Positions 1 through 64,000 of a stretch of 64,000 nt of DNA are shown piece after piece. Under the pieces are notes generated by a model that searched no databases, was not told the DNA's origin, and worked only from the letters and a program-made list of their open reading frames with translations. This stretch comes from an uncultured Candidatus Saccharibacteria bacterium (lineage in GTDB: Bacteria; Patescibacteriota; Minisyncoccia; Phycocordibacterales; UBA5272), in assembly GCA_964491805.1 (NCBI GenBank), contig CAZBGU010000001.1:1446-65445 (forward strand). Reading direction: 5' to 3'. The translations under genes and the position numbers were made by a program. Position 1 is the first letter of the stretch. Each line of letters opens with the position of its first letter.

Positions 1-267
1 TTTAATATTGATCAGGAGATTGCTGCTCAACAGCTTACCTATACACGAAGGAGAATCGAAGAACTTAAAATTCTCAAACGGTCTCCATTTTTTGCAAAAG
101 TTACCTATCTTTTTGATAACAACAGGCGAGAAGTCTTTATATCAAAGTTTGAATTTGACTCTGCTTCAGATATTACGGTTGCTTCATGGACGGCACCGGT
201 ATCTGAACTCAGATTCGAAGATCTTGGTAAGGCGATACTTCGTCTACCTGAAAGAAAGACGAAAGAA

Positions 268-1680
268 GTGGACCTTTTTCAAAAAGATAGTTATGTTATC
301 GGAGAAGAAAAAGTTGTGTACTATTCTCAAGAAACAGAGGAGTTTGGTATTGAGATTATCTATGAAGATTTTTTAAGTACTGTTAAGAGTGAATTTGGTC
401 TTTCTGAAATTGTTGCAAAAATCGAGAAAGAGCAGTATCAGATTATTCAAAGTGATCCGAAGACCGCACTTATTATCTCTGGCCCAGCAGGATCAGGAAA
501 AACGACCATTTGTCTTCACCGTGTTGCGTACCTTATTCAAAGACCCGAGACTTCAGAGCTCTACGAGGGGAAGAAGTTGCTTATGTTGGTTCAGGACACA
601 TCCACTAAAAATTATTTTTCTTCTATACTCCCAAAACTAGGAATTCCTAATATGCTGGTTGATACTTATTTCGACTTTGGATTACAGTTACTTCAGCTTG
701 AGAACTTTTATGAAATAAGTCTTTTCAATACCGACTATGACTATCTTGATTATGTGGAAGAAAAGCTTAAGCTTTTGGATAAGCAGGTTATTAAGAGGAA
801 AAAAACACTAAAGAATGCGCTGGAAGAATTAGAAGCGCTTTATAAAAAACATCTACAAAAAGAGCATTTTGAACGTTTTTTACGTGCAAGACTCAAACAT
901 ACTTTGGATTATCTTGATGTCACGATTATGCTTATGATGATCCAAAATGAAGAAGGACGGCTCTGTCTTCAATATGAATACTATAAGTCCCTTGGGAATG
1001 GAAAGTATAAAAAACTTATAAGAACATCCGAAGTGCTGTATGGTATGGTGATTATCGATGAGTTTCAAAATTATTCTCACGATCAGATAGCACTTATAAA
1101 AAACCTTGTCGACAGAACGCACTCCCTTGTGTATGTTGGAGATGTTAATCAAAAAAGTATTTTACGTCCGAGTTCAAAGCGTTATAGCTATGATTTTAGT
1201 GATTGTAAAAAAGTTGAGCTTAATAAAGTGTACCGAAATACCAAGCAAATTCTTTCGTACATCAAGTCGTTAGGGTATGCCGTTGAAGTGCCGGATACAA
1301 TTAGAGAAGGTGAGGAAGTACGAACTTTTTTGGTAAGCGACGTACCAACTCTTGTTGAAATGGTGCAAAGTATTATCACAGGTCTTGGTGTTGAAGAAAC
1401 AGTCGGTGTCCTTTGTGACAGTGATCATGTAAAGAACATTCTTAATAGTGCACTCAGTGAGAATATGATAAATAGGCCTAGTATGAAAGTGATGACAAAA
1501 ACCGAATCACAAGGAACGGAGTTTAATAGTGTGATTTGTGTTAACGGAAATAGAGTAGTACAACAAAATGACAAGTTCTCTAAACTTCTTGAGACGACAG
1601 CTCGAAATATGCATTATATTGGATATACTCGCGCAGTCGAAAAGCTTTTTGTGTTTGAGTGTGCAGAGGGAGGTTTCTAG
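268..1680 (+). CDS. UvrD/Rep-like superfamily 1 DNA helicase (N-terminus may be incomplete or in another frame)
   Basis: Walker A 'SGPAGSGKTT', Walker B-like 'VIIDEFQNY', C-terminal 'GYTRAVEKLFVF' typical of the UvrD-like C-terminal domain. Upstream ORF 8..376 overlaps in a different frame. Confidence 0.55.
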   Translation: MDLFQKDSYVIGEEKVVYYSQETEEFGIEIIYEDFLSTVKSEFGLSEIVAKIEKEQYQIIQSDPKTALIISGPAGSGKTTICLHRVAYLIQRPETSELYEGKKLLMLVQDTSTKNYFSSILPKLGIPNMLVDTYFDFGLQLLQLENFYEISLFNTDYDYLDYVEEKLKLLDKQVIKRKKTLKNALEELEALYKKHLQKEHFERFLRARLKHTLDYLDVTIMLMMIQNEEGRLCLQYEYYKSLGNGKYKKLIRTSEVLYGMVIIDEFQNYSHDQIALIKNLVDRTHSLVYVGDVNQKSILRPSSKRYSYDFSDCKKVELNKVYRNTKQILSYIKSLGYAVEVPDTIREGEEVRTFLVSDVPTLVEMVQSIITGLGVEETVGVLCDSDHVKNILNSALSENMINRPSMKVMTKTESQGTEFNSVICVNGNRVVQQNDKFSKLLETTARNMHYIGYTRAVEKLFVFECAEGGF

Positions 1681-1989
1681 AAAGTTATAATTTTAGATAT
1701 GCCTCTGTGTAATTAGTGTAATGATGTTTGAGAAAAAGTTGCCACATACATCAACAAATCACTCTTTAGGTATCTATAAAAGATTAGCACTAATGGGGTT
1801 TTTATAAGTACCATATTTAAATTTATTAAAGAAGAAAAGAGTTACTCCTAGAAAGTCTCGAATTGGAGTTTTGAAACAAGTAAAATAGATACCATGGAAC
1901 ACAGTAGAGCAGAGTGGCGCAAGCGTATGAAGTTACCTCAAGTCTTTTGACAAAAATTGCATAGTATGTCAGAATAACGGCTCGTAGCA

Positions 1990-2271
1990 CTTTTTGGGGT
2001 CTCAATGGTAACTCTTAGATTCCGGCCCCCGTTCCTACGTAGGAACGATGTGGTGCCAGTGGTTGGGCAGACGAGGAGACAAAGGAGGTTTGTTTTCTAC
2101 CTCCAAGTCTGGAACAGGACATGGCTCCTCGAGGTTGTAGACCTTGAGGAGGAGTATGTAAGGGAGGAAGTACCCGGATACGGAGAAATCCGTTACTGGA
2201 AACCCATCAAGGTTTATTGATGCTCGGATCAGGTGCGCCGGCCTTTGGCCGGCGCTCTTCTTTTTGTTTTT
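1990..2271 (+). ncRNA. GC-rich structured intergenic element ending in an intrinsic terminator, candidate ncRNA of unknown class
   Basis: Local GC is well above the flanks. Several perfect hairpins (gttcctac/gtaggaac at ~2029-2044, ggagg...cctcc, cctcgagg...ccttgagg). No convincing ORF. Terminator stem gcgccggcc/gccggcgc plus a T-run at 2235-2271. Confidence 0.25.
2235..2271 (+). terminator. Rho-independent terminator
   Basis: Stem gcgccggcc, loop tttg, stem gccggcgc, then tcttctttttgttttt. Confidence 0.6.
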
Positions 2272-2321
2272 ATCATTGTATACTGGTGTCATATCTGTGT
2301 GTCATGTTGCATAGGGAGTTT

Positions 2322-3323
2322 ATGGAAATCAAAACAGTAGACCTAAAAAATTATTCATCTATTCGTATCGGCGGCGAAGGTCGATTAGTTGTGGTTGTGT
2401 CAGTGTCTGAGCTTACTGAAGTTATGTTATATGCAAGAAGGGAAGGGTTGCGTATTCATATTCTTGGAGATGGAACTAATACCTTTTTTTCAGAAACCCT
2501 TGAAGGAGTCTTGTTTATTAAGATTGCATTCCGTGGAATTTTATTTGAAAAAGAAAATAGTGATGTTATTGTAACTGTGCAAGCAGGTGAAACTTGGGAC
2601 GATATTGTTCGTATCTCCGTTGAGAAAGGATTGTGGGGGATTGAAAACCTCTCACTGATTCCTGGAACTGTTGGAGCAGCTCCAGTGCAAAATATTGGCG
2701 CATATGGAGTTGAGATATCAGATGCTATTATCTCATTGAGTGCGCTTGATTGCGACAGTCTTAATGTTGTAGAGATAAACAAAGATGCATGTAACTTCGA
2801 GTATCGCGACTCACTTTTCAAACAGAATAACGGTAGATATGTTATTCTTTCGTTACGATTACGGTTGTCTACGTTAGCGCGTCCCGTGCTTACATATAAG
2901 CCGCTTGATTCTCTTCTTGGAAGAGGTGCGGTGTTATCGTCTGATGTTAGAGACCTTGTTACTGTAACCAGGAAGTCTAAACTTCCAGACTACATGGAAT
3001 TCCCTAATGTGGGTTCTTTTTTTAAAAATCCGACGGTCGCAACTGACCGAAAAGATATTCTCCAAGAACAGTATCCTGACATTCCCTGTATTGAGGTCAA
3101 GGATGGATATAAGATACCTGCTGCGTGGCTTATAGAGCATGTAGCACAGATGAAAGGAGTAAGGATTGGGGATGTTGGTACGTGGCCTACCCAGCCACTT
3201 GTGCTGGTTAATTATGGTAAAGCAACAGCGCATGATGTTATAGATTTTTCGTATTCAATTATCCATAAAGTGCAAGAAAAGACAGGTATTATATTAGAGC
3301 GTGAAGTTAACTACGTTAGTTGA
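2322..3323 (+). CDS. murB: UDP-N-acetylenolpyruvoylglucosamine reductase MurB
   Basis: FAD-binding N-terminus 'IRIGGEGRLVVVV...ILGDGTNTFF', 'NFEYRDSLFK' and 'FFKNP' motifs, MurB-like length. Start chosen at MEIKTV. Confidence 0.85.
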   Translation: MEIKTVDLKNYSSIRIGGEGRLVVVVSVSELTEVMLYARREGLRIHILGDGTNTFFSETLEGVLFIKIAFRGILFEKENSDVIVTVQAGETWDDIVRISVEKGLWGIENLSLIPGTVGAAPVQNIGAYGVEISDAIISLSALDCDSLNVVEINKDACNFEYRDSLFKQNNGRYVILSLRLRLSTLARPVLTYKPLDSLLGRGAVLSSDVRDLVTVTRKSKLPDYMEFPNVGSFFKNPTVATDRKDILQEQYPDIPCIEVKDGYKIPAAWLIEHVAQMKGVRIGDVGTWPTQPLVLVNYGKATAHDVIDFSYSIIHKVQEKTGIILEREVNYVS

Positions 3324-3705
3324 ACAAAAGGAGGCGCACAATTCACATTTAAATTTGCATAAAGTTACTTTTTGTGTTATTGTATGTTTGTCGACAGCAA
3401 CATAAACAGATGTGCTGCCGTTTTCGTTTGAAGAGATAAGGAGAGAGAGATTGAACAAACATTCGGAAGAACCTGGACTGATGCAGATGTTGTTAAGAAG
3501 AGGGGTCATGGGAGCGGCTCTTGCTCACTTGAGAGCGCGTAGCAGTGGCAATCACGAGGTTGCCAAATTAGCCGCTGAGCATCTCGATGCGTATGCCAGG
3601 GCTTCAGACCAAGGAAAGCCGAATAGGGCTGGGGTCCATGACCCCCACTGTCGATACTCTGACTCGGTACTTCCTAGGAAGTAACACCGCCTCCTGGCAT
3701 CTCAA

Positions 3706-3739
3706 AGGTCCGCACATGATGCGGACCTCTGTTTTTTTA
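3706..3739 (+). terminator. Rho-independent terminator immediately upstream of rsmI
   Basis: Stem ggtccgca, loop catgat, stem gcggacc, then tctgttttttta. Confidence 0.6.
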
Positions 3740-3765
3740 TTGTTCTATCTGTTAGTATCAGACAT

Positions 3766-4461
3766 ATGAAAGAATCATCAGGAACTTTATATATAGTTCC
3801 AACACCAATTGGTAATCTTGAAGATATAACCTTCAGGGCAGTTCGTATACTTAAAGAGGTAGACCTAGTCCTTTGTGAGGACACATCGGTAACGCAACGT
3901 CTTTTTAAAGAGTACGATGTCAACACTCCGACAACGGTATTCTATGCAAATACTGGTATTAAAAATATTGAAAAAATCATAGCCCTCCTCGGAGAAGGAA
4001 AGTCATTAGCTCTAGTTTCGGATGCAGGAACACCAACCATCTCTGATCCTGGTGTATTGCTGATTCAAAAAATATACAATGAGTTACCAGATGTTACTGT
4101 TGTAGCCATCCCGGGGGCGTCTGCACTTACGACGGCACTTTCTGTGTCAGGTATTTCATCTGCACACTTTGTATTCTACGGTTTCTTGCCACACAAGAAA
4201 GGCAGAGAGACAATTTTTAAAGCAGTCGCAAACTCAGAGTGTACTTCTGTTTTTTATGAATCTGTTCATAGGATAGAAAAGACACTTGAATCTCTGGCTA
4301 CACGTATTGATAATGGTCGCACAGTTGTTATTACTCGTGAATTAACAAAACTACACGAAGAGGTTGTTCGCGGTACCGCAGATCATGTTAAGGAGTACTT
4401 TAAGAATAATGAAGATCGCATTCGAGGAGAATTTGTTGTAGTTGTAGAAGGAAAAAAGTAG
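3766..4461 (+). CDS. rsmI: 16S rRNA (cytidine1402-2'-O)-methyltransferase RsmI (tetrapyrrole-methylase fold)
   Basis: N-terminus 'GTLYIVPTPIGNLEDITFRAVRILKEVDLVLCEDT' is the RsmI signature. About 230 aa. Confidence 0.85.
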   Translation: MKESSGTLYIVPTPIGNLEDITFRAVRILKEVDLVLCEDTSVTQRLFKEYDVNTPTTVFYANTGIKNIEKIIALLGEGKSLALVSDAGTPTISDPGVLLIQKIYNELPDVTVVAIPGASALTTALSVSGISSAHFVFYGFLPHKKGRETIFKAVANSECTSVFYESVHRIEKTLESLATRIDNGRTVVITRELTKLHEEVVRGTADHVKEYFKNNEDRIRGEFVVVVEGKK

Positions 4462-4599
4462 TTGAGTTAGATATAATAGAATAACAATATATATCAAAAA
4501 TAGTGTGACGTTGTCATGATTGTATAGCGTATTTGTGCCTGGTGCGAGATTTTTATAAGTCTTGCTATTGCATCGTCTATTCTTTATACTAAGAAAACT

Positions 4600-4812
4600 A
4601 TGTCACCACTTGGAATTAAACGTGCAGTTGCGTTACTTCTTGTATTGTCGCCTTGGATTTTTATACCGGGAGTTTTGAAGGATCTTGTATTTATTTTTGC
4701 AGGAATTCTTTTGTTTATTAGCACACTTGATCTTCGGAAGAAGGTCGTTCATAGTGAGCATCATCAGGAAACCGAAAGTCGACCTCTTGCTCACGCCGTC
4801 GTGAATGCATGA
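4600..4812 (+). CDS. Small two-TM membrane protein, hypothetical
   Basis: Two hydrophobic helices and RBS-like spacing. Overlaps the next gene by 4 nt. Weak. Confidence 0.25.
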   Translation: MSPLGIKRAVALLLVLSPWIFIPGVLKDLVFIFAGILLFISTLDLRKKVVHSEHHQETESRPLAHAVVNA

Positions 4813-6002
4813 AGCCTTTTATCGTCTCGGCGTTGATTTTTTCATTGTTTTTGTATTGGGTCTTAGGTGAAGGTTCTACAGTCTTACAGAAAACGACTAG
4901 TTTTGGTACTGAGGTGTACACAAAAGAAAGTGCGACAAGTACTATGTCTGAAGATGTCGCAACGACGACGGAAGCCACAACTACTATAAAACTTGTGACA
5001 CATGTGAAGACACCAGAACACGTAAAGGCAATCTATATGTCCTCATGGGTTGCGGGGACACCATCTGTTCGTTCACGGTTGATAACATTAATTGATGAGA
5101 CAGAGCTTAATGCTGTAGTTATAGATGTAAAAGATAACACAGGCATGCTTAGTTGGGACGGAAGAATCAAGGACCTAAACGACTTTGTGGAAGAACTTCA
5201 CAAAAAAAATATATACGTGATTGCCCGTATCGCGTCATTCCAAGATCCGATGTTTGTAAAGCGTCATCCTGAGCTTGCGGTGAAGAATGTAAAGACAGGA
5301 GGGGTGTGGAAGGATCACAAGGGTGTACCTTGGATAGATACCGGATCTCGTGCGATGTGGGAGTACCTGGCTCAGATAGGCCATGAGGCATACAATCGTG
5401 GCTTCGATGAACTTAACTATGACTATATTCGTTTCCCAACTGATGGAGATCTTAAGTCAATGCGTTTTCCAATTTCTGGTGAGCGTGCACTTGTCGACAA
5501 GAGAGGTATTGTTAAGGATTTCTATAAGTTCCTCCATGAGGAGTTTTCTCCACTTCATATTCCGATCTCAGGTGATTTGTTCGGCATTGTTGCTACAAAT
5601 AAAAATGAAACAAAAACATTAGGTCAAGATCTTGAAGATGCTTTTCGCTATTTTGATTATGTTGCTCTCATGGTGTACCCATCACATTTTTATGCTGGAA
5701 CCGCGGGGTATCAGAATCCAGCAGCTCACCCACGAGAGATTATCGAGTATTCAACACGAGGGGCTCTTGATATTGCAACAATGATGGCAAACCAGACAGC
5801 AAATGCTTCAGACACAGAAGTGTTTGCGACAAGTACGCTTATTGCTAAGTTACGTCCGTGGTATCAGGATTTTGACATGGGGGCAACCTATACAAAAGAA
5901 ATGGTTCGCGCACAGATGGAGGCAGGGTATACATATAATGTTAACTCATGGATGTTGTGGGATCCCGCAAATAAGTACACACCGAGCGCACTTTTACGGT
6001 AG
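4809..6002 (+). CDS. Secreted/membrane-anchored DUF4015-like putative glycoside hydrolase (TIM-barrel GHL family)
   Basis: N-terminal TM or signal segment. 'YMSSWVAGTPS...LIDETELNAVVIDVKD...YDYIRFP' resembles the DUF4015 putative glycosyl hydrolase family. Confidence 0.45.
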   Translation: MKPFIVSALIFSLFLYWVLGEGSTVLQKTTSFGTEVYTKESATSTMSEDVATTTEATTTIKLVTHVKTPEHVKAIYMSSWVAGTPSVRSRLITLIDETELNAVVIDVKDNTGMLSWDGRIKDLNDFVEELHKKNIYVIARIASFQDPMFVKRHPELAVKNVKTGGVWKDHKGVPWIDTGSRAMWEYLAQIGHEAYNRGFDELNYDYIRFPTDGDLKSMRFPISGERALVDKRGIVKDFYKFLHEEFSPLHIPISGDLFGIVATNKNETKTLGQDLEDAFRYFDYVALMVYPSHFYAGTAGYQNPAAHPREIIEYSTRGALDIATMMANQTANASDTEVFATSTLIAKLRPWYQDFDMGATYTKEMVRAQMEAGYTYNVNSWMLWDPANKYTPSALLR

Positions 6003-6078
6003 AGTAGAAAACTTTTGCTGTCTTGTGTATTACTATGTTTTGTTGTCGGTGTTACCGCGTATACTTATGAGGTGAGAG

Positions 6079-6957
6079 GTGAAGTTTTTTCTTATCATGA
6101 ATTCAACATTTAAACTCCTTCTACTTAATTGTGTTATTTTGGTTGTTTTTGCGTTGTTAATCAATAATGCACTTACGAAACGGACAGAAAACACAAAGCT
6201 CTCCATGAAATTTCCAAGCACACTGTCATATGAGTCACAGTTATCTGGAAAATTTTCCACAACAACCGATCCTTTTGGAACATCTACAATGAAAGCTCCA
6301 GCTTTTGTTGTGCCTCTTGCAAATGATGGTTTGTATTTTGCTTTTAAGGCACCTCCTGCAGCAGCAGTCGATCTCAATGTGTTAGAAAAAGTGGGTGATC
6401 ATTACTACAAAAGTACTAGTACAGCATACTATAAGCAACAGGTAACAAACGAGTGCGACAATACTAACGAAGAAAAAATGGTAGAACTTTCTTTTGGAGA
6501 CCAGAGTGGTTTTGTCGCTGACGGATCACAGACTTTTGCAAGAGATTCAAAAAATATATTTGTTGATTTTTATAAAGTAAAAGATGCGGACCCTCTATCA
6601 TTTACGTTTATCGGTCAGTCAAAGTCGAAGAAAAATGATTATATAAATACGGTAGATAGTTTTTGGTACAAAGATACACATACAGTGCATGTTATTGTAA
6701 AAATGTATACAGCGTGTGAAGGGAAGAGTATTCTTGAGGATCTCGCTAATCAAAACTTTAAAAATGTAGATCTCTCCACATTTGAATATATTGGTTTTGA
6801 TGAGGCGTCTTCTTTAGGTTATGCGAAGGACAAAAACTTCTTTTACTCATCACAGGGAGTGCTTTCTGAAACTGTTGTGCCCTCTTCATGCCAAGGCGAT
6901 TTCTTTAGAGAGTGTCTTCCTCGTATAACAGCTTCCTCGTCACCTCTTGTTCAATAG
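6079..6957 (+). CDS. DKNYY-repeat secreted/membrane protein
   Basis: N-terminal TM helix. Repeated '..D.NxFY..' motifs, for example 'YAKDKNFFYSSQG', 'ARDSKNIFVDFYKV', 'GDHYYKSTSTAYYK'. Confidence 0.4.
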   Translation: MKFFLIMNSTFKLLLLNCVILVVFALLINNALTKRTENTKLSMKFPSTLSYESQLSGKFSTTTDPFGTSTMKAPAFVVPLANDGLYFAFKAPPAAAVDLNVLEKVGDHYYKSTSTAYYKQQVTNECDNTNEEKMVELSFGDQSGFVADGSQTFARDSKNIFVDFYKVKDADPLSFTFIGQSKSKKNDYINTVDSFWYKDTHTVHVIVKMYTACEGKSILEDLANQNFKNVDLSTFEYIGFDEASSLGYAKDKNFFYSSQGVLSETVVPSSCQGDFFRECLPRITASSSPLVQ

Positions 6958-6991
6958 AAGCTTTCGTTTCATTTGTTATACTACAATCAAC

Positions 6992-8830
6992 ATGTCAGAG
7001 CAACAGAAAGTAACGTATATCGGCAAGGTAGATTTTCGAAACAAAGAGCTTACCTTTGGGATAAAGGAAAAGGACAGGACCAAGCATACCTATGTGATTG
7101 GTAAATCTGGTATGGGTAAATCAACACTACTTGAGAACTTGGCAATTCAAGACATCAATAATGGTGAAGGCCTATGTGTTATCGATCCGCACGGGTCATT
7201 TGCAGAAAAATTACTTGACCATATCCCGGAATCACGAGTTAAAGATGTTGTATATTTTTCACCAGCAGATAATGACTATCCCGTCGGTCTTAATGTTCTT
7301 GAAAAAGTTCCAGCAGATAAGAGGTATCTCGTTGCTAACGGTCTCATGTCCGCTTTCAAAAAGATTTTCGTCGATGGTGATGGAAAGGCAACATTTAGTG
7401 CACGTATGGAGTACGTGCTCAACTATATTATTCTTGCACTACTTGAAAATGAAAACCAGACGCTTCTAGGCATTAACAGAATGCTTTTTGATAAAGAGTA
7501 TAGAAAAATGATTGTGTCTAATGTCACAGACCCGACTGTAAAAGATTTTTGGATGAATGAGTACGCTAATTATACCGAGAAGACAACCCAGGAACTTGCA
7601 CCTGGAATTCAGAATAAAATCGGTCAATTCGTTTCTAATCCATTAATTCGAAATATCATTGGCCAGCAAAAAACATCATTCAATGTTCGAGAGTTGATGG
7701 ACAACAAAAAGATTCTCATTATTAACTTGTCTAAAGGAAAGGTTGGGGAGGGTAACGCGAATCTTCTTGGGTCACTCCTTATTACAAAAATTTATCTAGC
7801 TGCAATGTCTCGTGCAGACATTGATCCCTACGAAGCTGAAAAATTACCACCCTTTTATTTTTATGTTGATGAGTTTCAGAACTTCGCCAATGAGTCATTC
7901 GCAAGTATTTTATCTGAGGCACGTAAATATAAATTAGCCCTTACTGTTGCTCATCAGTATGTTGAGCAGATGACAGATGAGGTGAAGTCGGCAGTTTTTG
8001 GTAACGTTGGGACAATGATTGTGTTTCGTGTCGGAGCAACTGATGCGGAGGTGTTTGAAAAAGAGTTTGCCCCATACTTTATTCTCGATGACTTTGTTAA
8101 TCTTTCTGCACATCAGGTGTATCTTCGTCTTATGATAGATTCCCAAGGCTCTAAGCCTTTTTCTGCTCGTACACTTAGTCCGATAGAAAGGCCTGTTCAT
8201 TCATTTGTACAATCAGTTATTGCGCATACCCGAGCATCATATGCCAAACCTCGCTTTGTGGTAGAGGAAGAAATCGCTGCATTTTACGTGCCGATTCCAA
8301 AGGAGACCAAAAAAGAAAGTAATAACTCTTCTTCTCAACAGCAAAAGCCTCAACAGAAAGATGCTTCACAGGTTCGCCAGAGTGATGAGAAACAGCAGGA
8401 GAAAGAAGAAAAACGACAAAGAGATGAACGTCAGCTTCGTGTTCGTAAAATCACAGATCAGACCCCACTTCCTCCAAAACGATCAGAGCAACGTCGTGAC
8501 GATCTTTCAAAAAAGGAGACAACAAAGCAAGATATTTACCTTGAAAATAGAAGCATAGAAGAAGAATTCCATAAGCCGCCACAAAGTCAGAAAAAAGATC
8601 TTTTTGGAGAGAAGAAACAAAAGCAAGCAAGCCCACTCGAGAATATATCTGTTCCAAAGTTTGATGATAAACCAGCTGTATCACTCAAGGATGCGTTAGC
8701 AAAGGCAATGAGTGATCATAAAAATGAACGAGAGGATTCTGTTGCTGTTCAAGAAAAGATAGAAGTACATGAGAATCAAAAGAGAAAAGAAGTTTCCGAA
8801 GATGTTCTCCGGAAACTCTTAGAAGACTAA
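6992..8830 (+). CDS. P-loop ATPase, type IV coupling protein (TraD/VirD4)-like or DUF87-like, with Lys/Glu/Gln-rich C-terminal tail
   Basis: Walker A 'GKSGMGKST', Walker B-like 'FYFYVDEFQNF', 'LALTVAHQYVEQM'. Low-complexity charged tail from about residue 450 onwards. Confidence 0.5.
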   Translation: MSEQQKVTYIGKVDFRNKELTFGIKEKDRTKHTYVIGKSGMGKSTLLENLAIQDINNGEGLCVIDPHGSFAEKLLDHIPESRVKDVVYFSPADNDYPVGLNVLEKVPADKRYLVANGLMSAFKKIFVDGDGKATFSARMEYVLNYIILALLENENQTLLGINRMLFDKEYRKMIVSNVTDPTVKDFWMNEYANYTEKTTQELAPGIQNKIGQFVSNPLIRNIIGQQKTSFNVRELMDNKKILIINLSKGKVGEGNANLLGSLLITKIYLAAMSRADIDPYEAEKLPPFYFYVDEFQNFANESFASILSEARKYKLALTVAHQYVEQMTDEVKSAVFGNVGTMIVFRVGATDAEVFEKEFAPYFILDDFVNLSAHQVYLRLMIDSQGSKPFSARTLSPIERPVHSFVQSVIAHTRASYAKPRFVVEEEIAAFYVPIPKETKKESNNSSSQQQKPQQKDASQVRQSDEKQQEKEEKRQRDERQLRVRKITDQTPLPPKRSEQRRDDLSKKETTKQDIYLENRSIEEEFHKPPQSQKKDLFGEKKQKQASPLENISVPKFDDKPAVSLKDALAKAMSDHKNEREDSVAVQEKIEVHENQKRKEVSEDVLRKLLED

Positions 8831-8841
8831 TATTACTTTCT

Positions 8842-10173
8842 TTGTGTATGAAATTTACCGTTATCGTAGGGATTATGATTATTCAGATAGTATCTGCGCA
8901 TGCATTAGTCATCAGTGAGGTAATGTCGAATCCCGTTGGCGATGATAGTGGAAGAGAATGGATTGAGGTATACAACAATAGTGACGTCGATGTTGATCTT
9001 TCACAGGTATCAATCTCAATTAAAGGAGGTAACTTTGCTGCTGTAAACCCCGTTTCTGGCGGCAATACTCTTACGGCTCATGGGTACGCCATTATAGGTT
9101 CGACGGTTTCTGGCACCACAAGGTTTATGTCAGACTACCCGACATTTTCAAAACCCCTTGCTAAGAGTGCGATTAGTTTGGTCAACACTGGAGTGACTTC
9201 GGTTGAGTTAAAACTCGGTGGAGTAACTGCTGATACAATTGCATCATACACAGCAGCGAAAGAAGGGACGACGTACTCGCTCCTTAACGGTTCATTTTCT
9301 GTTGGATTACCTACACCTGGAGAAGAAAATCAGATTGTTCCAGTCGAACAACCAGAAGCGACAACAACCCCGACAAGCTCACAAACAGGAATAGCGAAGA
9401 TGTCGTCACCGTCCGCGGATATTGTATTTTATCTTCCATCCGAAAAGACGGTTGTAGCAGGGGCTCCCTCAGTATTTTCTGTATCAAGTCTTACTCATGC
9501 AGGGAAAGCAATTGATGGCATGAATTATGTTTGGTCATTTGGTGATGGTGGTGAACGTACGGGAAGTTCTACCATATACCGATATTTTTATCCAGGCAGA
9601 TATATTGCTCAAGTTGAAGGAGCGAATGGTTTTATTGCAGGTATGGGAAGGATGAATGTTCGGGTAGTATCTCCTGATCTTCAGATGTCATCAATTAAAA
9701 TTGGGAAATATGGTTCATATATTGATATTGGTAATCAAAACATATACGATATCGATATATCTGGATGGAAGCTTGTTATTGATAATGTGCCGTACTCTTT
9801 CCCAAAGAATACAATCATCCAGAGCGGAGGGGAGACACATGTTTCAGGACAGGCTATGGGTTTTGCGAGTACAACAGTATCCTCAACGACGATTATAAAG
9901 TTACTCTTTCCGAGCATGGATGAAGTCATGCGTGTATATCAGGTTTCGAATAAGGATGGTGAACTGATACAAAAACCGACCAGCACAATAAGATTGATGC
10001 CTGCTATAGTTTCATCAGATATAGGAACTATAACTAAGAATAAAACCCCATACAAAGTGACAGCTCTAAAGGCTGTGGAAAAAGTTGTCACAACTTCATC
10101 AAGTAATATTGCATCTGTTAAGTCAAAAGATACGAGAATAGCTTCTTGGTTTAAGGGGTTGTTAGTAAAATAG
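8842..10173 (+). CDS. Secreted protein with lamin-tail domain (LTD) and PKD domain
   Basis: Signal/TM N-terminus. LTD signature 'VISEVMSNPVGDDSGREWIEVYNNSD'. PKD-like 'YVWSFGDGGERTGSSTIYRYFYPGRYIAQV'. Confidence 0.6.
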   Translation: MCMKFTVIVGIMIIQIVSAHALVISEVMSNPVGDDSGREWIEVYNNSDVDVDLSQVSISIKGGNFAAVNPVSGGNTLTAHGYAIIGSTVSGTTRFMSDYPTFSKPLAKSAISLVNTGVTSVELKLGGVTADTIASYTAAKEGTTYSLLNGSFSVGLPTPGEENQIVPVEQPEATTTPTSSQTGIAKMSSPSADIVFYLPSEKTVVAGAPSVFSVSSLTHAGKAIDGMNYVWSFGDGGERTGSSTIYRYFYPGRYIAQVEGANGFIAGMGRMNVRVVSPDLQMSSIKIGKYGSYIDIGNQNIYDIDISGWKLVIDNVPYSFPKNTIIQSGGETHVSGQAMGFASTTVSSTTIIKLLFPSMDEVMRVYQVSNKDGELIQKPTSTIRLMPAIVSSDIGTITKNKTPYKVTALKAVEKVVTTSSSNIASVKSKDTRIASWFKGLLVK

Positions 10174-10185
10174 GTCTCTGGTACG

Positions 10186-10554
10186 ATGTACACTATGTCG
10201 ATGCGCGATCTATTTGAAAATGTAAAGGGGGTTGGTATTGATATTGTCGATGTTAGTAGATTTTCTTCTCTTGGAGAAGACGAAAAGAAATCTTTTTTAA
10301 AAAAAGTGTTTTTTGAGTCAGAAATTGCATATTGTTCTTCCTATAAAAATGAAGACGTCCATTTTGCGGGTATGTTTGCACTTAAGGAGGCAGCAAGTAA
10401 GGCCCTAGGTATTGATCAGTTTCCGTTTGCAGAAATTGAAGTCAGACATGATACATCTGGCGCCCCTGTGGCGTGGTATAAGGGAAGTAAACTGAATCTA
10501 AAAGCATCGATTAGTCATACAAATACAATCGCAATTGCAATTGCTGTTGTATAG
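10186..10554 (+). CDS. acpS: Holo-[acyl-carrier-protein] synthase AcpS (4'-phosphopantetheinyl transferase)
   Basis: 'GVGIDIVDVSRF' N-terminal motif and AcpS-like size (122 aa). Confidence 0.8.
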   Translation: MYTMSMRDLFENVKGVGIDIVDVSRFSSLGEDEKKSFLKKVFFESEIAYCSSYKNEDVHFAGMFALKEAASKALGIDQFPFAEIEVRHDTSGAPVAWYKGSKLNLKASISHTNTIAIAIAVV

Positions 10555-10580
10555 TTTTCGTGGTATTCTTTCCGTGTACT

Positions 10581-11621
10581 ATGAAAAAATGTATTGTCCT
10601 TGATCTTGACAACACTCTTTGGGGTGGCGTAGTTGGAGAAGATGGAATTGACGGTATTTCTCTATCGTTGCAATCACCTGGAAACAGCTTCATTGCTTTC
10701 CAACAGGCACTCCTTGATTGTTACAACAGAGGAATAATTCTTGCGATCAATAGCAGGAACAACCCTGAAGATGCTTGGGAAGTAATCAGAAATCACCCAA
10801 ACCAGATTCTTAAGGAACATCATTTTGCTGCTGCGAGAATAAATTGGAATGATAAGGCAACTAATATTCGAGAACTTGCTAAGGAGTTGAACATTGGTCT
10901 TGACTCGATGGTTTTTTTTGATGACGATGCAACGAATAGAGAGCTTGTGAAAGCCCTTATTCCAGAAGTTACTGTTCCAGATCTACCTGAATCTCCAAAA
11001 GAGTATACAAAGTTTTTCAACTCTCTCCCATATTTTACTTCTGAAGTTATTACTGATGAAGATAAGATGAGAGGAAATTTGTATACAACGGAACGATTGC
11101 GAAAAGAAGAGGAAAAGCTACACGATTCAAAAGATTCTTTTCTGAGTAGTCTTTCTCTTGAGTTATTTATTTATAAGAATGATTCAACGTGTATTCCTCG
11201 TCTTTCACAGTTAACAGAAAAAACAAATCAATTTAACGTTCTTAAGAGACCGTTAACCGAACAAGAGGTTGCTTCATATATTATGGATAGTGCGTATGAT
11301 GTATACCATGGGAAACTTTCTGATTGTTTTGGTGACTATGGGGTTATTATTTTTGCGATAGTTAAAAAAGAAAAGAATACATGGAATATAGACTCCCTTC
11401 TTATGAGTTGTCGAGTATTTGGAAGAGGTGTTGAACAAGCTTTTTTGTATTTTATTCTTGCGGAAGCAAGAAAAGTTGGTGTTAGTAAAGTTTCTATCTC
11501 GTTCTCTCCTTCAGAAAAAAATAGACCAGCGCAAGAATTTATTGATACTTTTTTTGACTCTTCTAGAAATGCCAAACATTCAGTACAGCAGCCAGGGTGG
11601 ATTCGTGTCGTGCAACTATAA
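10581..11621 (+). CDS. HAD-superfamily IIIC / FkbH-like loading enzyme (HAD phosphatase plus C-terminal GNAT-like domain)
   Basis: HAD motif I 'IVLDLDNTLWGG'. Family architecture as in FkbH/OzmB/ZmaN. C-terminal 'LLMSCRVFGRGVEQAF' GNAT-like region. Confidence 0.6.
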   Translation: MKKCIVLDLDNTLWGGVVGEDGIDGISLSLQSPGNSFIAFQQALLDCYNRGIILAINSRNNPEDAWEVIRNHPNQILKEHHFAAARINWNDKATNIRELAKELNIGLDSMVFFDDDATNRELVKALIPEVTVPDLPESPKEYTKFFNSLPYFTSEVITDEDKMRGNLYTTERLRKEEEKLHDSKDSFLSSLSLELFIYKNDSTCIPRLSQLTEKTNQFNVLKRPLTEQEVASYIMDSAYDVYHGKLSDCFGDYGVIIFAIVKKEKNTWNIDSLLMSCRVFGRGVEQAFLYFILAEARKVGVSKVSISFSPSEKNRPAQEFIDTFFDSSRNAKHSVQQPGWIRVVQL

Positions 11622-11628
11622 AACTGCC

Positions 11629-12564
11629 ATGCTCTCCTCTTTTAAAGTCAGTCATCCGGTGTTTTTCAGGACATGTTCCGTCTTGGAAAAAACTATTTTT
11701 TATAAAAATATAGAGTCCCTCATTAAGACGGTACCGATCAATACAGATCTTGCCGAATCATTATGTTGTGATGCTCTTAAGATGTGTGACAACAATTGGG
11801 ACTTATATGAGAATAAACTCGAGTCTCTTCTGTCAATGAATATCGAGTTTCTTAAGTTGCAAGCCCTCCTTGAAAAAGATAAGAGATATCTCTATTCTTC
11901 TTTTGCTGAGGTAGAGAAACATGTTTTTAAAAAAAAGCAAGAAGGAAATGAGTCAGGTGTCGATTATCTATGGGGGCTTTATTTTACTCAAATTTTTTGG
12001 GTTACGCATCATAATGTTTTTAATTTTTTTTTGGATTCATTTGTGGCCACCTCAGAAAAACAAGGTCTTTGTCTTGATGTCCCATCGGGATCAGGTATGT
12101 TTCTTGCTCAGTTTCTCCAAGCTAATTCCTTGTGGACAGGGGCGGCGGTTGATTTAAGCGATTCATCTATATCTCTTACAAAAAAACTTTTTTCTGCAAA
12201 AGACCTTCTCCACAGGGTTTCCATTGAGAAAAAGGATTTTTTTGATTATGGTGATGGTGCCAAATTCGACAGGATTATCTGTACTGAGTTTTTAGAACAT
12301 GTTGAAAATCCTCTTTCTGTGTTAAAAAAGTTACATGAACTTTTAGCTCCAGCAGGAGAGCTTTTTTTGACAACAGTAGTGTGGGCAGCGTTCACTGATC
12401 ATATTTTTCTTTATAGAAATGCAGAAGAAATAAGGAGACACATACACGCTAGTGGTTTTAGAATAAAAAAAGAATTAGTCCAGGTTATATTTGAAAAAGA
12501 TAAAGGTAAAGAAACAGAGAGTGACATAGCGCTCAATTATGCGGTATTATTAACTAAATTATAA
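11629..12564 (+). CDS. Class I SAM-dependent methyltransferase
   Basis: Motif I 'LDVPSGSGMF' and motif 'FDRIICTEFLEH'. Start placed at the first ATG after the upstream stop (11629). Confidence 0.6.
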   Translation: MLSSFKVSHPVFFRTCSVLEKTIFYKNIESLIKTVPINTDLAESLCCDALKMCDNNWDLYENKLESLLSMNIEFLKLQALLEKDKRYLYSSFAEVEKHVFKKKQEGNESGVDYLWGLYFTQIFWVTHHNVFNFFLDSFVATSEKQGLCLDVPSGSGMFLAQFLQANSLWTGAAVDLSDSSISLTKKLFSAKDLLHRVSIEKKDFFDYGDGAKFDRIICTEFLEHVENPLSVLKKLHELLAPAGELFLTTVVWAAFTDHIFLYRNAEEIRRHIHASGFRIKKELVQVIFEKDKGKETESDIALNYAVLLTKL

Positions 12565-12574
12565 AAATACAAAT

Positions 12575-12799
12575 ATGAAAACATTTAATCAAATTGCAGA
12601 AGATATTCTTAAGATAGAGAAGGGAAAAGTGGAAGATAGTCTAACCCCAAAAGATGTTCCAGAATGGGACTCCATGAATTATCTTCTTTTTATTGCTGAA
12701 TTAGAAAAAGAATACAATTTTTCATTTTCAATGGATGAGGTCCTTAATGCAAAATCACTTGGCGATATTCATAACATAGTTGAAGCTAGGAAGAAATAA
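12575..12799 (+). CDS. Dedicated acyl/peptidyl carrier protein (74 aa)
   Basis: 'PEWDSMNYLLFIAELEKEY' is a carrier-protein helix-II region with the Ser of a DSx motif. RBS-like spacing. Confidence 0.6.
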   Translation: MKTFNQIAEDILKIEKGKVEDSLTPKDVPEWDSMNYLLFIAELEKEYNFSFSMDEVLNAKSLGDIHNIVEARKK

Positions 12800-12800
12800 A

Positions 12801-13217
12801 ATGGAACTAAAAGACTTCTTATGGGAAGAAATAAAGATAGGTGACACTGCTTCTTTTTCCAAACAGTGGAAACAGACGGACGTTGAAGTTTTTGCTGAAC
12901 TTAGCGGTGATCACAATCCCCTACATCTTGATAGGATGTATGCTGCAACAACAAAGTTTGGTGCTCCTATTGTTCACGGTATGCTTATCGCTGCGCTTGG
13001 TTCGCAACTAGTTGGTATGTACCTACCGGGGAAACGATGTCTTTTATTGAAAAATGAAATTACTTTTAAGAAACCAGTTTACATAGATGATGTAATTACT
13101 GTTAGTGGTATTGTTGAAACAAAAAGCGATTCAACGAAAGTACTTTCAATTGGTCTTTCTTTTCATAATAAGACTGACCTTGTTGCAGAAGGTAAGATGC
13201 TTACCACTGTCTTGTAG
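12801..13217 (+). CDS. MaoC-like (hotdog-fold) dehydratase
   Basis: 'FAELSGDHNPLHLD...APIVHGML' is the MaoC/R-hydratase motif. Confidence 0.7.
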   Translation: MELKDFLWEEIKIGDTASFSKQWKQTDVEVFAELSGDHNPLHLDRMYAATTKFGAPIVHGMLIAALGSQLVGMYLPGKRCLLLKNEITFKKPVYIDDVITVSGIVETKSDSTKVLSIGLSFHNKTDLVAEGKMLTTVL

Positions 13218-13221
13218 TTGT

Positions 13222-13974
13222 ATGATAGAAAATGAAAAAAAAGTTATTATAGTTGCTGGAGCCATGGGGTATATTGGTAAAGCTGTCGTTCGGGAACTAG
13301 ATAAACAAAATAGTATTGTTGCGCTTATCTATTGTAAATCACCTGTACACGAAGTGAAAGAGTTCATGGGTGAGCTGCAAAATGCTAACCACAGAGCATA
13401 TCAGTGTGATATTTCTTGCGAAGAAGATGTCCGTGTAGTTTTCTCAACTATTGAGAATGAGTTAGGGCCATTAAGTTGTATCATTGACGCATCAGGGCAT
13501 CCTCCTGTTCGAAAGAAAATCATCGATGTATCTTTTGATGAAGTTAAAAATTATATAGAGACATCTTTCCATTCGAGCTACGTTTTTTTAACTGAGTCCG
13601 CAAAATTTTTAAAAGAAAAAAAATCAGGAACTATTATTGGTGTTACAACGGTAGGGGTACTAAAAACAGAAGCAGTAAAGTCAATGGGGGCATATATTCT
13701 AGCTAAGTACGCAATGCAAGGATTATTAGCACTTCTCCATGAAGAGCTTAGTATGTATGGGGTACGAGTATTCTCTGTAGCCCCTGGATTTCTTTATGGA
13801 GGAATGAACAGTTCGCTCCCAAAGGCATTTTTTGATATTTTTTTATCTAAAACTGAAACAAAAAAAATGACAGCAGTAGAAGATGTTGCAACTACAATTT
13901 GTAATTTATGCAAAGAGAAAGAAACTAGAGGTGCTTTTACGGTTCCAGTGGCTCATGAATATAAATCCTTGTAA
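13222..13974 (+). CDS. Short-chain dehydrogenase/reductase (SDR family)
   Basis: 'VIIVAGAMGYIGKAVV' Rossmann GxxGxxG, 'YILAKYAMQG' YxxxK. Confidence 0.65.
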   Translation: MIENEKKVIIVAGAMGYIGKAVVRELDKQNSIVALIYCKSPVHEVKEFMGELQNANHRAYQCDISCEEDVRVVFSTIENELGPLSCIIDASGHPPVRKKIIDVSFDEVKNYIETSFHSSYVFLTESAKFLKEKKSGTIIGVTTVGVLKTEAVKSMGAYILAKYAMQGLLALLHEELSMYGVRVFSVAPGFLYGGMNSSLPKAFFDIFLSKTETKKMTAVEDVATTICNLCKEKETRGAFTVPVAHEYKSL

Positions 13975-13979
13975 ATAGT

Positions 13980-15437
13980 ATGCTTTTCAATTCTTTGTCC
14001 TTTCTATTGTTCTTCCCAGTCGTATTTTTTTTGTACTTTCTTGTACCTTCCAAATTCAAAAGATGGTTATTAATTGTGGCAAGTTGTTACTTTTATATGT
14101 CTTTTGTTCCTGAATATATCTTAATTTTATTTTTTTTAATTACTTTAGATTTTTTTCTTGCCCAGTATTTATATAAACAAGATGGATGGAGGAGACGCAT
14201 GCTGCTAACGGTAAGTGTTGTTGCCAACATCGGAATGCTTTTCATTTTCAAGTATTTCAATTTTTTTAATGAAAATATAGCTACCCTTGCTCAATATCTA
14301 CATTATTCGTATACACCACTACTCCTCCATCTTGTTCTTCCTCTTGGACTCTCCTTTCATATTTTTCAAGGACTTGGCTACGTTATTGAAGTCTATAAAA
14401 GAAAGCAGGAACCTGAGAAGTCTTTTTCTGTATATACATTATATGTTTTATTTTTTCCACAAATGGTTGCCGGCCCGATCGAAAGACCTCAGCACTTTCT
14501 ACCTCAGCTTCACAAGACGATTAATTTTGATGTTAACCTAGCACGAAAAGGCCTTGAACGAATGTTGTGGGGGTTTTTCAAAAAAATGGCAATTGCAGAC
14601 CAGATCGCTCAAGTTATTAATCCTCTGTATCTAGATTTACCAAAGGAAAACTTCTCACTCTTGCTTATTGCAATTTTATTTACATACCAAATTTACTGTG
14701 ACTTTTCTGGATATTCTGATATTGCCATTGGAGCTGCAATGATGCTTGGGTTTAATCTTACAGAGAACTTTAATAGACCTTTTGCAGCAAGAACAGTTGC
14801 TGACTTTTGGAGAAGATGGCACATCTCACTCTCTTCATGGGTAAGAGACTATCTATATTTTCCACTTGTACTTGGCTCGGGCAGGGTGTCGAAATTTAAA
14901 ATGTATTATGCTCTACTTTTCACATTTCTTGCTATTGGTTTATGGCATGGGGCAAACTGGACATTTATTGTCTTCGGACTTCTCCATGGTGTCTATATAG
15001 TTGTAGAATCTTATACCGAAGGATTTCGAAAAGTAATATCTAATTTATTTTTAGCGAGATATTTCCCGGGTGTGTACCAAGCAGTTCAAACTGTCATTGT
15101 TTTTTCTTTTGTTGCTTTTACGTGTATTTTTTTTAGATCGGAGTCAGTTGGAGACGCGCTGTTTTTTATCAGCAAGATGACTACTTTTGAGCATGATTCT
15201 ACTTTTTTTACTTTGCACGATTTTACTAAACATACCGGCAATACTGTGTTTTATTCAATACTTCTCAACATTATAATTGTTGAGATAGCTCAATATGTAA
15301 TGGAAAAGAAAAAAAGTTTTTACATCTTTGACTCTTTAACTAAAGGTTTAAGGTTTTCTTGGTATTACTATATTATCGCTACGATTATCTTGTTCGGCTA
15401 TTTTGGTAATCAGTCATTTATTTATTTTCAGTTCTAA
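13980..15437 (+). CDS. MBOAT-family membrane-bound O-acyltransferase (DltB/AlgI/PatA-like)
   Basis: Multi-TM. Invariant-His motif 'FWRRWHISLSSWVRDYLYFPL'. Confidence 0.85.
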   Translation: MLFNSLSFLLFFPVVFFLYFLVPSKFKRWLLIVASCYFYMSFVPEYILILFFLITLDFFLAQYLYKQDGWRRRMLLTVSVVANIGMLFIFKYFNFFNENIATLAQYLHYSYTPLLLHLVLPLGLSFHIFQGLGYVIEVYKRKQEPEKSFSVYTLYVLFFPQMVAGPIERPQHFLPQLHKTINFDVNLARKGLERMLWGFFKKMAIADQIAQVINPLYLDLPKENFSLLLIAILFTYQIYCDFSGYSDIAIGAAMMLGFNLTENFNRPFAARTVADFWRRWHISLSSWVRDYLYFPLVLGSGRVSKFKMYYALLFTFLAIGLWHGANWTFIVFGLLHGVYIVVESYTEGFRKVISNLFLARYFPGVYQAVQTVIVFSFVAFTCIFFRSESVGDALFFISKMTTFEHDSTFFTLHDFTKHTGNTVFYSILLNIIIVEIAQYVMEKKKSFYIFDSLTKGLRFSWYYYIIATIILFGYFGNQSFIYFQF

Positions 15438-15440
15438 ACC

Positions 15441-16553
15441 ATGAAACTTTTTCTAAGTAAATTAAGTATATTTGTACTACCGATATCTATACTGTTCATT
15501 TTTCCAGTATTTGTCGTGACCTACGGAAGGGAATATGTTTCGTACAAGGATGTAGTCATAAGACAAGAGAAAGATCCAAGTATTCTTTTTGGTTTTGCAT
15601 ACAATGGAGTATCTTTCTATCCTTATAAAGAGTTTTTGACAAAAAGAAAAAGAGCGCAGGTTGTTGCCTTAGGAACATCTCGGGTTATGCAGATTAGGAA
15701 AGAGTTTTTTATTGCTGGCACAACATTCGTTAATGCGGGCGGTGCGGGCAAGAGTGTAGCTGCTATGAAATCGTTTATTGAAAGTTTGCCTGACGATGGT
15801 TCTGTTAAGGTCGTTCTACTTGGTTTAGATGTAGATGTTATTTCTGGAGAAAAAGGGGTACCAGAAAGTATTGGTGAAGATATCCTACCGCTTCGTTTTT
15901 CTGAGATTGTAGTTACTATGTCACGTAGAATATATCTTGATTATATTTCTCATAAGTACACCTTAGGCGAAATCATACACGCCAACAGTAATTCTTCGTC
16001 GATAGGTATATCCGCACTGCTTCATGATGATGGTTTTCGTGGTGATGGTAGTTATAAGTATGGAGTAGCAATGAAGAATCTTTCTCGTGCTACCGATATC
16101 CGAGAACAGATAGCTGCACACGCAAAGGACATCAGTAACTCTTCTTATAATCTTGAAACAAAGAAAAAAAATATAGAAAAGAATCTAGCGGCGATTGATG
16201 AATTGATATCTATTGCTAAGAAAAAAAATATTGAAATAATTGGTTTTATTCCACCATATCCGACACCTGTTCATGACGCTCTAACGTCTAATGGTGATCT
16301 CATTGGATACACATCACAAAGCCTGAGCGATCTTTTTGTTCGACGCCAGCTCTCGTACTTTGATGTATCGTCTATAACGACTTTTGGTGGAAAAGAGACG
16401 GAGTTTGTCGACTTTAATCACGGTACTGATGTTTTGTATTTGCGTATGATGATGTATATGGCTGACCGTTCTGAGAGCCTTTCAAAACTGACTAATATTA
16501 ATTTACTTAAGGCAATTCTCAAAAAATCTCAAAGTGATTTTCTTGATTTTTGA
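15441..16553 (+). CDS. Membrane-anchored periplasmic-type protein, possible DltD/AlgJ-like partner of the MBOAT
   Basis: N-terminal TM anchor, 4 nt after the MBOAT stop. Weak similarity only ('ALGTSRVM'). Confidence 0.3.
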   Translation: MKLFLSKLSIFVLPISILFIFPVFVVTYGREYVSYKDVVIRQEKDPSILFGFAYNGVSFYPYKEFLTKRKRAQVVALGTSRVMQIRKEFFIAGTTFVNAGGAGKSVAAMKSFIESLPDDGSVKVVLLGLDVDVISGEKGVPESIGEDILPLRFSEIVVTMSRRIYLDYISHKYTLGEIIHANSNSSSIGISALLHDDGFRGDGSYKYGVAMKNLSRATDIREQIAAHAKDISNSSYNLETKKKNIEKNLAAIDELISIAKKKNIEIIGFIPPYPTPVHDALTSNGDLIGYTSQSLSDLFVRRQLSYFDVSSITTFGGKETEFVDFNHGTDVLYLRMMMYMADRSESLSKLTNINLLKAILKKSQSDFLDF

Positions 16554-16615
16554 ATATGATTTTGTTTGGTAGAGACCTCGGTATGTCTGTGGTACAATGA
16601 TGTCACAGACAGAGA

Positions 16616-17428
16616 ATGCCAAGTTATACTAATTCACATTTTATTGTTAGGTTTTTAAAGTTCTTCGGAAGAAATATCTTCAGAAACCTTCCTTTTCTTG
16701 TTGGATACTCGGTTCTCTATTGTAGAAAAGACGTTGCAATAAAAATTAACGAGTATTCATTTGAGGAGGTTTCAGAACTAATACGGCAAGGAAAGTCTTT
16801 AATTCGTTTTGGGGACGGTGAAGTTCATATTATGAACTTTGGGTCCATTCATTACGAGAATTTCAGCAATAGACTTAGATCTATTTTTATGGATATTGTC
16901 AGAGGTTATACATCATCAAGTCCATATGCGCTTGGACTAAATGCTTGGGCTCTTGAAAAGAAGAATTCAGAGCTAAGAGCAAAAGGGCAGCTTTATTGCT
17001 GGCTTCCACTTAAAGTCCAGTATCTTTTTACATTTCCAAAAAATGTAAAGTATTTCGACGCGTCACTTTTTTATCGAAAAAATATTTTTGAACAGTATGT
17101 CCTACCTTGCATACAGAATAAACATATTATTTTGATCTCAAAGAAGGGTAGCTGTGATCATGTAAAGGCGAATAACTTTTTTGAGTCGATCTCTTATGTC
17201 GTCACTCCTGATTTTCACTCGTTTACGAAATTCGATGAGATTTGTAAGGAAGTTGACAATGTCCTTGGTGGTTTGTCACATAGAGATGTAGTGCTTCTTG
17301 TATCATGCGGTCCGGCATCTAAGGCAATTTGTTATCGGTACGCCATGTCTGGTGTGCAGTCTATTGATGTAGGTAGGGGTCTAGAGCTTGTAGGAACAGA
17401 TGAGAGTCTTGAGTTTATGTTATTGTAA
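16616..17428 (+). CDS. Putative DUF1792/GT-D-like glycosyltransferase (paralog A)
   Basis: 'LIRFGDGEVHIM', 'SSSPYALGL'. 270 aa. Paralog of 24539..25351. Confidence 0.35.
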   Translation: MPSYTNSHFIVRFLKFFGRNIFRNLPFLVGYSVLYCRKDVAIKINEYSFEEVSELIRQGKSLIRFGDGEVHIMNFGSIHYENFSNRLRSIFMDIVRGYTSSSPYALGLNAWALEKKNSELRAKGQLYCWLPLKVQYLFTFPKNVKYFDASLFYRKNIFEQYVLPCIQNKHIILISKKGSCDHVKANNFFESISYVVTPDFHSFTKFDEICKEVDNVLGGLSHRDVVLLVSCGPASKAICYRYAMSGVQSIDVGRGLELVGTDESLEFMLL

Positions 17429-17452
17429 TTTTATAATGAACAGCGCGCTTGT

Positions 17453-18166
17453 ATGATACCAAAAAAAATTCACTATATCTGGCTTGGAAGAAACAAAAAG
17501 CCGTCTAACTTCAAAGATGTTTTTGCGAGTTGGGGGAAATTTGCCGGTGATTATGAATTGAAAGAATGGAATGAAGATACATGTAAGGAATTCGAGTTGC
17601 CAAAGATTTTTTATACATTTCTTCAACTGAAAAAATACGCATTTGCATCCGACGTTCTCAGGTTTTATATTTTAAAAAAGTATGGTGGCTTTTATATAGA
17701 CATTGACCAGCTACTGCTTAAAAAGCTTGATGACTTTCTTGATAAGGAACTTGTTTTTTGTAAGTACCATAGTAGGAATGATTACTATGGTTTTGGTTTG
17801 TTTGGTGCATGTGAGGGTAATTATTTTATCGAAAAGATGTGCACGTTTTTTGAGTCAGACAATGAGTATAGTTCAGGAAAGCAGTTTTTTATTATTAATG
17901 TTGTAGGCTCGAAGATGTTAAATGAACTTATTCAAAACGAGCATCTTCCTGTAACTATTTTGGAACAGGAATATTTTCATCCGGAGATAGAAAATAAGTG
18001 GACTGACCATACATATGCACACCACTTATCTAATACTTCATGGGTTGTGTGGTATAAAAAGCTTTTGTACAAGATTCCATATTATTCTTTTTTTAAAAAA
18101 ATAATTATGAAGATTCTTCCAAAAAGTATCAAAAGAAAAATTGGTTTTGATATTACGTATAAATAA
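17453..18166 (+). CDS. GT32-like glycosyltransferase (DXD sugar-binding region)
   Basis: 'KKIHYIWLGRNKKP', 'YIDIDQLL' DxD. Confidence 0.55.
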   Translation: MIPKKIHYIWLGRNKKPSNFKDVFASWGKFAGDYELKEWNEDTCKEFELPKIFYTFLQLKKYAFASDVLRFYILKKYGGFYIDIDQLLLKKLDDFLDKELVFCKYHSRNDYYGFGLFGACEGNYFIEKMCTFFESDNEYSSGKQFFIINVVGSKMLNELIQNEHLPVTILEQEYFHPEIENKWTDHTYAHHLSNTSWVVWYKKLLYKIPYYSFFKKIIMKILPKSIKRKIGFDITYK

Positions 18167-18173
18167 GATTACA

Positions 18174-19238
18174 TCAGCAGGGTTGGGTGTCTCTTCGTGA
18201 GAGCTTATTCATCTTGCTGCTAATTTTTTTGTATAGAGTCTTTCTCCATTTTGCTTCTGATTTTCCAACTAGGTAGCTTACGGTAATCATGCCCGTAGCA
18301 GTAATGATCGAAGATAGGGTTATCATGCCAAATGATTTTCCAAGAATGATACTGCCTATTTTTTGATGAATAAGGTAGAGCGGGTAGGTGATTAGCCCAA
18401 GATTTTTTGCAACTGCGATAACGTGTTTGTTGGTAATAAATTGTGAAATGTATACAACTATAAGAAAAACAATGAATAGCCCAAACACAATGAGCTGCCC
18501 TGTGTGGTCATAGATACCAAACGCATTGGTTCGTGGAAGTGGGTCTGAAGCAAGAACTGAGCTTATATAAAGTGGGGCAACTGCTGATAAGATAAGCGTC
18601 ATCACAGTAGCGAAAACTTCCTCTTTCTTTAGGACTTTATACATACTATAAAGATATGCAATGAGTCCTCCAAAAATAAAATAAGGAGCTTGACGAGCAA
18701 GAAAAACTTTTGATAGAAGGAGATGGTAGAACCCAAAATAAAATGCAGCAAGTGAGATTGAGAGCCATCCTATATAAAAGTAGAGCACTCTTTTAACGTC
18801 AAAGAAATATACAAAAAGTCCAATAAAAAAATAAAACAAAATTTCAATGGTAAGTGTCCAGTACGAACCGTCAATCATGAACGCAGTCTTGCCATTGTTG
18901 ACGATAAGTAAATTGTAGAGGTAAATATGAAAAGGGAGATGGTCTCCACTTGAGGGAATAAGTGTTACTAGGTAGGTGATGGTACACAGAAACCAGAAGA
19001 GTGGGTATAGTCGCAAGAATCTTCCGAGTGTGTAGTCTTTTATATCCTTACCTAAACTAAAAAAAATCACGAACCCACTAATAATAAAGAATAGCTGCAC
19101 CCCGAGCATGCCGTAACTACTAAAGAGAGAAAATATTCCAGACTTTCCAATTAATGAGTGCGAAAAATAGTGAAAGCACATCACTGCAAAAGCTGCCAAA
19201 AAACGTAAAACGTCAACAAGGGGAAAGTAGGAATTCAT
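18174..19238 (-). CDS. Acyltransferase family 3 (OafA/YrhL-type) membrane O-acyltransferase
   Basis: 'VDVLRFLAAFAVMCFHYF' AT3 N-terminal motif. About 10 TM helices. Confidence 0.75.
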   Translation of the reverse strand: MNSYFPLVDVLRFLAAFAVMCFHYFSHSLIGKSGIFSLFSSYGMLGVQLFFIISGFVIFFSLGKDIKDYTLGRFLRLYPLFWFLCTITYLVTLIPSSGDHLPFHIYLYNLLIVNNGKTAFMIDGSYWTLTIEILFYFFIGLFVYFFDVKRVLYFYIGWLSISLAAFYFGFYHLLLSKVFLARQAPYFIFGGLIAYLYSMYKVLKKEEVFATVMTLILSAVAPLYISSVLASDPLPRTNAFGIYDHTGQLIVFGLFIVFLIVVYISQFITNKHVIAVAKNLGLITYPLYLIHQKIGSIILGKSFGMITLSSIITATGMITVSYLVGKSEAKWRKTLYKKISSKMNKLSRRDTQPC

Positions 19239-19284
19239 TAAGGTTCGGCTGTATTTTGCCTTATTCTAACGCATAATCGGTAAA

Positions 19285-21114
19285 ATGTATACTTTAGGTC
19301 AAGCTTACAGCGTCATGTATTCATGTTATAATGGTCCCTATATGGAACAAGAAGATTTTGTGCTTGGTATTCATTATGGGCACGATGCAACGGTAGTTTT
19401 AATGAAGAATGGAGAAGTTGTAGAAGCGATGTCAGAAGAGCGCTTGAGTCGCCAGAAGAAGCATATGGGGTTTCCTGCTGAGTCATTGAGATATATTCAG
19501 AAAAAATACAACCTTCCTTCTTGTAAGAATGTTGTTGTGGTCGGGGAGAACCCAGATTGGGATGGGTACATATTTACGACAAAAGAGGATAATATTGAGA
19601 TACGGAAACATGGCAACCTTCACTCAAAAGATTTTTTAAGAGCAATTGGTTTTAAGTTTCCATTCATTGGTAAACTTATTGGATTGCGTGATATCTTACT
19701 TATTAAGAAGATGACATCAGGTGTCGGTGCACGTGTAGATGCTTTTCTTAAAGAGAGATTGCCGGATGCAACTATTACGCGTATTTCTCATCACCTTGCT
19801 CATGCGTGGGCAACTGTTCCTTTTCTTCCGGATACAAAATCAAAAAGACTTGTGCTTACTTTAGATGGTGCAGGAGATAATTTGTCAGGCTCGATTAACT
19901 TGTACGAAAATGGCATACTCACTCAGTTGCACACGATTCCAATGTCAGCATCCGTAGGGCTGCTGTATTGTGCTGTTGTTGACTTGTTGGGTATGTCTCG
20001 TAACGAACATGAGTTCAAGGTAATGGGTTTGGCACCGTATGCTAAGGCAAGTAGTGGAGAAAAGGTGTATGAAAAGTTAAAGAAGCTTGTCTGGTTTGAT
20101 GAAGAATCTATGACCATACAATCAAGTATTCCGCTAAATCGTGCCACGCCATACCTTCTTGCTAATGAATATTACTATCACCGATTTGATTCGTTGGCAT
20201 ACGGGATACAGAAGTTAACGGAAGAGATAATTAAGGATATGGCACGTGCAGCAATAAAGAAGTATGGCATTGCTGATCTTGCGGTTGGTGGTGGAGTTTT
20301 TATGAATGTAAAGGCAAACCAGTTTTTGCTTGAGCTTCCAGAAGTGAAGAGTCTTGTTGTTGTGCCTTCTTGCGGTGATGAGTCACTTGCAATTGGAGCG
20401 GCAGCTTATGGATTTGTAAATGCGCACAGCGGTGCTATTTCTCAGCTCAAAAAAATTAATAATCTATACCTCGGATCATCGTACTCAAATGAAGAGATTA
20501 AGAAATCTATCGATACATATCCGTATACAAAAGAATGTTCGGTTGTATTTTTTGACCCAAAGAAAGGAGAGAGTATTGAAAAAAAAGTTGCTGAACTTCT
20601 TGCATCAAACAATGTAGTTGGCCGTCTTAAAGGAAGAGCAGAATGGGGTGCTCGTGCACTTGGTAATCGATCGATACTTGCTAACCCATCTTCAAAGGAT
20701 AATGTGAAACTGATTAATGAAATGATAAAAGGGAGAGATTTCTGGATGCCATTTGCAACATCACTTCTTTATGAAGAAAGGAACATCTACCTTGAGGTGA
20801 CAAAAGATTTTTTTGCTCCGTATATGTCGATTACGTTTAATACAAAAGAGAAGGCTCATAAAGAGCTCATCGCTGCGCTTCATCCATATGATCTCACTTC
20901 ACGACCTCAGATGGTGACAAAAGAAATGAATCAAGAGTATCATACACTTATCTCTTCTTTTCATTCTATAACTGGAATAGGTGGGGTGCTTAATACATCT
21001 TTCAATCTGCACGGTGAGCCAAATGTCGAGACACCTTATGATGCGCTGCGAACGTTTGAATTGTCTGGCCTTAAGCACCTTGCACTTGGTGATTATCTTA
21101 TAAGTAAGAAATAG
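19285..21114 (+). CDS. Carbamoyltransferase (NodU/CmcH family)
   Basis: 'LGIHYGHDATVVLMKNGEVVEAMSEERLSRQKKH' N-terminal carbamoyltransferase motif. About 600 aa. Confidence 0.8.
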   Translation: MYTLGQAYSVMYSCYNGPYMEQEDFVLGIHYGHDATVVLMKNGEVVEAMSEERLSRQKKHMGFPAESLRYIQKKYNLPSCKNVVVVGENPDWDGYIFTTKEDNIEIRKHGNLHSKDFLRAIGFKFPFIGKLIGLRDILLIKKMTSGVGARVDAFLKERLPDATITRISHHLAHAWATVPFLPDTKSKRLVLTLDGAGDNLSGSINLYENGILTQLHTIPMSASVGLLYCAVVDLLGMSRNEHEFKVMGLAPYAKASSGEKVYEKLKKLVWFDEESMTIQSSIPLNRATPYLLANEYYYHRFDSLAYGIQKLTEEIIKDMARAAIKKYGIADLAVGGGVFMNVKANQFLLELPEVKSLVVVPSCGDESLAIGAAAYGFVNAHSGAISQLKKINNLYLGSSYSNEEIKKSIDTYPYTKECSVVFFDPKKGESIEKKVAELLASNNVVGRLKGRAEWGARALGNRSILANPSSKDNVKLINEMIKGRDFWMPFATSLLYEERNIYLEVTKDFFAPYMSITFNTKEKAHKELIAALHPYDLTSRPQMVTKEMNQEYHTLISSFHSITGIGGVLNTSFNLHGEPNVETPYDALRTFELSGLKHLALGDYLISKK

Positions 21115-21177
21115 ATAACAAGAATCTAGGTTAGAGAATATATCAAAAAGCGTATTTTGTTGTTGATGTGCATAAAA

Positions 21178-22290
21178 TTATTTTTTGCTCTCTTTGATTG
21201 CTTGCACTAGATTTTTGCAAACATAAGCAATTTCTTTTTTGGTTAGCTCTGAAAAAAATGGTAATGCGATAGTGTGTTTGGATATCTCTTCAGTAATCGG
21301 AAAGTCTCCTTCTTTGTGTCCAAAGTCTTCTCTGTAAAACTTTTGAAGGTGAATAGGAGGGAAGTAGATGTTAGTTGAGATGCCTTTCTCTTTAAGAATA
21401 GCAATAACGTTATCTCTGTTAACTTTCTTAGAGACCTGTATTACAAAAACAAACCAGCTCTCCTTGTTATTCTTAGCAATTGTTGGAAGGATGATATCTT
21501 TGTTACCTTGTAGTAATTTGAAATACTCCTTTGCAACTGATTCACGCAACGTTAGTAGTTTATTAATTTTTTTCAACTGAGTGATACCGAGAGCACAACT
21601 CATCTCATCGAGCCGGTAGTTGTAGCCAATTCTACTATGACCAAGCCAAGCCATTGAGTCTCTTCCTTGATTTTTGTGACTCTTGCTTAATGCGGCAATT
21701 TCGTCGCTGTTGGTAACAATCATACCGCCTTCACCTGTTGTAATTTGTTTGTTTGGATAAAAAGCAAATACAGCAGCATCACCGAATGTGCCCGCCTTTT
21801 TCCCTTTGTGAGTAGCACCTATTGCTTCACACGCATCTTCTATAACGAGAAGTTTGTGTTTTTTTGCTATCTTCATGATTGCTGTCATGTCACACATTTG
21901 ACCAAATACATGAACAACGAGAATAGCTTTTGTTTTTGGTGTTATTGCTGCTTCTATCTTTTTTGGGTCGATATTGTAGGTTTTCTTATCGATATCAACG
22001 AAAACAACCTTTCCCTTTTCGAACAAGATGCAGTTAGCTGATGCTACGAAACTAAATGGGGTAGTAATAACTTCATCACCGTCTTGTATTCCCATAGACT
22101 TAATGATGAGATGGAGTCCTGATGTTCCGCTATTGACTGCGATTGCATGTTTCACACCAATGTATCCGGCAAAGGTCTCTTTGAATTCCTGAAGTTTTGG
22201 ACCAAGACTCAGAGTTCCAGATTGGAGCACCTCCGTTACCGCCGCGATGTCTTTTTTATCAATATGTGGTTTGCTTAGTCTGACTTTCAT
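21178..22290 (-). CDS. DegT/DnrJ/EryC1/StrS-family PLP-dependent sugar aminotransferase
   Basis: 'AIAVNSGTSGLHL' and a conserved Lys region. 370 aa. Confidence 0.85.
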   Translation of the reverse strand: MKVRLSKPHIDKKDIAAVTEVLQSGTLSLGPKLQEFKETFAGYIGVKHAIAVNSGTSGLHLIIKSMGIQDGDEVITTPFSFVASANCILFEKGKVVFVDIDKKTYNIDPKKIEAAITPKTKAILVVHVFGQMCDMTAIMKIAKKHKLLVIEDACEAIGATHKGKKAGTFGDAAVFAFYPNKQITTGEGGMIVTNSDEIAALSKSHKNQGRDSMAWLGHSRIGYNYRLDEMSCALGITQLKKINKLLTLRESVAKEYFKLLQGNKDIILPTIAKNNKESWFVFVIQVSKKVNRDNVIAILKEKGISTNIYFPPIHLQKFYREDFGHKEGDFPITEEISKHTIALPFFSELTKKEIAYVCKNLVQAIKESKK

Positions 22291-22455
22291 TTTTTAATAA
22301 TTTAACTTTATAGTAGCTTGTATATTGCATAATATCATCAACATCAGGTAACCACAATTAGATACATCATATTAAGGGAAAGCGACAAGTGGTGGCTTGA
22401 TAGATACTTAAAAGTGTTGTATAATAGTACGCATCCAATCTTTCGAAAGGAACGT

Positions 22456-23097
22456 ATGCAATTGCCATCAAAAAAGATAATTGTGCTTGGTGGAGGTGGT
22501 CAAGCGAAGGTGCTCATCGACGTCCTCTTGCAGCTTCCTGAATATCAGGTCGTTGGTTTTCTGGATGACAACGAAGCAAACACAGAGCTTCTTGGTGTCA
22601 AGAGGGTCGGGAAACTGACAGTAGTTGACCAAGCTCTTGAGACGAACGTGCTCGCACTTGGTCTTGGGCATGTCGGGCACCCTGACTTCTTGAAGAGAAC
22701 GGTTGAGATGTATACCAAAGCCGGTTTTTCATTCGAGACTATCATCTCGCCCGCAGCAACAGTCTCAAGGTTTGCCAAGCTTGGTCATGGAGTAGTAGTT
22801 GCTGCGGGAGCTGTCATTCAGCCTCTCGTAGAAATTGCTGACTATTGCATCGTTAACACCAATGCATCGGTTGACCATGATTGTAGGGTTGGTGCTTTCA
22901 CCCATATCGCACCAGGTACAGCAATCTCAGGAAATGTCACCATCGGGGCTTCATGCCTTCTTGGGACGGGGTCACGTGTCATCCAGGGGGTGAAGATCAC
23001 AGATGGTTGCATTGTCGGTGCGGGTGCGGTCGTGGTATCAGATTGCAACGAAAGTGGGACATATGCAGGTGTTCCTGCGGTCCGTTTTTATAAATAA
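22456..23097 (+). CDS. NeuD/PglD-family sugar N-acetyltransferase (left-handed beta-helix)
   Basis: 'KKIIVLGGGGQAKVLIDVL' N-terminal domain plus hexapeptide repeats. Confidence 0.7.
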   Translation: MQLPSKKIIVLGGGGQAKVLIDVLLQLPEYQVVGFLDDNEANTELLGVKRVGKLTVVDQALETNVLALGLGHVGHPDFLKRTVEMYTKAGFSFETIISPAATVSRFAKLGHGVVVAAGAVIQPLVEIADYCIVNTNASVDHDCRVGAFTHIAPGTAISGNVTIGASCLLGTGSRVIQGVKITDGCIVGAGAVVVSDCNESGTYAGVPAVRFYK

Positions 23098-23260
23098 ATA
23101 ATTAAACAGGTTTGCTGCCAGTTTTGTTGCGGGCTGTGCTAGAAACAGTGGATGAGACTGAAGTCGTTACATTTTAGTGTTCTCCCAATTTTGATTGTAT
23201 TTATTGTGTTATAATTGTGATTGTATTTGTTTAACTTGAAAAGTAAGGTGATTCTTTTCT

Positions 23261-24514
23261 ATGACTAAGATTAAAAAAATAATTGGTATCTTTATAAATT
23301 TTCTTGGTCAGAAGTTCAGTTTTGACGCTCATTATTTTGCCAAGAATACGTTTTGGTTACTTCTTGGACAAGGGATAGCGTCAGTGTCGATGTTTGCAGT
23401 TACTGTTGTACTTGCTAACAACGTACCAAAGAGTGTTCTCGGTGATTACAGGGTCATTATCTCGGTCTACTCGACTCTGACCTTCTTTGCACTTTCGGGT
23501 ATAACTCCTGCGCTTACTCGTTCTATTGTTAATGGCTACGATGGATCACTTGCTCTTGCTTTGACGACAAAGAAAAAGTATAGCCTGCCCGCCTTCTTTG
23601 TCGGTATTGGTATTTCATTTTATTTTTGGGTAGTGCGAGATAATCCTATTTTTGGCATAAGTTTTCTTATTATGTCACTTTGCTTACCCATAATCGAAGC
23701 ATATGCTTTGTATGTGCCGTATTTACAGGGGAAGCACGAGTTCAAATTCAGCTCTTTAAGTACAGGTATACTGCGACTCTCTTCCAGCGTGGTAGTTGCT
23801 ATTGTGGCATATCTTCATCCGACTACTATATATATAGTTGGAGCTTTTTATGGAGCGCAGGCTCTTACTTTATTTGTGCAGTACAAGGTCCTTATTGCAA
23901 AATTCCCTCCAGAGAATACTAATGAAGATAAGGATATGATACCGTATTCACGCCATACGACATTCGCTGGGTTGTTTTATATGATACTTGGCCAGGCAGA
24001 TAAATTCATTATGTATCATTTTTTCGGGTCGATATCTCTGGCGTCCTATTGGATAGCCTCTACAATTCCTCAAGAAGTTGGGAAAATAACAAATGCCGCA
24101 CTTCAAGTGGCATATCCAAAATTTGTAAAAGGGGATCATAGTACCATTAAGCCAGTTCTTGTTAAAAAGCTAGTAACATTAACGTGGGTCTTTGTCGCTA
24201 TTTCTTGTGTCTACGCATGTGTAGCTTTTCCGTTTTTTCATATCTTCTTCCCTATGTATATTGATCAAGTCTGGAAATCGATTGTGCTTATGTTTGGATT
24301 TGCTGTCGTGCCCCATATTTTTGTGTGGCAGTACTATATTGCGCAAAGAAATGTTAAAGTTATGTATATAAGTAATGCCGCAGATCCTATTCTTCAGGTT
24401 GTTCTTGTTGTTGCTTTTGTTCCGTTCTTTGGTGTGTGGGGGTTTGTATATTCTGTTGTAGCAAAAACACTTATACTAAACATACTTGCCTGGTATGTTC
24501 TTAGACGTTATTAG
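23261..24514 (+). CDS. Wzx-like oligosaccharide flippase (MOP superfamily)
   Basis: About 12 TM helices. Polysaccharide-biosynthesis-protein N-terminus. Confidence 0.65.
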   Translation: MTKIKKIIGIFINFLGQKFSFDAHYFAKNTFWLLLGQGIASVSMFAVTVVLANNVPKSVLGDYRVIISVYSTLTFFALSGITPALTRSIVNGYDGSLALALTTKKKYSLPAFFVGIGISFYFWVVRDNPIFGISFLIMSLCLPIIEAYALYVPYLQGKHEFKFSSLSTGILRLSSSVVVAIVAYLHPTTIYIVGAFYGAQALTLFVQYKVLIAKFPPENTNEDKDMIPYSRHTTFAGLFYMILGQADKFIMYHFFGSISLASYWIASTIPQEVGKITNAALQVAYPKFVKGDHSTIKPVLVKKLVTLTWVFVAISCVYACVAFPFFHIFFPMYIDQVWKSIVLMFGFAVVPHIFVWQYYIAQRNVKVMYISNAADPILQVVLVVAFVPFFGVWGFVYSVVAKTLILNILAWYVLRRY

Positions 24515-24538
24515 TAGTTAATATAAAAACTAATTTAT

Positions 24539-25351
24539 ATGTCACGATTTGTACACATTATTTCTAAAGCTTTAGCTTTTTTATACAGATATAGACGTCA
24601 CCCACTCTATATGTTTGTTTTTTTATATTGTTACTGTTTGAGAAACTTTACATTCGGGATACATTTTTATTCAAACGAAGAGTTATTAGAGGAGTTGAAA
24701 AAAGGGAAGTCAATTATTCGTTTTGGTGATGGAGACATGGTAAGCATCCCTCTTGATCTTGAAAATTGTTACCATGTATCAGATCAAAAGTTAAAGGACA
24801 TGTATACAACTATTATCAAGTCATATCGTACTAGTAGCCCGTATGTTCTCTCTGTTCCTGTATTTGTTAACACAAAAAACACAGACCTTAAAAAAATGGG
24901 TCCAGGAAAGTTGCGATGGGGGGTTTCTATGAAGACTATGTTCTTCTTACGTTTCAATAAAAATGTACCATATATGGATGCACACAACTTTTACTATGAT
25001 AGTTTTTTTGAAGGTGTAATAGCTCCAGTTTTTAAGGATAAGCAGGTTGTTTTTGTGACAAACAAAAAGACAATAGAAAAACAAAAAAACAATCAGAATC
25101 TTCCTTGGAAAAATCCACTATTTGTTGAGACACCATTTGTGGATGCGATGAATGCGTATGAAGATATTAAGAAAGACTTGGATGAAAAAATTTCTTCATA
25201 CAAAAAAAGTGACATTGTTATTTTTGCTGCGATGGGGCCAGTTGGTAAATATATTCTCTACGAATATGCAGAGAGAGGGTATCAGGGTGTTGATATTGGT
25301 AAAGTGTGTGAAGTTATGTATACAGGAGAGTCAATTCAGTATATGATATGA
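24539..25351 (+). CDS. Putative DUF1792/GT-D-like glycosyltransferase (paralog B)
   Basis: 'IIRFGDGDMVSIP', 'SSPYVLSVP'. 270 aa. Paralog of 16616..17428. Confidence 0.35.
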   Translation: MSRFVHIISKALAFLYRYRRHPLYMFVFLYCYCLRNFTFGIHFYSNEELLEELKKGKSIIRFGDGDMVSIPLDLENCYHVSDQKLKDMYTTIIKSYRTSSPYVLSVPVFVNTKNTDLKKMGPGKLRWGVSMKTMFFLRFNKNVPYMDAHNFYYDSFFEGVIAPVFKDKQVVFVTNKKTIEKQKNNQNLPWKNPLFVETPFVDAMNAYEDIKKDLDEKISSYKKSDIVIFAAMGPVGKYILYEYAERGYQGVDIGKVCEVMYTGESIQYMI

Positions 25352-25360
25352 CAAAATCGC

Positions 25361-26320
25361 TTAGAGACCTTGCTGTGTATCTTTCTTTGGTCTGAAGTAA
25401 TTTTTCTTGGCAAGAAATGTATCAAACTCTTTTTTTGATATCGCTTTTTCCGAGCTAAAACTTACATCTTCAATGGTGAGTTTGTTAATTATGTTCTTGT
25501 GATGAACTAAAAAGACATTTCTCTCTCTGTGGAATTTTGCTCTAGGGATTTCATGTTCAGCAAAGAGGTGTTCGTGAATTTTTTCTGAAAGTCTTGGGAC
25601 ACCCATTTCCCAACGAAGACCAAACTTTTCTGTAAAGATATCAAATAAGTCTTTTACTTTGAATGCCTTGACGTTAGGGATCACATTGTACCCGGTATGT
25701 TTAAGTGCGTATTCGATGTACTCAGCTGCCTCATCTATGTCCATCATGAAGCGTGTCATGTCTTTTCCGTACAATTTGAGACTGTAGTTGTTTGCAATAG
25801 AGTCCCACATAAGTGGAAGTACAGATCCAGCCGAGTCTAGTAGGTTGCCAAAAACTACGGTTGATAGTTTTGTTTTTTCTTTCTCTGCATCCATGATGAA
25901 TGCTTCACCGGCGACAAGTTTCATCGCACCATAGAGCGTCGTCGGGTTTCTGCTTTTATCAGTAGAAACAAATGTTGCTGCCTTTAGTTTGTTTTTTATT
26001 GCCGCTTTTCTTGAGTTTAGTGCCCCTTGAATAATAACCTCAACAGCCTCACTAACATTTTGATTGACTGCTTCAATCTGCTTGAGCGATGCAGTGAAAA
26101 TCGCAATAGTGTGACCCTTCATTGATTCTTCAAGAAGTTCATAGTTTCTTATATCTCCAACCACACAGCGAATATTAGGAAATTGTTTCTTAAGGAAGTA
26201 GTGCTTATTTTCATCACGACTAAAAATGGTCACCTCATTGTCCTTGTAAAATCTCTTCACAAGAGCCCTTCCTAGTGATCCTGCCCCTCCTGTTATAAAG
26301 ATTTTTTCATTTTTTAACAT
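25361..26320 (-). CDS. UDP-GlcNAc 4,6-dehydratase (PseB/PglF/CapD-type, NAD-dependent)
   Basis: 'IFITGGAGSLGRALVKRF' Rossmann motif. 319 aa like PseB/FlaA1. Confidence 0.8.
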   Translation of the reverse strand: MLKNEKIFITGGAGSLGRALVKRFYKDNEVTIFSRDENKHYFLKKQFPNIRCVVGDIRNYELLEESMKGHTIAIFTASLKQIEAVNQNVSEAVEVIIQGALNSRKAAIKNKLKAATFVSTDKSRNPTTLYGAMKLVAGEAFIMDAEKEKTKLSTVVFGNLLDSAGSVLPLMWDSIANNYSLKLYGKDMTRFMMDIDEAAEYIEYALKHTGYNVIPNVKAFKVKDLFDIFTEKFGLRWEMGVPRLSEKIHEHLFAEHEIPRAKFHRERNVFLVHHKNIINKLTIEDVSFSSEKAISKKEFDTFLAKKNYFRPKKDTQQGL

Positions 26321-26530
26321 AAAAGTAAGTATACCTTCCTTTTGCTATATCGATAAAAGAGTTAACAGAAGGAATGTTTGTATACGGATGATTCTATCAT
26401 TTTATAGGTAAACCCACAATTATTAATGATGTCATTATATTTTTGGCTTGTGGATTGGCGGGGTGTGTTACTATGCTTATATGTGCGCATGTTGTATATT
26501 GTGGATTATAGTAAATAATATATTCTCGGT

Positions 26531-27613
26531 ATGAAAGATAATAAAGGAAAAGTTTTTTTTGTATGTTTTATTGATGGCTATTTTAAAGCGCTTCATTCTT
26601 TTTCTGCTTCTCAAAATTACTACCTCTACCCACTTCTTTTGGCTGTAGATGTTGGGTACAAACCGGTAGCTATTGTTAGAGGCGGGGCTGATCTTATGCT
26701 GACTGACCCTCATTTTCATGATGCTATCAAGGTTATAGAGTATACAAATGGTTTCCAATACTTTTACTTACTTATCAAGTATTCCTTACATCAGTCTATT
26801 TTTTATATTAATAGTCATACTTTGCCATCGTACTTCTCTCTTGTCATTTCAAAACTATTTTTATGTAAAACTATTTTTATGGGGCATATTCAGCCAAAGA
26901 GAACAACTAAGTTTAGACAGTTTATTTTTAATACCGTATTATTTTTTGTCGACAAGGTTAGACTAAATAATGATTCAGAAAAAGCCTTTCTCATTGAGCA
27001 AAAGATTGACCCACGCAAATTGCATACTGTGCCTTTAGTGGTTAATAATTCTGCTTTTTATAGGATTAATAATGATTACTCTACAAGGAAAGATATAGTC
27101 TATTATGGTAATACAACCCGGCAAAAAGGGCTGCCGACAATATTTGAGGCATTTACAATTGTTAAACATGAGTTTCCTGATGCTCTACTTCACCTTGTTG
27201 GAAGTAAAGGGGACTACGATCCAAAAAATGACATAGATACATACAACATAAAAGATAACGTTGTTATTCATGGTCCATATAACCATGGCAAAGATCTTAA
27301 CTCATTATTAAATTCTTTTCTTGTTTTTGTGATATCGACGAAAGGGGAAGGGCAGTGTCTTGCTGTGTATGAGTCAGCTCTTGCTGGTAACGCTCTTTGT
27401 CTTCCTAGGATCATGTCATTTCAGGAAGTCTTTAAGGACAAGGCATTATTTCATGATCTTAATGATGCTCATGGTTTGGCTAAGAACATAATTACGTATC
27501 TGAAAGACATTGAATTGATTAAAAGTTATAACGATGACTGTATTGAAATGATACAAACAGGGTACAGTGAACATGCTATAGAGAAAAAAATAGTTTCCCT
27601 ACTTACCTTTTAG
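26531..27613 (+). CDS. Glycosyltransferase family 4 (GT-B, Glycos_transf_1)
   Basis: C-terminal 'EGQCLAVYESALAGNALC' E-x7-E region. Confidence 0.65.
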   Translation: MKDNKGKVFFVCFIDGYFKALHSFSASQNYYLYPLLLAVDVGYKPVAIVRGGADLMLTDPHFHDAIKVIEYTNGFQYFYLLIKYSLHQSIFYINSHTLPSYFSLVISKLFLCKTIFMGHIQPKRTTKFRQFIFNTVLFFVDKVRLNNDSEKAFLIEQKIDPRKLHTVPLVVNNSAFYRINNDYSTRKDIVYYGNTTRQKGLPTIFEAFTIVKHEFPDALLHLVGSKGDYDPKNDIDTYNIKDNVVIHGPYNHGKDLNSLLNSFLVFVISTKGEGQCLAVYESALAGNALCLPRIMSFQEVFKDKALFHDLNDAHGLAKNIITYLKDIELIKSYNDDCIEMIQTGYSEHAIEKKIVSLLTF

Positions 27614-27620
27614 GAGGTGT

Positions 27621-28550
27621 TTATATACAGAGTATATTTGTTTGGGTTTCTACTCTTTTTAGAAATTCAGGAATGATGTTTTTTGTAATCTCCTTTCTTT
27701 TGTCGTCGAGATCATAAATTTTATAACCAAGATCAAAAATGTAGTGCAAAAATTCTTCACTCGAGATATCCATTTTATTGTAAAAGATAGGAGAGAACTC
27801 TACGATCATTTTCGGATGATATTTTTCAATCGACTTCCTCATTCCTTGAAGTGCATAAAATTCATATCCCTCAACATCTATTTTAACAAAATCAATAACA
27901 CCTCTATCGTGCCAAAACTCGTCAAAGATTTTTGTTTCTGCTTTTATTACATCACTTGCACCAAGTCTTTTTTTAAACGTCGTGTTACCCATGTTTAGGT
28001 TGTTTAGATAAATATCTTTTACTTCATTTGTGTTAGATAGTCCGAAATTGCATACTTCGATATTCGTGAGATTGTTCTTAGTAACACTGTCATGTATCTG
28101 ATCTGTTAACTTTTTTATCGGATCAAAAGCGTAGATCTTTCCATTTTTGGCTACTTTAGCCATGTATAGCGCATGTTGTCCAATGTTGGAACCAATATCA
28201 AGACAGGTGCTGTCAGTACGCAGATGTGTTCTTATCTCGCGAAGCATATCCGCCTCCCATACACCCTTAGAATAGATTTCCTTATCAACAAGACCGTTAT
28301 GTGGGTCGAGTTTTATCTCAAATGAAATATCATCAAGCAAAACTTTTTTATAAAGCGGTTTAGTGAAATGAATAAGTGAAAGCTCTTCTTTCTCTCTTTT
28401 GTTGTGGTCAGACAGAAAATATCTTCCATATTTAAATACTTTGTAAAAAAAGAAGTACATAGTATCTGGTAAATATTTTTTTAAAACTGTTTTCACTGCG
28501 TTTATGATTTTTGGCATATGTTTATTGTGTTGTATGTAAGTTAGAGTCAA
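27621..28550 (-). CDS. FkbM-family methyltransferase
   Basis: 'CLDIGSNIGQHALYMAK...IYAFDP'. Confidence 0.7.
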   Translation of the reverse strand: MTLTYIQHNKHMPKIINAVKTVLKKYLPDTMYFFFYKVFKYGRYFLSDHNKREKEELSLIHFTKPLYKKVLLDDISFEIKLDPHNGLVDKEIYSKGVWEADMLREIRTHLRTDSTCLDIGSNIGQHALYMAKVAKNGKIYAFDPIKKLTDQIHDSVTKNNLTNIEVCNFGLSNTNEVKDIYLNNLNMGNTTFKKRLGASDVIKAETKIFDEFWHDRGVIDFVKIDVEGYEFYALQGMRKSIEKYHPKMIVEFSPIFYNKMDISSEEFLHYIFDLGYKIYDLDDKRKEITKNIIPEFLKRVETQTNILCI

Positions 28551-29295
28551 ACACTTCTTTTAGTTGTCTGACGACAAGCGGGGTATATATTTTGAAATTA
28601 AGATTAACTTTTTTTCTTGCAACTATTGGTAATCTGTCAGCAATATAAACTATTTTATCACTAACTGATAGTAATTTCTTTGCGCCTCTGTTAGTTAGTA
28701 TATAAGCTCCAGCAAAAGACGGGGTCTTAATTGGGCTGATTGCGCAGTTTTTGTACACCGTTATCTGAATTTGTTCCAAAGAGAGAAGCGCTAAAAGATA
28801 GATACCTTTCATGAGTGACGTTGCTATAAAGAAAGTTTTTTCGAGAATGCCTTTCTTCTGTCTGGCGATGTCTTTTATTCCAGGTAGCCACAGATTGAAA
28901 AAATCAAGACCGTATGCAAAGTAGTCAAAAGATAAGTAGTCCCACTTGCTGCCAGATGTGTTTTTGGCAATCTCTCGTTCTACTATTTCTTTGAAGTTGT
29001 CAGGCAGGGTTACGTCGTCCTCAAGAACGAGCCCGTATGATATCTTTTCATTGTAAACTTTTTCTTGAGCAGTCCTGTGAGAGAGCGCACACCCTAGTTC
29101 TCCGTCGTTAAGGTCATCTTGTATATTCTTTTTTTTGTCGTAGTGTTTCTTTTTCTCTTCTTCAGTTAGGTTTTTGCCATACACTGCAGGTATACGCACA
29201 TACTCGATCGAAAGTTTTTTAAGTTGCTTGTCCATAAAGGCAAGCCTCTCGCTGTCTTTATCTAGGTTGATGAGATAACATGAAAATGATTGCAT
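28522..29295 (-). CDS. Glycosyltransferase family 25 (LPS-type)
   Basis: 'CYLINLDKDSERLAFMDKQLKKLSIEYVRIPAVYG' GT25 N-terminal signature. Confidence 0.7.
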   Translation of the reverse strand: MQSFSCYLINLDKDSERLAFMDKQLKKLSIEYVRIPAVYGKNLTEEEKKKHYDKKKNIQDDLNDGELGCALSHRTAQEKVYNEKISYGLVLEDDVTLPDNFKEIVEREIAKNTSGSKWDYLSFDYFAYGLDFFNLWLPGIKDIARQKKGILEKTFFIATSLMKGIYLLALLSLEQIQITVYKNCAISPIKTPSFAGAYILTNRGAKKLLSVSDKIVYIADRLPIVARKKVNLNFKIYTPLVVRQLKEVFDSNLHTTQ

Positions 29296-29391
29296 AAAAG
29301 TAAAATCAACTTGAATAGATTCATAGTAACACGAAAGACAGTATCTAAAAAAGAATGTGTATGGTACACTCCTTGATACAATTCATAACGT

Positions 29392-30111
29392 ATGTGGACA
29401 GCAAAACTTCAGCACAATAATAGGACAGAAGGAAGCGATGAAGGGTATAAAGGAATTCCTATTTTTGCTGGTTACAAGTTACACGAAACTTCATTTAAAA
29501 TTTTTACAAAATATTGCAAGGATACAAACGCGCGTATTCTTGTCTTGGGTGCTGGTGCTGGTGCGTTCGACCAGAGGTTGATAGATCATAATTTCAAAAA
29601 TATTCTTGCTGTAGAGTATCACAAAGAAATATACAGACCAGATGCTGAGGTCGTAAGCAGGGACCTCAATGAAGACTTTAACGATCTTGGACTGTTCGAT
29701 GTTGTTATCGCAATAGAAATAATCGAACACATCGAAAATCATTTTCATTTTGTAAGACAGATAAAGGATTTACTTAAGGATGATGGCGTGGCACTAATCA
29801 CTACGCCAAATGTTGAGAGCCCTATTTCAAGGATTAAATTTTTCTTACGTGGAGATCTCAGTTGTTTTACTCCTCACGAGATTAGTGACACCGGTCACAT
29901 AAATCCAATTTTTAAAAATATTTTTGTTGCACATCTTAAGAGTTGTGGATTGCGCCTACGGGAAGTTGCATACAGTACTACGTTGTGGGACATGAATCAG
30001 TTCTCTGGAATCACCCAGAAGCTATCCATGATTGTATTTAGAATTATGTCTTTGGTGATGCGAAATAAAACCGGGGGACAACTGTCTATCTTTGTTATCT
30101 CAAAAGAATAA
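29392..30111 (+). CDS. Class I SAM-dependent methyltransferase
   Basis: 'ILVLGAGAGAFD' motif I, 'LITTPNVE'. The start is uncertain. Confidence 0.5.
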   Translation: MWTAKLQHNNRTEGSDEGYKGIPIFAGYKLHETSFKIFTKYCKDTNARILVLGAGAGAFDQRLIDHNFKNILAVEYHKEIYRPDAEVVSRDLNEDFNDLGLFDVVIAIEIIEHIENHFHFVRQIKDLLKDDGVALITTPNVESPISRIKFFLRGDLSCFTPHEISDTGHINPIFKNIFVAHLKSCGLRLREVAYSTTLWDMNQFSGITQKLSMIVFRIMSLVMRNKTGGQLSIFVISKE

Positions 30112-30145
30112 TTTAAGACCCGCTTGTTTTACTTTCTGATATATT

Positions 30146-30922
30146 TTATGGTCGAATCAGGATTCTGATTGTTCTCATGCATATGTATATCCAAAATGTC
30201 GGATGAGTTAGAAGTCTCGCTTCTTTGCTTTCATATATAATTGTCAATAAGGTCTCTAACTGTTGTGTACGAGATCGCTTCCTAAAATTAAGACCGTCAG
30301 TTGAGTCGTAGCCGTCAGTGATGGTGCTGTTATGGTCGTGGTAGTAAGCTCGCTCATAAAGACCAAGTTGGAAGAAAAAAAACCATTCGTCTGCTTGTTT
30401 TACGTGATTCAAAAAGTGTATCTTGTTATGATCTATACATTTTTTTTCTATACAGTGTGTAACATCACCTTTCCATCTCCTCAGTATTAAGTAGTCTTTT
30501 GCATATAAATAGAATTTCTCGTCTCCAGGAAGCGATGAGATTGGCTTGCCATTTGTGTAGGCGCGATTCGTTATGAACCACTTTGTGTCACTATGGAGAA
30601 GGATTAAATCATGGAATGTTTGGAGTGTGTCAGGGGAAAAGTAGTCATCATCATCAAGGAAAATAATCCAACGCGAATCGGCAGATGTGTATTTAATTGC
30701 CTGGTTTCTGGTATAGTTGACGCCCTTGTTAATTTCGTTGACATGATAATGTATACGAGGGTCGTTAATCGATGAGGCAAAGTTCGTGTAATGAGTGTCA
30801 CTCGGAGAATCATTAACAATGATCATCTCCCAATGCTTATACGTTTGGTTTCTCAAGGAGTTAACCGCCCTCTCTAGACGGTCTGCACGCTTATAAGTTG
30901 GTGTGATGATACTAAAGAGCAT
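30146..30922 (-). CDS. Glycosyltransferase family 2
   Basis: 'FSIITPTYKRADRLERAVNSLRNQTYKHWEMIIVNDSPSD'. Confidence 0.75.
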   Translation of the reverse strand: MLFSIITPTYKRADRLERAVNSLRNQTYKHWEMIIVNDSPSDTHYTNFASSINDPRIHYHVNEINKGVNYTRNQAIKYTSADSRWIIFLDDDDYFSPDTLQTFHDLILLHSDTKWFITNRAYTNGKPISSLPGDEKFYLYAKDYLILRRWKGDVTHCIEKKCIDHNKIHFLNHVKQADEWFFFFQLGLYERAYYHDHNSTITDGYDSTDGLNFRKRSRTQQLETLLTIIYESKEARLLTHPTFWIYICMRTIRILIRP

Positions 30923-30932
30923 AGTAAGATAG

Positions 30933-31661
30933 TTAATCGAACCCTAAGATTTTTTTAAGAAGTGATTTTATTTTCAATTTTTCTGTTACTTTCACACCGA
31001 ATGAGTGGAGTCCAGTTTTCTTAAAAAATTTATTGAGTGGATTTCCCCATGAGTAGTTCCACCAGTGTACTGAGTATGTTTCATCTTTAATGTCTTTGTA
31101 GGAAAAATTTTTTATAGTTTCTTTGCTGTATGGATAAAATGCCGTATGTGTATAGATATGAACACCATCGATGTCCTGTTCTTTTTCTGTGAGTGTCCCT
31201 GCGTCAAGTTTTTGCTTTAAGAGTTCTGTCATTATGACTGGTGTCGGGGTTCTTGGGTGATCACCGTCATACCACTTGAGTGCACGTTCAACAAAAGGGT
31301 GGTTAGGTTCTGCTCCCATCATCGCATTATTAATATATGTAGAGTCTTCAAAACCCATGAACGCTGCATGTGAGAGCAGAGGGGAAATGTCTCGAACGAG
31401 TTCCATGTCAGTATCTACATAGACACCCCCCATCTTCTTTAGTACATCAAGACGCACAAAATCAGAAACGAAAGCCCACTTTTTTGCAGCAAGTGCATCT
31501 TTTGCATACTTTGGAGCCTTGCTTAGGTCGTACGTGTCCTCGTTCCACTCCATGATTTGCCAGTCAGGGCAATATGTTTCCCAGCTTTTTATACATCGTA
31601 GGATTAGTTTATCCTTTGGGTTTCTTCCAAACCAGCAATAGTGAATAATTTTTGGGATCAT
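30933..31661 (-). CDS. GT32-like glycosyltransferase (DXD), paralog of 17453..18166
   Basis: 'MIPKIIHYCWFGRNPK', 'YVDTDMEL'. Start chosen at MIPKIIH. Confidence 0.55.
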   Translation of the reverse strand: MIPKIIHYCWFGRNPKDKLILRCIKSWETYCPDWQIMEWNEDTYDLSKAPKYAKDALAAKKWAFVSDFVRLDVLKKMGGVYVDTDMELVRDISPLLSHAAFMGFEDSTYINNAMMGAEPNHPFVERALKWYDGDHPRTPTPVIMTELLKQKLDAGTLTEKEQDIDGVHIYTHTAFYPYSKETIKNFSYKDIKDETYSVHWWNYSWGNPLNKFFKKTGLHSFGVKVTEKLKIKSLLKKILGFD

Positions 31662-31829
31662 AAAATATAAGTTATATGTCGAAAGTATACCATTTAGCTG
31701 CTGAACTTCTCTGTGTAGTAGTGTTATTATTATTTTGGCAAAAAACAAACCACCCTGGTAATAAATATGCTCTATGATACACTTCATTCATTATTCCGTA
31801 TAATCAGGTAAAAAGTAGTAATTTTACGT

Positions 31830-34058
31830 ATGCAAAATTTTATAAAGAAAGCTGTGTGGTTGTGTCTTGCTATTGTGCCATTTATTGTGCTGCATGTTGC
31901 AGACGGGGGGCTTTTTGATGTGCTCAGTTGGTTTGGTGGATCAGGAATGTTCTTCCCATTTATTTCCGGGAAGAATCTTATATTTAGAATTCTCGTAGAA
32001 ATTGCATTTGCAGGATGGGCAGTTCTTGCTTTGTATGACTCTTCATATCGAATTAATATTAGAAAATCACCGATAATGATTGCGTACGGACTTTTCATTA
32101 TTGTTTTGCTTCTTGCTGATATTTTTGGTGTTGATCGTGAGAAGAGTATGTGGAGTAACTTTGAAAGAATGGAAGGATTTGTTGGTCATATCCATTTCTT
32201 TGCGTACTTCTTCGTTCTGACTGTTATGATTCGCACACTGCAGGATTGGCAGAAGTTGTGGAAGATGTTTATCGCTGCTGATGTTCTTGTTCTTTTGTAT
32301 GCGATCGGGCAGTTTCTTGGTGCAAAGGGGCTTGTTTTCTCTAATAATTTTCCAAAAGCAGCAGAGTGGTTTGCATCGCGATTTGCTGTGCACATGAGTG
32401 AAAACAGACTTGATGCAACGATCGGTAACTCGGCGTACTTTGCTATCTTCTGTCTCATGTATGTGTTCCTCGCTGCACTGCTCTGGTCTCAGTCTAAAGA
32501 ACCAAAGAAGCAATGGTTCTATCCTGTGCTTATGTTTGTTAACACGCTTGGTGTTCTTTACTCTGGAACGCGTGGAACAATGATAGGTTTGATTGTTGGT
32601 GCTTTTGTTTCACTCGGTATCATGGCATGGAAAGAGAAAGGCAGTTCGGGTTCTCTTATGAGAAAAATTTTTGCAGTGGCTTCCATTGCTTTAGTCCTCT
32701 TTATTTCTTCGGTTTTTATCTTTAAGAATAGTGCGTTTGTTAAGTCTTCTTCAGTTCTGACACGTATTTCGACTATTTCTCCTCATGACATTACAGGTGC
32801 AAGTCGACTTTCTATGTGGCAGATAAGTTTTGAAGCGTGGAAGGAGAGACCGCTTCTTGGGTATGGACAAGACAACTTTAGCTATGTATTTGCTCGCAAG
32901 TTTCTTCCAGAGAGAATGTGTAACCTTGAACCATGGTATGACAGATCTCATGATGTGTTTTTTGATTGGTTAGTTGCCGCCGGCACATTGGGTCTTTTAA
33001 CGTATCTTTCTTTGTACGGAGTTACGTTGTGGTTTATGTGGAAGAGAAAAGATCATTCAATGCCTCTCTCTGAGAAAGCGATTTTGACGGGTATGATTGT
33101 CGGTTACTTCGTTCATAATGTTTTCGTTTTCGATAACCTTACAAGTTATATTCTCTTCTTTGCCCTCTTAGCTTATATTACTGTTAGGACACGAGAAGAA
33201 TTACCCTCGCACGGTCACCCACTGTTTGATATGGACCAGATGAATCTTCTTATTGTTCCTGTCATAGGTCTCACACTCCTTGTTACTCAGTACTACGTTA
33301 ACTATAGACCTCTAGTTGTAAATCGTCTTGTTATTAAAGCTATGAGCTTTAGTAATTACGCAAAGACGATGCCATTTGCAGATGCTGTTAAAATTCAACA
33401 AAATGCATTTACAGATGCAATAGCAATGAATACGCTTGGAAGTATTGAAGCTCGTGAGCAGTTCCTTCAGATGTCTGTGCGTATGGCACAAATCAAGATC
33501 CCAGATACTCTTCCAGCAGGGGAGAAACAAGCAACAACACAAGCTCTAAACAACCTCATGCTTGCTGCAAGGAATGATGTTGAAAAATCATACCCTTCAT
33601 ACAATGAAGATGTTCGTATGCTTTCGATTTATGGACTTTTCTTTAACGGTATCGGAGACTCTGCTTCTGCAGAAAAAGTGCTCAAGGAAGCGATTAAATA
33701 TGCTCCTAATAAGCAGCTTGTTGCATATGATTTGATTCGCGCCTATCTATTGCAAAGAAAGTTTGCAGATGCATATGCGCTTGGCCGTACAACGTACGAT
33801 CTTTCAATCACATGTGCAGATGCACTAAGATGGTATCTCGTTAGTGCTTCTTATGCTGGTCAGTATATGGAGGCGAAAGCGTACGCTGCATCAAAGGGGC
33901 AGAACCCACCTGTTGACCAGGATGTCATTGCTGGAGTTCTTAATTCAGGTCAGATTTCTCTTGGAATAGAACTTCTCAACCAGCTCAAGAAATCTGATCC
34001 AAGCCTTGCACCTCAAATTGACGCGTATATAAAACAACTGCTTGTCCAAAAGAAATAG
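31830..34058 (+). CDS. O-antigen ligase/Wzy-family membrane protein fused to C-terminal TPR repeats
   Basis: Multi-TM. 'YSGTRGTMIGLIVGAF' Wzy_C-like motif. C-terminal ~250 aa TPR-like helical repeats. Confidence 0.6.
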   Translation: MQNFIKKAVWLCLAIVPFIVLHVADGGLFDVLSWFGGSGMFFPFISGKNLIFRILVEIAFAGWAVLALYDSSYRINIRKSPIMIAYGLFIIVLLLADIFGVDREKSMWSNFERMEGFVGHIHFFAYFFVLTVMIRTLQDWQKLWKMFIAADVLVLLYAIGQFLGAKGLVFSNNFPKAAEWFASRFAVHMSENRLDATIGNSAYFAIFCLMYVFLAALLWSQSKEPKKQWFYPVLMFVNTLGVLYSGTRGTMIGLIVGAFVSLGIMAWKEKGSSGSLMRKIFAVASIALVLFISSVFIFKNSAFVKSSSVLTRISTISPHDITGASRLSMWQISFEAWKERPLLGYGQDNFSYVFARKFLPERMCNLEPWYDRSHDVFFDWLVAAGTLGLLTYLSLYGVTLWFMWKRKDHSMPLSEKAILTGMIVGYFVHNVFVFDNLTSYILFFALLAYITVRTREELPSHGHPLFDMDQMNLLIVPVIGLTLLVTQYYVNYRPLVVNRLVIKAMSFSNYAKTMPFADAVKIQQNAFTDAIAMNTLGSIEAREQFLQMSVRMAQIKIPDTLPAGEKQATTQALNNLMLAARNDVEKSYPSYNEDVRMLSIYGLFFNGIGDSASAEKVLKEAIKYAPNKQLVAYDLIRAYLLQRKFADAYALGRTTYDLSITCADALRWYLVSASYAGQYMEAKAYAASKGQNPPVDQDVIAGVLNSGQISLGIELLNQLKKSDPSLAPQIDAYIKQLLVQKK

Positions 34059-34336
34059 TGATGATACACTAGAGGGGTGAGTGCACAAAGGTGTGCCCTA
34101 CAAGATAAATAAATGCCTGCATAAAGAGTCATCGAAAGATGGCTCCTTATGTTTTTATATGTGCGTAATCTTGTTGTGATCATATTGTTCTAATCATCTT
34201 TTAATCCCTTGAACGAAAAAGAGAAACCTTGTACACTAGTATTCGTGGTCATCCACTTCGCAAGTAATTGCGGTGGGCGACTGCGCTCACATAAGGCATT
34301 TATCTTTGGAGCATGCCACGCTCACCACAATTGTGT

Positions 34337-34397
34337 GCGAGGCAAATAAAACCACTCACGGTCGCGTTGCGACCGTGAGTGGTTTTATTTGCCTCGC
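34337..34397. repeat. 61-nt perfect hairpin (29-bp stem, 3-nt loop) inside a GC-rich ORF-less island
   Basis: gcgaggcaaataaaaccactcacggtcgc, then gtt, then gcgaccgtgagtggttttatttgcctcgc. No downstream T-run. Confidence 0.7.
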
Positions 34398-34449
34398 GCC
34401 CTTGCTTGCTATTCGATATATATATACTTTATTTGTCTAACGTATATAT

Positions 34450-35095
34450 ATGACAAATCCAAACTTTAATATAGACGGTTTTTCTTTGGAGACGCCTGAC
34501 CAGGCGGAACTGCGAGTAAAAGGACCTCCTAATGCCCCTAAGGTTTCAAAGAATCCAGAGGCAGAAAATGAAAAGTATATAATTCGACCAATAAAAAGTG
34601 CACCAGCAAGTGAGGAACGTAGGACAGCGATATTAGAGCAAATTGGCCCTGGTACAAAAAAAACCTGAAGTACAACCGAACATTGTAGAACCTCCACGTG
34701 AAGAACCGACAACGTATGATGATCGTAAACTATGCCAAATAGCAGAGGGTTTAGGTTATGATAGAGCAAGAATAGTTCGGCTTACTCCATCCGAGATTAG
34801 ATATCGTTTTGATACTCTTTATCAACATAATCGGAAAGAATGGTCTGGAGCGACCGCACTTGGAACTTTTACTGTAGCTGCAACTGGTGGGATACTTGCT
34901 ATCGGTTCGTCTGTCCCTGGTTCTGCCTTTGCGGTGTCTTCATTGCTTGCTGCACCACTTGCGATGCCTACGTTTCTTGTGGGTTCTGCATTATTGTTGG
35001 GTGGAGGTATGGCACTTGGTGCCGGGTATCAAATATTTAAATCATGGAAAAATAGAAGAAAAGCTGACAAAGCGCTTCAAGAAGGAGGGTACTAA
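34450..35095 (+). pseudogene. Hypothetical membrane protein gene split by a frameshift at an A8 run (ORFs 34450..34668 and 34643..35095)
   Basis: A7 instead of A8 at 34656-34663 would fuse the two ORFs into one ~214-aa protein with C-terminal Gly/Ala-rich TM helices. Confidence 0.4.
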
Positions 35096-35175
35096 AAAAT
35101 TAGTAACAATCAGAATTACTATAAAAGCAAGGATTTGTTCGCTTTTCTCATGCCTATTACCACCTAATACTTAGT

Positions 35176-36357
35176 CTAGCACTCCCCAACTGACCATGAT
35201 CCGTTTGCGGTTATTTTTACTTTTGGTGATTCGTCCTCCGCAATGTGGAGTAGTCCTGTTGCTGCAATCATGAGGCCGTTATCAGTGGATAAGTTGCGGT
35301 TAGGTATAAAGAGGCTGAATCCTTCTGCTTCTGCAAGATGTTTGAGCGCAAATCTGACATGTGAGTTAGCACTTACTCCGCCGCCAACAATCAGTGTCTT
35401 GGCACGTGTCTCGTACATTGCTTGGCGTACTTTGTGTATAAGAACATCAGTGACCGCATTTTCAAATTCTAGCGCAAGCATTCGTTTCGTTCTGTCGTCG
35501 AGATCTCCTCGTTTCTTTGTTCGTGTGAGAACTGCAGTCTTAAGACCGCTAAATGAAAAATTAAGATCACCGCTATGGAGCATGGGGCGAGGCAGTCTCA
35601 AGTCCTCGTCAACCACTAGACCTTCCTTACGTGCGTGTTCTGCAAGGCGGGATATTTCTGGGCCGCCAGGGTACGGAAGATCGAGCATACGTGCCGCTTT
35701 GTCGAAAGCCTCTCCAACTGCGTCATCTTTTGTTTTACCTATTACTTTATATGATCGAAGTTTTGGTACATGCACAAGTTCTGTGTGTCCACCTGATATA
35801 AGGAGTGCACACGCAGGTAAATCTATATCTGATATTTCATAAGTATCTTCTGTGACAGAAATGAGCCCAGCAACGATGTGTCCTTCCATGTGATTGATAG
35901 GGTATACAGGTACGTCCCATAGAAGTCTGAGAGCAAGGGCAGCGTTAACACCAACCCATAGTGCTGGCTCAAGTCCTGGTCCTTGGGTAACTGCGATAGC
36001 GTCGATTGCTGGCTTTTGAATACCTTCGAAGAGTACTTTCATTGCTGCTAGCATTTCTGGTTCTCGCTCAAGAAGGGTCTCGAGCTTTTTTCTTTCTGCG
36101 TTAGGAATGTGGTAGGTGTTGGTTCGTTCCGTTATGAGTTCTGCTTCGCCAAGAGCTTCAGCAATGAGTTGCGTAATGGCTTTCGTATGTTCGCGTTTCG
36201 CTAGAGCCGGGAAGACGCCACCATACTGTGCATGGAGGTCAATCTGAGAAAGGATTTTGTGTGACAATACTTCGAATCGTACCTGTTTGCCACGAACACG
36301 CTTCACAAGTGAAATAGCTGTCTCGTCGCAACTCGTTTCGATAGCAAGGAGGATCAT
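35176..36357 (-). CDS. tsaD: tRNA N6-adenosine threonylcarbamoyltransferase TsaD
   Basis: 'MILLAIETSCDETAISLV' and Kae1/TsaD-family motifs throughout. C-terminal extension relative to typical TsaD. Confidence 0.85.
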   Translation of the reverse strand: MILLAIETSCDETAISLVKRVRGKQVRFEVLSHKILSQIDLHAQYGGVFPALAKREHTKAITQLIAEALGEAELITERTNTYHIPNAERKKLETLLEREPEMLAAMKVLFEGIQKPAIDAIAVTQGPGLEPALWVGVNAALALRLLWDVPVYPINHMEGHIVAGLISVTEDTYEISDIDLPACALLISGGHTELVHVPKLRSYKVIGKTKDDAVGEAFDKAARMLDLPYPGGPEISRLAEHARKEGLVVDEDLRLPRPMLHSGDLNFSFSGLKTAVLTRTKKRGDLDDRTKRMLALEFENAVTDVLIHKVRQAMYETRAKTLIVGGGVSANSHVRFALKHLAEAEGFSLFIPNRNLSTDNGLMIAATGLLHIAEDESPKVKITANGSWSVGEC

Positions 36358-36453
36358 AATGTTTGACAGTATATCAAATTTACTAGTAATGGTGTTAGTT
36401 TGCAGATTTCTGTGCGCTTGTCCAAAGAGTAACTCTGTTGTAGAGTTGGTGGT

Positions 36454-36900
36454 ATGAAATTAGTAATTCTTAGTGTTGGTAAAGAAAAGGACGAAGTAAG
36501 TGCTGAACTTGTTCGACATTTTGAACTTCGCCTCCTTAGATACCTCCCTGTTGAATGGTTGCATGTTGACCATGCGGCAACAAAAGAAAAAGAAAGTGAA
36601 AAGATTCTTAGCCTTCTTAAGAAGGAGGATTATGTAGTTCTTCTTGATGAAAAGGGGAGAGATATGAAAAGTGAAGCACTTGCTGAAATGGTAGAGAATC
36701 GTATGGTTGATTCTGTAAGGCGTATGATCTTTATTATTGGTGGAGCCTACGGTGTTTCTGAGAATGTGTTCGCACGAGCTAACTATATTTGGAAGCTCTC
36801 GTCACTTGTGTTCCCTCACATGCTTGTGCGTATTATTCTTGTTGAGCAGCTCTACCGTGCGATGACCCTTTTGAAAGGAGAGAAGTATCATCATGAGTAG
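36454..36900 (+). CDS. rlmH: 23S rRNA (pseudouridine1915-N3)-methyltransferase RlmH
   Basis: SPOUT 'IFIIGGAYGVSENV', C-terminal 'LVRIILVEQLYRA...GEKYHHE', RlmH-like. Confidence 0.85.
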   Translation: MKLVILSVGKEKDEVSAELVRHFELRLLRYLPVEWLHVDHAATKEKESEKILSLLKKEDYVVLLDEKGRDMKSEALAEMVENRMVDSVRRMIFIIGGAYGVSENVFARANYIWKLSSLVFPHMLVRIILVEQLYRAMTLLKGEKYHHE

Positions 36901-36942
36901 AGGTTTTCTAAAAACAATAGACACTTGTTGTTATTTTTGTTC

Positions 36943-37018
36943 TGGTGGACAGTAGAGGATTCGAACCTCTGACATCTACAACGTCAATGTAGCGCTCTAC
37001 CAACTGAGCTAACCGTCC
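36943..37018 (-). tRNA. tRNA-Val (anticodon GAC), CCA encoded
   Basis: The reverse complement folds as GGACGGT/ACTGTCC acceptor, anticodon loop TTGACGT, T-arm AGAGGTTCGAATCCTCT, then CCA. Confidence 0.85.
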
Positions 37019-37128
37019 CTATGATCTACTAGTATACTATATAACACCAATTTTGAAAAAGTAAAATAATATGGTATTATATCGCGTACCGGTGATACTT
37101 TTTATTAAAAGGGTTTCACTATAAAGAC

Positions 37129-37203
37129 GGCCCCATCGTCTATCGGTTAGGACATCGGCTTTTCATGCCGGTAAGCGGAGTTCGACTCTCCGTGGGGTCA
37201 CCA
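37129..37203 (+). tRNA. tRNA-Glu (anticodon UUC), CCA encoded
   Basis: GGCCCCA/TGGGGTC acceptor, anticodon stem TCGGC/GCCGG with loop TTTTCAT, T-arm CGGAGTTCGACTCTCCG, then CCA. Confidence 0.85.
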
Positions 37204-37752
37204 ACAGGTCTTTATTGACCTTAAATTCTTCTGAGAGCTTGAAAACTAAAGATAGTTTTGGTGTTCCACTAACTAATTCTGTATAGGTTGGAAGTTCATC
37301 AAAGAAAAGGGTACATACTGAAAACCGGCTTCCATTTTAAAATCTCTTTTTCCAAGGTGTTCCACTCTAGGACGTATCGGCTCACAAATAGTAACAAAGC
37401 GGTCGTTGAAGCACTCAAACCCCTTTTTGCACTTATATCTCAACGTGGATCTTAAAGTCAGGTGGTTATGTCATCATTTCATTACTCCATCCAGATTACT
37501 GTAGAAAAGAGTTAGGGAGTAAGGGGTTGAAAGCAGTAGAGGGAACTCCTATGGAAGTAAGTGTATTCGGAACAACTCTTCACTATTTTTATCACGAACT
37601 TGAAGCGTATCTTGGTGAGGGGCTATATGCCGTTTCTTTACACCAAGCAACAAAATTCTCAACGTCAGCTTCTTCAAGCTCCATTTTTTGGTTGCGATAT
37701 TTGCAGCATTCTTCTGTTATTTTCCTGATATAACAGAAGAAATTATTTATAG

Positions 37753-37780
37753 AAAAAGCCCTACCGAAGTAGGGCTTTTT
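37753..37780. terminator. Bidirectional intrinsic terminator
   Basis: aaaaagccctac cgaa gtagggcttttt, with A/T runs on both sides. Terminates the minus-strand gene 37798..38286. Confidence 0.6.
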
Positions 37781-37797
37781 CGCACTGCGTTCCCTGC

Positions 37798-38286
37798 TCA
37801 CATTCTTGCAAGCCGAAGCGTTCCTTCCGAGTCGGTTGCGACCGACCAAACGATTTGGTCGTTGTGGTCGATGACCGTTTCTCTTCGGTTGAAAAGGCGA
37901 CCGTTCAGCCAGAGTTCTTCACGGTACAGCCGACCATTCGGCGTCATACCTGCATAGAACATATTGGCGATGCCTTTGTCACCAAACGAAGTGGTGACGG
38001 GTGTGGTACGCCAGAAGCCGACACGATTGTGGTAGTAACTACCATCAATCGACATCGTGATGATGAGTTTCCCCATCGTTGCGACTGCCGTATTGCCGGT
38101 TACTTCCACAGCGAGCTTCTCGCCGTTCATCGTGGCTTCGTAGCCGGTCGATTTGTAGTTGAAGATCATCTGGCCGAGAGGTTGCCCATTCCCATCTTTC
38201 AGGAAGTAAGACACTTGTTGTGCGAAAGCATTGCCGAAGCAAAGCAGGGAGAGAACGAGTGCGATTTGTCCAAAGAGCTTCTTCAT
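37798..38286 (-). CDS. Secreted hypothetical protein in a locally GC-rich patch
   Basis: Signal peptide 'MKKLFGQIALVLSLLCFGNAFAQQ'. GC is clearly higher than the genome background. Adjacent to IS elements. Confidence 0.5.
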   Translation of the reverse strand: MKKLFGQIALVLSLLCFGNAFAQQVSYFLKDGNGQPLGQMIFNYKSTGYEATMNGEKLAVEVTGNTAVATMGKLIITMSIDGSYYHNRVGFWRTTPVTTSFGDKGIANMFYAGMTPNGRLYREELWLNGRLFNRRETVIDHNDQIVWSVATDSEGTLRLARM

Positions 38287-38373
38287 TGCCGTGTCCTTTC
38301 AGGAAAATTGACGGGATTTATTAGAACTATTATATTATTACATATTTTAGCCAATTTGTCAATATCACCGTTG

Positions 38374-39409
38374 GCGAATTCAACTCCGAAGTGCAACACC
38401 CATGACTTGTAATGGTGTTGACCAGTTGAGGCGTTTTCTTGGTCGTGTGTTAAGTATATACTCTACTTTCTGTATATCTTCATCAGATATCTGTGTAAAG
38501 TCAGTCCCTTTAGGAAAGTATTCACGAATGAGTCCATTGGTATTCTCATTAGTACCTCGTTCCCATGAATGATATGGATGAGCGTAGTAAATAGAGGTCT
38601 CGAGAGTATCTTCCATATCTTTCCAATTGGTGTTCTCGCTACCATTGTCGAGTGTTACGGTATGACATGGGAAATAGATAAGCCTTTTCATGGCTTCTAC
38701 AGTAAGAAATACTTGTCTTGCTTTTCACACGAGTTATGAGTACGAACCCACTCTTGCGGTCAACAAGTGTATTAATTCCTGGCTTATGGTTACAAGACTC
38801 TACAGTGTCTCCTTCCCAGTCACCAAGACGTCTACGTGTTTCTACGATGTGGGGACGTATATCAATACTCTTACCAGAAACACGTTCCAGCTTAGTTGTT
38901 GTGCGTAATCCATGATGAGTCCTCCGCTTTTGTTTTCTTCGTAAATATGGATGCAAATCTTCTTTCTTTGGTTTAAGAAGTCCCCAGCCATCTCTATGTA
39001 TCTGATGATAGATGTATTGATAGATTGCTTCCTGAGAAATATTACCAAGTTTCTCTTTCTTAATCATTCCAGCTATTTGTTCTGGTGACCAACTGAGCTT
39101 TAGATGTGAGATGACGTAGTCTCGTATTGTATCGTTCTTGAGCCTATCTTCTCTTACTCTTTGTGTACGCTTATGAAGAGCTTTTTCATGAGCAAGGCGA
39201 GGTGTATATTGATTCCTTGTTTGTGGATAGTTCCTTCGTAGCTCTCTTGATATCGAGGACGGGGAGCGTTGTAAAACTTCAGCTATATATCTAATTGATT
39301 TCTTTTGCCATAGTAATTCTTGGAGTTTTTCTCGTTCCATAATACTTAAATGCTTGTAATTCATATGCTTCTATTTTACTAGAAGTGTTGCACTTACTTG
39401 TTGAATTCA
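38374..39409 (-). mobile_element. IS30-family insertion sequence, transposase disrupted
   Basis: Imperfect ~28-bp terminal inverted repeats (gcgaattcaactccgaagtgcaacaccc at 38374 and gtgaattcaacaagtaagtgcaacactt as the reverse complement at 39409, 22 of 28 matched). Transposase ORFs inside. Confidence 0.6.
38380..39364 (-). pseudogene. IS30-family transposase split into two overlapping frames (38639..39364 N-terminal HTH part, 38380..38691 C-terminal DDE part)
   Basis: N-terminus 'SIRYIAEVLQRSPSSISRELRRN' HTH. C-terminus 'TLDNGSENTNWKD...ILNTRPRKRLNWSTPLQV' is typical of the IS30 DDE domain. Frame change near 38640-38690. Confidence 0.55.
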
Positions 39410-39425
39410 CTGTTATAGTTCACTA

Positions 39426-40332
39426 CCTTGAGAACACCCTACTTAAAAATAGGATATTCTCATTGCATGTACTCAACTAACAAACATTTACCAAGAATTA
39501 GACGAGATGTAGCAATCTTTGCAAAGAAGTATGGAATACGTACAGCAAGTAGACATTATGGATATGCGGTAAGTGCTATTCATAAATGGATAAAGGTGTT
39601 GGATAAAATGGGACATCATCCAATACCAACAAAGAGCTCACGACCTCACAGTCATCCAAGAGCTACAGATGAAAGTATTGTTAAGAAAATAGTCGATAAA
39701 CGAATAGAAGTAAGAAGAAGTGCAGAGGTGGTACATGAGTATCTCAAACGTGAAGGAACAGTGGTATCTCTTACTACTGTAAAGAGAACTCTTGCACGTA
39801 AGAACCTTCTTAACAAACGTAGTCCTTGGAAGAGATATCACCCACCTGTAGATAGACCGTATCCTACAAAAGCTGGTGATTTGGTCGAAATTGACATCAT
39901 ACACACAATGCAGAGTAAGAAGGTACGAATGTATACTTTCGTACTCATTGATGTATATTCGAGATGGATATACGCAAAGAGCTATCAGAAGATTAATGCA
40001 AAGACATCACTTAAATTTGTTGCACTGGCACAGAAAGAATCATCCTTCCATTTCAGTATGATTCAAACAGACCATGGACCAGAATTTAGTACATGGTTTG
40101 TGTCTCAGGTGAAGAAGAATCACAGATATACACGTATTGGTAAACCTAATGATAACTCTCATATTGAACGAGCTAATAGAACTATACAAGAAGAGTGTTT
40201 AGATAGATTAATTCCTACACCTCGTATATTCAACAAAGCACTTACCTGCTACCTTCATTACTACAATACACAGAGATTGCACTTTGGAATTCAATTAAAA
40301 ACACCAGCAGAAATGCTTGGGTGTTCTCAAGG
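39426..40332 (+). mobile_element. IS481-family insertion sequence (candidate boundaries)
   Basis: 14-bp perfect inverted repeat ccttgagaacaccc (39426) and gggtgttctcaagg (40319) flanking a DDE transposase. Confidence 0.45.
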
Positions 40333-40342
40333 TATTGATTAG
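39467..40342 (+). CDS. IS481-family DDE transposase (integrase core)
   Basis: 'IDIIHT...MIQTDHGPEF...HIERANRTIQEE' DDE triad region. N-terminal HTH. Confidence 0.7.
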   Translation: MYSTNKHLPRIRRDVAIFAKKYGIRTASRHYGYAVSAIHKWIKVLDKMGHHPIPTKSSRPHSHPRATDESIVKKIVDKRIEVRRSAEVVHEYLKREGTVVSLTTVKRTLARKNLLNKRSPWKRYHPPVDRPYPTKAGDLVEIDIIHTMQSKKVRMYTFVLIDVYSRWIYAKSYQKINAKTSLKFVALAQKESSFHFSMIQTDHGPEFSTWFVSQVKKNHRYTRIGKPNDNSHIERANRTIQEECLDRLIPTPRIFNKALTCYLHYYNTQRLHFGIQLKTPAEMLGCSQGID

Positions 40343-40523
40343 AATACGGACAGGTAAGTAGCTTGGGTGACCTCACTGTCTGCAAGTGTTATGTGTGCTC
40401 CCTGACAACTTCTGCTAGTATGGGGATATTGGCATGTACAACCACCAACTAAAGTAGCTATACGTTATCATGGGAGTAATTGCTTTGGCTCTGTGATTTA
40501 TTTGCCATGGTATACTTGCTTAC

Positions 40524-40778
40524 ATGATCGATCCAGAGTTAAAACATCATCTTGAAAGGATAGAGGCAGAGTTAAAAGAATTTCATCGAACCTCAACAAG
40601 TCTTTCGGCGACACTTACTCGTGGATTGGTGTATGGTGGAGGGTATGTAATTGGTGCGGTACTCGTGGTTCTTCTTGTTGGATGGATACTTAATATTGTC
40701 GGTATTATTCCTGTATTCAATGATCAGGTTAGAGAGTTTCGTGCAGCTCTTGACCATGTAAGTACCCCAGTAAAATAA
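40524..40778 (+). CDS. Small single-TM hypothetical protein
   Basis: Central hydrophobic helix 'VIGAVLVVLLVGWILNIVGIIPV'. Confidence 0.3.
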   Translation: MIDPELKHHLERIEAELKEFHRTSTSLSATLTRGLVYGGGYVIGAVLVVLLVGWILNIVGIIPVFNDQVREFRAALDHVSTPVK

Positions 40779-41027
40779 AAAAGTTCTTGTAGCAACCAGG
40801 AATGGTATTGTATATTCCATTTCTTTTGAATGAGTGTAGTGTTACTTACCCGGAGTTCTTTGGGCTCTCTTACTTTTCCAAGCGGTTAACTTATTAGTTC
40901 GCCTACATCTAAAAGAAGGTCAAATAGAAAATGGTAAACGAAACAGCGCATTGAATTACTTTTTATATGAGTGAATATGCCTGTATACATTCTAGATATT
41001 ACCGTCTATACTGGTAAAAATTAGAGT

Positions 41028-42554
41028 ATGTATCACGAACAATTAGTCAATCATATAATTTCGAAAAAATCCGCTGGACTATCTCGTGAGGACATTCAAA
41101 AGGAGTTGCTTTCAGATGGCTGGAAGAAGGAAGATATTGATCTTGCGTATCATTATGTAGACCACCCTGCAGAACTTAAGCGACCATCTATCTATAGAAT
41201 TATTCACTCAGAAGTTAAGACGTCTGTTTTTATACTCACGCTCATTGCAACAATCGGCGCTAGTGCAACATTCTTTTCTTACTTTGGAACAGAAGTGAAT
41301 AACTACACTGTGATAGCATCAGCGTTACCTGCACAAGAAAAAACAATTTTTAAGTATGGAGTTCAGCCAGCACTTTCTAACATAGATTTTTTTAATACGA
41401 TAAAAAATCAATTTATCAGTGAAAAAGTAACCTTTGTTGAGGTTGATCTCTCTCGTATGATTGCTCGTGTGTATAGAGATGGTGTAGCAGTAGTTGAAGT
41501 TCCTGTGAAGACAAAAGGGAAGGAAGGTTCGTGGTGGGAGACGCCTGCCGGGCTATACAAAATACAAACAAAAGAAAAGACACATTATTCTAGTATGGGG
41601 CATGTAACTCAGCCGTGGAGTATGCAGTTCCAAGGTAACTTTTTTATTCACGGCTGGCCGGTATATGACGATGGTCGTCCAGTGGCTTCGACATTTTCTG
41701 GAGGTTGCGTTCGTCTTGCAGATGACGATGCAAAAAAAATCTATGATGCCGTAACTGTCGGTACTCCAATACTAGTGTACGAAAAAGATTTTGTTCTTGA
41801 CTCTTTTGTTTATTCTGAAAGAATACCCGGATCGCAATCTTTTGTGACATTGTACGCTGACATGTATAACAATTTTGTTTTTTATGAAAAGAACAAAAAT
41901 GAGTCTGTTGCGATTGGTGGGATTACAAAGTTGATGACCGCACTTATTGCAACTGAATATATCAATATTGAGAAAAATACTACAATTGAAGAATCTGATC
42001 TTGTTCCGACAGAAGTCCCTCGACTAAAAATAGGAATGAAAATTGATATGTATCAGTTACTCTTTCCTTTACTTCGGGAATCTTCAAATGAAGCAGGGGA
42101 GGCAATTGCATCATCGTATGGCAGGTCTCTATTTATTAAGCATATGAATGAAAAAGCGAAGTCTATCGGCATGACTCACACAGTTTTTGTTGATCCAACG
42201 GGTGTGTCAGATAAGAATGTGTCGACAGCTGAAGATTTATTCATGTTGGCAAAATATATTTATAACAACAGAAGCTTTATTTTTGCAATTACTTCGGGAA
42301 AGGTAAAAACAAATACATACGGCCAAAGTATCTTTGAGTCACTTAGAGAGTCAGATAGCGTCAGTAAAGATAATTTCTTCTTTGGTGGGGTAAGTGGTCA
42401 GAATGCTGGGGGTCTCGGGTATAATATTGCTGTATTCACTCCAGAACTAAACGGTACCACTCGGCCAATTTTTTTGGTAACTCTAGGATCACAGGATGAA
42501 AAAAATGACATTCGTAAAGGGTTAGCATATATCTTTGAAAGATATGGAAAGTAA
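41028..42554 (+). CDS. L,D-transpeptidase (YkuD) domain protein with C-terminal PBP/peptidase-S11-like domain
   Basis: YkuD catalytic 'FIHGWP...STFSGGCVRLADDD'. C-terminus has 'GGITKLMT' (the SxxK position reads G) and 'SSNEAG' (SxN). Confidence 0.65.
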   Translation: MYHEQLVNHIISKKSAGLSREDIQKELLSDGWKKEDIDLAYHYVDHPAELKRPSIYRIIHSEVKTSVFILTLIATIGASATFFSYFGTEVNNYTVIASALPAQEKTIFKYGVQPALSNIDFFNTIKNQFISEKVTFVEVDLSRMIARVYRDGVAVVEVPVKTKGKEGSWWETPAGLYKIQTKEKTHYSSMGHVTQPWSMQFQGNFFIHGWPVYDDGRPVASTFSGGCVRLADDDAKKIYDAVTVGTPILVYEKDFVLDSFVYSERIPGSQSFVTLYADMYNNFVFYEKNKNESVAIGGITKLMTALIATEYINIEKNTTIEESDLVPTEVPRLKIGMKIDMYQLLFPLLRESSNEAGEAIASSYGRSLFIKHMNEKAKSIGMTHTVFVDPTGVSDKNVSTAEDLFMLAKYIYNNRSFIFAITSGKVKTNTYGQSIFESLRESDSVSKDNFFFGGVSGQNAGGLGYNIAVFTPELNGTTRPIFLVTLGSQDEKNDIRKGLAYIFERYGK

Positions 42555-42564
42555 GAGAGTTCTC

Positions 42565-42861
42565 TTACAATAAAGTTTCTCCAACTTTTTCCATCGCACT
42601 AATGATTGATTTTAATTTTTTACCTTTTTCTGTGAGTGAGTAGAAGTGCTCATGATTGATTACAATATCTTCATCGGTCAATTTCGAAAGTTTAAGTGTT
42701 AGTGTTCTTGTGCTTATTCCTGTAAGCGACTTTTCGAGTTCACAAAAGCGCATTGGTGATAGTAGAAGATCTCGAATAATAAGAATAGTCCAGCCATCAC
42801 TAAGTATTTCGGTTAGTTTTTGGATTGGGCATATCTTAGTTTCATGATATAGATTTTTCAT
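42565..42861 (-). CDS. HxlR-family winged-helix transcriptional regulator
   Basis: 'CPIQKLTEILSDGWTILIIRDLLLSPMRFCELEKSLTGISTRTLTLKLSKL'. Confidence 0.75.
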   Translation of the reverse strand: MKNLYHETKICPIQKLTEILSDGWTILIIRDLLLSPMRFCELEKSLTGISTRTLTLKLSKLTDEDIVINHEHFYSLTEKGKKLKSIISAMEKVGETLL

Positions 42862-42960
42862 GGTTAAAAGTATACGACAACCCTATCATAACAAGAAGAA
42901 CTTTACAAAGTAAAGCAGCTATTATACACTTTACAAAGTAAAGTAATGTATAAATAAATT

Positions 42961-43383
42961 ATGATCATCAATTTTCATCCAAGAGAGATACCAAGTGTTA
43001 AAGGATTAGAGGTTATTGCAGCACTAAATGCCGACAAAAGTCATGAGGTCGTTCATGTAACAGATAAAACCGCTGACGAATGGAAAGCTATTATTAAAGG
43101 AGAAGAGAAACTTATCCTTGTTGCTCCTACATTTTGGTGGGGGCTTAGCTATGAATTTGATAAATGGGCCCAAAATGTTCTTAGTTATGGTTTTGCTTAT
43201 CAATATAATGCTTCAGATATGCCAGAAGGGCTCCTCAACGGAAGATTATTTGAACTTCATACGACACAAGGAACACCGGAGGTGTATGCGGCAGCGCTTC
43301 GAGCTAACATGGAACAGCGCCTCAAGGTGGGGGTTTTCGAGTTTTGTGGTGCTCGTGTGGATGTTCATTTTTACGTCAAATAA
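42961..43383 (+). CDS. Flavodoxin-like fold NAD(P)H-dependent oxidoreductase
   Basis: 'LILVAPTFWWGLSYEFDKWAQNVLSYGFAY'. Divergent to HxlR, a common regulator/quinone-reductase pairing. Confidence 0.5.
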   Translation: MIINFHPREIPSVKGLEVIAALNADKSHEVVHVTDKTADEWKAIIKGEEKLILVAPTFWWGLSYEFDKWAQNVLSYGFAYQYNASDMPEGLLNGRLFELHTTQGTPEVYAAALRANMEQRLKVGVFEFCGARVDVHFYVK

Positions 43384-43535
43384 GAACTATTTTTATGTTC
43401 GAAAGAAGCGCGGCTGGAGGCCTCGCTTCTTTCGTCTTGGTATACAAAATTCTTAATATGTTGTTAATTACTATGGTTTTTTTGGGTGAAGTGTTATACA
43501 CTTACGAACGTAAGCTATTCTGCAATAAATACACA

Positions 43536-43916
43536 ATGAAAGAAACGGAAAAAAAGAAAATCCTAATTATAGAGGATGAAAAGCCTCTAGCGCATGCGCT
43601 GTCCCTCAAGCTATCTCACGAAGGTTTTGAAGTTGTTACTACAGCAAGTGGGGAGGAAGGGCTTCAGTTATTAACTAAAGACACATTCAGTCTTGTTCTT
43701 ACTGATCTCATTATTCCTGGTGTAGATGGTTTTAAGGTTCTAGAAACAATACAGGACAAAAAAATAAAGGTACCGGTTATTGTCATTACAAATCTTAATC
43801 AAGAAGAAGACAAAAAGCGTGTGTTTGACCTCGGCGCGGCTTCATTCTTTGTTAAATCTAATTCTCCAATTTCCGAGATTGTTGAAAATGTTAAAAGTAA
43901 AATAGCAAGTTCCTGA
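43536..43916 (+). CDS. Stand-alone response-regulator receiver (CheY-like)
   Basis: 'KILIIEDEKPLA...LVLTDLIIPGVDGF...VIVITN' with Asp pocket and phospho-acceptor D. Confidence 0.75.
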   Translation: MKETEKKKILIIEDEKPLAHALSLKLSHEGFEVVTTASGEEGLQLLTKDTFSLVLTDLIIPGVDGFKVLETIQDKKIKVPVIVITNLNQEEDKKRVFDLGAASFFVKSNSPISEIVENVKSKIASS

Positions 43917-43940
43917 TATACTCTTAAGTAAGAACCACCT

Positions 43941-45611
43941 ATGAACATTGACACCAACAACATAAAAGAAATTCTAATCACTGGGAATTATATCAGTGAG
44001 GAGGATGCACAAAAAGCAGAAGATATTGCAAAGAAAAATAGTATCTCTTTTATCGAAGCATTGTTGCGCGAAGGTGTTGTAAATAGTGACATAGTTGGAC
44101 AGGCTACAGCTGAAAGTTTCAAAGTTCCATATTCCGATCTTAACTCTGCTGCAATTAGTGCTGATCAGGTGCGTAAGATTCCAGAAGAGGTTGCAAAAAA
44201 GTTGCGAGTAGTTCTCTTTAACGATGAAGATGAAGAGGAAGTTGTCATTACAACCAATAATCCACTTCAAGATGGATTAGTTAAAGAGCTGCAGCCTCTC
44301 TTTAAAGGAAAGAAAATAAAAATTACATATTCTCTGCCAGAGGACATTGATAGTTTTTTTGTTTTCTACGAGAAGCCGCTTGATACCAGATTTTCAAAAA
44401 TCATAGCAGAATCTGATCGTGTTGCTCCAGAAATTCTTGAGGAGATTTTTGATGATGCAATTACATACAAAGCATCTGATGTTCACTTTGAACCGCAAGC
44501 ACGAGTTATTGTGATTCGTTTCCGTGTTGATGGTGTGCTTCACGAAGCAGGCCGTCTTCCAAAAGAAAATTATGAAAATGTTTTGAACCGAATTAAAGTT
44601 AAAAGCGCACTTCGCATTGATGAACATTATTCTGCGCAGGATGGGTCACTCCACTATGATGGTAAAAATGGAATTTCTGTGGATATGCGTACATCAATTA
44701 TTCCAATTGTTGAGGGCGAGAAAGTCGTACTCCGTATTCTTGGTTCGTACGTTCAGGGTCTTACTTTTAATGATCTTGGTCTAACTCCAAAAAATCAAGA
44801 GCTTCTTCGTGAAGCCGCAGATAAGCCATTCGGCATGATTCTTGTTGTTGGACCTACTGGTTCAGGAAAGACTACAACGCTTTACTCTCTTCTTAAGATG
44901 CTTAATACTCCTGATACAAACATTACCACAATTGAAGATCCGGTCGAGTACAAGGTTCAGGGTCTTAATCAGATTCAGGTAACACAAGCAACTGGCCTTA
45001 CATTCGTCCGTGGTCTGCGCGCAATCGTGCGACAAGATCCAGATATTATTCTTGTTGGAGAAATCCGTGACCTTGAAACTGTAGAGATTTCTGTTAATGC
45101 TGCGCTCACTGGTCATCTCCTTCTTTCTACTTTCCATGCCAATGATGCAGCAACAGCAATCCCTCGTCTTCTTGATATGGGGACAGAGCCATTTCTTCTT
45201 TCCTCAACGATGAATCTTATTATTGCCCAGCGACTTGTTCGTAAAATTTGTGATCATTGTAAGGTTAGTGTTGTTAAGAAGCCGTCAGATTTTGATACAC
45301 CACAATTAAAAGGGGTGCGTAAGTATCTTCCTGCGAAGAATCTTACTCTGTATGAGGGTAAGAAATGTGAAGTGTGCGGTTTTACGGGGTATAAAGGTAG
45401 AACTTCGATTTATGAAGTGATTAAAGTTACCCCAACAATGCAAGAACTGATAGTAAAACGTCCGTCAGCTCAAGAAATCTGGAAGCTAGCACGCAAGGAG
45501 GGTGCCAGGTCGGTGTTTGAGGATGGTCTTGAAAAGGTGAAGAATGGTATAACTTCTATTGAAGAGCTAGTCCGTATTGCTCCTCCGCCAGATCGTGCTT
45601 TTGATGAATAA
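43941..45611 (+). CDS. pilB: Type IV pilus / T2SS assembly ATPase PilB/GspE
   Basis: GSPII_E N-terminal domain. Walker A 'VVGPTGSGKTTTLYS'. Tetracysteine-like 'CDHCK...CEVCG'. Confidence 0.85.
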   Translation: MNIDTNNIKEILITGNYISEEDAQKAEDIAKKNSISFIEALLREGVVNSDIVGQATAESFKVPYSDLNSAAISADQVRKIPEEVAKKLRVVLFNDEDEEEVVITTNNPLQDGLVKELQPLFKGKKIKITYSLPEDIDSFFVFYEKPLDTRFSKIIAESDRVAPEILEEIFDDAITYKASDVHFEPQARVIVIRFRVDGVLHEAGRLPKENYENVLNRIKVKSALRIDEHYSAQDGSLHYDGKNGISVDMRTSIIPIVEGEKVVLRILGSYVQGLTFNDLGLTPKNQELLREAADKPFGMILVVGPTGSGKTTTLYSLLKMLNTPDTNITTIEDPVEYKVQGLNQIQVTQATGLTFVRGLRAIVRQDPDIILVGEIRDLETVEISVNAALTGHLLLSTFHANDAATAIPRLLDMGTEPFLLSSTMNLIIAQRLVRKICDHCKVSVVKKPSDFDTPQLKGVRKYLPAKNLTLYEGKKCEVCGFTGYKGRTSIYEVIKVTPTMQELIVKRPSAQEIWKLARKEGARSVFEDGLEKVKNGITSIEELVRIAPPPDRAFDE

Positions 45612-45621
45612 TATCGCATAC

Positions 45622-46947
45622 ATGTCTACGTCAATCATCAAAAAAAAGATATCAGAAAAAACTGAAGCGAACACCAAGAAAGAACAAAAACCACAGAAAG
45701 AAAAGAATGTTACAAAGAGTCAATCAAAAGAGACAGCTTCTTCTTTTGATGTTTCTCTTGTTTCTGGAGAAGTAAAACCTGTTCCTGTTCCAAAAAATGC
45801 AACCAAAGAGGAAAAGGTAACCATCTCTGAGCCTGTGAAGGCAACACCGGCACCTCAGCGTAAGATCGCAGAAGAAAAAAAATTGTCTACATTTGGTCTC
45901 AGTAAGGAGCGCGATCAGTTCATTGAAAATCTGAGCATGCTTGTCATGTCTGGAATGTCAATTATTGGAGCTCTTTCATCTATCATCAAACAAACCAAGT
46001 CGCCAGGAATGAAAAAAATTCTTGAAAGAATGTTACTTGAGATTGAGTCAGGTTCTCCTGTGTGGAAGTCACTTGATAAAACAGGTTTTTTTAAAGGGTA
46101 TACAATTTCCCTTATTCGTCTCGGGGAAGAGTCTGGCAATTTTGCTGAGAACCTCAAAGTCGTTGCGCTTGAAGAAGAAAAGGATCGTGAGTTTAAATCA
46201 AAAGTCCACTCAGCTCTTATGTACCCTGTTTTCGTGCTCGTGCTAACGAATGTTGTCGGTATTGGTATTTCGTGGTTTATTTTGCCTAAATTGGCAAAAA
46301 TTTTCTTTGACCTTAAACTCGCGCTACCTCTTATTACGAGAGTATTGATTGGTTTTGGTCTTTTTCTTAATAAGTATGGGCTTATAGCTGTTCCTGTAGC
46401 GGTTTTCTTCATAGGTATTATCGTCAATATTCTTTTTTTTGGTAAAAAAACCAAATTTCTTGGTGAGTATATAATTTTCTCTATACCAGGTATTAAGACA
46501 TTACTTATGGAGGTTGAGGTGGCTCGTTTTGGATATCTGCTCGGCACCCTTCTTGAGGCTGGGTTACCTGTGACGAAAGCAATTGATTCGCTAGCAGGCG
46601 CATCTGATGTCATCCGATACAAGAAATTTTATTTGTATCTAAAAGACTCGATTGATATGGGGAATTCGTTCCAGAAAAGTTTTGCTGGCTATAAAAATAT
46701 CGACAATCTCATACCGCAGCCAATTCAGCAGTTAATTGTCTCTGGTGAACAGTCTGGCAATCTTAATAAAACACTTATTAAGGTCGGCCAAGTGCTTGAA
46801 GCAAAGTCAGACACGACAACAAAGAATCTCACTATTATTATGGAACCAATTTTGCTTGTTATTGTGTGGGCGGGTGTAGTGTCTGTTGCATTTGCGGTAA
46901 TACTTCCTATTTACAGTCTTGTCGGTAATCTTAACGGTCTTAAATAG
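45622..46947 (+). CDS. pilC: Type IV pilus platform protein PilC/GspF with Lys/Glu-rich N-terminal extension
   Basis: Two T2SSF repeats ('LSMLVMSGMSIIGAL', 'FGYLLGTLLEAGLPV'). 3 TM. Confidence 0.8.
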   Translation: MSTSIIKKKISEKTEANTKKEQKPQKEKNVTKSQSKETASSFDVSLVSGEVKPVPVPKNATKEEKVTISEPVKATPAPQRKIAEEKKLSTFGLSKERDQFIENLSMLVMSGMSIIGALSSIIKQTKSPGMKKILERMLLEIESGSPVWKSLDKTGFFKGYTISLIRLGEESGNFAENLKVVALEEEKDREFKSKVHSALMYPVFVLVLTNVVGIGISWFILPKLAKIFFDLKLALPLITRVLIGFGLFLNKYGLIAVPVAVFFIGIIVNILFFGKKTKFLGEYIIFSIPGIKTLLMEVEVARFGYLLGTLLEAGLPVTKAIDSLAGASDVIRYKKFYLYLKDSIDMGNSFQKSFAGYKNIDNLIPQPIQQLIVSGEQSGNLNKTLIKVGQVLEAKSDTTTKNLTIIMEPILLVIVWAGVVSVAFAVILPIYSLVGNLNGLK

Positions 46948-46952
46948 TCAGT

Positions 46953-47402
46953 ATGAGACATATCAAAGTATCACATAAAGGTTTTACACTTCCTGAGGTT
47001 TTGCTTTCAGTTGCACTGCTAACAATTATTGGTGGGATGAGTATTCCAATGTATCGTGTCTTCATGGTTCGTGATGAATTGGACAGTGCAGCAACAACAC
47101 TAGCGCAGAACCTGAGACGTGCACAGATGCTTTCCCGCTCTTCGTCTGGGGATATGACATGGGGTGTTCATGTAGGGGTAGGGAGTATACTTATCTATAA
47201 AGGATCAAATTACGTTCTTCGAGATTCTTCATTTGATGAGAACACGTCTATCCCGACAACGATTGTTCCAACCGGTACAACAGAGGTCACCTTTTCAAAG
47301 GTAACGGGTTTACCTTCGGCGACAGGAACGTTCACACTTACTTCGCAAGCTAATGAAAAACGAACTATCACAATCAATGAAAAAGGAACGGTTGACTACT
47401 AG
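46953..47402 (+). CDS. Prepilin-type (pseudopilin/minor pilin) protein
   Basis: Class III signal 'MRHIKVSHKG/FTLPEVLL'. Confidence 0.7.
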   Translation: MRHIKVSHKGFTLPEVLLSVALLTIIGGMSIPMYRVFMVRDELDSAATTLAQNLRRAQMLSRSSSGDMTWGVHVGVGSILIYKGSNYVLRDSSFDENTSIPTTIVPTGTTEVTFSKVTGLPSATGTFTLTSQANEKRTITINEKGTVDY

Positions 47403-49671
47403 GAGTGGTTTTTTGTTGGTTGAAGTTATACTCACAAGTGCTTTATTCTTTCTTTTTGTAACTGCATTCGTTGGCGTATTGTATTACGCAATACAGTCGT
47501 CATCATTTGCAGGTGACCGGTCACGCGCTGTGATGCTTGCTGAAGAAGGCCAAGAAGCTGTAAGGAGTATCAAAAATGCTAATTTTTCTAATCTTACAGA
47601 TGGGACGTATGGTCTTACTTTTTCGGGTAATACGTGGAGTTTCTCAGGAACACAAGATATTTCTGGTGCTTTTACTCGTAAGGTTATTATAACTACACCA
47701 TCAACAAATAGAAAAAATGTTGAAGTTGTTGTCTCGTGGCAGCAGACTCCAGATAGAGTTGGAAGCGTTAGTATTCCTGCGCGTTTTTCAAACTGGAGAA
47801 CGATTCTTAATCCAGGAGTTGGGGTTACGGTAACAAGTGTTGTCATTAATCATGGTCAGTCAAAAAATGTTAATGACTTTGCACCGTATAAAGTTGGAAC
47901 GACAACTGTAACATTGGCTTCTTCTACTATCTTTTCTCCCGGCACATATGTAGTCACCGCTGCTACAAGTTCTAACTATACACAAACATTTAGCGGGGAC
48001 TGTAATGTGAGTGGTCAGCTTACAATTACTGCAGGAGCAGCTAAGGTGTGTACTATTACGTACGAAGAAAAACTTGCATATGTAACACTTACTAATACTG
48101 TTATTAATCACGGCAGGACAAAAACAACTGCTGATTTTGCTCCGTATAAAGTTGGATCGACTACGGTTACTTTGGGAGCGACGACGCCTATAAATTCCGG
48201 ATCTTATTCTATTAGTGAAACAACAGATGTTAATTATAACCTAACATTTACAGGTGACTGTTTTACTAATGGTACTATCACACTTAATCCTGGCAGTAAC
48301 ACAACATGTGCGCTAACAAATGAGGAAATAATAACAGGGGGCGGAGGGGGAAGTCAGTCACTTGCTGGAATTATAATTTATGGGGACGGCACTAATATTC
48401 CCAAGTATAGAACCTTCAACCATGTAACAAATGTATTTAGTGCAGAGACTGGGACGTTTGTTGCGACAGTCGGGCCAACTTGGCTTATACGAACATCCCC
48501 AACACAGCACATTGCTCTTGCTGGGTACTATGACTCTACTGCGACACTTACGATTATGTGTTTTGACGGAATAACGTGGACACAAGAATTTCGTGCAGCG
48601 TCAGGTGGTGTTGGTAATCGTCATCGTTTTGATATTGCTTTTGAAAAGACATCCGGCGACGCAATGGTACTTTTTAGTAAAGGGAACAATATTCTTGGGG
48701 CACTTGGGTATAAAACTAAAACAGGCGGGACCGGTTGCGGAGCTGGCTGGGCAGCAGAACAGACCCTTACCCCGCAGAGAACGACAAATGATATTATGTA
48801 CGTAAAACTTGCGCAAGATAGACGTGCTGGCTCAAACCTATTAGCTGCCACATGGGTTGATATTAATGAAGATATTTCAGCTAAGATATGGGCTGGCTCA
48901 GCTTGGGTAAATGAGCCTTCATCTGTTACGGATAATAATCTTGAAAAGGTCACCACTTCTCACGATATTGAGAATATGGATATTGAGTATGAGTCTTTGT
49001 CAGGAGATCTCATGCTTGTTTGGTCAAATGCCCTAGGTAATAATGGTACTAATGGTGCTCGTTATAGAACATGTAATGGTGGTATAGCTATGTGTACATG
49101 GGGGGCAGTGACAACACCGCCATCGTTTCTTGATGATGCAACGAGTCTTGACATTGCTGCAAATCAAAATACTGACGAGATGGTTTTTGCATCGATTGGT
49201 AATGCTGGGGGAGATCTACAGTTAGGGTATTGGAATGGAAATGGATGGACAAATACTGCAAACGTAGACACATCATGTACTGTTCCGTATACTGCATCAA
49301 AGCTTGTTTCTACGGGTTGGCTCACGCTTGGAAGCACAACACGATCTATTGTGGTGTATTCTGACCTTAGTTCTACTGCTATTAATTGGTACACTGGTAA
49401 CGCTGGAGTCTTTACGCGACAAGCTGACTTTGTCCCAACTAGTCCAGTTGCTTCACCTCGCGGGTATATGGATATCCACATGAACCCGCGAGATCAGTCT
49501 CAACTCATGTATCTTACTTCTGATAATAATAGTGATCTATTTGCAAAGCGTCTTATGTTAACAGGGACATCAACGTTTACGTGGACTAATTCTGATGGTG
49601 GTTCGGCACTAGAGACAACGCTTCCACAGATTATTTCTTCCCCATTTTCATTTGCCTTTTGGCAACAGTAG
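47377..49671 (+). CDS. Large (764 aa) pilin-like protein with prepilin leader and two ~80-aa internal tandem repeats, candidate tip adhesin
   Basis: Leader 'MKKERLTTRSG/FLLVEV' (E at +5). Repeats 'VINHGQSKNVNDFAPYKVGTTTVTL...' and 'VINHGRTKTTADFAPYKVGSTTVTL...'. Start overlaps the upstream gene by 26 nt. Confidence 0.55.
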   Translation: MKKERLTTRSGFLLVEVILTSALFFLFVTAFVGVLYYAIQSSSFAGDRSRAVMLAEEGQEAVRSIKNANFSNLTDGTYGLTFSGNTWSFSGTQDISGAFTRKVIITTPSTNRKNVEVVVSWQQTPDRVGSVSIPARFSNWRTILNPGVGVTVTSVVINHGQSKNVNDFAPYKVGTTTVTLASSTIFSPGTYVVTAATSSNYTQTFSGDCNVSGQLTITAGAAKVCTITYEEKLAYVTLTNTVINHGRTKTTADFAPYKVGSTTVTLGATTPINSGSYSISETTDVNYNLTFTGDCFTNGTITLNPGSNTTCALTNEEIITGGGGGSQSLAGIIIYGDGTNIPKYRTFNHVTNVFSAETGTFVATVGPTWLIRTSPTQHIALAGYYDSTATLTIMCFDGITWTQEFRAASGGVGNRHRFDIAFEKTSGDAMVLFSKGNNILGALGYKTKTGGTGCGAGWAAEQTLTPQRTTNDIMYVKLAQDRRAGSNLLAATWVDINEDISAKIWAGSAWVNEPSSVTDNNLEKVTTSHDIENMDIEYESLSGDLMLVWSNALGNNGTNGARYRTCNGGIAMCTWGAVTTPPSFLDDATSLDIAANQNTDEMVFASIGNAGGDLQLGYWNGNGWTNTANVDTSCTVPYTASKLVSTGWLTLGSTTRSIVVYSDLSSTAINWYTGNAGVFTRQADFVPTSPVASPRGYMDIHMNPRDQSQLMYLTSDNNSDLFAKRLMLTGTSTFTWTNSDGGSALETTLPQIISSPFSFAFWQQ

Positions 49672-50189
49672 TACGTATGAATATCCTTAAAACACAAAAA
49701 GGCTTCACCTTGGTGGAAATGGTGCTTTATGTTGCGCTCTGCTCTCTTCTACTTCTTTCTTTATCTGGTTTCACATCGTTTCTTTTAGAGACCAAAACAA
49801 GAAGTCAAGCTATTAACGAAGTTAATCAACAAGGTTCGCAAGTAATGTCACTCATTGTACAGACTATTAGAAACAGTAAAAGTGTAGAATCTCCACAGTT
49901 TGGACAAAGCTCTTCAACGCTTTCTGTAACAACATCAAACCCATTACTTAACCCTACGGTTTTTTTATTAAGCACCACCACTCTTGTTGTTAGTGAGGCC
50001 GGTAAAACTTCAATTGCGCTTACTAATTCTCGAGTAGCAGTTTCTTCTCTATTATTTCAAAATATTTCTTCAACATCTTCATTAGAGAAGAATATCAGAA
50101 TATCATTTACGATTGACGCAGTTAACAAAAGCGGTAGAGGAGAGTATTCGTATACAAAAACGTTTAATGGTAGTGCTATAATTCACTAA
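49659..50189 (+). CDS. Prepilin-type pseudopilin
   Basis: 'KTQKG/FTLVEMVLYVAL'. Confidence 0.65.
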   Translation: MATVVRMNILKTQKGFTLVEMVLYVALCSLLLLSLSGFTSFLLETKTRSQAINEVNQQGSQVMSLIVQTIRNSKSVESPQFGQSSSTLSVTTSNPLLNPTVFLLSTTTLVVSEAGKTSIALTNSRVAVSSLLFQNISSTSSLEKNIRISFTIDAVNKSGRGEYSYTKTFNGSAIIH

Positions 50190-50196
50190 TCAAACT

Positions 50197-50613
50197 TTGA
50201 TGAAAAGTATATCAGTAGAAAAATACAGAACAGTAAGAAAGGGGTATATTGCATTGCTTTCAGTTATATTTATTTCAGCAATTGGTGTCTTGATTATGCT
50301 TTCTGTTATTGCGTCAGGAGTTGATGCGTCTAAAACCGACTATGTATCTCAACAATCAGGACAGTCAAGAGCGATGGCTTCTTCGTGCGCAGAAGAAGCT
50401 TTACAGAAGATACTCGAAACAGGCACGACGTCAAGTGTAGGGACACTTACTATAGCTTCTGGGACCTGTACATATGTAATAAGCTCGGTCGGTGGTTTGC
50501 ACGTTGATTCGACTGGTGTTTTTGGATCTATCACATCAAAGGTAAAAGTAGTAATTTCGACAACATCCCCTTCAATTGTCTTATCCTCATGGTCAGAAGT
50601 TGCAGACTTCTAA
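50197..50613 (+). CDS. Pilin-like protein with non-canonical leader (PilX-like?)
   Basis: 'RKGYIALLSVIFISAIGVLIML' hydrophobic N-terminus. No Glu at +5. Confidence 0.4.
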   Translation: MMKSISVEKYRTVRKGYIALLSVIFISAIGVLIMLSVIASGVDASKTDYVSQQSGQSRAMASSCAEEALQKILETGTTSSVGTLTIASGTCTYVISSVGGLHVDSTGVFGSITSKVKVVISTTSPSIVLSSWSEVADF

Positions 50614-50756
50614 AACCATAATTGTCTGCTATACTGAAAAGGTAGGTCAGCAAGGGTTATTCCTTCTGCCGCTCGGGTGTTAAAACCTAAAAGTGTTTTT
50701 ATTATTTAAAAGTTAAATTAGTTTCGAATACAGCTATATCGTATTCATTATATTTT

Positions 50757-51212
50757 ATGAAAAAAATACTACGCAGTCAGAAGGGATTTACACTTATTGA
50801 AATCCTCCTTGTGGTTGCAGCTATCGCTATTCTTGCAGGTATCGTTATCGTGGCTATTAACCCAGCTAAGCAGCTTGGCGACACACGTAATGCTTCAAGA
50901 AATTCAGCTGTAAACACAATTCTTAATGCCATTACACAGTATTCAGTTGACAATAACGGTATCCTTCCGTCTGGAATTACCGCAACTTCGACAGAAATCT
51001 GTTCTTCATCTGTAGCAACATCATCATGTACAGGTCTTGTTGACCTTTCTGTTCTTACAGCTGGTGGTAAGTACATTACTGCTATTCCAGATGAACCACA
51101 GAAGACCAATCCTAACGGAGCTGGTTATACAGTTTCTAAGAATGCAGCTGGTCGTATCACCGTGAGTGCACAGTTCCCAGAAAGTGGTGCTGTTATCTCG
51201 GTAACACGCTAA
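50757..51212 (+). CDS. Type IV major pilin, copy 1
   Basis: 'MKKILRSQKG/FTLIEILLVVAAIAILAGIV'. Conserved Cys pair. Confidence 0.75.
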   Translation: MKKILRSQKGFTLIEILLVVAAIAILAGIVIVAINPAKQLGDTRNASRNSAVNTILNAITQYSVDNNGILPSGITATSTEICSSSVATSSCTGLVDLSVLTAGGKYITAIPDEPQKTNPNGAGYTVSKNAAGRITVSAQFPESGAVISVTR

Positions 51213-51232
51213 ATAAACAGAACTAGAATTAT

Positions 51233-51688
51233 ATGAAAAAAATACTACGCAGTCAGAAGGGATTTACACTTATTGAAATCCTCCTTGTGGTTGCAGCTAT
51301 CGCTATTCTTGCAGGTATCGTTATCGTGGCTATTAACCCAGCTAAGCAGCTTGGCGACACACGTAATGCTTCAAGAAATTCAGCTGTAAACACAATTCTT
51401 AATGCCATTACACAGTATTCAGTTGACAATAACGGTATCCTTCCGTCTGGAATTACCGCAACTTCGACAGAAATCTGTTCTTCATCTGTAGCAACATCAT
51501 CATGTACAGGTCTTGTTGACCTTTCTGTTCTTACAGCTGGTGGTAAGTATGTCACCGCTATCCCTGATGAACCACAGAAGACCAATCCTAATGGTGCAGG
51601 CTATATGGTTTCAAAGAATTCTAATGGTCGCATCACTGTAAGCGCTCAGTTCCCAGAGAGTGGTGCTTCTATCTCTGTAACTAGATAG
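51233..51688 (+). CDS. Type IV major pilin, copy 2 (tandem duplicate)
   Basis: Nucleotide-identical to copy 1 over the first ~313 nt and diverged thereafter. Confidence 0.75.
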   Translation: MKKILRSQKGFTLIEILLVVAAIAILAGIVIVAINPAKQLGDTRNASRNSAVNTILNAITQYSVDNNGILPSGITATSTEICSSSVATSSCTGLVDLSVLTAGGKYVTAIPDEPQKTNPNGAGYMVSKNSNGRITVSAQFPESGASISVTR

Positions 51689-51695
51689 TCTGTGT

Positions 51696-52499
51696 ATGTT
51701 TACTTGGTTCTCTCGTAAGAAAATGACTGAATCTCGTAGTTCGGAGAAAAAAGATGATGGTTTTATATCTCTTGCTTCTCATGAATTGCGTTCACCACTG
51801 TCTATAATCAAATGGTATACAGAGATTCTTCTTGACGAAGATGCTGGCCCACTCACTAGCGACCAACGTAAGTATCTTATGACCATAGAATCAAGTAATC
51901 AGCGCGCAATTGATCTTGTTCGGTCTTTACTAAACGTATCCAGGTTAGACCTGGGTACGTTTAGTGTTTCACCTGTCAGTCTTAACATTGCAACTATACT
52001 CACGGAAGTTGTTTCATCTTTTAGCAAAGAGATGGAAGTAAAACACCTTGAGGTAATTAATAGTGCCAAGGATGTAAAGAATATTCTTGCAGACAAAAAT
52101 CTTTGTACGACTCTCGTTAAGAATGTTATTGCAAATGCAATCTCATTTTCAAGTAATGGGGGAAAGATTTTCATTGACACATCAGTTGTGTCTGCATATG
52201 AAAAGATCGGAGAGGTGACAGTTAACGAAGAAAGTATTCTTTTTTCTGTTAGAGATACCGGTATCGGTATACCTGAGGCAGATAAAGATAAGGTTTTCAC
52301 GAAGATGTTTAAAGCAGGGAATGTTAAGGATTCTGATAGTACAGGTTCTGGTCTTGGGTTATATATTACAAAAAGTATTCTCGATTATGTTGGTGGTACT
52401 ATTTGTTTCACTTCGACAGAAGGTGAAGGTTCAACTTTTTTTGTGACTTTGCCTACAAGAGGTATGGAAAAGAAAGAAGGAAGGACGACACTGGATTAA
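51696..52499 (+). CDS. Sensorless histidine kinase (HisKA + HATPase_c only)
   Basis: H-box 'ISLASHELRSPLSII'. G-boxes 'DTGIGIP', 'GSGLGLYI'. No TM or sensor domain. Confidence 0.75.
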   Translation: MFTWFSRKKMTESRSSEKKDDGFISLASHELRSPLSIIKWYTEILLDEDAGPLTSDQRKYLMTIESSNQRAIDLVRSLLNVSRLDLGTFSVSPVSLNIATILTEVVSSFSKEMEVKHLEVINSAKDVKNILADKNLCTTLVKNVIANAISFSSNGGKIFIDTSVVSAYEKIGEVTVNEESILFSVRDTGIGIPEADKDKVFTKMFKAGNVKDSDSTGSGLGLYITKSILDYVGGTICFTSTEGEGSTFFVTLPTRGMEKKEGRTTLD

Positions 52500-52610
52500 G
52501 TACAACCGTTAATTAGTAACTCTTAACTGTTTGCTTAACATAATCAAAAGCACAACACTTCTGTGTTGTGCTTTTGTTTTTGGAGTACACTTTCTCGACA
52601 AGGGCTTTCT

Positions 52611-54125
52611 TTACACGCCTCGTAACACTGTAATTTTTGCACCAATACTGTTAAGTCTTTCTGCTATGTCTGCATAGCCCCGCTTTATAGAGTAAACATT
52701 ACGAAGCATTGATGTTCCTTCTGCAGCAAGCATCGCGATAAGAATAATTGCTGTTGGACGAAGCGCTGGTGGCGATACGATTTGTGCACCTCTAAGTCGT
52801 TTGATGCCTGTGATAAGTGCCCTGTGTGGATCAAGAAGTTTAATGTCTGCTCCTAGTCTATTGAGTTCAGTAAAGTAAATTGCACGGTTCTCCCAGGTCC
52901 AGTCGTGAATAAGTGTTTGGCCATGAGCAAAGCAACAGATGGGTACAAAGAAAGGGAGATTGTCATTATTAATTCCTGGAAACGGTTGTGTATGTATCTT
53001 GTCATATGGAGCAACCAGTTCGGATGGAAATAGTGTTATATCTACAAGTACAGTTTTGTTGTTTTTTGAAAGATAGGATTTTGATTGTTTGTAAACAAGA
53101 CCCATGCGCTTCAGTTTTTCGATTTCAAGAGTTAGAAAATCTATTGGACAGCGAGTTACGGTTAGCTTTGATTTTGTAACAATACCAGCCGCAATAAAGA
53201 ACATGCTTTCTATGGGATCTTCGCTATTGTAATGTTCTACGGTGAGGTTGATTGTTTTTTTGCCGTGGACAGTTAACGTCGTTGTGCCTATGCCGTCAAT
53301 TTGTACACCGAATGACTGTAATAGAAAACATACATCTTGCACTTGGTAGTTAGGAGGTGCAAATTTAATAACAGTGGTGCCTTCTATTCTCGATGCCGCA
53401 ATTAGTGCAGTAATGGCCCCAGTGTCAGACGACTCATAGAGAGGTATAACGCCAGGGGACAGCTCTTTGTAGGAGATTTCATAGTGGTTCTCTTTCGTAA
53501 CTACCTGTACACCGAGGTAATCAAGTGCGTACTTATGCGAAGCAACAGTTCGTTCACCCATTTTACAGCCACCGGAGTGAGGAAGTGAAAACGAATCCGT
53601 GAAATGAATAAATGCGCCAGCAAAGGTAAACGATCGAATCTTTTCTGCGGCCTGTTTGTTGATCTTAGAAAAAGTGAGTTTCTTTGGTGGTGTAATTTCG
53701 AGCGCTGTATCATTATGAGTCCAACGTATCTTCACCCCAACACTTTCTAGAAGCTCTTTATAGCGGTATACCTCTTCTATGTGAGGAATGTCTCGAAGTG
53801 TTGTTGTTCCTGAGTTAACAAGTGCCGCCACCATCATGTTAATTGCACCATTCTTAGAGGTATTGGTAGCAATAGTGCCTTTCAGCTTTCTTCCACCTTC
53901 AACTTTGAAGTCTATAGTATCTTGGATGCTAACAATGTTATGCTTAAGAACCTCGCCTATTTTCATTAGTTGTTCTATAGTGACGTTTTGATTGCCTGCT
54001 TCGATGCGTGCAACTGCTGACTGAGATGTCTTAAGCTTCTCAGAAAACTCACCCTGTGTCATCCCTTTTTCTTCCCGTAATTTCTTAATAAAAAGCCCGA
54101 TTTTCTCCTGGTCATTTGGTTCCAT
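52611..54125 (-). CDS. murA: XRE-family HTH domain fused to UDP-N-acetylglucosamine 1-carboxyvinyltransferase MurA
   Basis: N-terminus 'LFIKKLREEKGMTQGEFSEKLKTSQSAVARIEAG' HTH_XRE. MurA 'KVEGGRKLKGTIATNTSKNGA', active-site Cys loop 'GGCKMGERTVASH', C-terminus 'IKRGYADIAERLNSIGAKI'. Confidence 0.75.
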   Translation of the reverse strand: MEPNDQEKIGLFIKKLREEKGMTQGEFSEKLKTSQSAVARIEAGNQNVTIEQLMKIGEVLKHNIVSIQDTIDFKVEGGRKLKGTIATNTSKNGAINMMVAALVNSGTTTLRDIPHIEEVYRYKELLESVGVKIRWTHNDTALEITPPKKLTFSKINKQAAEKIRSFTFAGAFIHFTDSFSLPHSGGCKMGERTVASHKYALDYLGVQVVTKENHYEISYKELSPGVIPLYESSDTGAITALIAASRIEGTTVIKFAPPNYQVQDVCFLLQSFGVQIDGIGTTTLTVHGKKTINLTVEHYNSEDPIESMFFIAAGIVTKSKLTVTRCPIDFLTLEIEKLKRMGLVYKQSKSYLSKNNKTVLVDITLFPSELVAPYDKIHTQPFPGINNDNLPFFVPICCFAHGQTLIHDWTWENRAIYFTELNRLGADIKLLDPHRALITGIKRLRGAQIVSPPALRPTAIILIAMLAAEGTSMLRNVYSIKRGYADIAERLNSIGAKITVLRGV

Positions 54126-54194
54126 ACGTAATCAATATATCATATGTGATATATTGATAGCAATATAAAGGGTGGATAAACCAAAATACTTCTG

Positions 54195-55499
54195 TTATCT
54201 AAAAAGAGATTCAATCGTAAAGAGTGAAATAATGGCCATAATAATCGTGGTAATGACGACTAACGTATTGCTTAATCTTCCGTTGGTCATGTTGCCAAGT
54301 ATTTTCTTGTTGTTTGCTACAAAGAGAATAATAACAAGTAAAGGCGCAGCCAAAACACCGTTTACTGCTGCTGCATAATACAGCATGAGAATTGGATCAA
54401 TATTGATAAAATTAAGAAGAACCCCAACAAGAATAGAGACTGTAAGGACTCCATAGAAACCGACAGCCTGTTTGAATGATTTGCTTAGACCAAGCGGTAT
54501 TCCTAGTGTTTCTGCAACTGCGTAGGCGACAGCTCCAGCAAGTACAGGTATCGCAAGAAGGCCAGTTCCTAAGATACCGAATGCAAAGAGATACACGGCA
54601 AAATCTCCGGCTAGAGGTCTTAATGCCTCCGCAAGTTCGGTTGCTGATGTGATGGTGTGGTGTCCTCCTGTAACGGTTCCCGATGCGGTAACTATGATAA
54701 AGAATGCAATAAGATTAGATAAGAACATACCGGTAATGGTGTCAGCACGCATCTGGTGTATATCGCCTTTTGTTATCTTCGGTCTACCTTTACCAAAAGC
54801 TACGATTTTTCGTGATTCTATTTCTTCTTCTACTTCTTCGTCTGCTTGCCAGAAGAAAAGGTATGGGGAGATAGTGGTTCCAAGAAATGCTGTAATATTA
54901 AGGAGAAAATCCTTGTTCCATTCCATATGGGGAACAAAAGCAGCTATAGTTACTGTGCTCCAGTCTTGGTGAATGAAAAATGCAGCGACAACATACGAAA
55001 GAACAGTTGCTGCAAAATACTTAAGTATTTTTGCATAGAGGTGATATGGAATATAGATTGCAGATACGAGTGTGAAGATGGTTATCACAATGAGTGAGAC
55101 ACCAAACGAAAGAGGGGAGATAAGACTAGTTGCTTGCCCCATGGCACCAAGATCTGCACCAATATTGATGATGTTAGCAACACTAAGGAGCAGCACCGCA
55201 ATGACGAGAAGTTTTTTTGAATAGTGTGACTTAATAACACCGGCGATACCTTTACCTGTTGTCATGCCAATACGTGCACACATTTCCTGAACAGCTATCA
55301 TAAGCGGCAGAGAATACAGTGTCATCCATAGTTGTGAGAGGCCAAAAATTGCGCCTGTTTGTGCATATGTTGCGATTCCTGATGGATCATCATCTGCTAC
55401 ACCAGTTACAATGCCAGGGCCAAGTGAGCGGGAGATACGTTTTAGGATGGATGATGGTGACATATGAGCAAAGTATAACAGAGGACAGATAACAGACAA
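54195..55499 (-). CDS. mntH: NRAMP-family divalent metal (Mn2+/Fe2+) transporter MntH
   Basis: 'GPGIVTGVADDDPSGIATYAQTGA...MCARIGMTTG'. 11 TM. Confidence 0.8.
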   Translation of the reverse strand: MSVICPLLYFAHMSPSSILKRISRSLGPGIVTGVADDDPSGIATYAQTGAIFGLSQLWMTLYSLPLMIAVQEMCARIGMTTGKGIAGVIKSHYSKKLLVIAVLLLSVANIINIGADLGAMGQATSLISPLSFGVSLIVITIFTLVSAIYIPYHLYAKILKYFAATVLSYVVAAFFIHQDWSTVTIAAFVPHMEWNKDFLLNITAFLGTTISPYLFFWQADEEVEEEIESRKIVAFGKGRPKITKGDIHQMRADTITGMFLSNLIAFFIIVTASGTVTGGHHTITSATELAEALRPLAGDFAVYLFAFGILGTGLLAIPVLAGAVAYAVAETLGIPLGLSKSFKQAVGFYGVLTVSILVGVLLNFINIDPILMLYYAAAVNGVLAAPLLVIILFVANNKKILGNMTNGRLSNTLVVITTIIMAIISLFTIESLFR

Positions 55500-55527
55500 T
55501 AGATGACAGAGAATACTTGATTTTTAA

Positions 55528-55875
55528 TTGTATACTAAAGATATGAAAACAACTCAGTTTCTAGAATATATCCTGTATGATATTTTTGGTGAGCATGAGC
55601 CAATAACTGCGCGAGCGATGATGGGTGCACATGTTCTTTACTATGAAGGTAAGGCTTTTGCTATTGTTGAAAATGAAGAGTTGTACTTCAAAGGCTCGAA
55701 GGAATTAAAAGAGTGGTACCTGTCTCGTGGCAGTAAACAGTTTACGTATACGAAAGAAGGAGAGGACGCACATCTGTATTATTTTCTCGTACCGTCTGAA
55801 ATTTATGAAGACAGAGTAGCGCGAGATGAGTGGTTAGATGTTGCGCTCAGTGTAGCGAAGCTGCCAAAAAGTTGA
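55528..55875 (+). CDS. TfoX N-terminal-domain-like protein
   Basis: 'ARAMMGAHVLYYEGKAFAIVENEELYFKG' resembles the TfoX_N family. Confidence 0.35.
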   Translation: MYTKDMKTTQFLEYILYDIFGEHEPITARAMMGAHVLYYEGKAFAIVENEELYFKGSKELKEWYLSRGSKQFTYTKEGEDAHLYYFLVPSEIYEDRVARDEWLDVALSVAKLPKS

Positions 55876-55976
55876 CTTCCATACAAGATGCTAAATAAGA
55901 TGCAGATTAGAAAATTAAATTCGATAAATCCGATTAAGTATGGTAGGATTTAGTTTCCACCAGCAAGGAGATTTCC

Positions 55977-56228
55977 ATGGCACAGCAGAAAAGCAGCAAG
56001 AAGAAACCCAACTTCTTGCAATTTGCAAAGAAAGTGGGAAAGAAAAAGCGAGGAGGTCAGGGAAGTGGCAAGCAAAAGAGACAGCCCACTAGTCCGTCGC
56101 GCGAAACTCAACTTGTCCTCGGTAGTCGTGGCTACTGTGCAGTGAAGTGTGGTCGCTGCGTGAGCTGCCTTGTTGCTCTCAGTGACGAGACGAATAACGC
56201 CAGGATCTCACGGTTCACTCGATGGTGA
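55977..56228 (+). CDS. Small Lys-rich basic protein with C-terminal Cys cluster (hypothetical)
   Basis: 'KKKPNF..KKVGKKKRGGQGSGKQKR' then 'CAVKCGRCVSC'. Locally GC-rich. Followed by a bidirectional terminator. Confidence 0.3.
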   Translation: MAQQKSSKKKPNFLQFAKKVGKKKRGGQGSGKQKRQPTSPSRETQLVLGSRGYCAVKCGRCVSCLVALSDETNNARISRFTRW

Positions 56229-56246
56229 GTGCCACTCCTTCTTGTG

Positions 56247-56276
56247 AGGCCGTCGCAGTCGCGACGGCCTTTCTTA
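56247..56276. terminator. Bidirectional intrinsic terminator
   Basis: aggccgtcgc agt gcgacggcct, then ttctt. Confidence 0.55.
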
Positions 56277-56304
56277 ATTGCTGTTGTTTGCTATTTACTA
56301 CACT

Positions 56305-58077
56305 TTACACTTGGTGGGCTACCAGACTTTGATACACTTCGTTACCCTCCATAAGTTCATCGTGAGTTCCTTCCCCAACAATACGACCTTTATCCATAAC
56401 AATAATCTTGTCAGCATCACGAACAGTAGAGAGGCGATGTGCGATGATGATAGTAGTTTTGCCTTTAGAAACTTCTGCAATTGCGTCCATCACGTATTTC
56501 TCATTTTCGCTATCTAGTGAAGATGTTGCTTCATCGAAGATAAGTATCTCTGGGTTTTTTATAATAGCTCGTGCTATACCAACACGTTGTCGCTCACCAC
56601 CTGAAAGTTTAATCCCACGTTCTCCTACAACTGTTTCAAATTTCTTCTCACCAAGTCTATGGTAAAATTGGTCGATACGAGCTTGCTTTGCAACATTTTC
56701 AAGCATGACAGAGGTTTCATTTATCTTTTCATCTATTCCAAAAAGAATGTTTTCTCTAAGCGTCTCATCTAATAGATCTACATGTTGTTCAACATACCCA
56801 ATATGTTTACGTAAGTATGATGCATTAATTTTTTGTAATTCGGTATTTCCAATCATAATGGAACCTGTGTGATATTGGTATGCTCTCATGAGTAGTTTTA
56901 TAATTGTTGATTTTCCAGATCCTGACGATCCAACAAAGGCCGTTGTCTTCATTTTTGGTATAACAAAAGAAATCGAATCAAGTACAGGTAAGTTTGATTT
57001 TTTGTATGAAAATGAAACGTTACGTAGAATAATATCTTCATTGAGCAAAATGTCATGTTCACCATCTTCAATAAAAGATGGTTCTTTATCCACTGCTTCT
57101 AGGTATTTCTCTACATCTAAAAACCAAATAGGTAGATCTCGTAATGCGGAAGAAAATGAGTCTATACTCCAGTAAATTCTAGAAGTAACACTTAGTACTA
57201 AGTAGAGAGTGCCTACAGGTAAGTTTCCTATTGTAAACAAGTATGCTGCAATACCTAGTGACATAAGTTCACTCACATCACGAAAAGTATATAGTTTAAA
57301 CATGTGTTCTCTGGCAAATTTTTTTGTTATTAAGTGATGGTTAACTATTTTGGCTCTATTAGCAATATATCGTTTAACAAAAAAAGATTCCCTTCCAAAA
57401 TATTTTGCTAGAGCTAGATGTGAAAATGCTTCTGTTCTTACTTTGTTTTGTATATTCCAGTTATCTCTATTTTCTTGAATAAATGGATTGTGGAATTTTC
57501 TAAAATAAAATGACCAGACAAGTAAAATGATGATAACGATAACACTTACAAAAGCAAGAAACGGGCTATAGATAAAAAGTGTTACAAGTGCAACTATTGT
57601 ATACAGTGTTGTCGGGATTATATTAGCAAAAATAGTACTAACAATTGTTACTGCTGCATTTTCACCTTTTGATATGATTTGTAATTTAATCGATGAGTGG
57701 TCTTCGATATGTTGCTCAATTGTTAAATTAAGTATTTTTTCAAGAGAATATTTTTGAAGATACTGAGCAATTGGTTGATCGAGCTTCGAGTCCTTTATAC
57801 GATTTTGAAGGAATGAGGTTATATTCAAAATAACTACAATGAAAATCCATAGAACGAACATCATCACAGCGAGCTGAATATTTTTTGAGACAAGATTGTT
57901 GATGAGGTGGCTGTTGACTACTGTTGTTGAGATGGAAAGAAGCTGTACTAAGAAAACAAGTAAAAGCTGAATAACAAAATATATTTGAAATGGCTTAAGA
58001 ATATTCCATAACTTTACGACAATAGAAAAATATTTTTGCATCTTCTCAGCATAGCAAAATGGACGGCTCTTAGCCAT
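56305..58077 (-). CDS. ABC exporter, fused permease and ATPase (MsbA/type I exporter-like)
   Basis: 6 TM, then Walker A 'GSSGSGKSTI', signature 'LSGGERQRVGIARAI', Walker B 'ILIFDEATS'. Confidence 0.85.
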   Translation of the reverse strand: MAKSRPFCYAEKMQKYFSIVVKLWNILKPFQIYFVIQLLLVFLVQLLSISTTVVNSHLINNLVSKNIQLAVMMFVLWIFIVVILNITSFLQNRIKDSKLDQPIAQYLQKYSLEKILNLTIEQHIEDHSSIKLQIISKGENAAVTIVSTIFANIIPTTLYTIVALVTLFIYSPFLAFVSVIVIIILLVWSFYFRKFHNPFIQENRDNWNIQNKVRTEAFSHLALAKYFGRESFFVKRYIANRAKIVNHHLITKKFAREHMFKLYTFRDVSELMSLGIAAYLFTIGNLPVGTLYLVLSVTSRIYWSIDSFSSALRDLPIWFLDVEKYLEAVDKEPSFIEDGEHDILLNEDIILRNVSFSYKKSNLPVLDSISFVIPKMKTTAFVGSSGSGKSTIIKLLMRAYQYHTGSIMIGNTELQKINASYLRKHIGYVEQHVDLLDETLRENILFGIDEKINETSVMLENVAKQARIDQFYHRLGEKKFETVVGERGIKLSGGERQRVGIARAIIKNPEILIFDEATSSLDSENEKYVMDAIAEVSKGKTTIIIAHRLSTVRDADKIIVMDKGRIVGEGTHDELMEGNEVYQSLVAHQV

Positions 58078-58173
58078 TAGCTTGTAGCTGTTAGTAAATA
58101 CGAAGCAATCTCCAAAGGAGATTGCTTCGTATTTTGTATATGTATGGCTACGAGCTAAAGGCTACTATCTGCC

Positions 58174-59085
58174 TTATGCGTGAAGGTGGAGATAAATATC
58201 CTCTAGTGCACGCACTGCGTCGCCTGCTGCGATATTGTTCTGGTGATAGAGCACATCGGTACAGTCTCCTGCTGCCCAGATACCTTTCACAGAGGTCTCT
58301 TGAGTGCGAGGATTGATAACAATGTTGTTGGTTGGTGTCATCTCAACAATGCCTGTAGCAAACGACGTCGCAGGAATTTGCCCGATCTCCACGAAGACCG
58401 CTGATACCGGAAGCTTGACTTCCTCACTATCAGAATCTTTTTTGTAAGAAATCGATTCTACGAAAACAGAGCCTTCAACTTTTGTCGGCGCAACATTTTC
58501 AATGAGTGTAAACTTAGGATTGGTTTTAAGCTTTTCTACTGTTATAGCATCAGCTCGTGGTGCGCTACGAGAGAGAAGGGTCACATGAGTGCAGTATGCA
58601 AGAAGCTGTGCAGCAGATTCAAAACCTGCGTTGCCACCACCAACAACAACAACATCCATTCCAGAGAATAATGGTCCATCACACGAAGCGCAGTAGGTGA
58701 GTCCTTTGTGTTCGAGTGTGTCAGCGCCAGGGACATCTAGCCTGCGTCTTTGTGATCCTGTGCCAATAAGTACAGTTTTACTTTTTTCTTCACCTTTAGA
58801 TGTTGTTACAGTGAAGTCACCATCTATTCCCTTGATACTAGTTACTTCTGCTTCGAGTATTGTGAGAATATTGCCTTTGTATTCTTCAACGTGTGTACGA
58901 AGTGATTTCGCAAGATTTGCACCACTGATATGTGGTGTTCCGATCCAGTTCTGAATATCTTCTGATACGGTTGACTGACCTCCCCATTCTTTAACAATAA
59001 GGAGAGTTTTAAGTTGTTTGCGTGCCGCATAGACTGCTGCAGCACACCCTGCAGGTCCTCCGCCGATAATTGTTACGTCGTACAT
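58174..59085 (-). CDS. trxB: Thioredoxin reductase (NADPH) TrxB
   Basis: 'YDVTIIGGGPAGCAAAVYAAR', redox 'CASCDG', NADPH site 'VVVVGGGNAG'. Confidence 0.85.
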   Translation of the reverse strand: MYDVTIIGGGPAGCAAAVYAARKQLKTLLIVKEWGGQSTVSEDIQNWIGTPHISGANLAKSLRTHVEEYKGNILTILEAEVTSIKGIDGDFTVTTSKGEEKSKTVLIGTGSQRRRLDVPGADTLEHKGLTYCASCDGPLFSGMDVVVVGGGNAGFESAAQLLAYCTHVTLLSRSAPRADAITVEKLKTNPKFTLIENVAPTKVEGSVFVESISYKKDSDSEEVKLPVSAVFVEIGQIPATSFATGIVEMTPTNNIVINPRTQETSVKGIWAAGDCTDVLYHQNNIAAGDAVRALEDIYLHLHA

Positions 59086-59239
59086 AGTTTATGATTTTAG
59101 CTATCTTAATGTTAATGGGATCTGAAAAGTATATCACAGTAACGGTATCCAGTAATTTTAGGATGCATATCTTTGTTTTTGTAAGAAAGGACAAAGGTGC
59201 ACAGATTTCCTGTGCACCTGAGTTTGTGTGCCGTTGTCT

Positions 59240-59755
59240 TTACTCGGTGAAAGCGTTCAAGTTTCGTTTCACTCGAATGTTTCCAACGACGACTAGTGTG
59301 CTCACCAAGAGAGCGTGGAAGATGGTTACCGCCATCCCCCACACCTTCTCTTTTATTGTGTCATCTTGTATCGGCGCTGTGCTGTACAGCCACCCAACCG
59401 CTAAAGAAAGAACAAAGGATGCGAGTGTTATCGCCGTCATTGTGGTGATGCTTCTATTCGTCAACTGAGGGCTGTCATTTGTTGCAAGATAGAAACCTGA
59501 TATCACTCCAAGCGAATACGCAACCATCCCCAGTAAGAGGAAGTACGCTAGCTCAAGGATGGCCTCCGTTCCTGTTTCTGGAATGAGTCCAGCCTTGGTA
59601 ACCACTCTCAGTGACGTGAAGATTGTCCCAATGAGTGCTGTTAGGAAGTACTTCTCCTTCAGGAACAGGCTCCTTTCTGTTAGTCCTGGTGGCAGGGACA
59701 GATCAGACGATCTCTTACTTCTTTGCATTTGGTCCTCCAGTTGAATAGGTATCAT
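59240..59755 (-). CDS. Hypothetical 4-TM membrane protein
   Basis: Hydrophobicity only. Confidence 0.3.
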   Translation of the reverse strand: MIPIQLEDQMQRSKRSSDLSLPPGLTERSLFLKEKYFLTALIGTIFTSLRVVTKAGLIPETGTEAILELAYFLLLGMVAYSLGVISGFYLATNDSPQLTNRSITTMTAITLASFVLSLAVGWLYSTAPIQDDTIKEKVWGMAVTIFHALLVSTLVVVGNIRVKRNLNAFTE

Positions 59756-59879
59756 ACTACAATATGTTTAGAAGTAAGTAAATAGATCTACTTTTACTGT
59801 ATGTAATGTAAACAAAAACACAGCGCGACGAGCTGTGTTTTTGTTGTAGAAGCAGGTTGCTTGGCGTACCTTTCCTATG

Positions 59880-61160
59880 TTATTTTTTTCTCCTTAGAAA
59901 TGGAGGAAGTGCCTCCCATTCATCATCATCGTCTTCATCTTCAAATTTGAATACAGGCTTTCGTGCCGATGTTGATGATGGTTTCTTTGTATCTTCAACA
60001 AGTTTTGTTTCTCCTTCTGCCATTTCGAGATCAATGCGATCGACATGTTTTTCTTCGGTTGCCTCGATTATTGTCTCTCGGATTGTTTCTGTTTTTTCGA
60101 TACGTGGCTCAGGTTTCAGGGATTCTTCCTTCTCTTTGTGTGCTGGCTTCTCCTCGTGCATATTATGGAGATTCATTGTTGCTTGGTTTGTTTTGTTTGT
60201 GAAGCCACTAGGAAATCCGGTTGCGATTACTGTTACTTTGATCTCATCTTTTTTTAATGTTGAGTCTGTTGCGATACCAAAAATAATTTTTGCATCCTTA
60301 TCTACCGATTCGGTGATAATCTTTGCCGCTTCTTGAACCTCGAACATTCCAAGGTCTTCAGCTCCATAAATTGCAAAGAGTACACCTTTTGCACCGTGGA
60401 TTGAAACATCAAGAAGAGGGGAGTTGACTGCTGCTGTTGCTGCTTCGCGCGCACGGTTCTCGCCCATACCACGACCAACACCCATAAGCGCGGTGCCTGA
60501 GTCCTTGAGGATTCTTTTGATATCAGCAAAGTCGAGGTTAATTGTTCCGGCTGTTCGTATGATATCAGAAATACCTTCTACTGCTTGTTTCAAAACCTCG
60601 TCACACATTTCAAATGCTTGCTTCACTGTTGTGTTTTTATCAATGACAGAAAGAAGTCGATCGTTAGGGATTACAATAAGAGCATCTACTTCTTTTTCAA
60701 GTTCTTCAAGTCCGCGTTCTGCAAGCTTCATGCGAGAGGCTCCTTCAAAGAAGAATGGTTTTGTGACAACACCAATAGTTAGGATGCCCTCGTTTTTTGC
60801 AACTGAGGCAACAACAGGTGCAGCTCCTGTTCCTGTTCCTCCTCCCATACCACCTGCGATGAACACCATGTCAGCCCCTTTGATGACATCTTGAATTTCT
60901 TCACGAGTTTCTTCAGCGGAACGCTTGCCAATTTCTGGGTCCATACCAGCGCCAAGTCCTTTTGTGAGATTTTTACCAATGTGGATTTTTTTCTCTGCGA
61001 GCGAATGATGGAGATCTTGTGTATCTGTATTCATTGCCACAAATTCAACTCCTTGTAGTTTGGAATTGATCATGTGGTTAAGCGCTCCTTTTCCTGAACC
61101 TCCGATACCAATTACTTTGATACGTGCGAAGCTTTCAATTTCTGGGTTTACTTTTGCCAT
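59880..61160 (-). CDS. ftsZ: Cell division GTPase FtsZ with long Glu/Lys-rich C-terminal tail
   Basis: Tubulin signature 'GGGTGTGAAPVVA', 'VIGIGGSGKGAL'. Confidence 0.9.
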   Translation of the reverse strand: MAKVNPEIESFARIKVIGIGGSGKGALNHMINSKLQGVEFVAMNTDTQDLHHSLAEKKIHIGKNLTKGLGAGMDPEIGKRSAEETREEIQDVIKGADMVFIAGGMGGGTGTGAAPVVASVAKNEGILTIGVVTKPFFFEGASRMKLAERGLEELEKEVDALIVIPNDRLLSVIDKNTTVKQAFEMCDEVLKQAVEGISDIIRTAGTINLDFADIKRILKDSGTALMGVGRGMGENRAREAATAAVNSPLLDVSIHGAKGVLFAIYGAEDLGMFEVQEAAKIITESVDKDAKIIFGIATDSTLKKDEIKVTVIATGFPSGFTNKTNQATMNLHNMHEEKPAHKEKEESLKPEPRIEKTETIRETIIEATEEKHVDRIDLEMAEGETKLVEDTKKPSSTSARKPVFKFEDEDDDDEWEALPPFLRRKK

Positions 61161-61265
61161 AAGGGGTTTGGTGTCATTACATTACTATACAGTAACTATA
61201 CCAACTTGGAGGCATTTTTGCAAAGGGGGTAGTCTTGCTTAAATATATTAAAAAATCCTTATTTA

Positions 61266-62414
61266 TTAAGGTAAAAATTGAGAAATAACTTTTTTGACAC
61301 GAATGAAAAATGATGTTAGTAGCTCCTTAAAAGCATCTTTTTCTGTATCATGTGGAGCAAGGAATGTTAGACCATAACTTCGTGCCCAACTGCTGTCCTT
61401 AAGCATATCGCCTGTAATTTTTGTGAGTTCATTCGTTGTAACTTTTATAGGTAGACGAAGTTCATTTCTAAAAATAAATTCTAAGCGCGGAACGAGTGAC
61501 GATGCACCACTTACGACAATGCCTGCAGGAAGCAGTTCGGAGCGCTGTATGCGCATGAGCTCTTTTGTAATTTTTGTACATAGGTCTTCGAGACGCGCTT
61601 CGATGATTTCCTCTACTTTTCGTTTTGAGTAAGGGGAAAGAGATCTCCCACATTTTACTTCTTCGGCTTCCTCAAGTGTAATCTTCATACCAAGTGCAAT
61701 ATCCTTTGTAATGTCATCACCTCCTACTGGAATTGTTGAAACAAGTAGCGGAATATTTTTTTCGTACACAAGAAGTGAAGTGACCGCCTGTCCAATATTG
61801 ATGAGTGCGACACCAGCTATCTTCTGTTTTTTTGTAAGAAGTGGAATACTTTCGGCAATTGGTCCAGCAACAATATCCGTAATTCGTACGTCAGCGTCCT
61901 CAAGTGTTCTCTTGAGTACATTCATGCATTGGAGAGGGTAGGTTACAAAGAGTGTTTTTGTTTCTAGTTTGTTGCCGCGTACACCGATGATGTTTCCTTG
62001 AATCTTGTTGCCGTCTACTTTGTAATCCATAGGTATTGCATGCACAATAGACTTGTTGCGAATATCTGGGATAGCACGGTTCCCATCTTTAATTGAGTTT
62101 TCTATATCGAGGTCAGTGATCGATGCATCTCCACGTGACACTTGTGCATAGCCGTTTGTGTGATGTGATGAGAGTCCGACTGCACCAAGAGAGATAAGTG
62201 TATAAAGGGTTTCAGTATCAGATTGCTCCTCAAGCGAAATGATCGCATCGGTGATTGCGCGTGAAATTTCTTTTTCATCAACAATATTACCTCTATCAAC
62301 TCCGTCAATTGATTTTTTGTAAGTAGCAACGACGACTGGGTATTTCACTCCTTCGCGCCGAACAGCTCCGATTGCGCGGAGGTTGCCAGAGCCTATATCT
62401 ATACCCACAATCAT
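61266..62414 (-). CDS. ftsA: Cell division protein FtsA
   Basis: Actin-like 'MIVGIDIGSGNLRAIG'. Immediately upstream of ftsZ on the same strand. Confidence 0.8.
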   Translation of the reverse strand: MIVGIDIGSGNLRAIGAVRREGVKYPVVVATYKKSIDGVDRGNIVDEKEISRAITDAIISLEEQSDTETLYTLISLGAVGLSSHHTNGYAQVSRGDASITDLDIENSIKDGNRAIPDIRNKSIVHAIPMDYKVDGNKIQGNIIGVRGNKLETKTLFVTYPLQCMNVLKRTLEDADVRITDIVAGPIAESIPLLTKKQKIAGVALINIGQAVTSLLVYEKNIPLLVSTIPVGGDDITKDIALGMKITLEEAEEVKCGRSLSPYSKRKVEEIIEARLEDLCTKITKELMRIQRSELLPAGIVVSGASSLVPRLEFIFRNELRLPIKVTTNELTKITGDMLKDSSWARSYGLTFLAPHDTEKDAFKELLTSFFIRVKKVISQFLP

Positions 62415-62424
62415 TTCTCTTCTG

Positions 62425-62823
62425 TTATTTGCCACGGAAAAATTTGTTAAGATACTTATCTTCAAGTCCCTCCATTGTACTACCATGATCATGTCCTTTC
62501 AAATGAAGGCACCCATGAACAAAAAGGAGATGAAGAAACTTGATGTATGTCATTTCGAACTTCGCTGCATCGCGACGTGCTGTTGCAAGTGATATGTATA
62601 TTTCTCCTTCGTGTGCATCAAGTGGAAAAGACAAGATGTTGGTCGGGTAATCCTTGTTGCGGTATATTTTATTTCTCTCTTGTGATTCTTTTTGTGTACA
62701 AAACACTACAGTAAGTACATATTTTTTTCCAAGCAGTGTTTCTTTTATTACTTTGTATGGAATCTCTGGAAGTTGACCGCGTTTTCGTAGTATGGTTAGA
62801 TTGTCGTGTTCTTGGAGTGACAT
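62425..62823 (-). CDS. ybeY: rRNA maturation endoribonuclease YbeY
   Basis: 'HGCLHLKGHDH' zinc motif. Confidence 0.8.
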   Translation of the reverse strand: MSLQEHDNLTILRKRGQLPEIPYKVIKETLLGKKYVLTVVFCTQKESQERNKIYRNKDYPTNILSFPLDAHEGEIYISLATARRDAAKFEMTYIKFLHLLFVHGCLHLKGHDHGSTMEGLEDKYLNKFFRGK

Positions 62824-62965
62824 AGTGTGAATTATAGTCTATAAAGCTTCCAAAGTCGAAACGGTACAGGGTGTGATGGCTATTATCTGGCAGCTAAAAG
62901 TCCATAAAGTTTTTTGAATAATATGCGGACATATTTTGCAAACTTTATGGACTTTTAGGTTTTTG

Positions 62966-63214
62966 TTATCTTCGGCCTTTCTTTCGTTCAACAACTTTAC
63001 CCATTCTCTTATCTTCCTCATACTTGGCGAGGTTTGCAAGTTTTTTTAGCTTCGCTCGCTTTGTCTTAAGTTCAGAAAGTGGACGGTCGTTATAACGAAT
63101 ACCTCGAACACGAGGGAGAACCCCCGATTCCTGAACACGCTTCTGGAAGCGACGAACAAGAGAAAGTGCGTTTTCATTAGAGTTCTTCTTTACTTCTACG
63201 TTTACGTTTGACAT
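62966..63214 (-). CDS. rpsU: 30S ribosomal protein bS21
   Basis: 'ALSLVRRFQKRVQESGVLPRVR...YNDRPLSELKTKR' matches the S21 pattern. Basic C-terminus. Confidence 0.55.
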   Translation of the reverse strand: MSNVNVEVKKNSNENALSLVRRFQKRVQESGVLPRVRGIRYNDRPLSELKTKRAKLKKLANLAKYEEDKRMGKVVERKKGRR

Positions 63215-63311
63215 ATGTAGGCACCATTCTACCATACTATTTTATAAAAACAAAGTGCACAGCCTGAGCTGTGCAACTGTTGCTATTTCGACACTGGAGT
63301 AGGCCTGTCGG

Positions 63312-63671
63312 TTATCGTGTGGAAGCCCAGGTCTCTCCTCTTTCCGCCAGAGCGTCTCTTATTTCATTCAACGCTCTTCGTCCGAGATCGGGCATCCTCA
63401 ATAAGTCGGTCTCGGTTCTCCTCTTGAGTTCACCGATGGTGTGAATACCGTTGTCCAAAAGAATTCCGACCGTTCTTTCGTTTAGGCCTGGCAAGACCGA
63501 AACAGGAAGGTCGTCTTCATCGGGTGAATGTGTCTGATCGCCATCTGCTGGTGAGCGCATCATCTGAACGAGATGAGCTCTTCTTTTCGAAAGCGACTCT
63601 ATTTGCCTACTGATGTAGGCGATTTTGGAAAGAACTATGTCTTTCCGATCTTTTGCCTTTCTCGTTGCCAT
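63312..63671 (-). CDS. Small protein with RNA polymerase alpha-CTD-like helix-hairpin-helix domain
   Basis: 'LPGLNERTVGILLDNGIHTIGELKRRTETDLLRMPDLGRRALNEIRDAL'. Terminator-like hairpin downstream on the minus strand (~63241-63280). Confidence 0.4.
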   Translation of the reverse strand: MATRKAKDRKDIVLSKIAYISRQIESLSKRRAHLVQMMRSPADGDQTHSPDEDDLPVSVLPGLNERTVGILLDNGIHTIGELKRRTETDLLRMPDLGRRALNEIRDALAERGETWASTR

Positions 63672-63801
63672 AGAGGCTCACTTTCCTTGTGTGGTTTGTC
63701 AACGTGCCCAGTTAAGGAGCATAGGACATTAATCTATAACATAATAGTTGATAAGTAAAGTTTATCAAACTTTTTTGTTATCCGTGTCTGCCTTCCTTCT
63801 T

Positions 63802-64000
63802 CTATTTGAGATGCTTGATATAGTCGGTAAGTGCATCTATCTTCACGGTATCTTGCGAGCGCGTTGCCATATTGCGAACGATCACAGTGTTGTCCATTGC
63901 TTCTTTTTGGCCAAAAATAATACAGTATGGGACCTCCATCTTTTCTGCCTGTGAAAGCTGTGTTCCAAGTGAGTCTTTCGATATTGATTGGTAAACAGGT
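63802..64000 (-). CDS. 3' end (anticodon-binding domain) of a class II aminoacyl-tRNA synthetase (His/Thr/Pro/Gly-type), partial at window edge
   Basis: The reverse-strand translation '...MEVPYCIIFGQKEAMDNTVIVRNMATRSQDTVKIDALTDYIKHLK*' is the classic anticodon-binding-domain ending. Confidence 0.45.
   Translation of the reverse strand, partial: PVYQSISKDSLGTQLSQAEKMEVPYCIIFGQKEAMDNTVIVRNMATRSQDTVKIDALTDYIKHLK

Follow-up and report, generated by a model that had tools for sequence, protein, structure and literature searches.

A MurA fused to an XRE-type helix-turn-helix domain as a predicted autorepressor of peptidoglycan precursor synthesis

The minus strand of the window, by which the whole 64-kb stretch of DNA analysed here is meant, carries a gene (52611..54125) that joins an N-terminal XRE-type helix-turn-helix (HTH) domain to a MurA domain in one polypeptide. 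This fusion is probably (at a rough probability of 70%) a bifunctional enzyme-repressor, or "trigger enzyme", for peptidoglycan precursor synthesis. A conserved palindrome that co-evolves with the HTH suggests that the MurA enzyme turns off its own gene and, in relatives, murB too. Fusion, catalytic set, operator, promoter specificity, co-variation, murB link and pseudoenzyme relatives were all computed. The original prediction had proposed either a moonlighting autoregulator or a tethering of the enzyme to DNA or the nucleoid. Comparative evidence strongly supports the former, namely an operator overlying the -10 of the gene itself, co-variation with residue 34 and an operator shared with murB in relatives. 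It does not support tethering, as conservation is limited to one specific operator at the promoter.

The fusion gene and its domains

The open reading frame is uninterrupted from its ATG through 504 codons to the stop and contains all peptides quoted in the original prediction, which had likewise placed both parts in a single 504-aa frame. The strand, absent from that prediction, is minus. Pfam HTH_3 matches aa 13-60 (53946..54089, minus strand) with E=1.5e-11 and 44.5 bits (cutoff 23), in agreement with the HTH_XRE domain formerly assigned to residues ~10-65. The AF2 model places helices at 3-19, 24-30, 35-42 and 50-60, with pLDDT values of 82-91 through most of the domain. Its best PDB sequence matches are the controller C proteins of restriction-modification systems (3clc, 4ia8 and others; E ~1e-4). 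The recognition-helix segment, delimited by motif conservation and co-variation, is S34-Q-S-A-V-A-R-I-E42 (54000..54026, minus strand), and the helix motif TSQSAxxRxE-G-QN is invariant even among relatives at 29-48% identity. The domain is followed by a linker of residues 61-72 (53910..53945, minus strand), where pLDDT falls to ~62 across aa 61-70 and aa 61-69 are without secondary structure. HTH, linker and MurA domain (aa 73-504; 52614..53909, minus strand) account for the whole length of the protein, and no transmembrane segment was found in it.

In peptidoglycan synthesis MurA, the target of fosfomycin, catalyzes the first committed step. The earlier claim that the remainder of the protein aligns end to end with MurA is borne out by Pfam EPSP_synthase (PF00275), which is covered over profile positions 1-417 of 417 by aa 75-491 (E=6e-38). 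The NCBIfam MurA subfamily model PRK09369 matches aa 73-500 and is passed narrowly (306.5 bits against a cutoff of 297), and the scores for the murA equivalog TIGR01072 (290 bits, cutoff 392.7) and the equivalog PRK12830 (210.6, cutoff 552) are below cutoff. The narrow pass of PRK09369 together with the missed TIGR01072 cutoff characterizes the domain as a divergent MurA. PDB MurA chains match aa 73-503 by sequence search, and a Foldseek search with the AF2 model (pLDDT 86.6) finds many solved MurA structures at TM scores of ~0.88-0.90, with NikO and AroA ranking behind them.

The residues K22, N23, R91, C115, R120, D305, R371 and R397 (E. coli numbering) are all present in the fusion protein. 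K22, N23, C115, R120 and D305 are invariant in 80/80 orthologues, down to 57% identity, while R371 and R397 are kept in 78/78 orthologues having a residue there (two rows are gapped) and R91 is retained in the 11 clade members aligned. The active-site cysteine loop noted earlier was recovered as GGCKMGER, in which Cys187 (codon 53565..53567, minus strand) aligns to E. coli Cys115; aa 186-188 of this loop have low pLDDT, as expected of a flexible catalytic loop. The uridine-pocket positions D123, K160 and S162 differ or align ambiguously in the alignment of the orthologues to E. coli MurA. The domain is 24-26% identical to canonical MurAs and, as the equivalog cutoff is missed as well, the substrate could differ. 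As the catalytic set is intact, the C-terminal part of 430 residues is proposed to be a MurA that is capable of catalysis and belongs to a divergent subfamily. Neither the 64-kb window nor the ±6 kb around the 80 loci contains a second, canonical MurA; these regions amount to a small share of each genome.

A sequencing or assembly error joining a small XRE gene with murA would give the same picture, and nothing was found in favour of it. A 100%-identical protein (P0001) is found on a 167-kb contig, and at least 120 protein clusters of ~504 aa at 79-100% identity, originating from NCBI, JGI, ENA and Logan assemblies, carry both HTH and MurA domains. The search for orthologous fusions in related genomes, which the original prediction had suggested along with a check for a frameshift or assembly join, gave 268 matches in species-representative genomes. 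The 80 loci of these that were examined (57-90% identity, independent MAGs) all start at residues 1-8 and span the HTH and the junction; 78 of them extend to residues 501-504, and L054 and L072 end early at a contig edge. The continuous frame is also present in closed or large actinobacterial chromosomes. Due to this recurrence in independent assemblies the fusion is neither a frameshift nor an assembly join, and the chance of an artifact is practically nil. The statement that MurA normally stands alone holds for canonical MurA but not here, since the HTH-MurA fusion is a fixed, widespread architecture within one Patescibacteria (CPR) clade and occurs in cultivated Actinomycetota as well.

Between the 3' end of HTH-murA and a convergent histidine-kinase gene lies a bidirectional terminator-like hairpin (52545..52576; 14-bp stem, both strands scored), with a T run after the stem on the plus strand only.

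The palindrome at the promoter and its co-variation with the HTH

Upstream of the fusion gene an 18-bp palindromic operator core, TATATCACATATGATATA on the gene's strand (54136..54153), was delimited as a conserved inverted repeat with the consensus TATATCAyATrTGATATA. It lies within a perfect 12+4+12 palindrome (54131-54158), whose 12-nt arms are 100% complementary and which is unique within the window (0/100 shuffles matched). The core is located 10 nt upstream of the ATG and covers a TG-extended -10. A consensus scan alone predicts the promoter (54134..54163, minus strand), with the -35 element TTGCTA at 54163-54158, an 18-nt spacer and the TG-extended -10 element TATATT at 54139-54134, which consists of the final 4 nt of the operator and 2 further nt. 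The ATG starts 8 nt past this -10, so that the mRNA would be leaderless or nearly so. The pattern TGnTAnnnT, ending 7-10 nt before the start codon, is found at 5/48 window genes; this enrichment is mild, and the leaderless reading therefore draws mainly on the fusion and murB promoters.

The box is present (at least 10/12 specified positions) in 76/80 cases, comprising 79 scored loci and the window, and one of the four misses is without upstream DNA. Its flanks are randomized, with an information content of ~2 bits per box position as opposed to ~0-0.3 bits at most flank positions, and the spacing between box and ATG is 8-12 nt in 55/76 loci. A palindromic operator upstream of the fusion gene, for which the original prediction had advised to look, is thus found directly on the gene's own -10. 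A scan of 917 kb at a threshold of at least 11/12 gave 86 matches, 74 of them directly upstream of a fusion gene; the 12 matches elsewhere compare with ~7 expected by chance. The box is essentially confined to the fusion-gene promoter.

Within the 64-kb window a second box at 11/12 or better is absent, and a regulon inside the window was rejected because the 10/12 sites at 9935, 41865, 41958 and 55567 are no more than chance would give. As in L002 and L012, the match at 55567 falls within a TfoX-like gene and results from the codons for YI(M/L)YDI. A box at the trxB-like gene was likewise discarded, with the full palindrome only in L027 and L028 and matches of at least 11/12 in 2-5/36 loci; the remaining trxB-like loci carry the -10 half alone and therefore were used as a control.

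Box positions 5 and 14 co-vary with residue 34 of the fusion protein, which is adjacent to the recognition helix. All symmetric G.C boxes (13/13) pair with Thr34, and all symmetric T.A boxes (51/51) pair with Ser34 (46) or Ala34 (5). In a neighbor-joining tree calculated from the MurA domain alone 73/74 tips are concordant, and at least 5-6 coincident switches of residue and box (5 being the minimum) are counted; as the tree carries no support values, the count of independent S34T events is an approximate one. Residue 34 is the predicted specificity determinant of the HTH, and the rule relating it to base pair 5 is a ready-made specificity-swap prediction. Among the loci with upstream DNA, L052 alone has lost the left half-site; its recognition helix is decayed and its catalytic residues are intact.

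Two other explanations of the palindrome were weighed against this evidence. RodZ, a cell-wall-related protein as well, possesses an N-terminal XRE-like HTH that binds MreB. By analogy, the HTH of the fusion could be vestigial or a protein-interaction domain and the palindrome a mere promoter or the site of another factor, which we consider improbable. XRE-like HTH domains can indeed be protein-binding modules, with RodZ as an example (PMC9804626, in part), and the right half of the box equals a TG-extended -10, whose conservation would be expected in any case and which occurs at other promoters. However, the window clade has conserved the left half-site although no gene diverges from it, and positions 5 and 14 switch symmetrically and in step with residue 34. 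Across phyla the box is accompanied by the helix motif, and L052 has lost both, whereas the unfused relative P0121 has no box. Contrary to RodZ, the fusion protein has no membrane segment, its score with the RodZ-type model HTH_25 is below cutoff (E=0.024, 14.9 bits against 24.6), and it comes with a specific DNA palindrome that co-varies.

Still less probable is that the palindrome acts as a hairpin in the 5' leader of the mRNA, affecting stability or translation, with compensatory changes keeping the stem. A transcript of the 28-nt palindrome would have a folding energy of -10.9 kcal/mol (shuffles: -0.7 ± 1.1), and the pair 5/14 does occur in the compensatory states T.A, G.C and C.G. On the other hand, near-invariance across phyla, at ~2 bits per position, is what a protein site rather than a stem typically shows, the predicted -35 and TG-extended -10 elements put the transcription start downstream of the palindrome, and the co-variation with a protein residue is unexplained by an RNA stem. 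The evidence thus favours the palindrome as an operator of the HTH domain.

The murB link and the relatives of the fusion

In 25 orthologous loci a single box is located between divergent murB and HTH-murA genes, in the order murB ATG, ~8 nt, box and HTH-murA ATG, the latter 8-11 nt past the box in about half of these loci. With ~8 nt between the box and each ATG the promoters must lie within the box, which also argues against an RNA hairpin. Each half-site would then serve as the -10 of one gene, and in relatives with such a shared box the first and the second committed step of peptidoglycan precursor synthesis may come under joint control. The murB gene of the window (2217-3323) is ~50 kb from the fusion gene and has no box upstream, so that only autoregulation would apply there. 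An operator upstream of murB, for which the original prediction had also advised to look, is found in these relatives, shared with the fusion gene, but not in the window.

Deep fused relatives at 29-38% identity keep the helix motif, and the box is found upstream in the loci of P0127, P0135, P0200 and P0137, while none is found upstream at the P0139 locus. In these relatives the Cys115 loop is gone, as are other catalytic residues; as judged from their sequences, P0127, P0130, P0135, P0137, P0139, P0200 and P0202 combine an HTH with what appears to be a catalytically dead MurA fold. They adjoin a canonical murA-murB pair, ddl, a Mur ligase, alr or an NTP-transferase, and presumably control these neighbouring genes.

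The opposite arrangement is seen in P0121, which belongs to the same subfamily (62% identity) and has its catalytic residues intact, but is unfused, without an HTH gene nearby. At its locus a tRNA lies directly upstream and no box was found. P0121 was rejected as a split version of the fusion, as the upstream gene of 74 aa encodes a hydrophobic product instead of an HTH.

In Actinomycetota, fusions from Streptomyces and Nonomuraea appear catalytically intact and carry the same type of palindrome, which reads ATCTCA-N4-TGAGAT in the orthologues of Streptomyces iranensis and Nonomuraea. Altogether three genera with ~70% GC and unrelated gene neighbours have this palindrome type 11-13 nt before the ATG, and the presence of module and operator type in cultivable Streptomyces, Nonomuraea and Marinactinospora makes the system directly testable. 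The actinobacterial fusions are accessory and patchily distributed. RefSeq names them "helix-turn-helix domain-containing protein" or MurA; the HTH-MurA architecture is therefore already catalogued. In fosfomycin-exposed Actinomycetota the cassette could serve as an inducible spare MurA.

The relatives bear on a further, rather unlikely explanation, according to which the fusion is a dedicated XRE repressor whose MurA-like body only senses a ligand, with catalysis left to a separate canonical MurA. Consistent with this are the clear pseudoenzymes among the deep fused relatives beside a canonical murA-murB operon, the low identity of the whole fused group to canonical MurA, the score of the fusion protein below the TIGR01072 cutoff and the patchy accessory distribution in Actinomycetota, which presumably hold the fusion in addition to their own MurA. 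Against it, the catalytic residues decay fast in the pseudoenzyme branches yet are invariant in the window clade (five in 80/80 orthologues, R371 and R397 in 78/78), which indicates that catalysis is under selection there. Furthermore, unfused members of the subfamily such as P0121 have intact residues, the 25 murB loci pair the fused gene directly with murB with no canonical murA nearby, and L052 retains the enzyme residues in spite of its decaying HTH. A combined enzyme and repressor is thus preferred for the window clade.

Proposed mechanism and comparison with known systems

In the proposed mechanism, the N-terminal HTH would bind the 18-bp palindrome, presumably as a dimer, although MurA is normally monomeric. 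As the right half of the palindrome would be the TG-extended -10 of the fusion gene's own promoter, the bound protein would block RNA polymerase, so that MurA would repress its own synthesis by negative autoregulation. The ligand state of the MurA domain, open or closed and with UDP-GlcNAc, the PEP adduct or UDP-MurNAc bound, may in turn tune DNA binding and thereby provide end-product feedback. Physical DNA binding, the sign of regulation, dimerization, ligand control and the coupling of DNA binding to precursor flux are what we infer from these comparisons.

Foldseek retrieves solved MurA structures with tightly bound UDP-MurNAc and a PEP-Cys adduct (3swd, 3su9, 8d84), and this state is a plausible signal for the gating of DNA binding. 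It is a more tentative idea, which we hold to be somewhat doubtful, that the MurA fold acts as a metabolite sensor, closed by UDP-MurNAc/UDP-GlcNAc or by the PEP-Cys adduct and thus gating the HTH allosterically, and that an evolutionary series has been captured here. If so, one protein would both catalyze and feedback-control the first committed step, together with murB. The series would lead from the stand-alone P0121 via the autoregulated trigger enzyme of the window clade and the Actinomycetota to the dead sensor-regulators of the P0127 and P0135 lineages, which would control the canonical murA-murB-ddl-murX cluster.

The defining feature of a trigger enzyme, one polypeptide that unites a competent enzyme with a DNA-binding domain, is present in HTH-MurA at the sequence level, as in BirA (biotin ligase-repressor), PutA, NadR and the archaeal RbkR. 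Likewise, operators of trigger enzymes are found at promoters of the same pathway, and the candidate targets here are the own promoter (76/80 cases), murB (25 loci) and, in the pseudoenzyme lineages, the canonical murA-murB together with ddl and a Mur ligase. RbkR was inferred by comparative genomics (PMC5397151, in part), as is the case for HTH-MurA. BirA exists with (group II) and without (group I) a DNA-binding domain at its N-terminus (PMC4016012, in part), which parallels the fused and unfused members of the MurA subfamily. However, none of these four proteins is homologous to HTH-MurA, whose enzyme is MurA, whose DNA-binding domain is of the XRE/Cro type instead of winged-helix or RHH, and whose main predicted target is its own gene. 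Ligand control is a hallmark of BirA and PutA, whereas for HTH-MurA it is a prediction.

Closer to the HTH itself are the C proteins (e.g. C.Esp1396I), its best PDB sequence matches. C proteins and the XRE autoregulators of the 434/lambda Cro/cI type are dimeric HTH proteins that bind palindromes over their own promoters and autoregulate. C proteins are stand-alone, ~80 aa long and located in restriction-modification operons, whereas in HTH-MurA the HTH resides on a 430-aa enzyme without such a context. Compared with canonical MurA (E. coli, E. cloacae; MurAA/MurAB of Gram-positives), fold and catalytic residues including the fosfomycin-target cysteine are the same, while the fusion belongs to a separate subfamily of 24-26% identity that includes pseudoenzyme regulators, and has an N-terminal HTH added.

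To our knowledge, the known controls of MurA act in trans and not via the enzyme itself, namely by proteolysis, kinase pathways and global regulators. In Firmicutes, MurA is proteolyzed by ClpCP with ReoM. CodY and others are listed among the controls in a 2026 review of peptidoglycan regulation, in which the HTH-MurA architecture is not mentioned (PMC13204101), and a functional description of it was not found in the openly accessible full-text literature. This suggests that a self-repressing MurA as a means of peptidoglycan control is not described in the accessible literature searched. If the mechanism holds, a MurA equipped with its own repressor domain and seated at its own promoter would amount to a minimal, self-contained homeostat of cell-wall precursor supply. 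CPR/Patescibacteria have tiny genomes with few regulators and are mostly uncultivated, and the circuit would be among the few concrete ones readable in them.

Regulators on degenerate enzyme folds are represented by NagC and Mlc of the ROK family and by B. subtilis PurR with its PRT-like domain. The deep relatives, an HTH on a dead MurA fold beside presumed target genes, resemble these and offer a clean case of an enzyme becoming a regulator. The window protein keeps the full catalytic set, which places it at the end of this series that is still an enzyme.

Architecture and occurrence of the fusion protein

The HTH-murA gene (52611-54125, minus strand) is one ORF of 504 amino acids starting with ATG, and its translation contains each peptide quoted in the original prediction, which had placed both parts in a single reading frame. 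The N-terminal HTH is matched by Pfam HTH_3 at residues 13-60 (E=1.5e-11, above the gathering score), and the proposed end-to-end MurA similarity is borne out by a complete Pfam EPSP_synthase/MurA domain at residues 75-491. With the NCBIfam models the protein narrowly passes the MurA subfamily model PRK09369 (306.5 vs 297 bits) and misses the murA equivalog cutoff (290 vs 392.7 bits), thus representing a divergent MurA. Alignment to E. coli MurA shows K22, N23, R91, C115, R120, D305, R371 and R397 all to be kept, C115 being the active-site cysteine claimed earlier.

In the AlphaFold2 model (pLDDT 86.6, pTM 0.80) the N-terminal domain is helical (residues 3-19, 24-30, 35-42 and 50-60) and is connected by a low-confidence linker (residues 61-69) to a MurA body that resembles solved MurA structures with a TM-score of about 0.88-0.90. 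MurA chains of the PDB match residues 73-503 only and no PDB chain joining both domains was found; the best matches for the HTH part are restriction-modification controller proteins.

The fusion is not the product of a frameshift or an assembly join. Among 5.8 billion proteins searched, at least 120 clusters are 79-100% identical to the window protein, nearly all of them with 504 residues and both domains, and the named sources are MAGs of Candidatus Paceibacterota, Parcubacteria or Nomurabacteria. Scanning of species-representative genomes identified 268 relatives, 80 of which were fetched with their loci (57-90% identity). All 80 span the N-terminus, the HTH and the junction, and 78 extend to the C-terminus, the remaining two being cut by a contig end; the orthologous fusions sought in related genomes are therefore present throughout this set. 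Two of these loci, L013 and L029, lie on different contigs of the same MAG (CAYWEW01, isolate SRP219642_co7_139), each with a full fusion gene. Their products share 83% and 79% identity with the window protein, respectively, and the two genes are either paralogues or the result of a mixed-strain bin. The GC content of the window (39%) and its genes, including type IV pilus/T2SS genes, ftsA-ftsZ and murB, fit a CPR/Patescibacteria genome.

Predicted operator upstream of HTH-murA

The sequence immediately before the HTH-murA start codon contains a perfect palindrome (54131-54158), in which 4 nt separate two arms of 12 nt. It is the only one in the 64 kb even when three mismatches are tolerated, and it was matched in 0 of 100 shuffles. 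The window and 79 loci were scored for its 18-bp core TATAnCAyATrTGnTATA (the box, 54136-54153), and 76 of these 80 cases agree with it at 10 or more of the 12 specified positions; among the four that do not, one lacks upstream DNA. In 55 of the 76 the box ends 8-12 nt before the ATG. Positions within the box carry about 2 bits of information each, compared with about 0-0.3 bits at most flank positions. At a threshold of 11/12, 86 matches occur in the 917 kb of loci and window; 74 are directly upstream of a fusion gene, and the 12 found elsewhere can be set against the roughly 7 that shuffling predicts.

A consensus scan places a promoter-like site here, with the -35 element TTGCTA, an 18-nt spacer and the TG-extended -10 element TATATT, whose first four nucleotides are also the last four of the palindrome core, with two more beyond it. 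As the ATG begins 8 nt downstream of this predicted -10 element, the mRNA would be leaderless or nearly so. The search for an operator candidate before the fusion gene was thus successful, and the site overlaps the predicted -10 element. Folded as RNA, the palindrome reaches -10.9 kcal/mol, so that an RNA hairpin is energetically possible; both the promoter geometry and the near-invariant sequence of the box speak against it.

As a control, the trxB-like gene neighbouring HTH-murA in many loci mostly carries the right half TGATATAaT, an extended -10 element, without the left half, and the left half therefore marks more than a promoter. A full box precedes this thioredoxin-reductase-like gene (58174-59085 in the window) in only 2-5 of 36 loci, with a distance of 11 nt at L027:251-268 (11/12) and L028:2264-2281 (a perfect 12/12, TATATCACGTGTGATATA); either an occasional extension of the regulon or chance could explain this. 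Box-like sequences (10-12/12) about 40 nt inside a TfoX_N-domain gene (window 55567-55584, L002:343, L012:4414) encode the peptide YI(M/L)YDI and are probably not operators. In L058 a second perfect box (TATATCATATGTGATATA, 9942-9959) about 4 kb downstream of the fusion gene abuts the 5' end of a minus-strand 184-aa ORF of unknown function.

Co-variation of the HTH with the box and linkage to murB

The symmetric box positions 5 and 14 are T.A in 53 loci, G.C in 13 and C.G in one. Thr34 accompanies all 13 symmetric G.C boxes, while the 51 symmetric T.A boxes go with Ser34 (46) or Ala34 (5). On a neighbour-joining tree of the MurA domain alone, calculated without support values, the Thr34 and G.C states share five separate groups, among which at least that of L061 and L062 is clearly separate from the others. 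Fitch parsimony requires at least six changes for Thr34 and at least five for the G.C box, with 73 of 74 tips concordant. In HTH proteins of the lambda cI type a Gln-Ser pair contacts bases; residue 34, directly preceding the predicted recognition helix (residues 35-42), neighbours the corresponding Gln-Ser pair. HTH and box thus co-evolve, which also speaks against the RNA hairpin. Where upstream DNA is available, the left half-site is missing from L052 only; the helix encoded there is strongly diverged (DIDKTQVIAIEEG), yet the MurA catalytic residues are all kept. P0121, which is the closest relative without the fusion (62% identical) and keeps the catalytic residues, has a tRNA directly upstream, and neither an HTH gene nor a box was found at its locus.

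In 25 orthologous loci (all 57-70% identity) murB is divergent from and immediately adjacent to HTH-murA, and the intergenic region, about 35-40 nt in most of them, harbors a single box in the arrangement murB ATG, mostly 8 nt, box and HTH-murA ATG, the last distance being 8-11 nt in about half of these loci. Each half-site read outward is a TG-extended -10 element, so both promoters would be occupied by one bound dimer. The canonical 10-nt spacing between box and murB is kept in L078, where the HTH-murA leader measures 342 nt. The operator sought before murB hence exists as a shared box in these relatives but not in the window, where the murB homologue (2217-3323, plus strand; 37% identical to E. 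coli MurB over 305 aa, E=2e-53) is located about 50 kb away and has no box upstream; the circuit in the window would thus be purely autoregulatory.

Functional reading and wider family

Of the readings proposed originally, the moonlighting autoregulator is the best supported, given a conserved, promoter-specific and co-varying operator on the gene's own -10 element; judged from sequence, the window protein is best described as a bifunctional enzyme-repressor. An active MurA would sit with its XRE domain on the palindrome covering its own -10 element and, where murB adjoins, on the murB promoter too. The computational evidence covers the fusion, the catalytic set, the operator with its specificity, the co-variation between protein and DNA and the pathway context. 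From these we infer that the HTH physically binds the box, presumably as a dimer, and, from the overlap with the -10 element, that it represses rather than activates. The ligand state of the MurA body may control DNA binding; by analogy with many solved MurA structures, tightly bound UDP-MurNAc and the PEP-Cys adduct would be a plausible signal.

The main rival is a MurA body acting solely as sensor, with catalysis left to a canonical MurA elsewhere in the genome. The strictly conserved catalytic residues, the pairing with murB and the existence of unfused, apparently active subfamily members argue against it and make it the less probable reading. No canonical MurA lies in the small part of each genome that was covered, namely the window and 6 kb on either side in the 80 loci.

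The proposed mode of action resembles that of the trigger enzymes BirA, PutA, NadR and RbkR and of small XRE autoregulators such as restriction-modification controller proteins; homology is limited to the MurA and XRE HTH domains. Full-text searches outside subscription journals and a 2026 review of peptidoglycan regulation (PMC13204101) yielded no account of a MurA-HTH fusion or of MurA autoregulation via the enzyme itself. The functional reading is new, whereas the protein itself is already visible in public annotation. A self-repressing MurA with a co-evolving operator would surprise a cell-wall or CPR specialist, and the actinobacterial orthologues offer a direct way to test it.

Fusions continue down to 29-38% identity among the 50%-identity representatives, and in the tree all fused proteins group in one subfamily together with a few that are unfused. 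Eight of the fused representatives were aligned and share T-S-Q-S-A-x-x-R-x-E-x-G-x-Q-N as an invariant helix motif; seven of the eight have lost the Cys115 loop and other catalytic residues. The canonical MurAs beside such pseudoenzymes fall outside the subfamily and are only 24-25% identical to the window MurA domain. P0127 and P0135 are divergent from a canonical unfused murA-murB operon with a box in the 60-84-nt intergenic region; a Mur ligase gene follows both, preceded by ddl in the P0127 locus. The pseudoenzyme fusion P0137 (L089 8685-11554) is the last gene of an operon with a NUDIX hydrolase and a 242-aa NTP-transferase, possibly a sugar-1-phosphate nucleotidylyltransferase; these two genes are preceded by boxes at distances of 33 nt and 10 nt, respectively. 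The gene preceding P0139 is read as alanine racemase.

The P0122 branch (48% identity), annotated in RefSeq as 'helix-turn-helix domain-containing protein' or MurA, keeps the catalytic residues and is actinobacterial, with Nonomuraea, Streptomyces, Actinacidiphila, Marinactinospora and others. In three of these genera, with about 70% GC and unrelated neighbours, the palindrome (T)ATCTCA-N4-TGAGAT(A) is located 11-13 nt before the ATG. In Nonomuraea (L087) a phage-integrase gene (11595-12605) directly downstream of HTH-murA is followed by a small HTH gene, and the neighbours in S. iranensis and Marinactinospora are entirely different; in Actinomycetota, gene and operator together therefore resemble a single-gene cassette of mobile or accessory character.

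In the window, ORFs and Pfam matches define a type IV pilus/T2SS-like cluster (43941-50613, plus strand) comprising a T2SSE ATPase (43941-45611), a T2SSF platform protein (45577-46947), a 772-aa protein without Pfam match (47353-49671) and pseudopilin-like ORFs (49659-50613). Two nearly identical tandem 151-aa genes follow (50757-51212 and 51233-51688, plus strand) with type IV pilin-like N-termini (KGFTLIEILLVVAAIAILAGIV...); only a few residues close to the C-terminus distinguish their products, pointing to a recent tandem duplication. Convergent with HTH-murA is a histidine-kinase gene (51696-52499; HisKA and HATPase_c, no obvious sensor domain), and between the two a hairpin with a 14-bp stem (52545-52576) scores as terminator-like on both strands, with a T run after the stem on the plus strand only.
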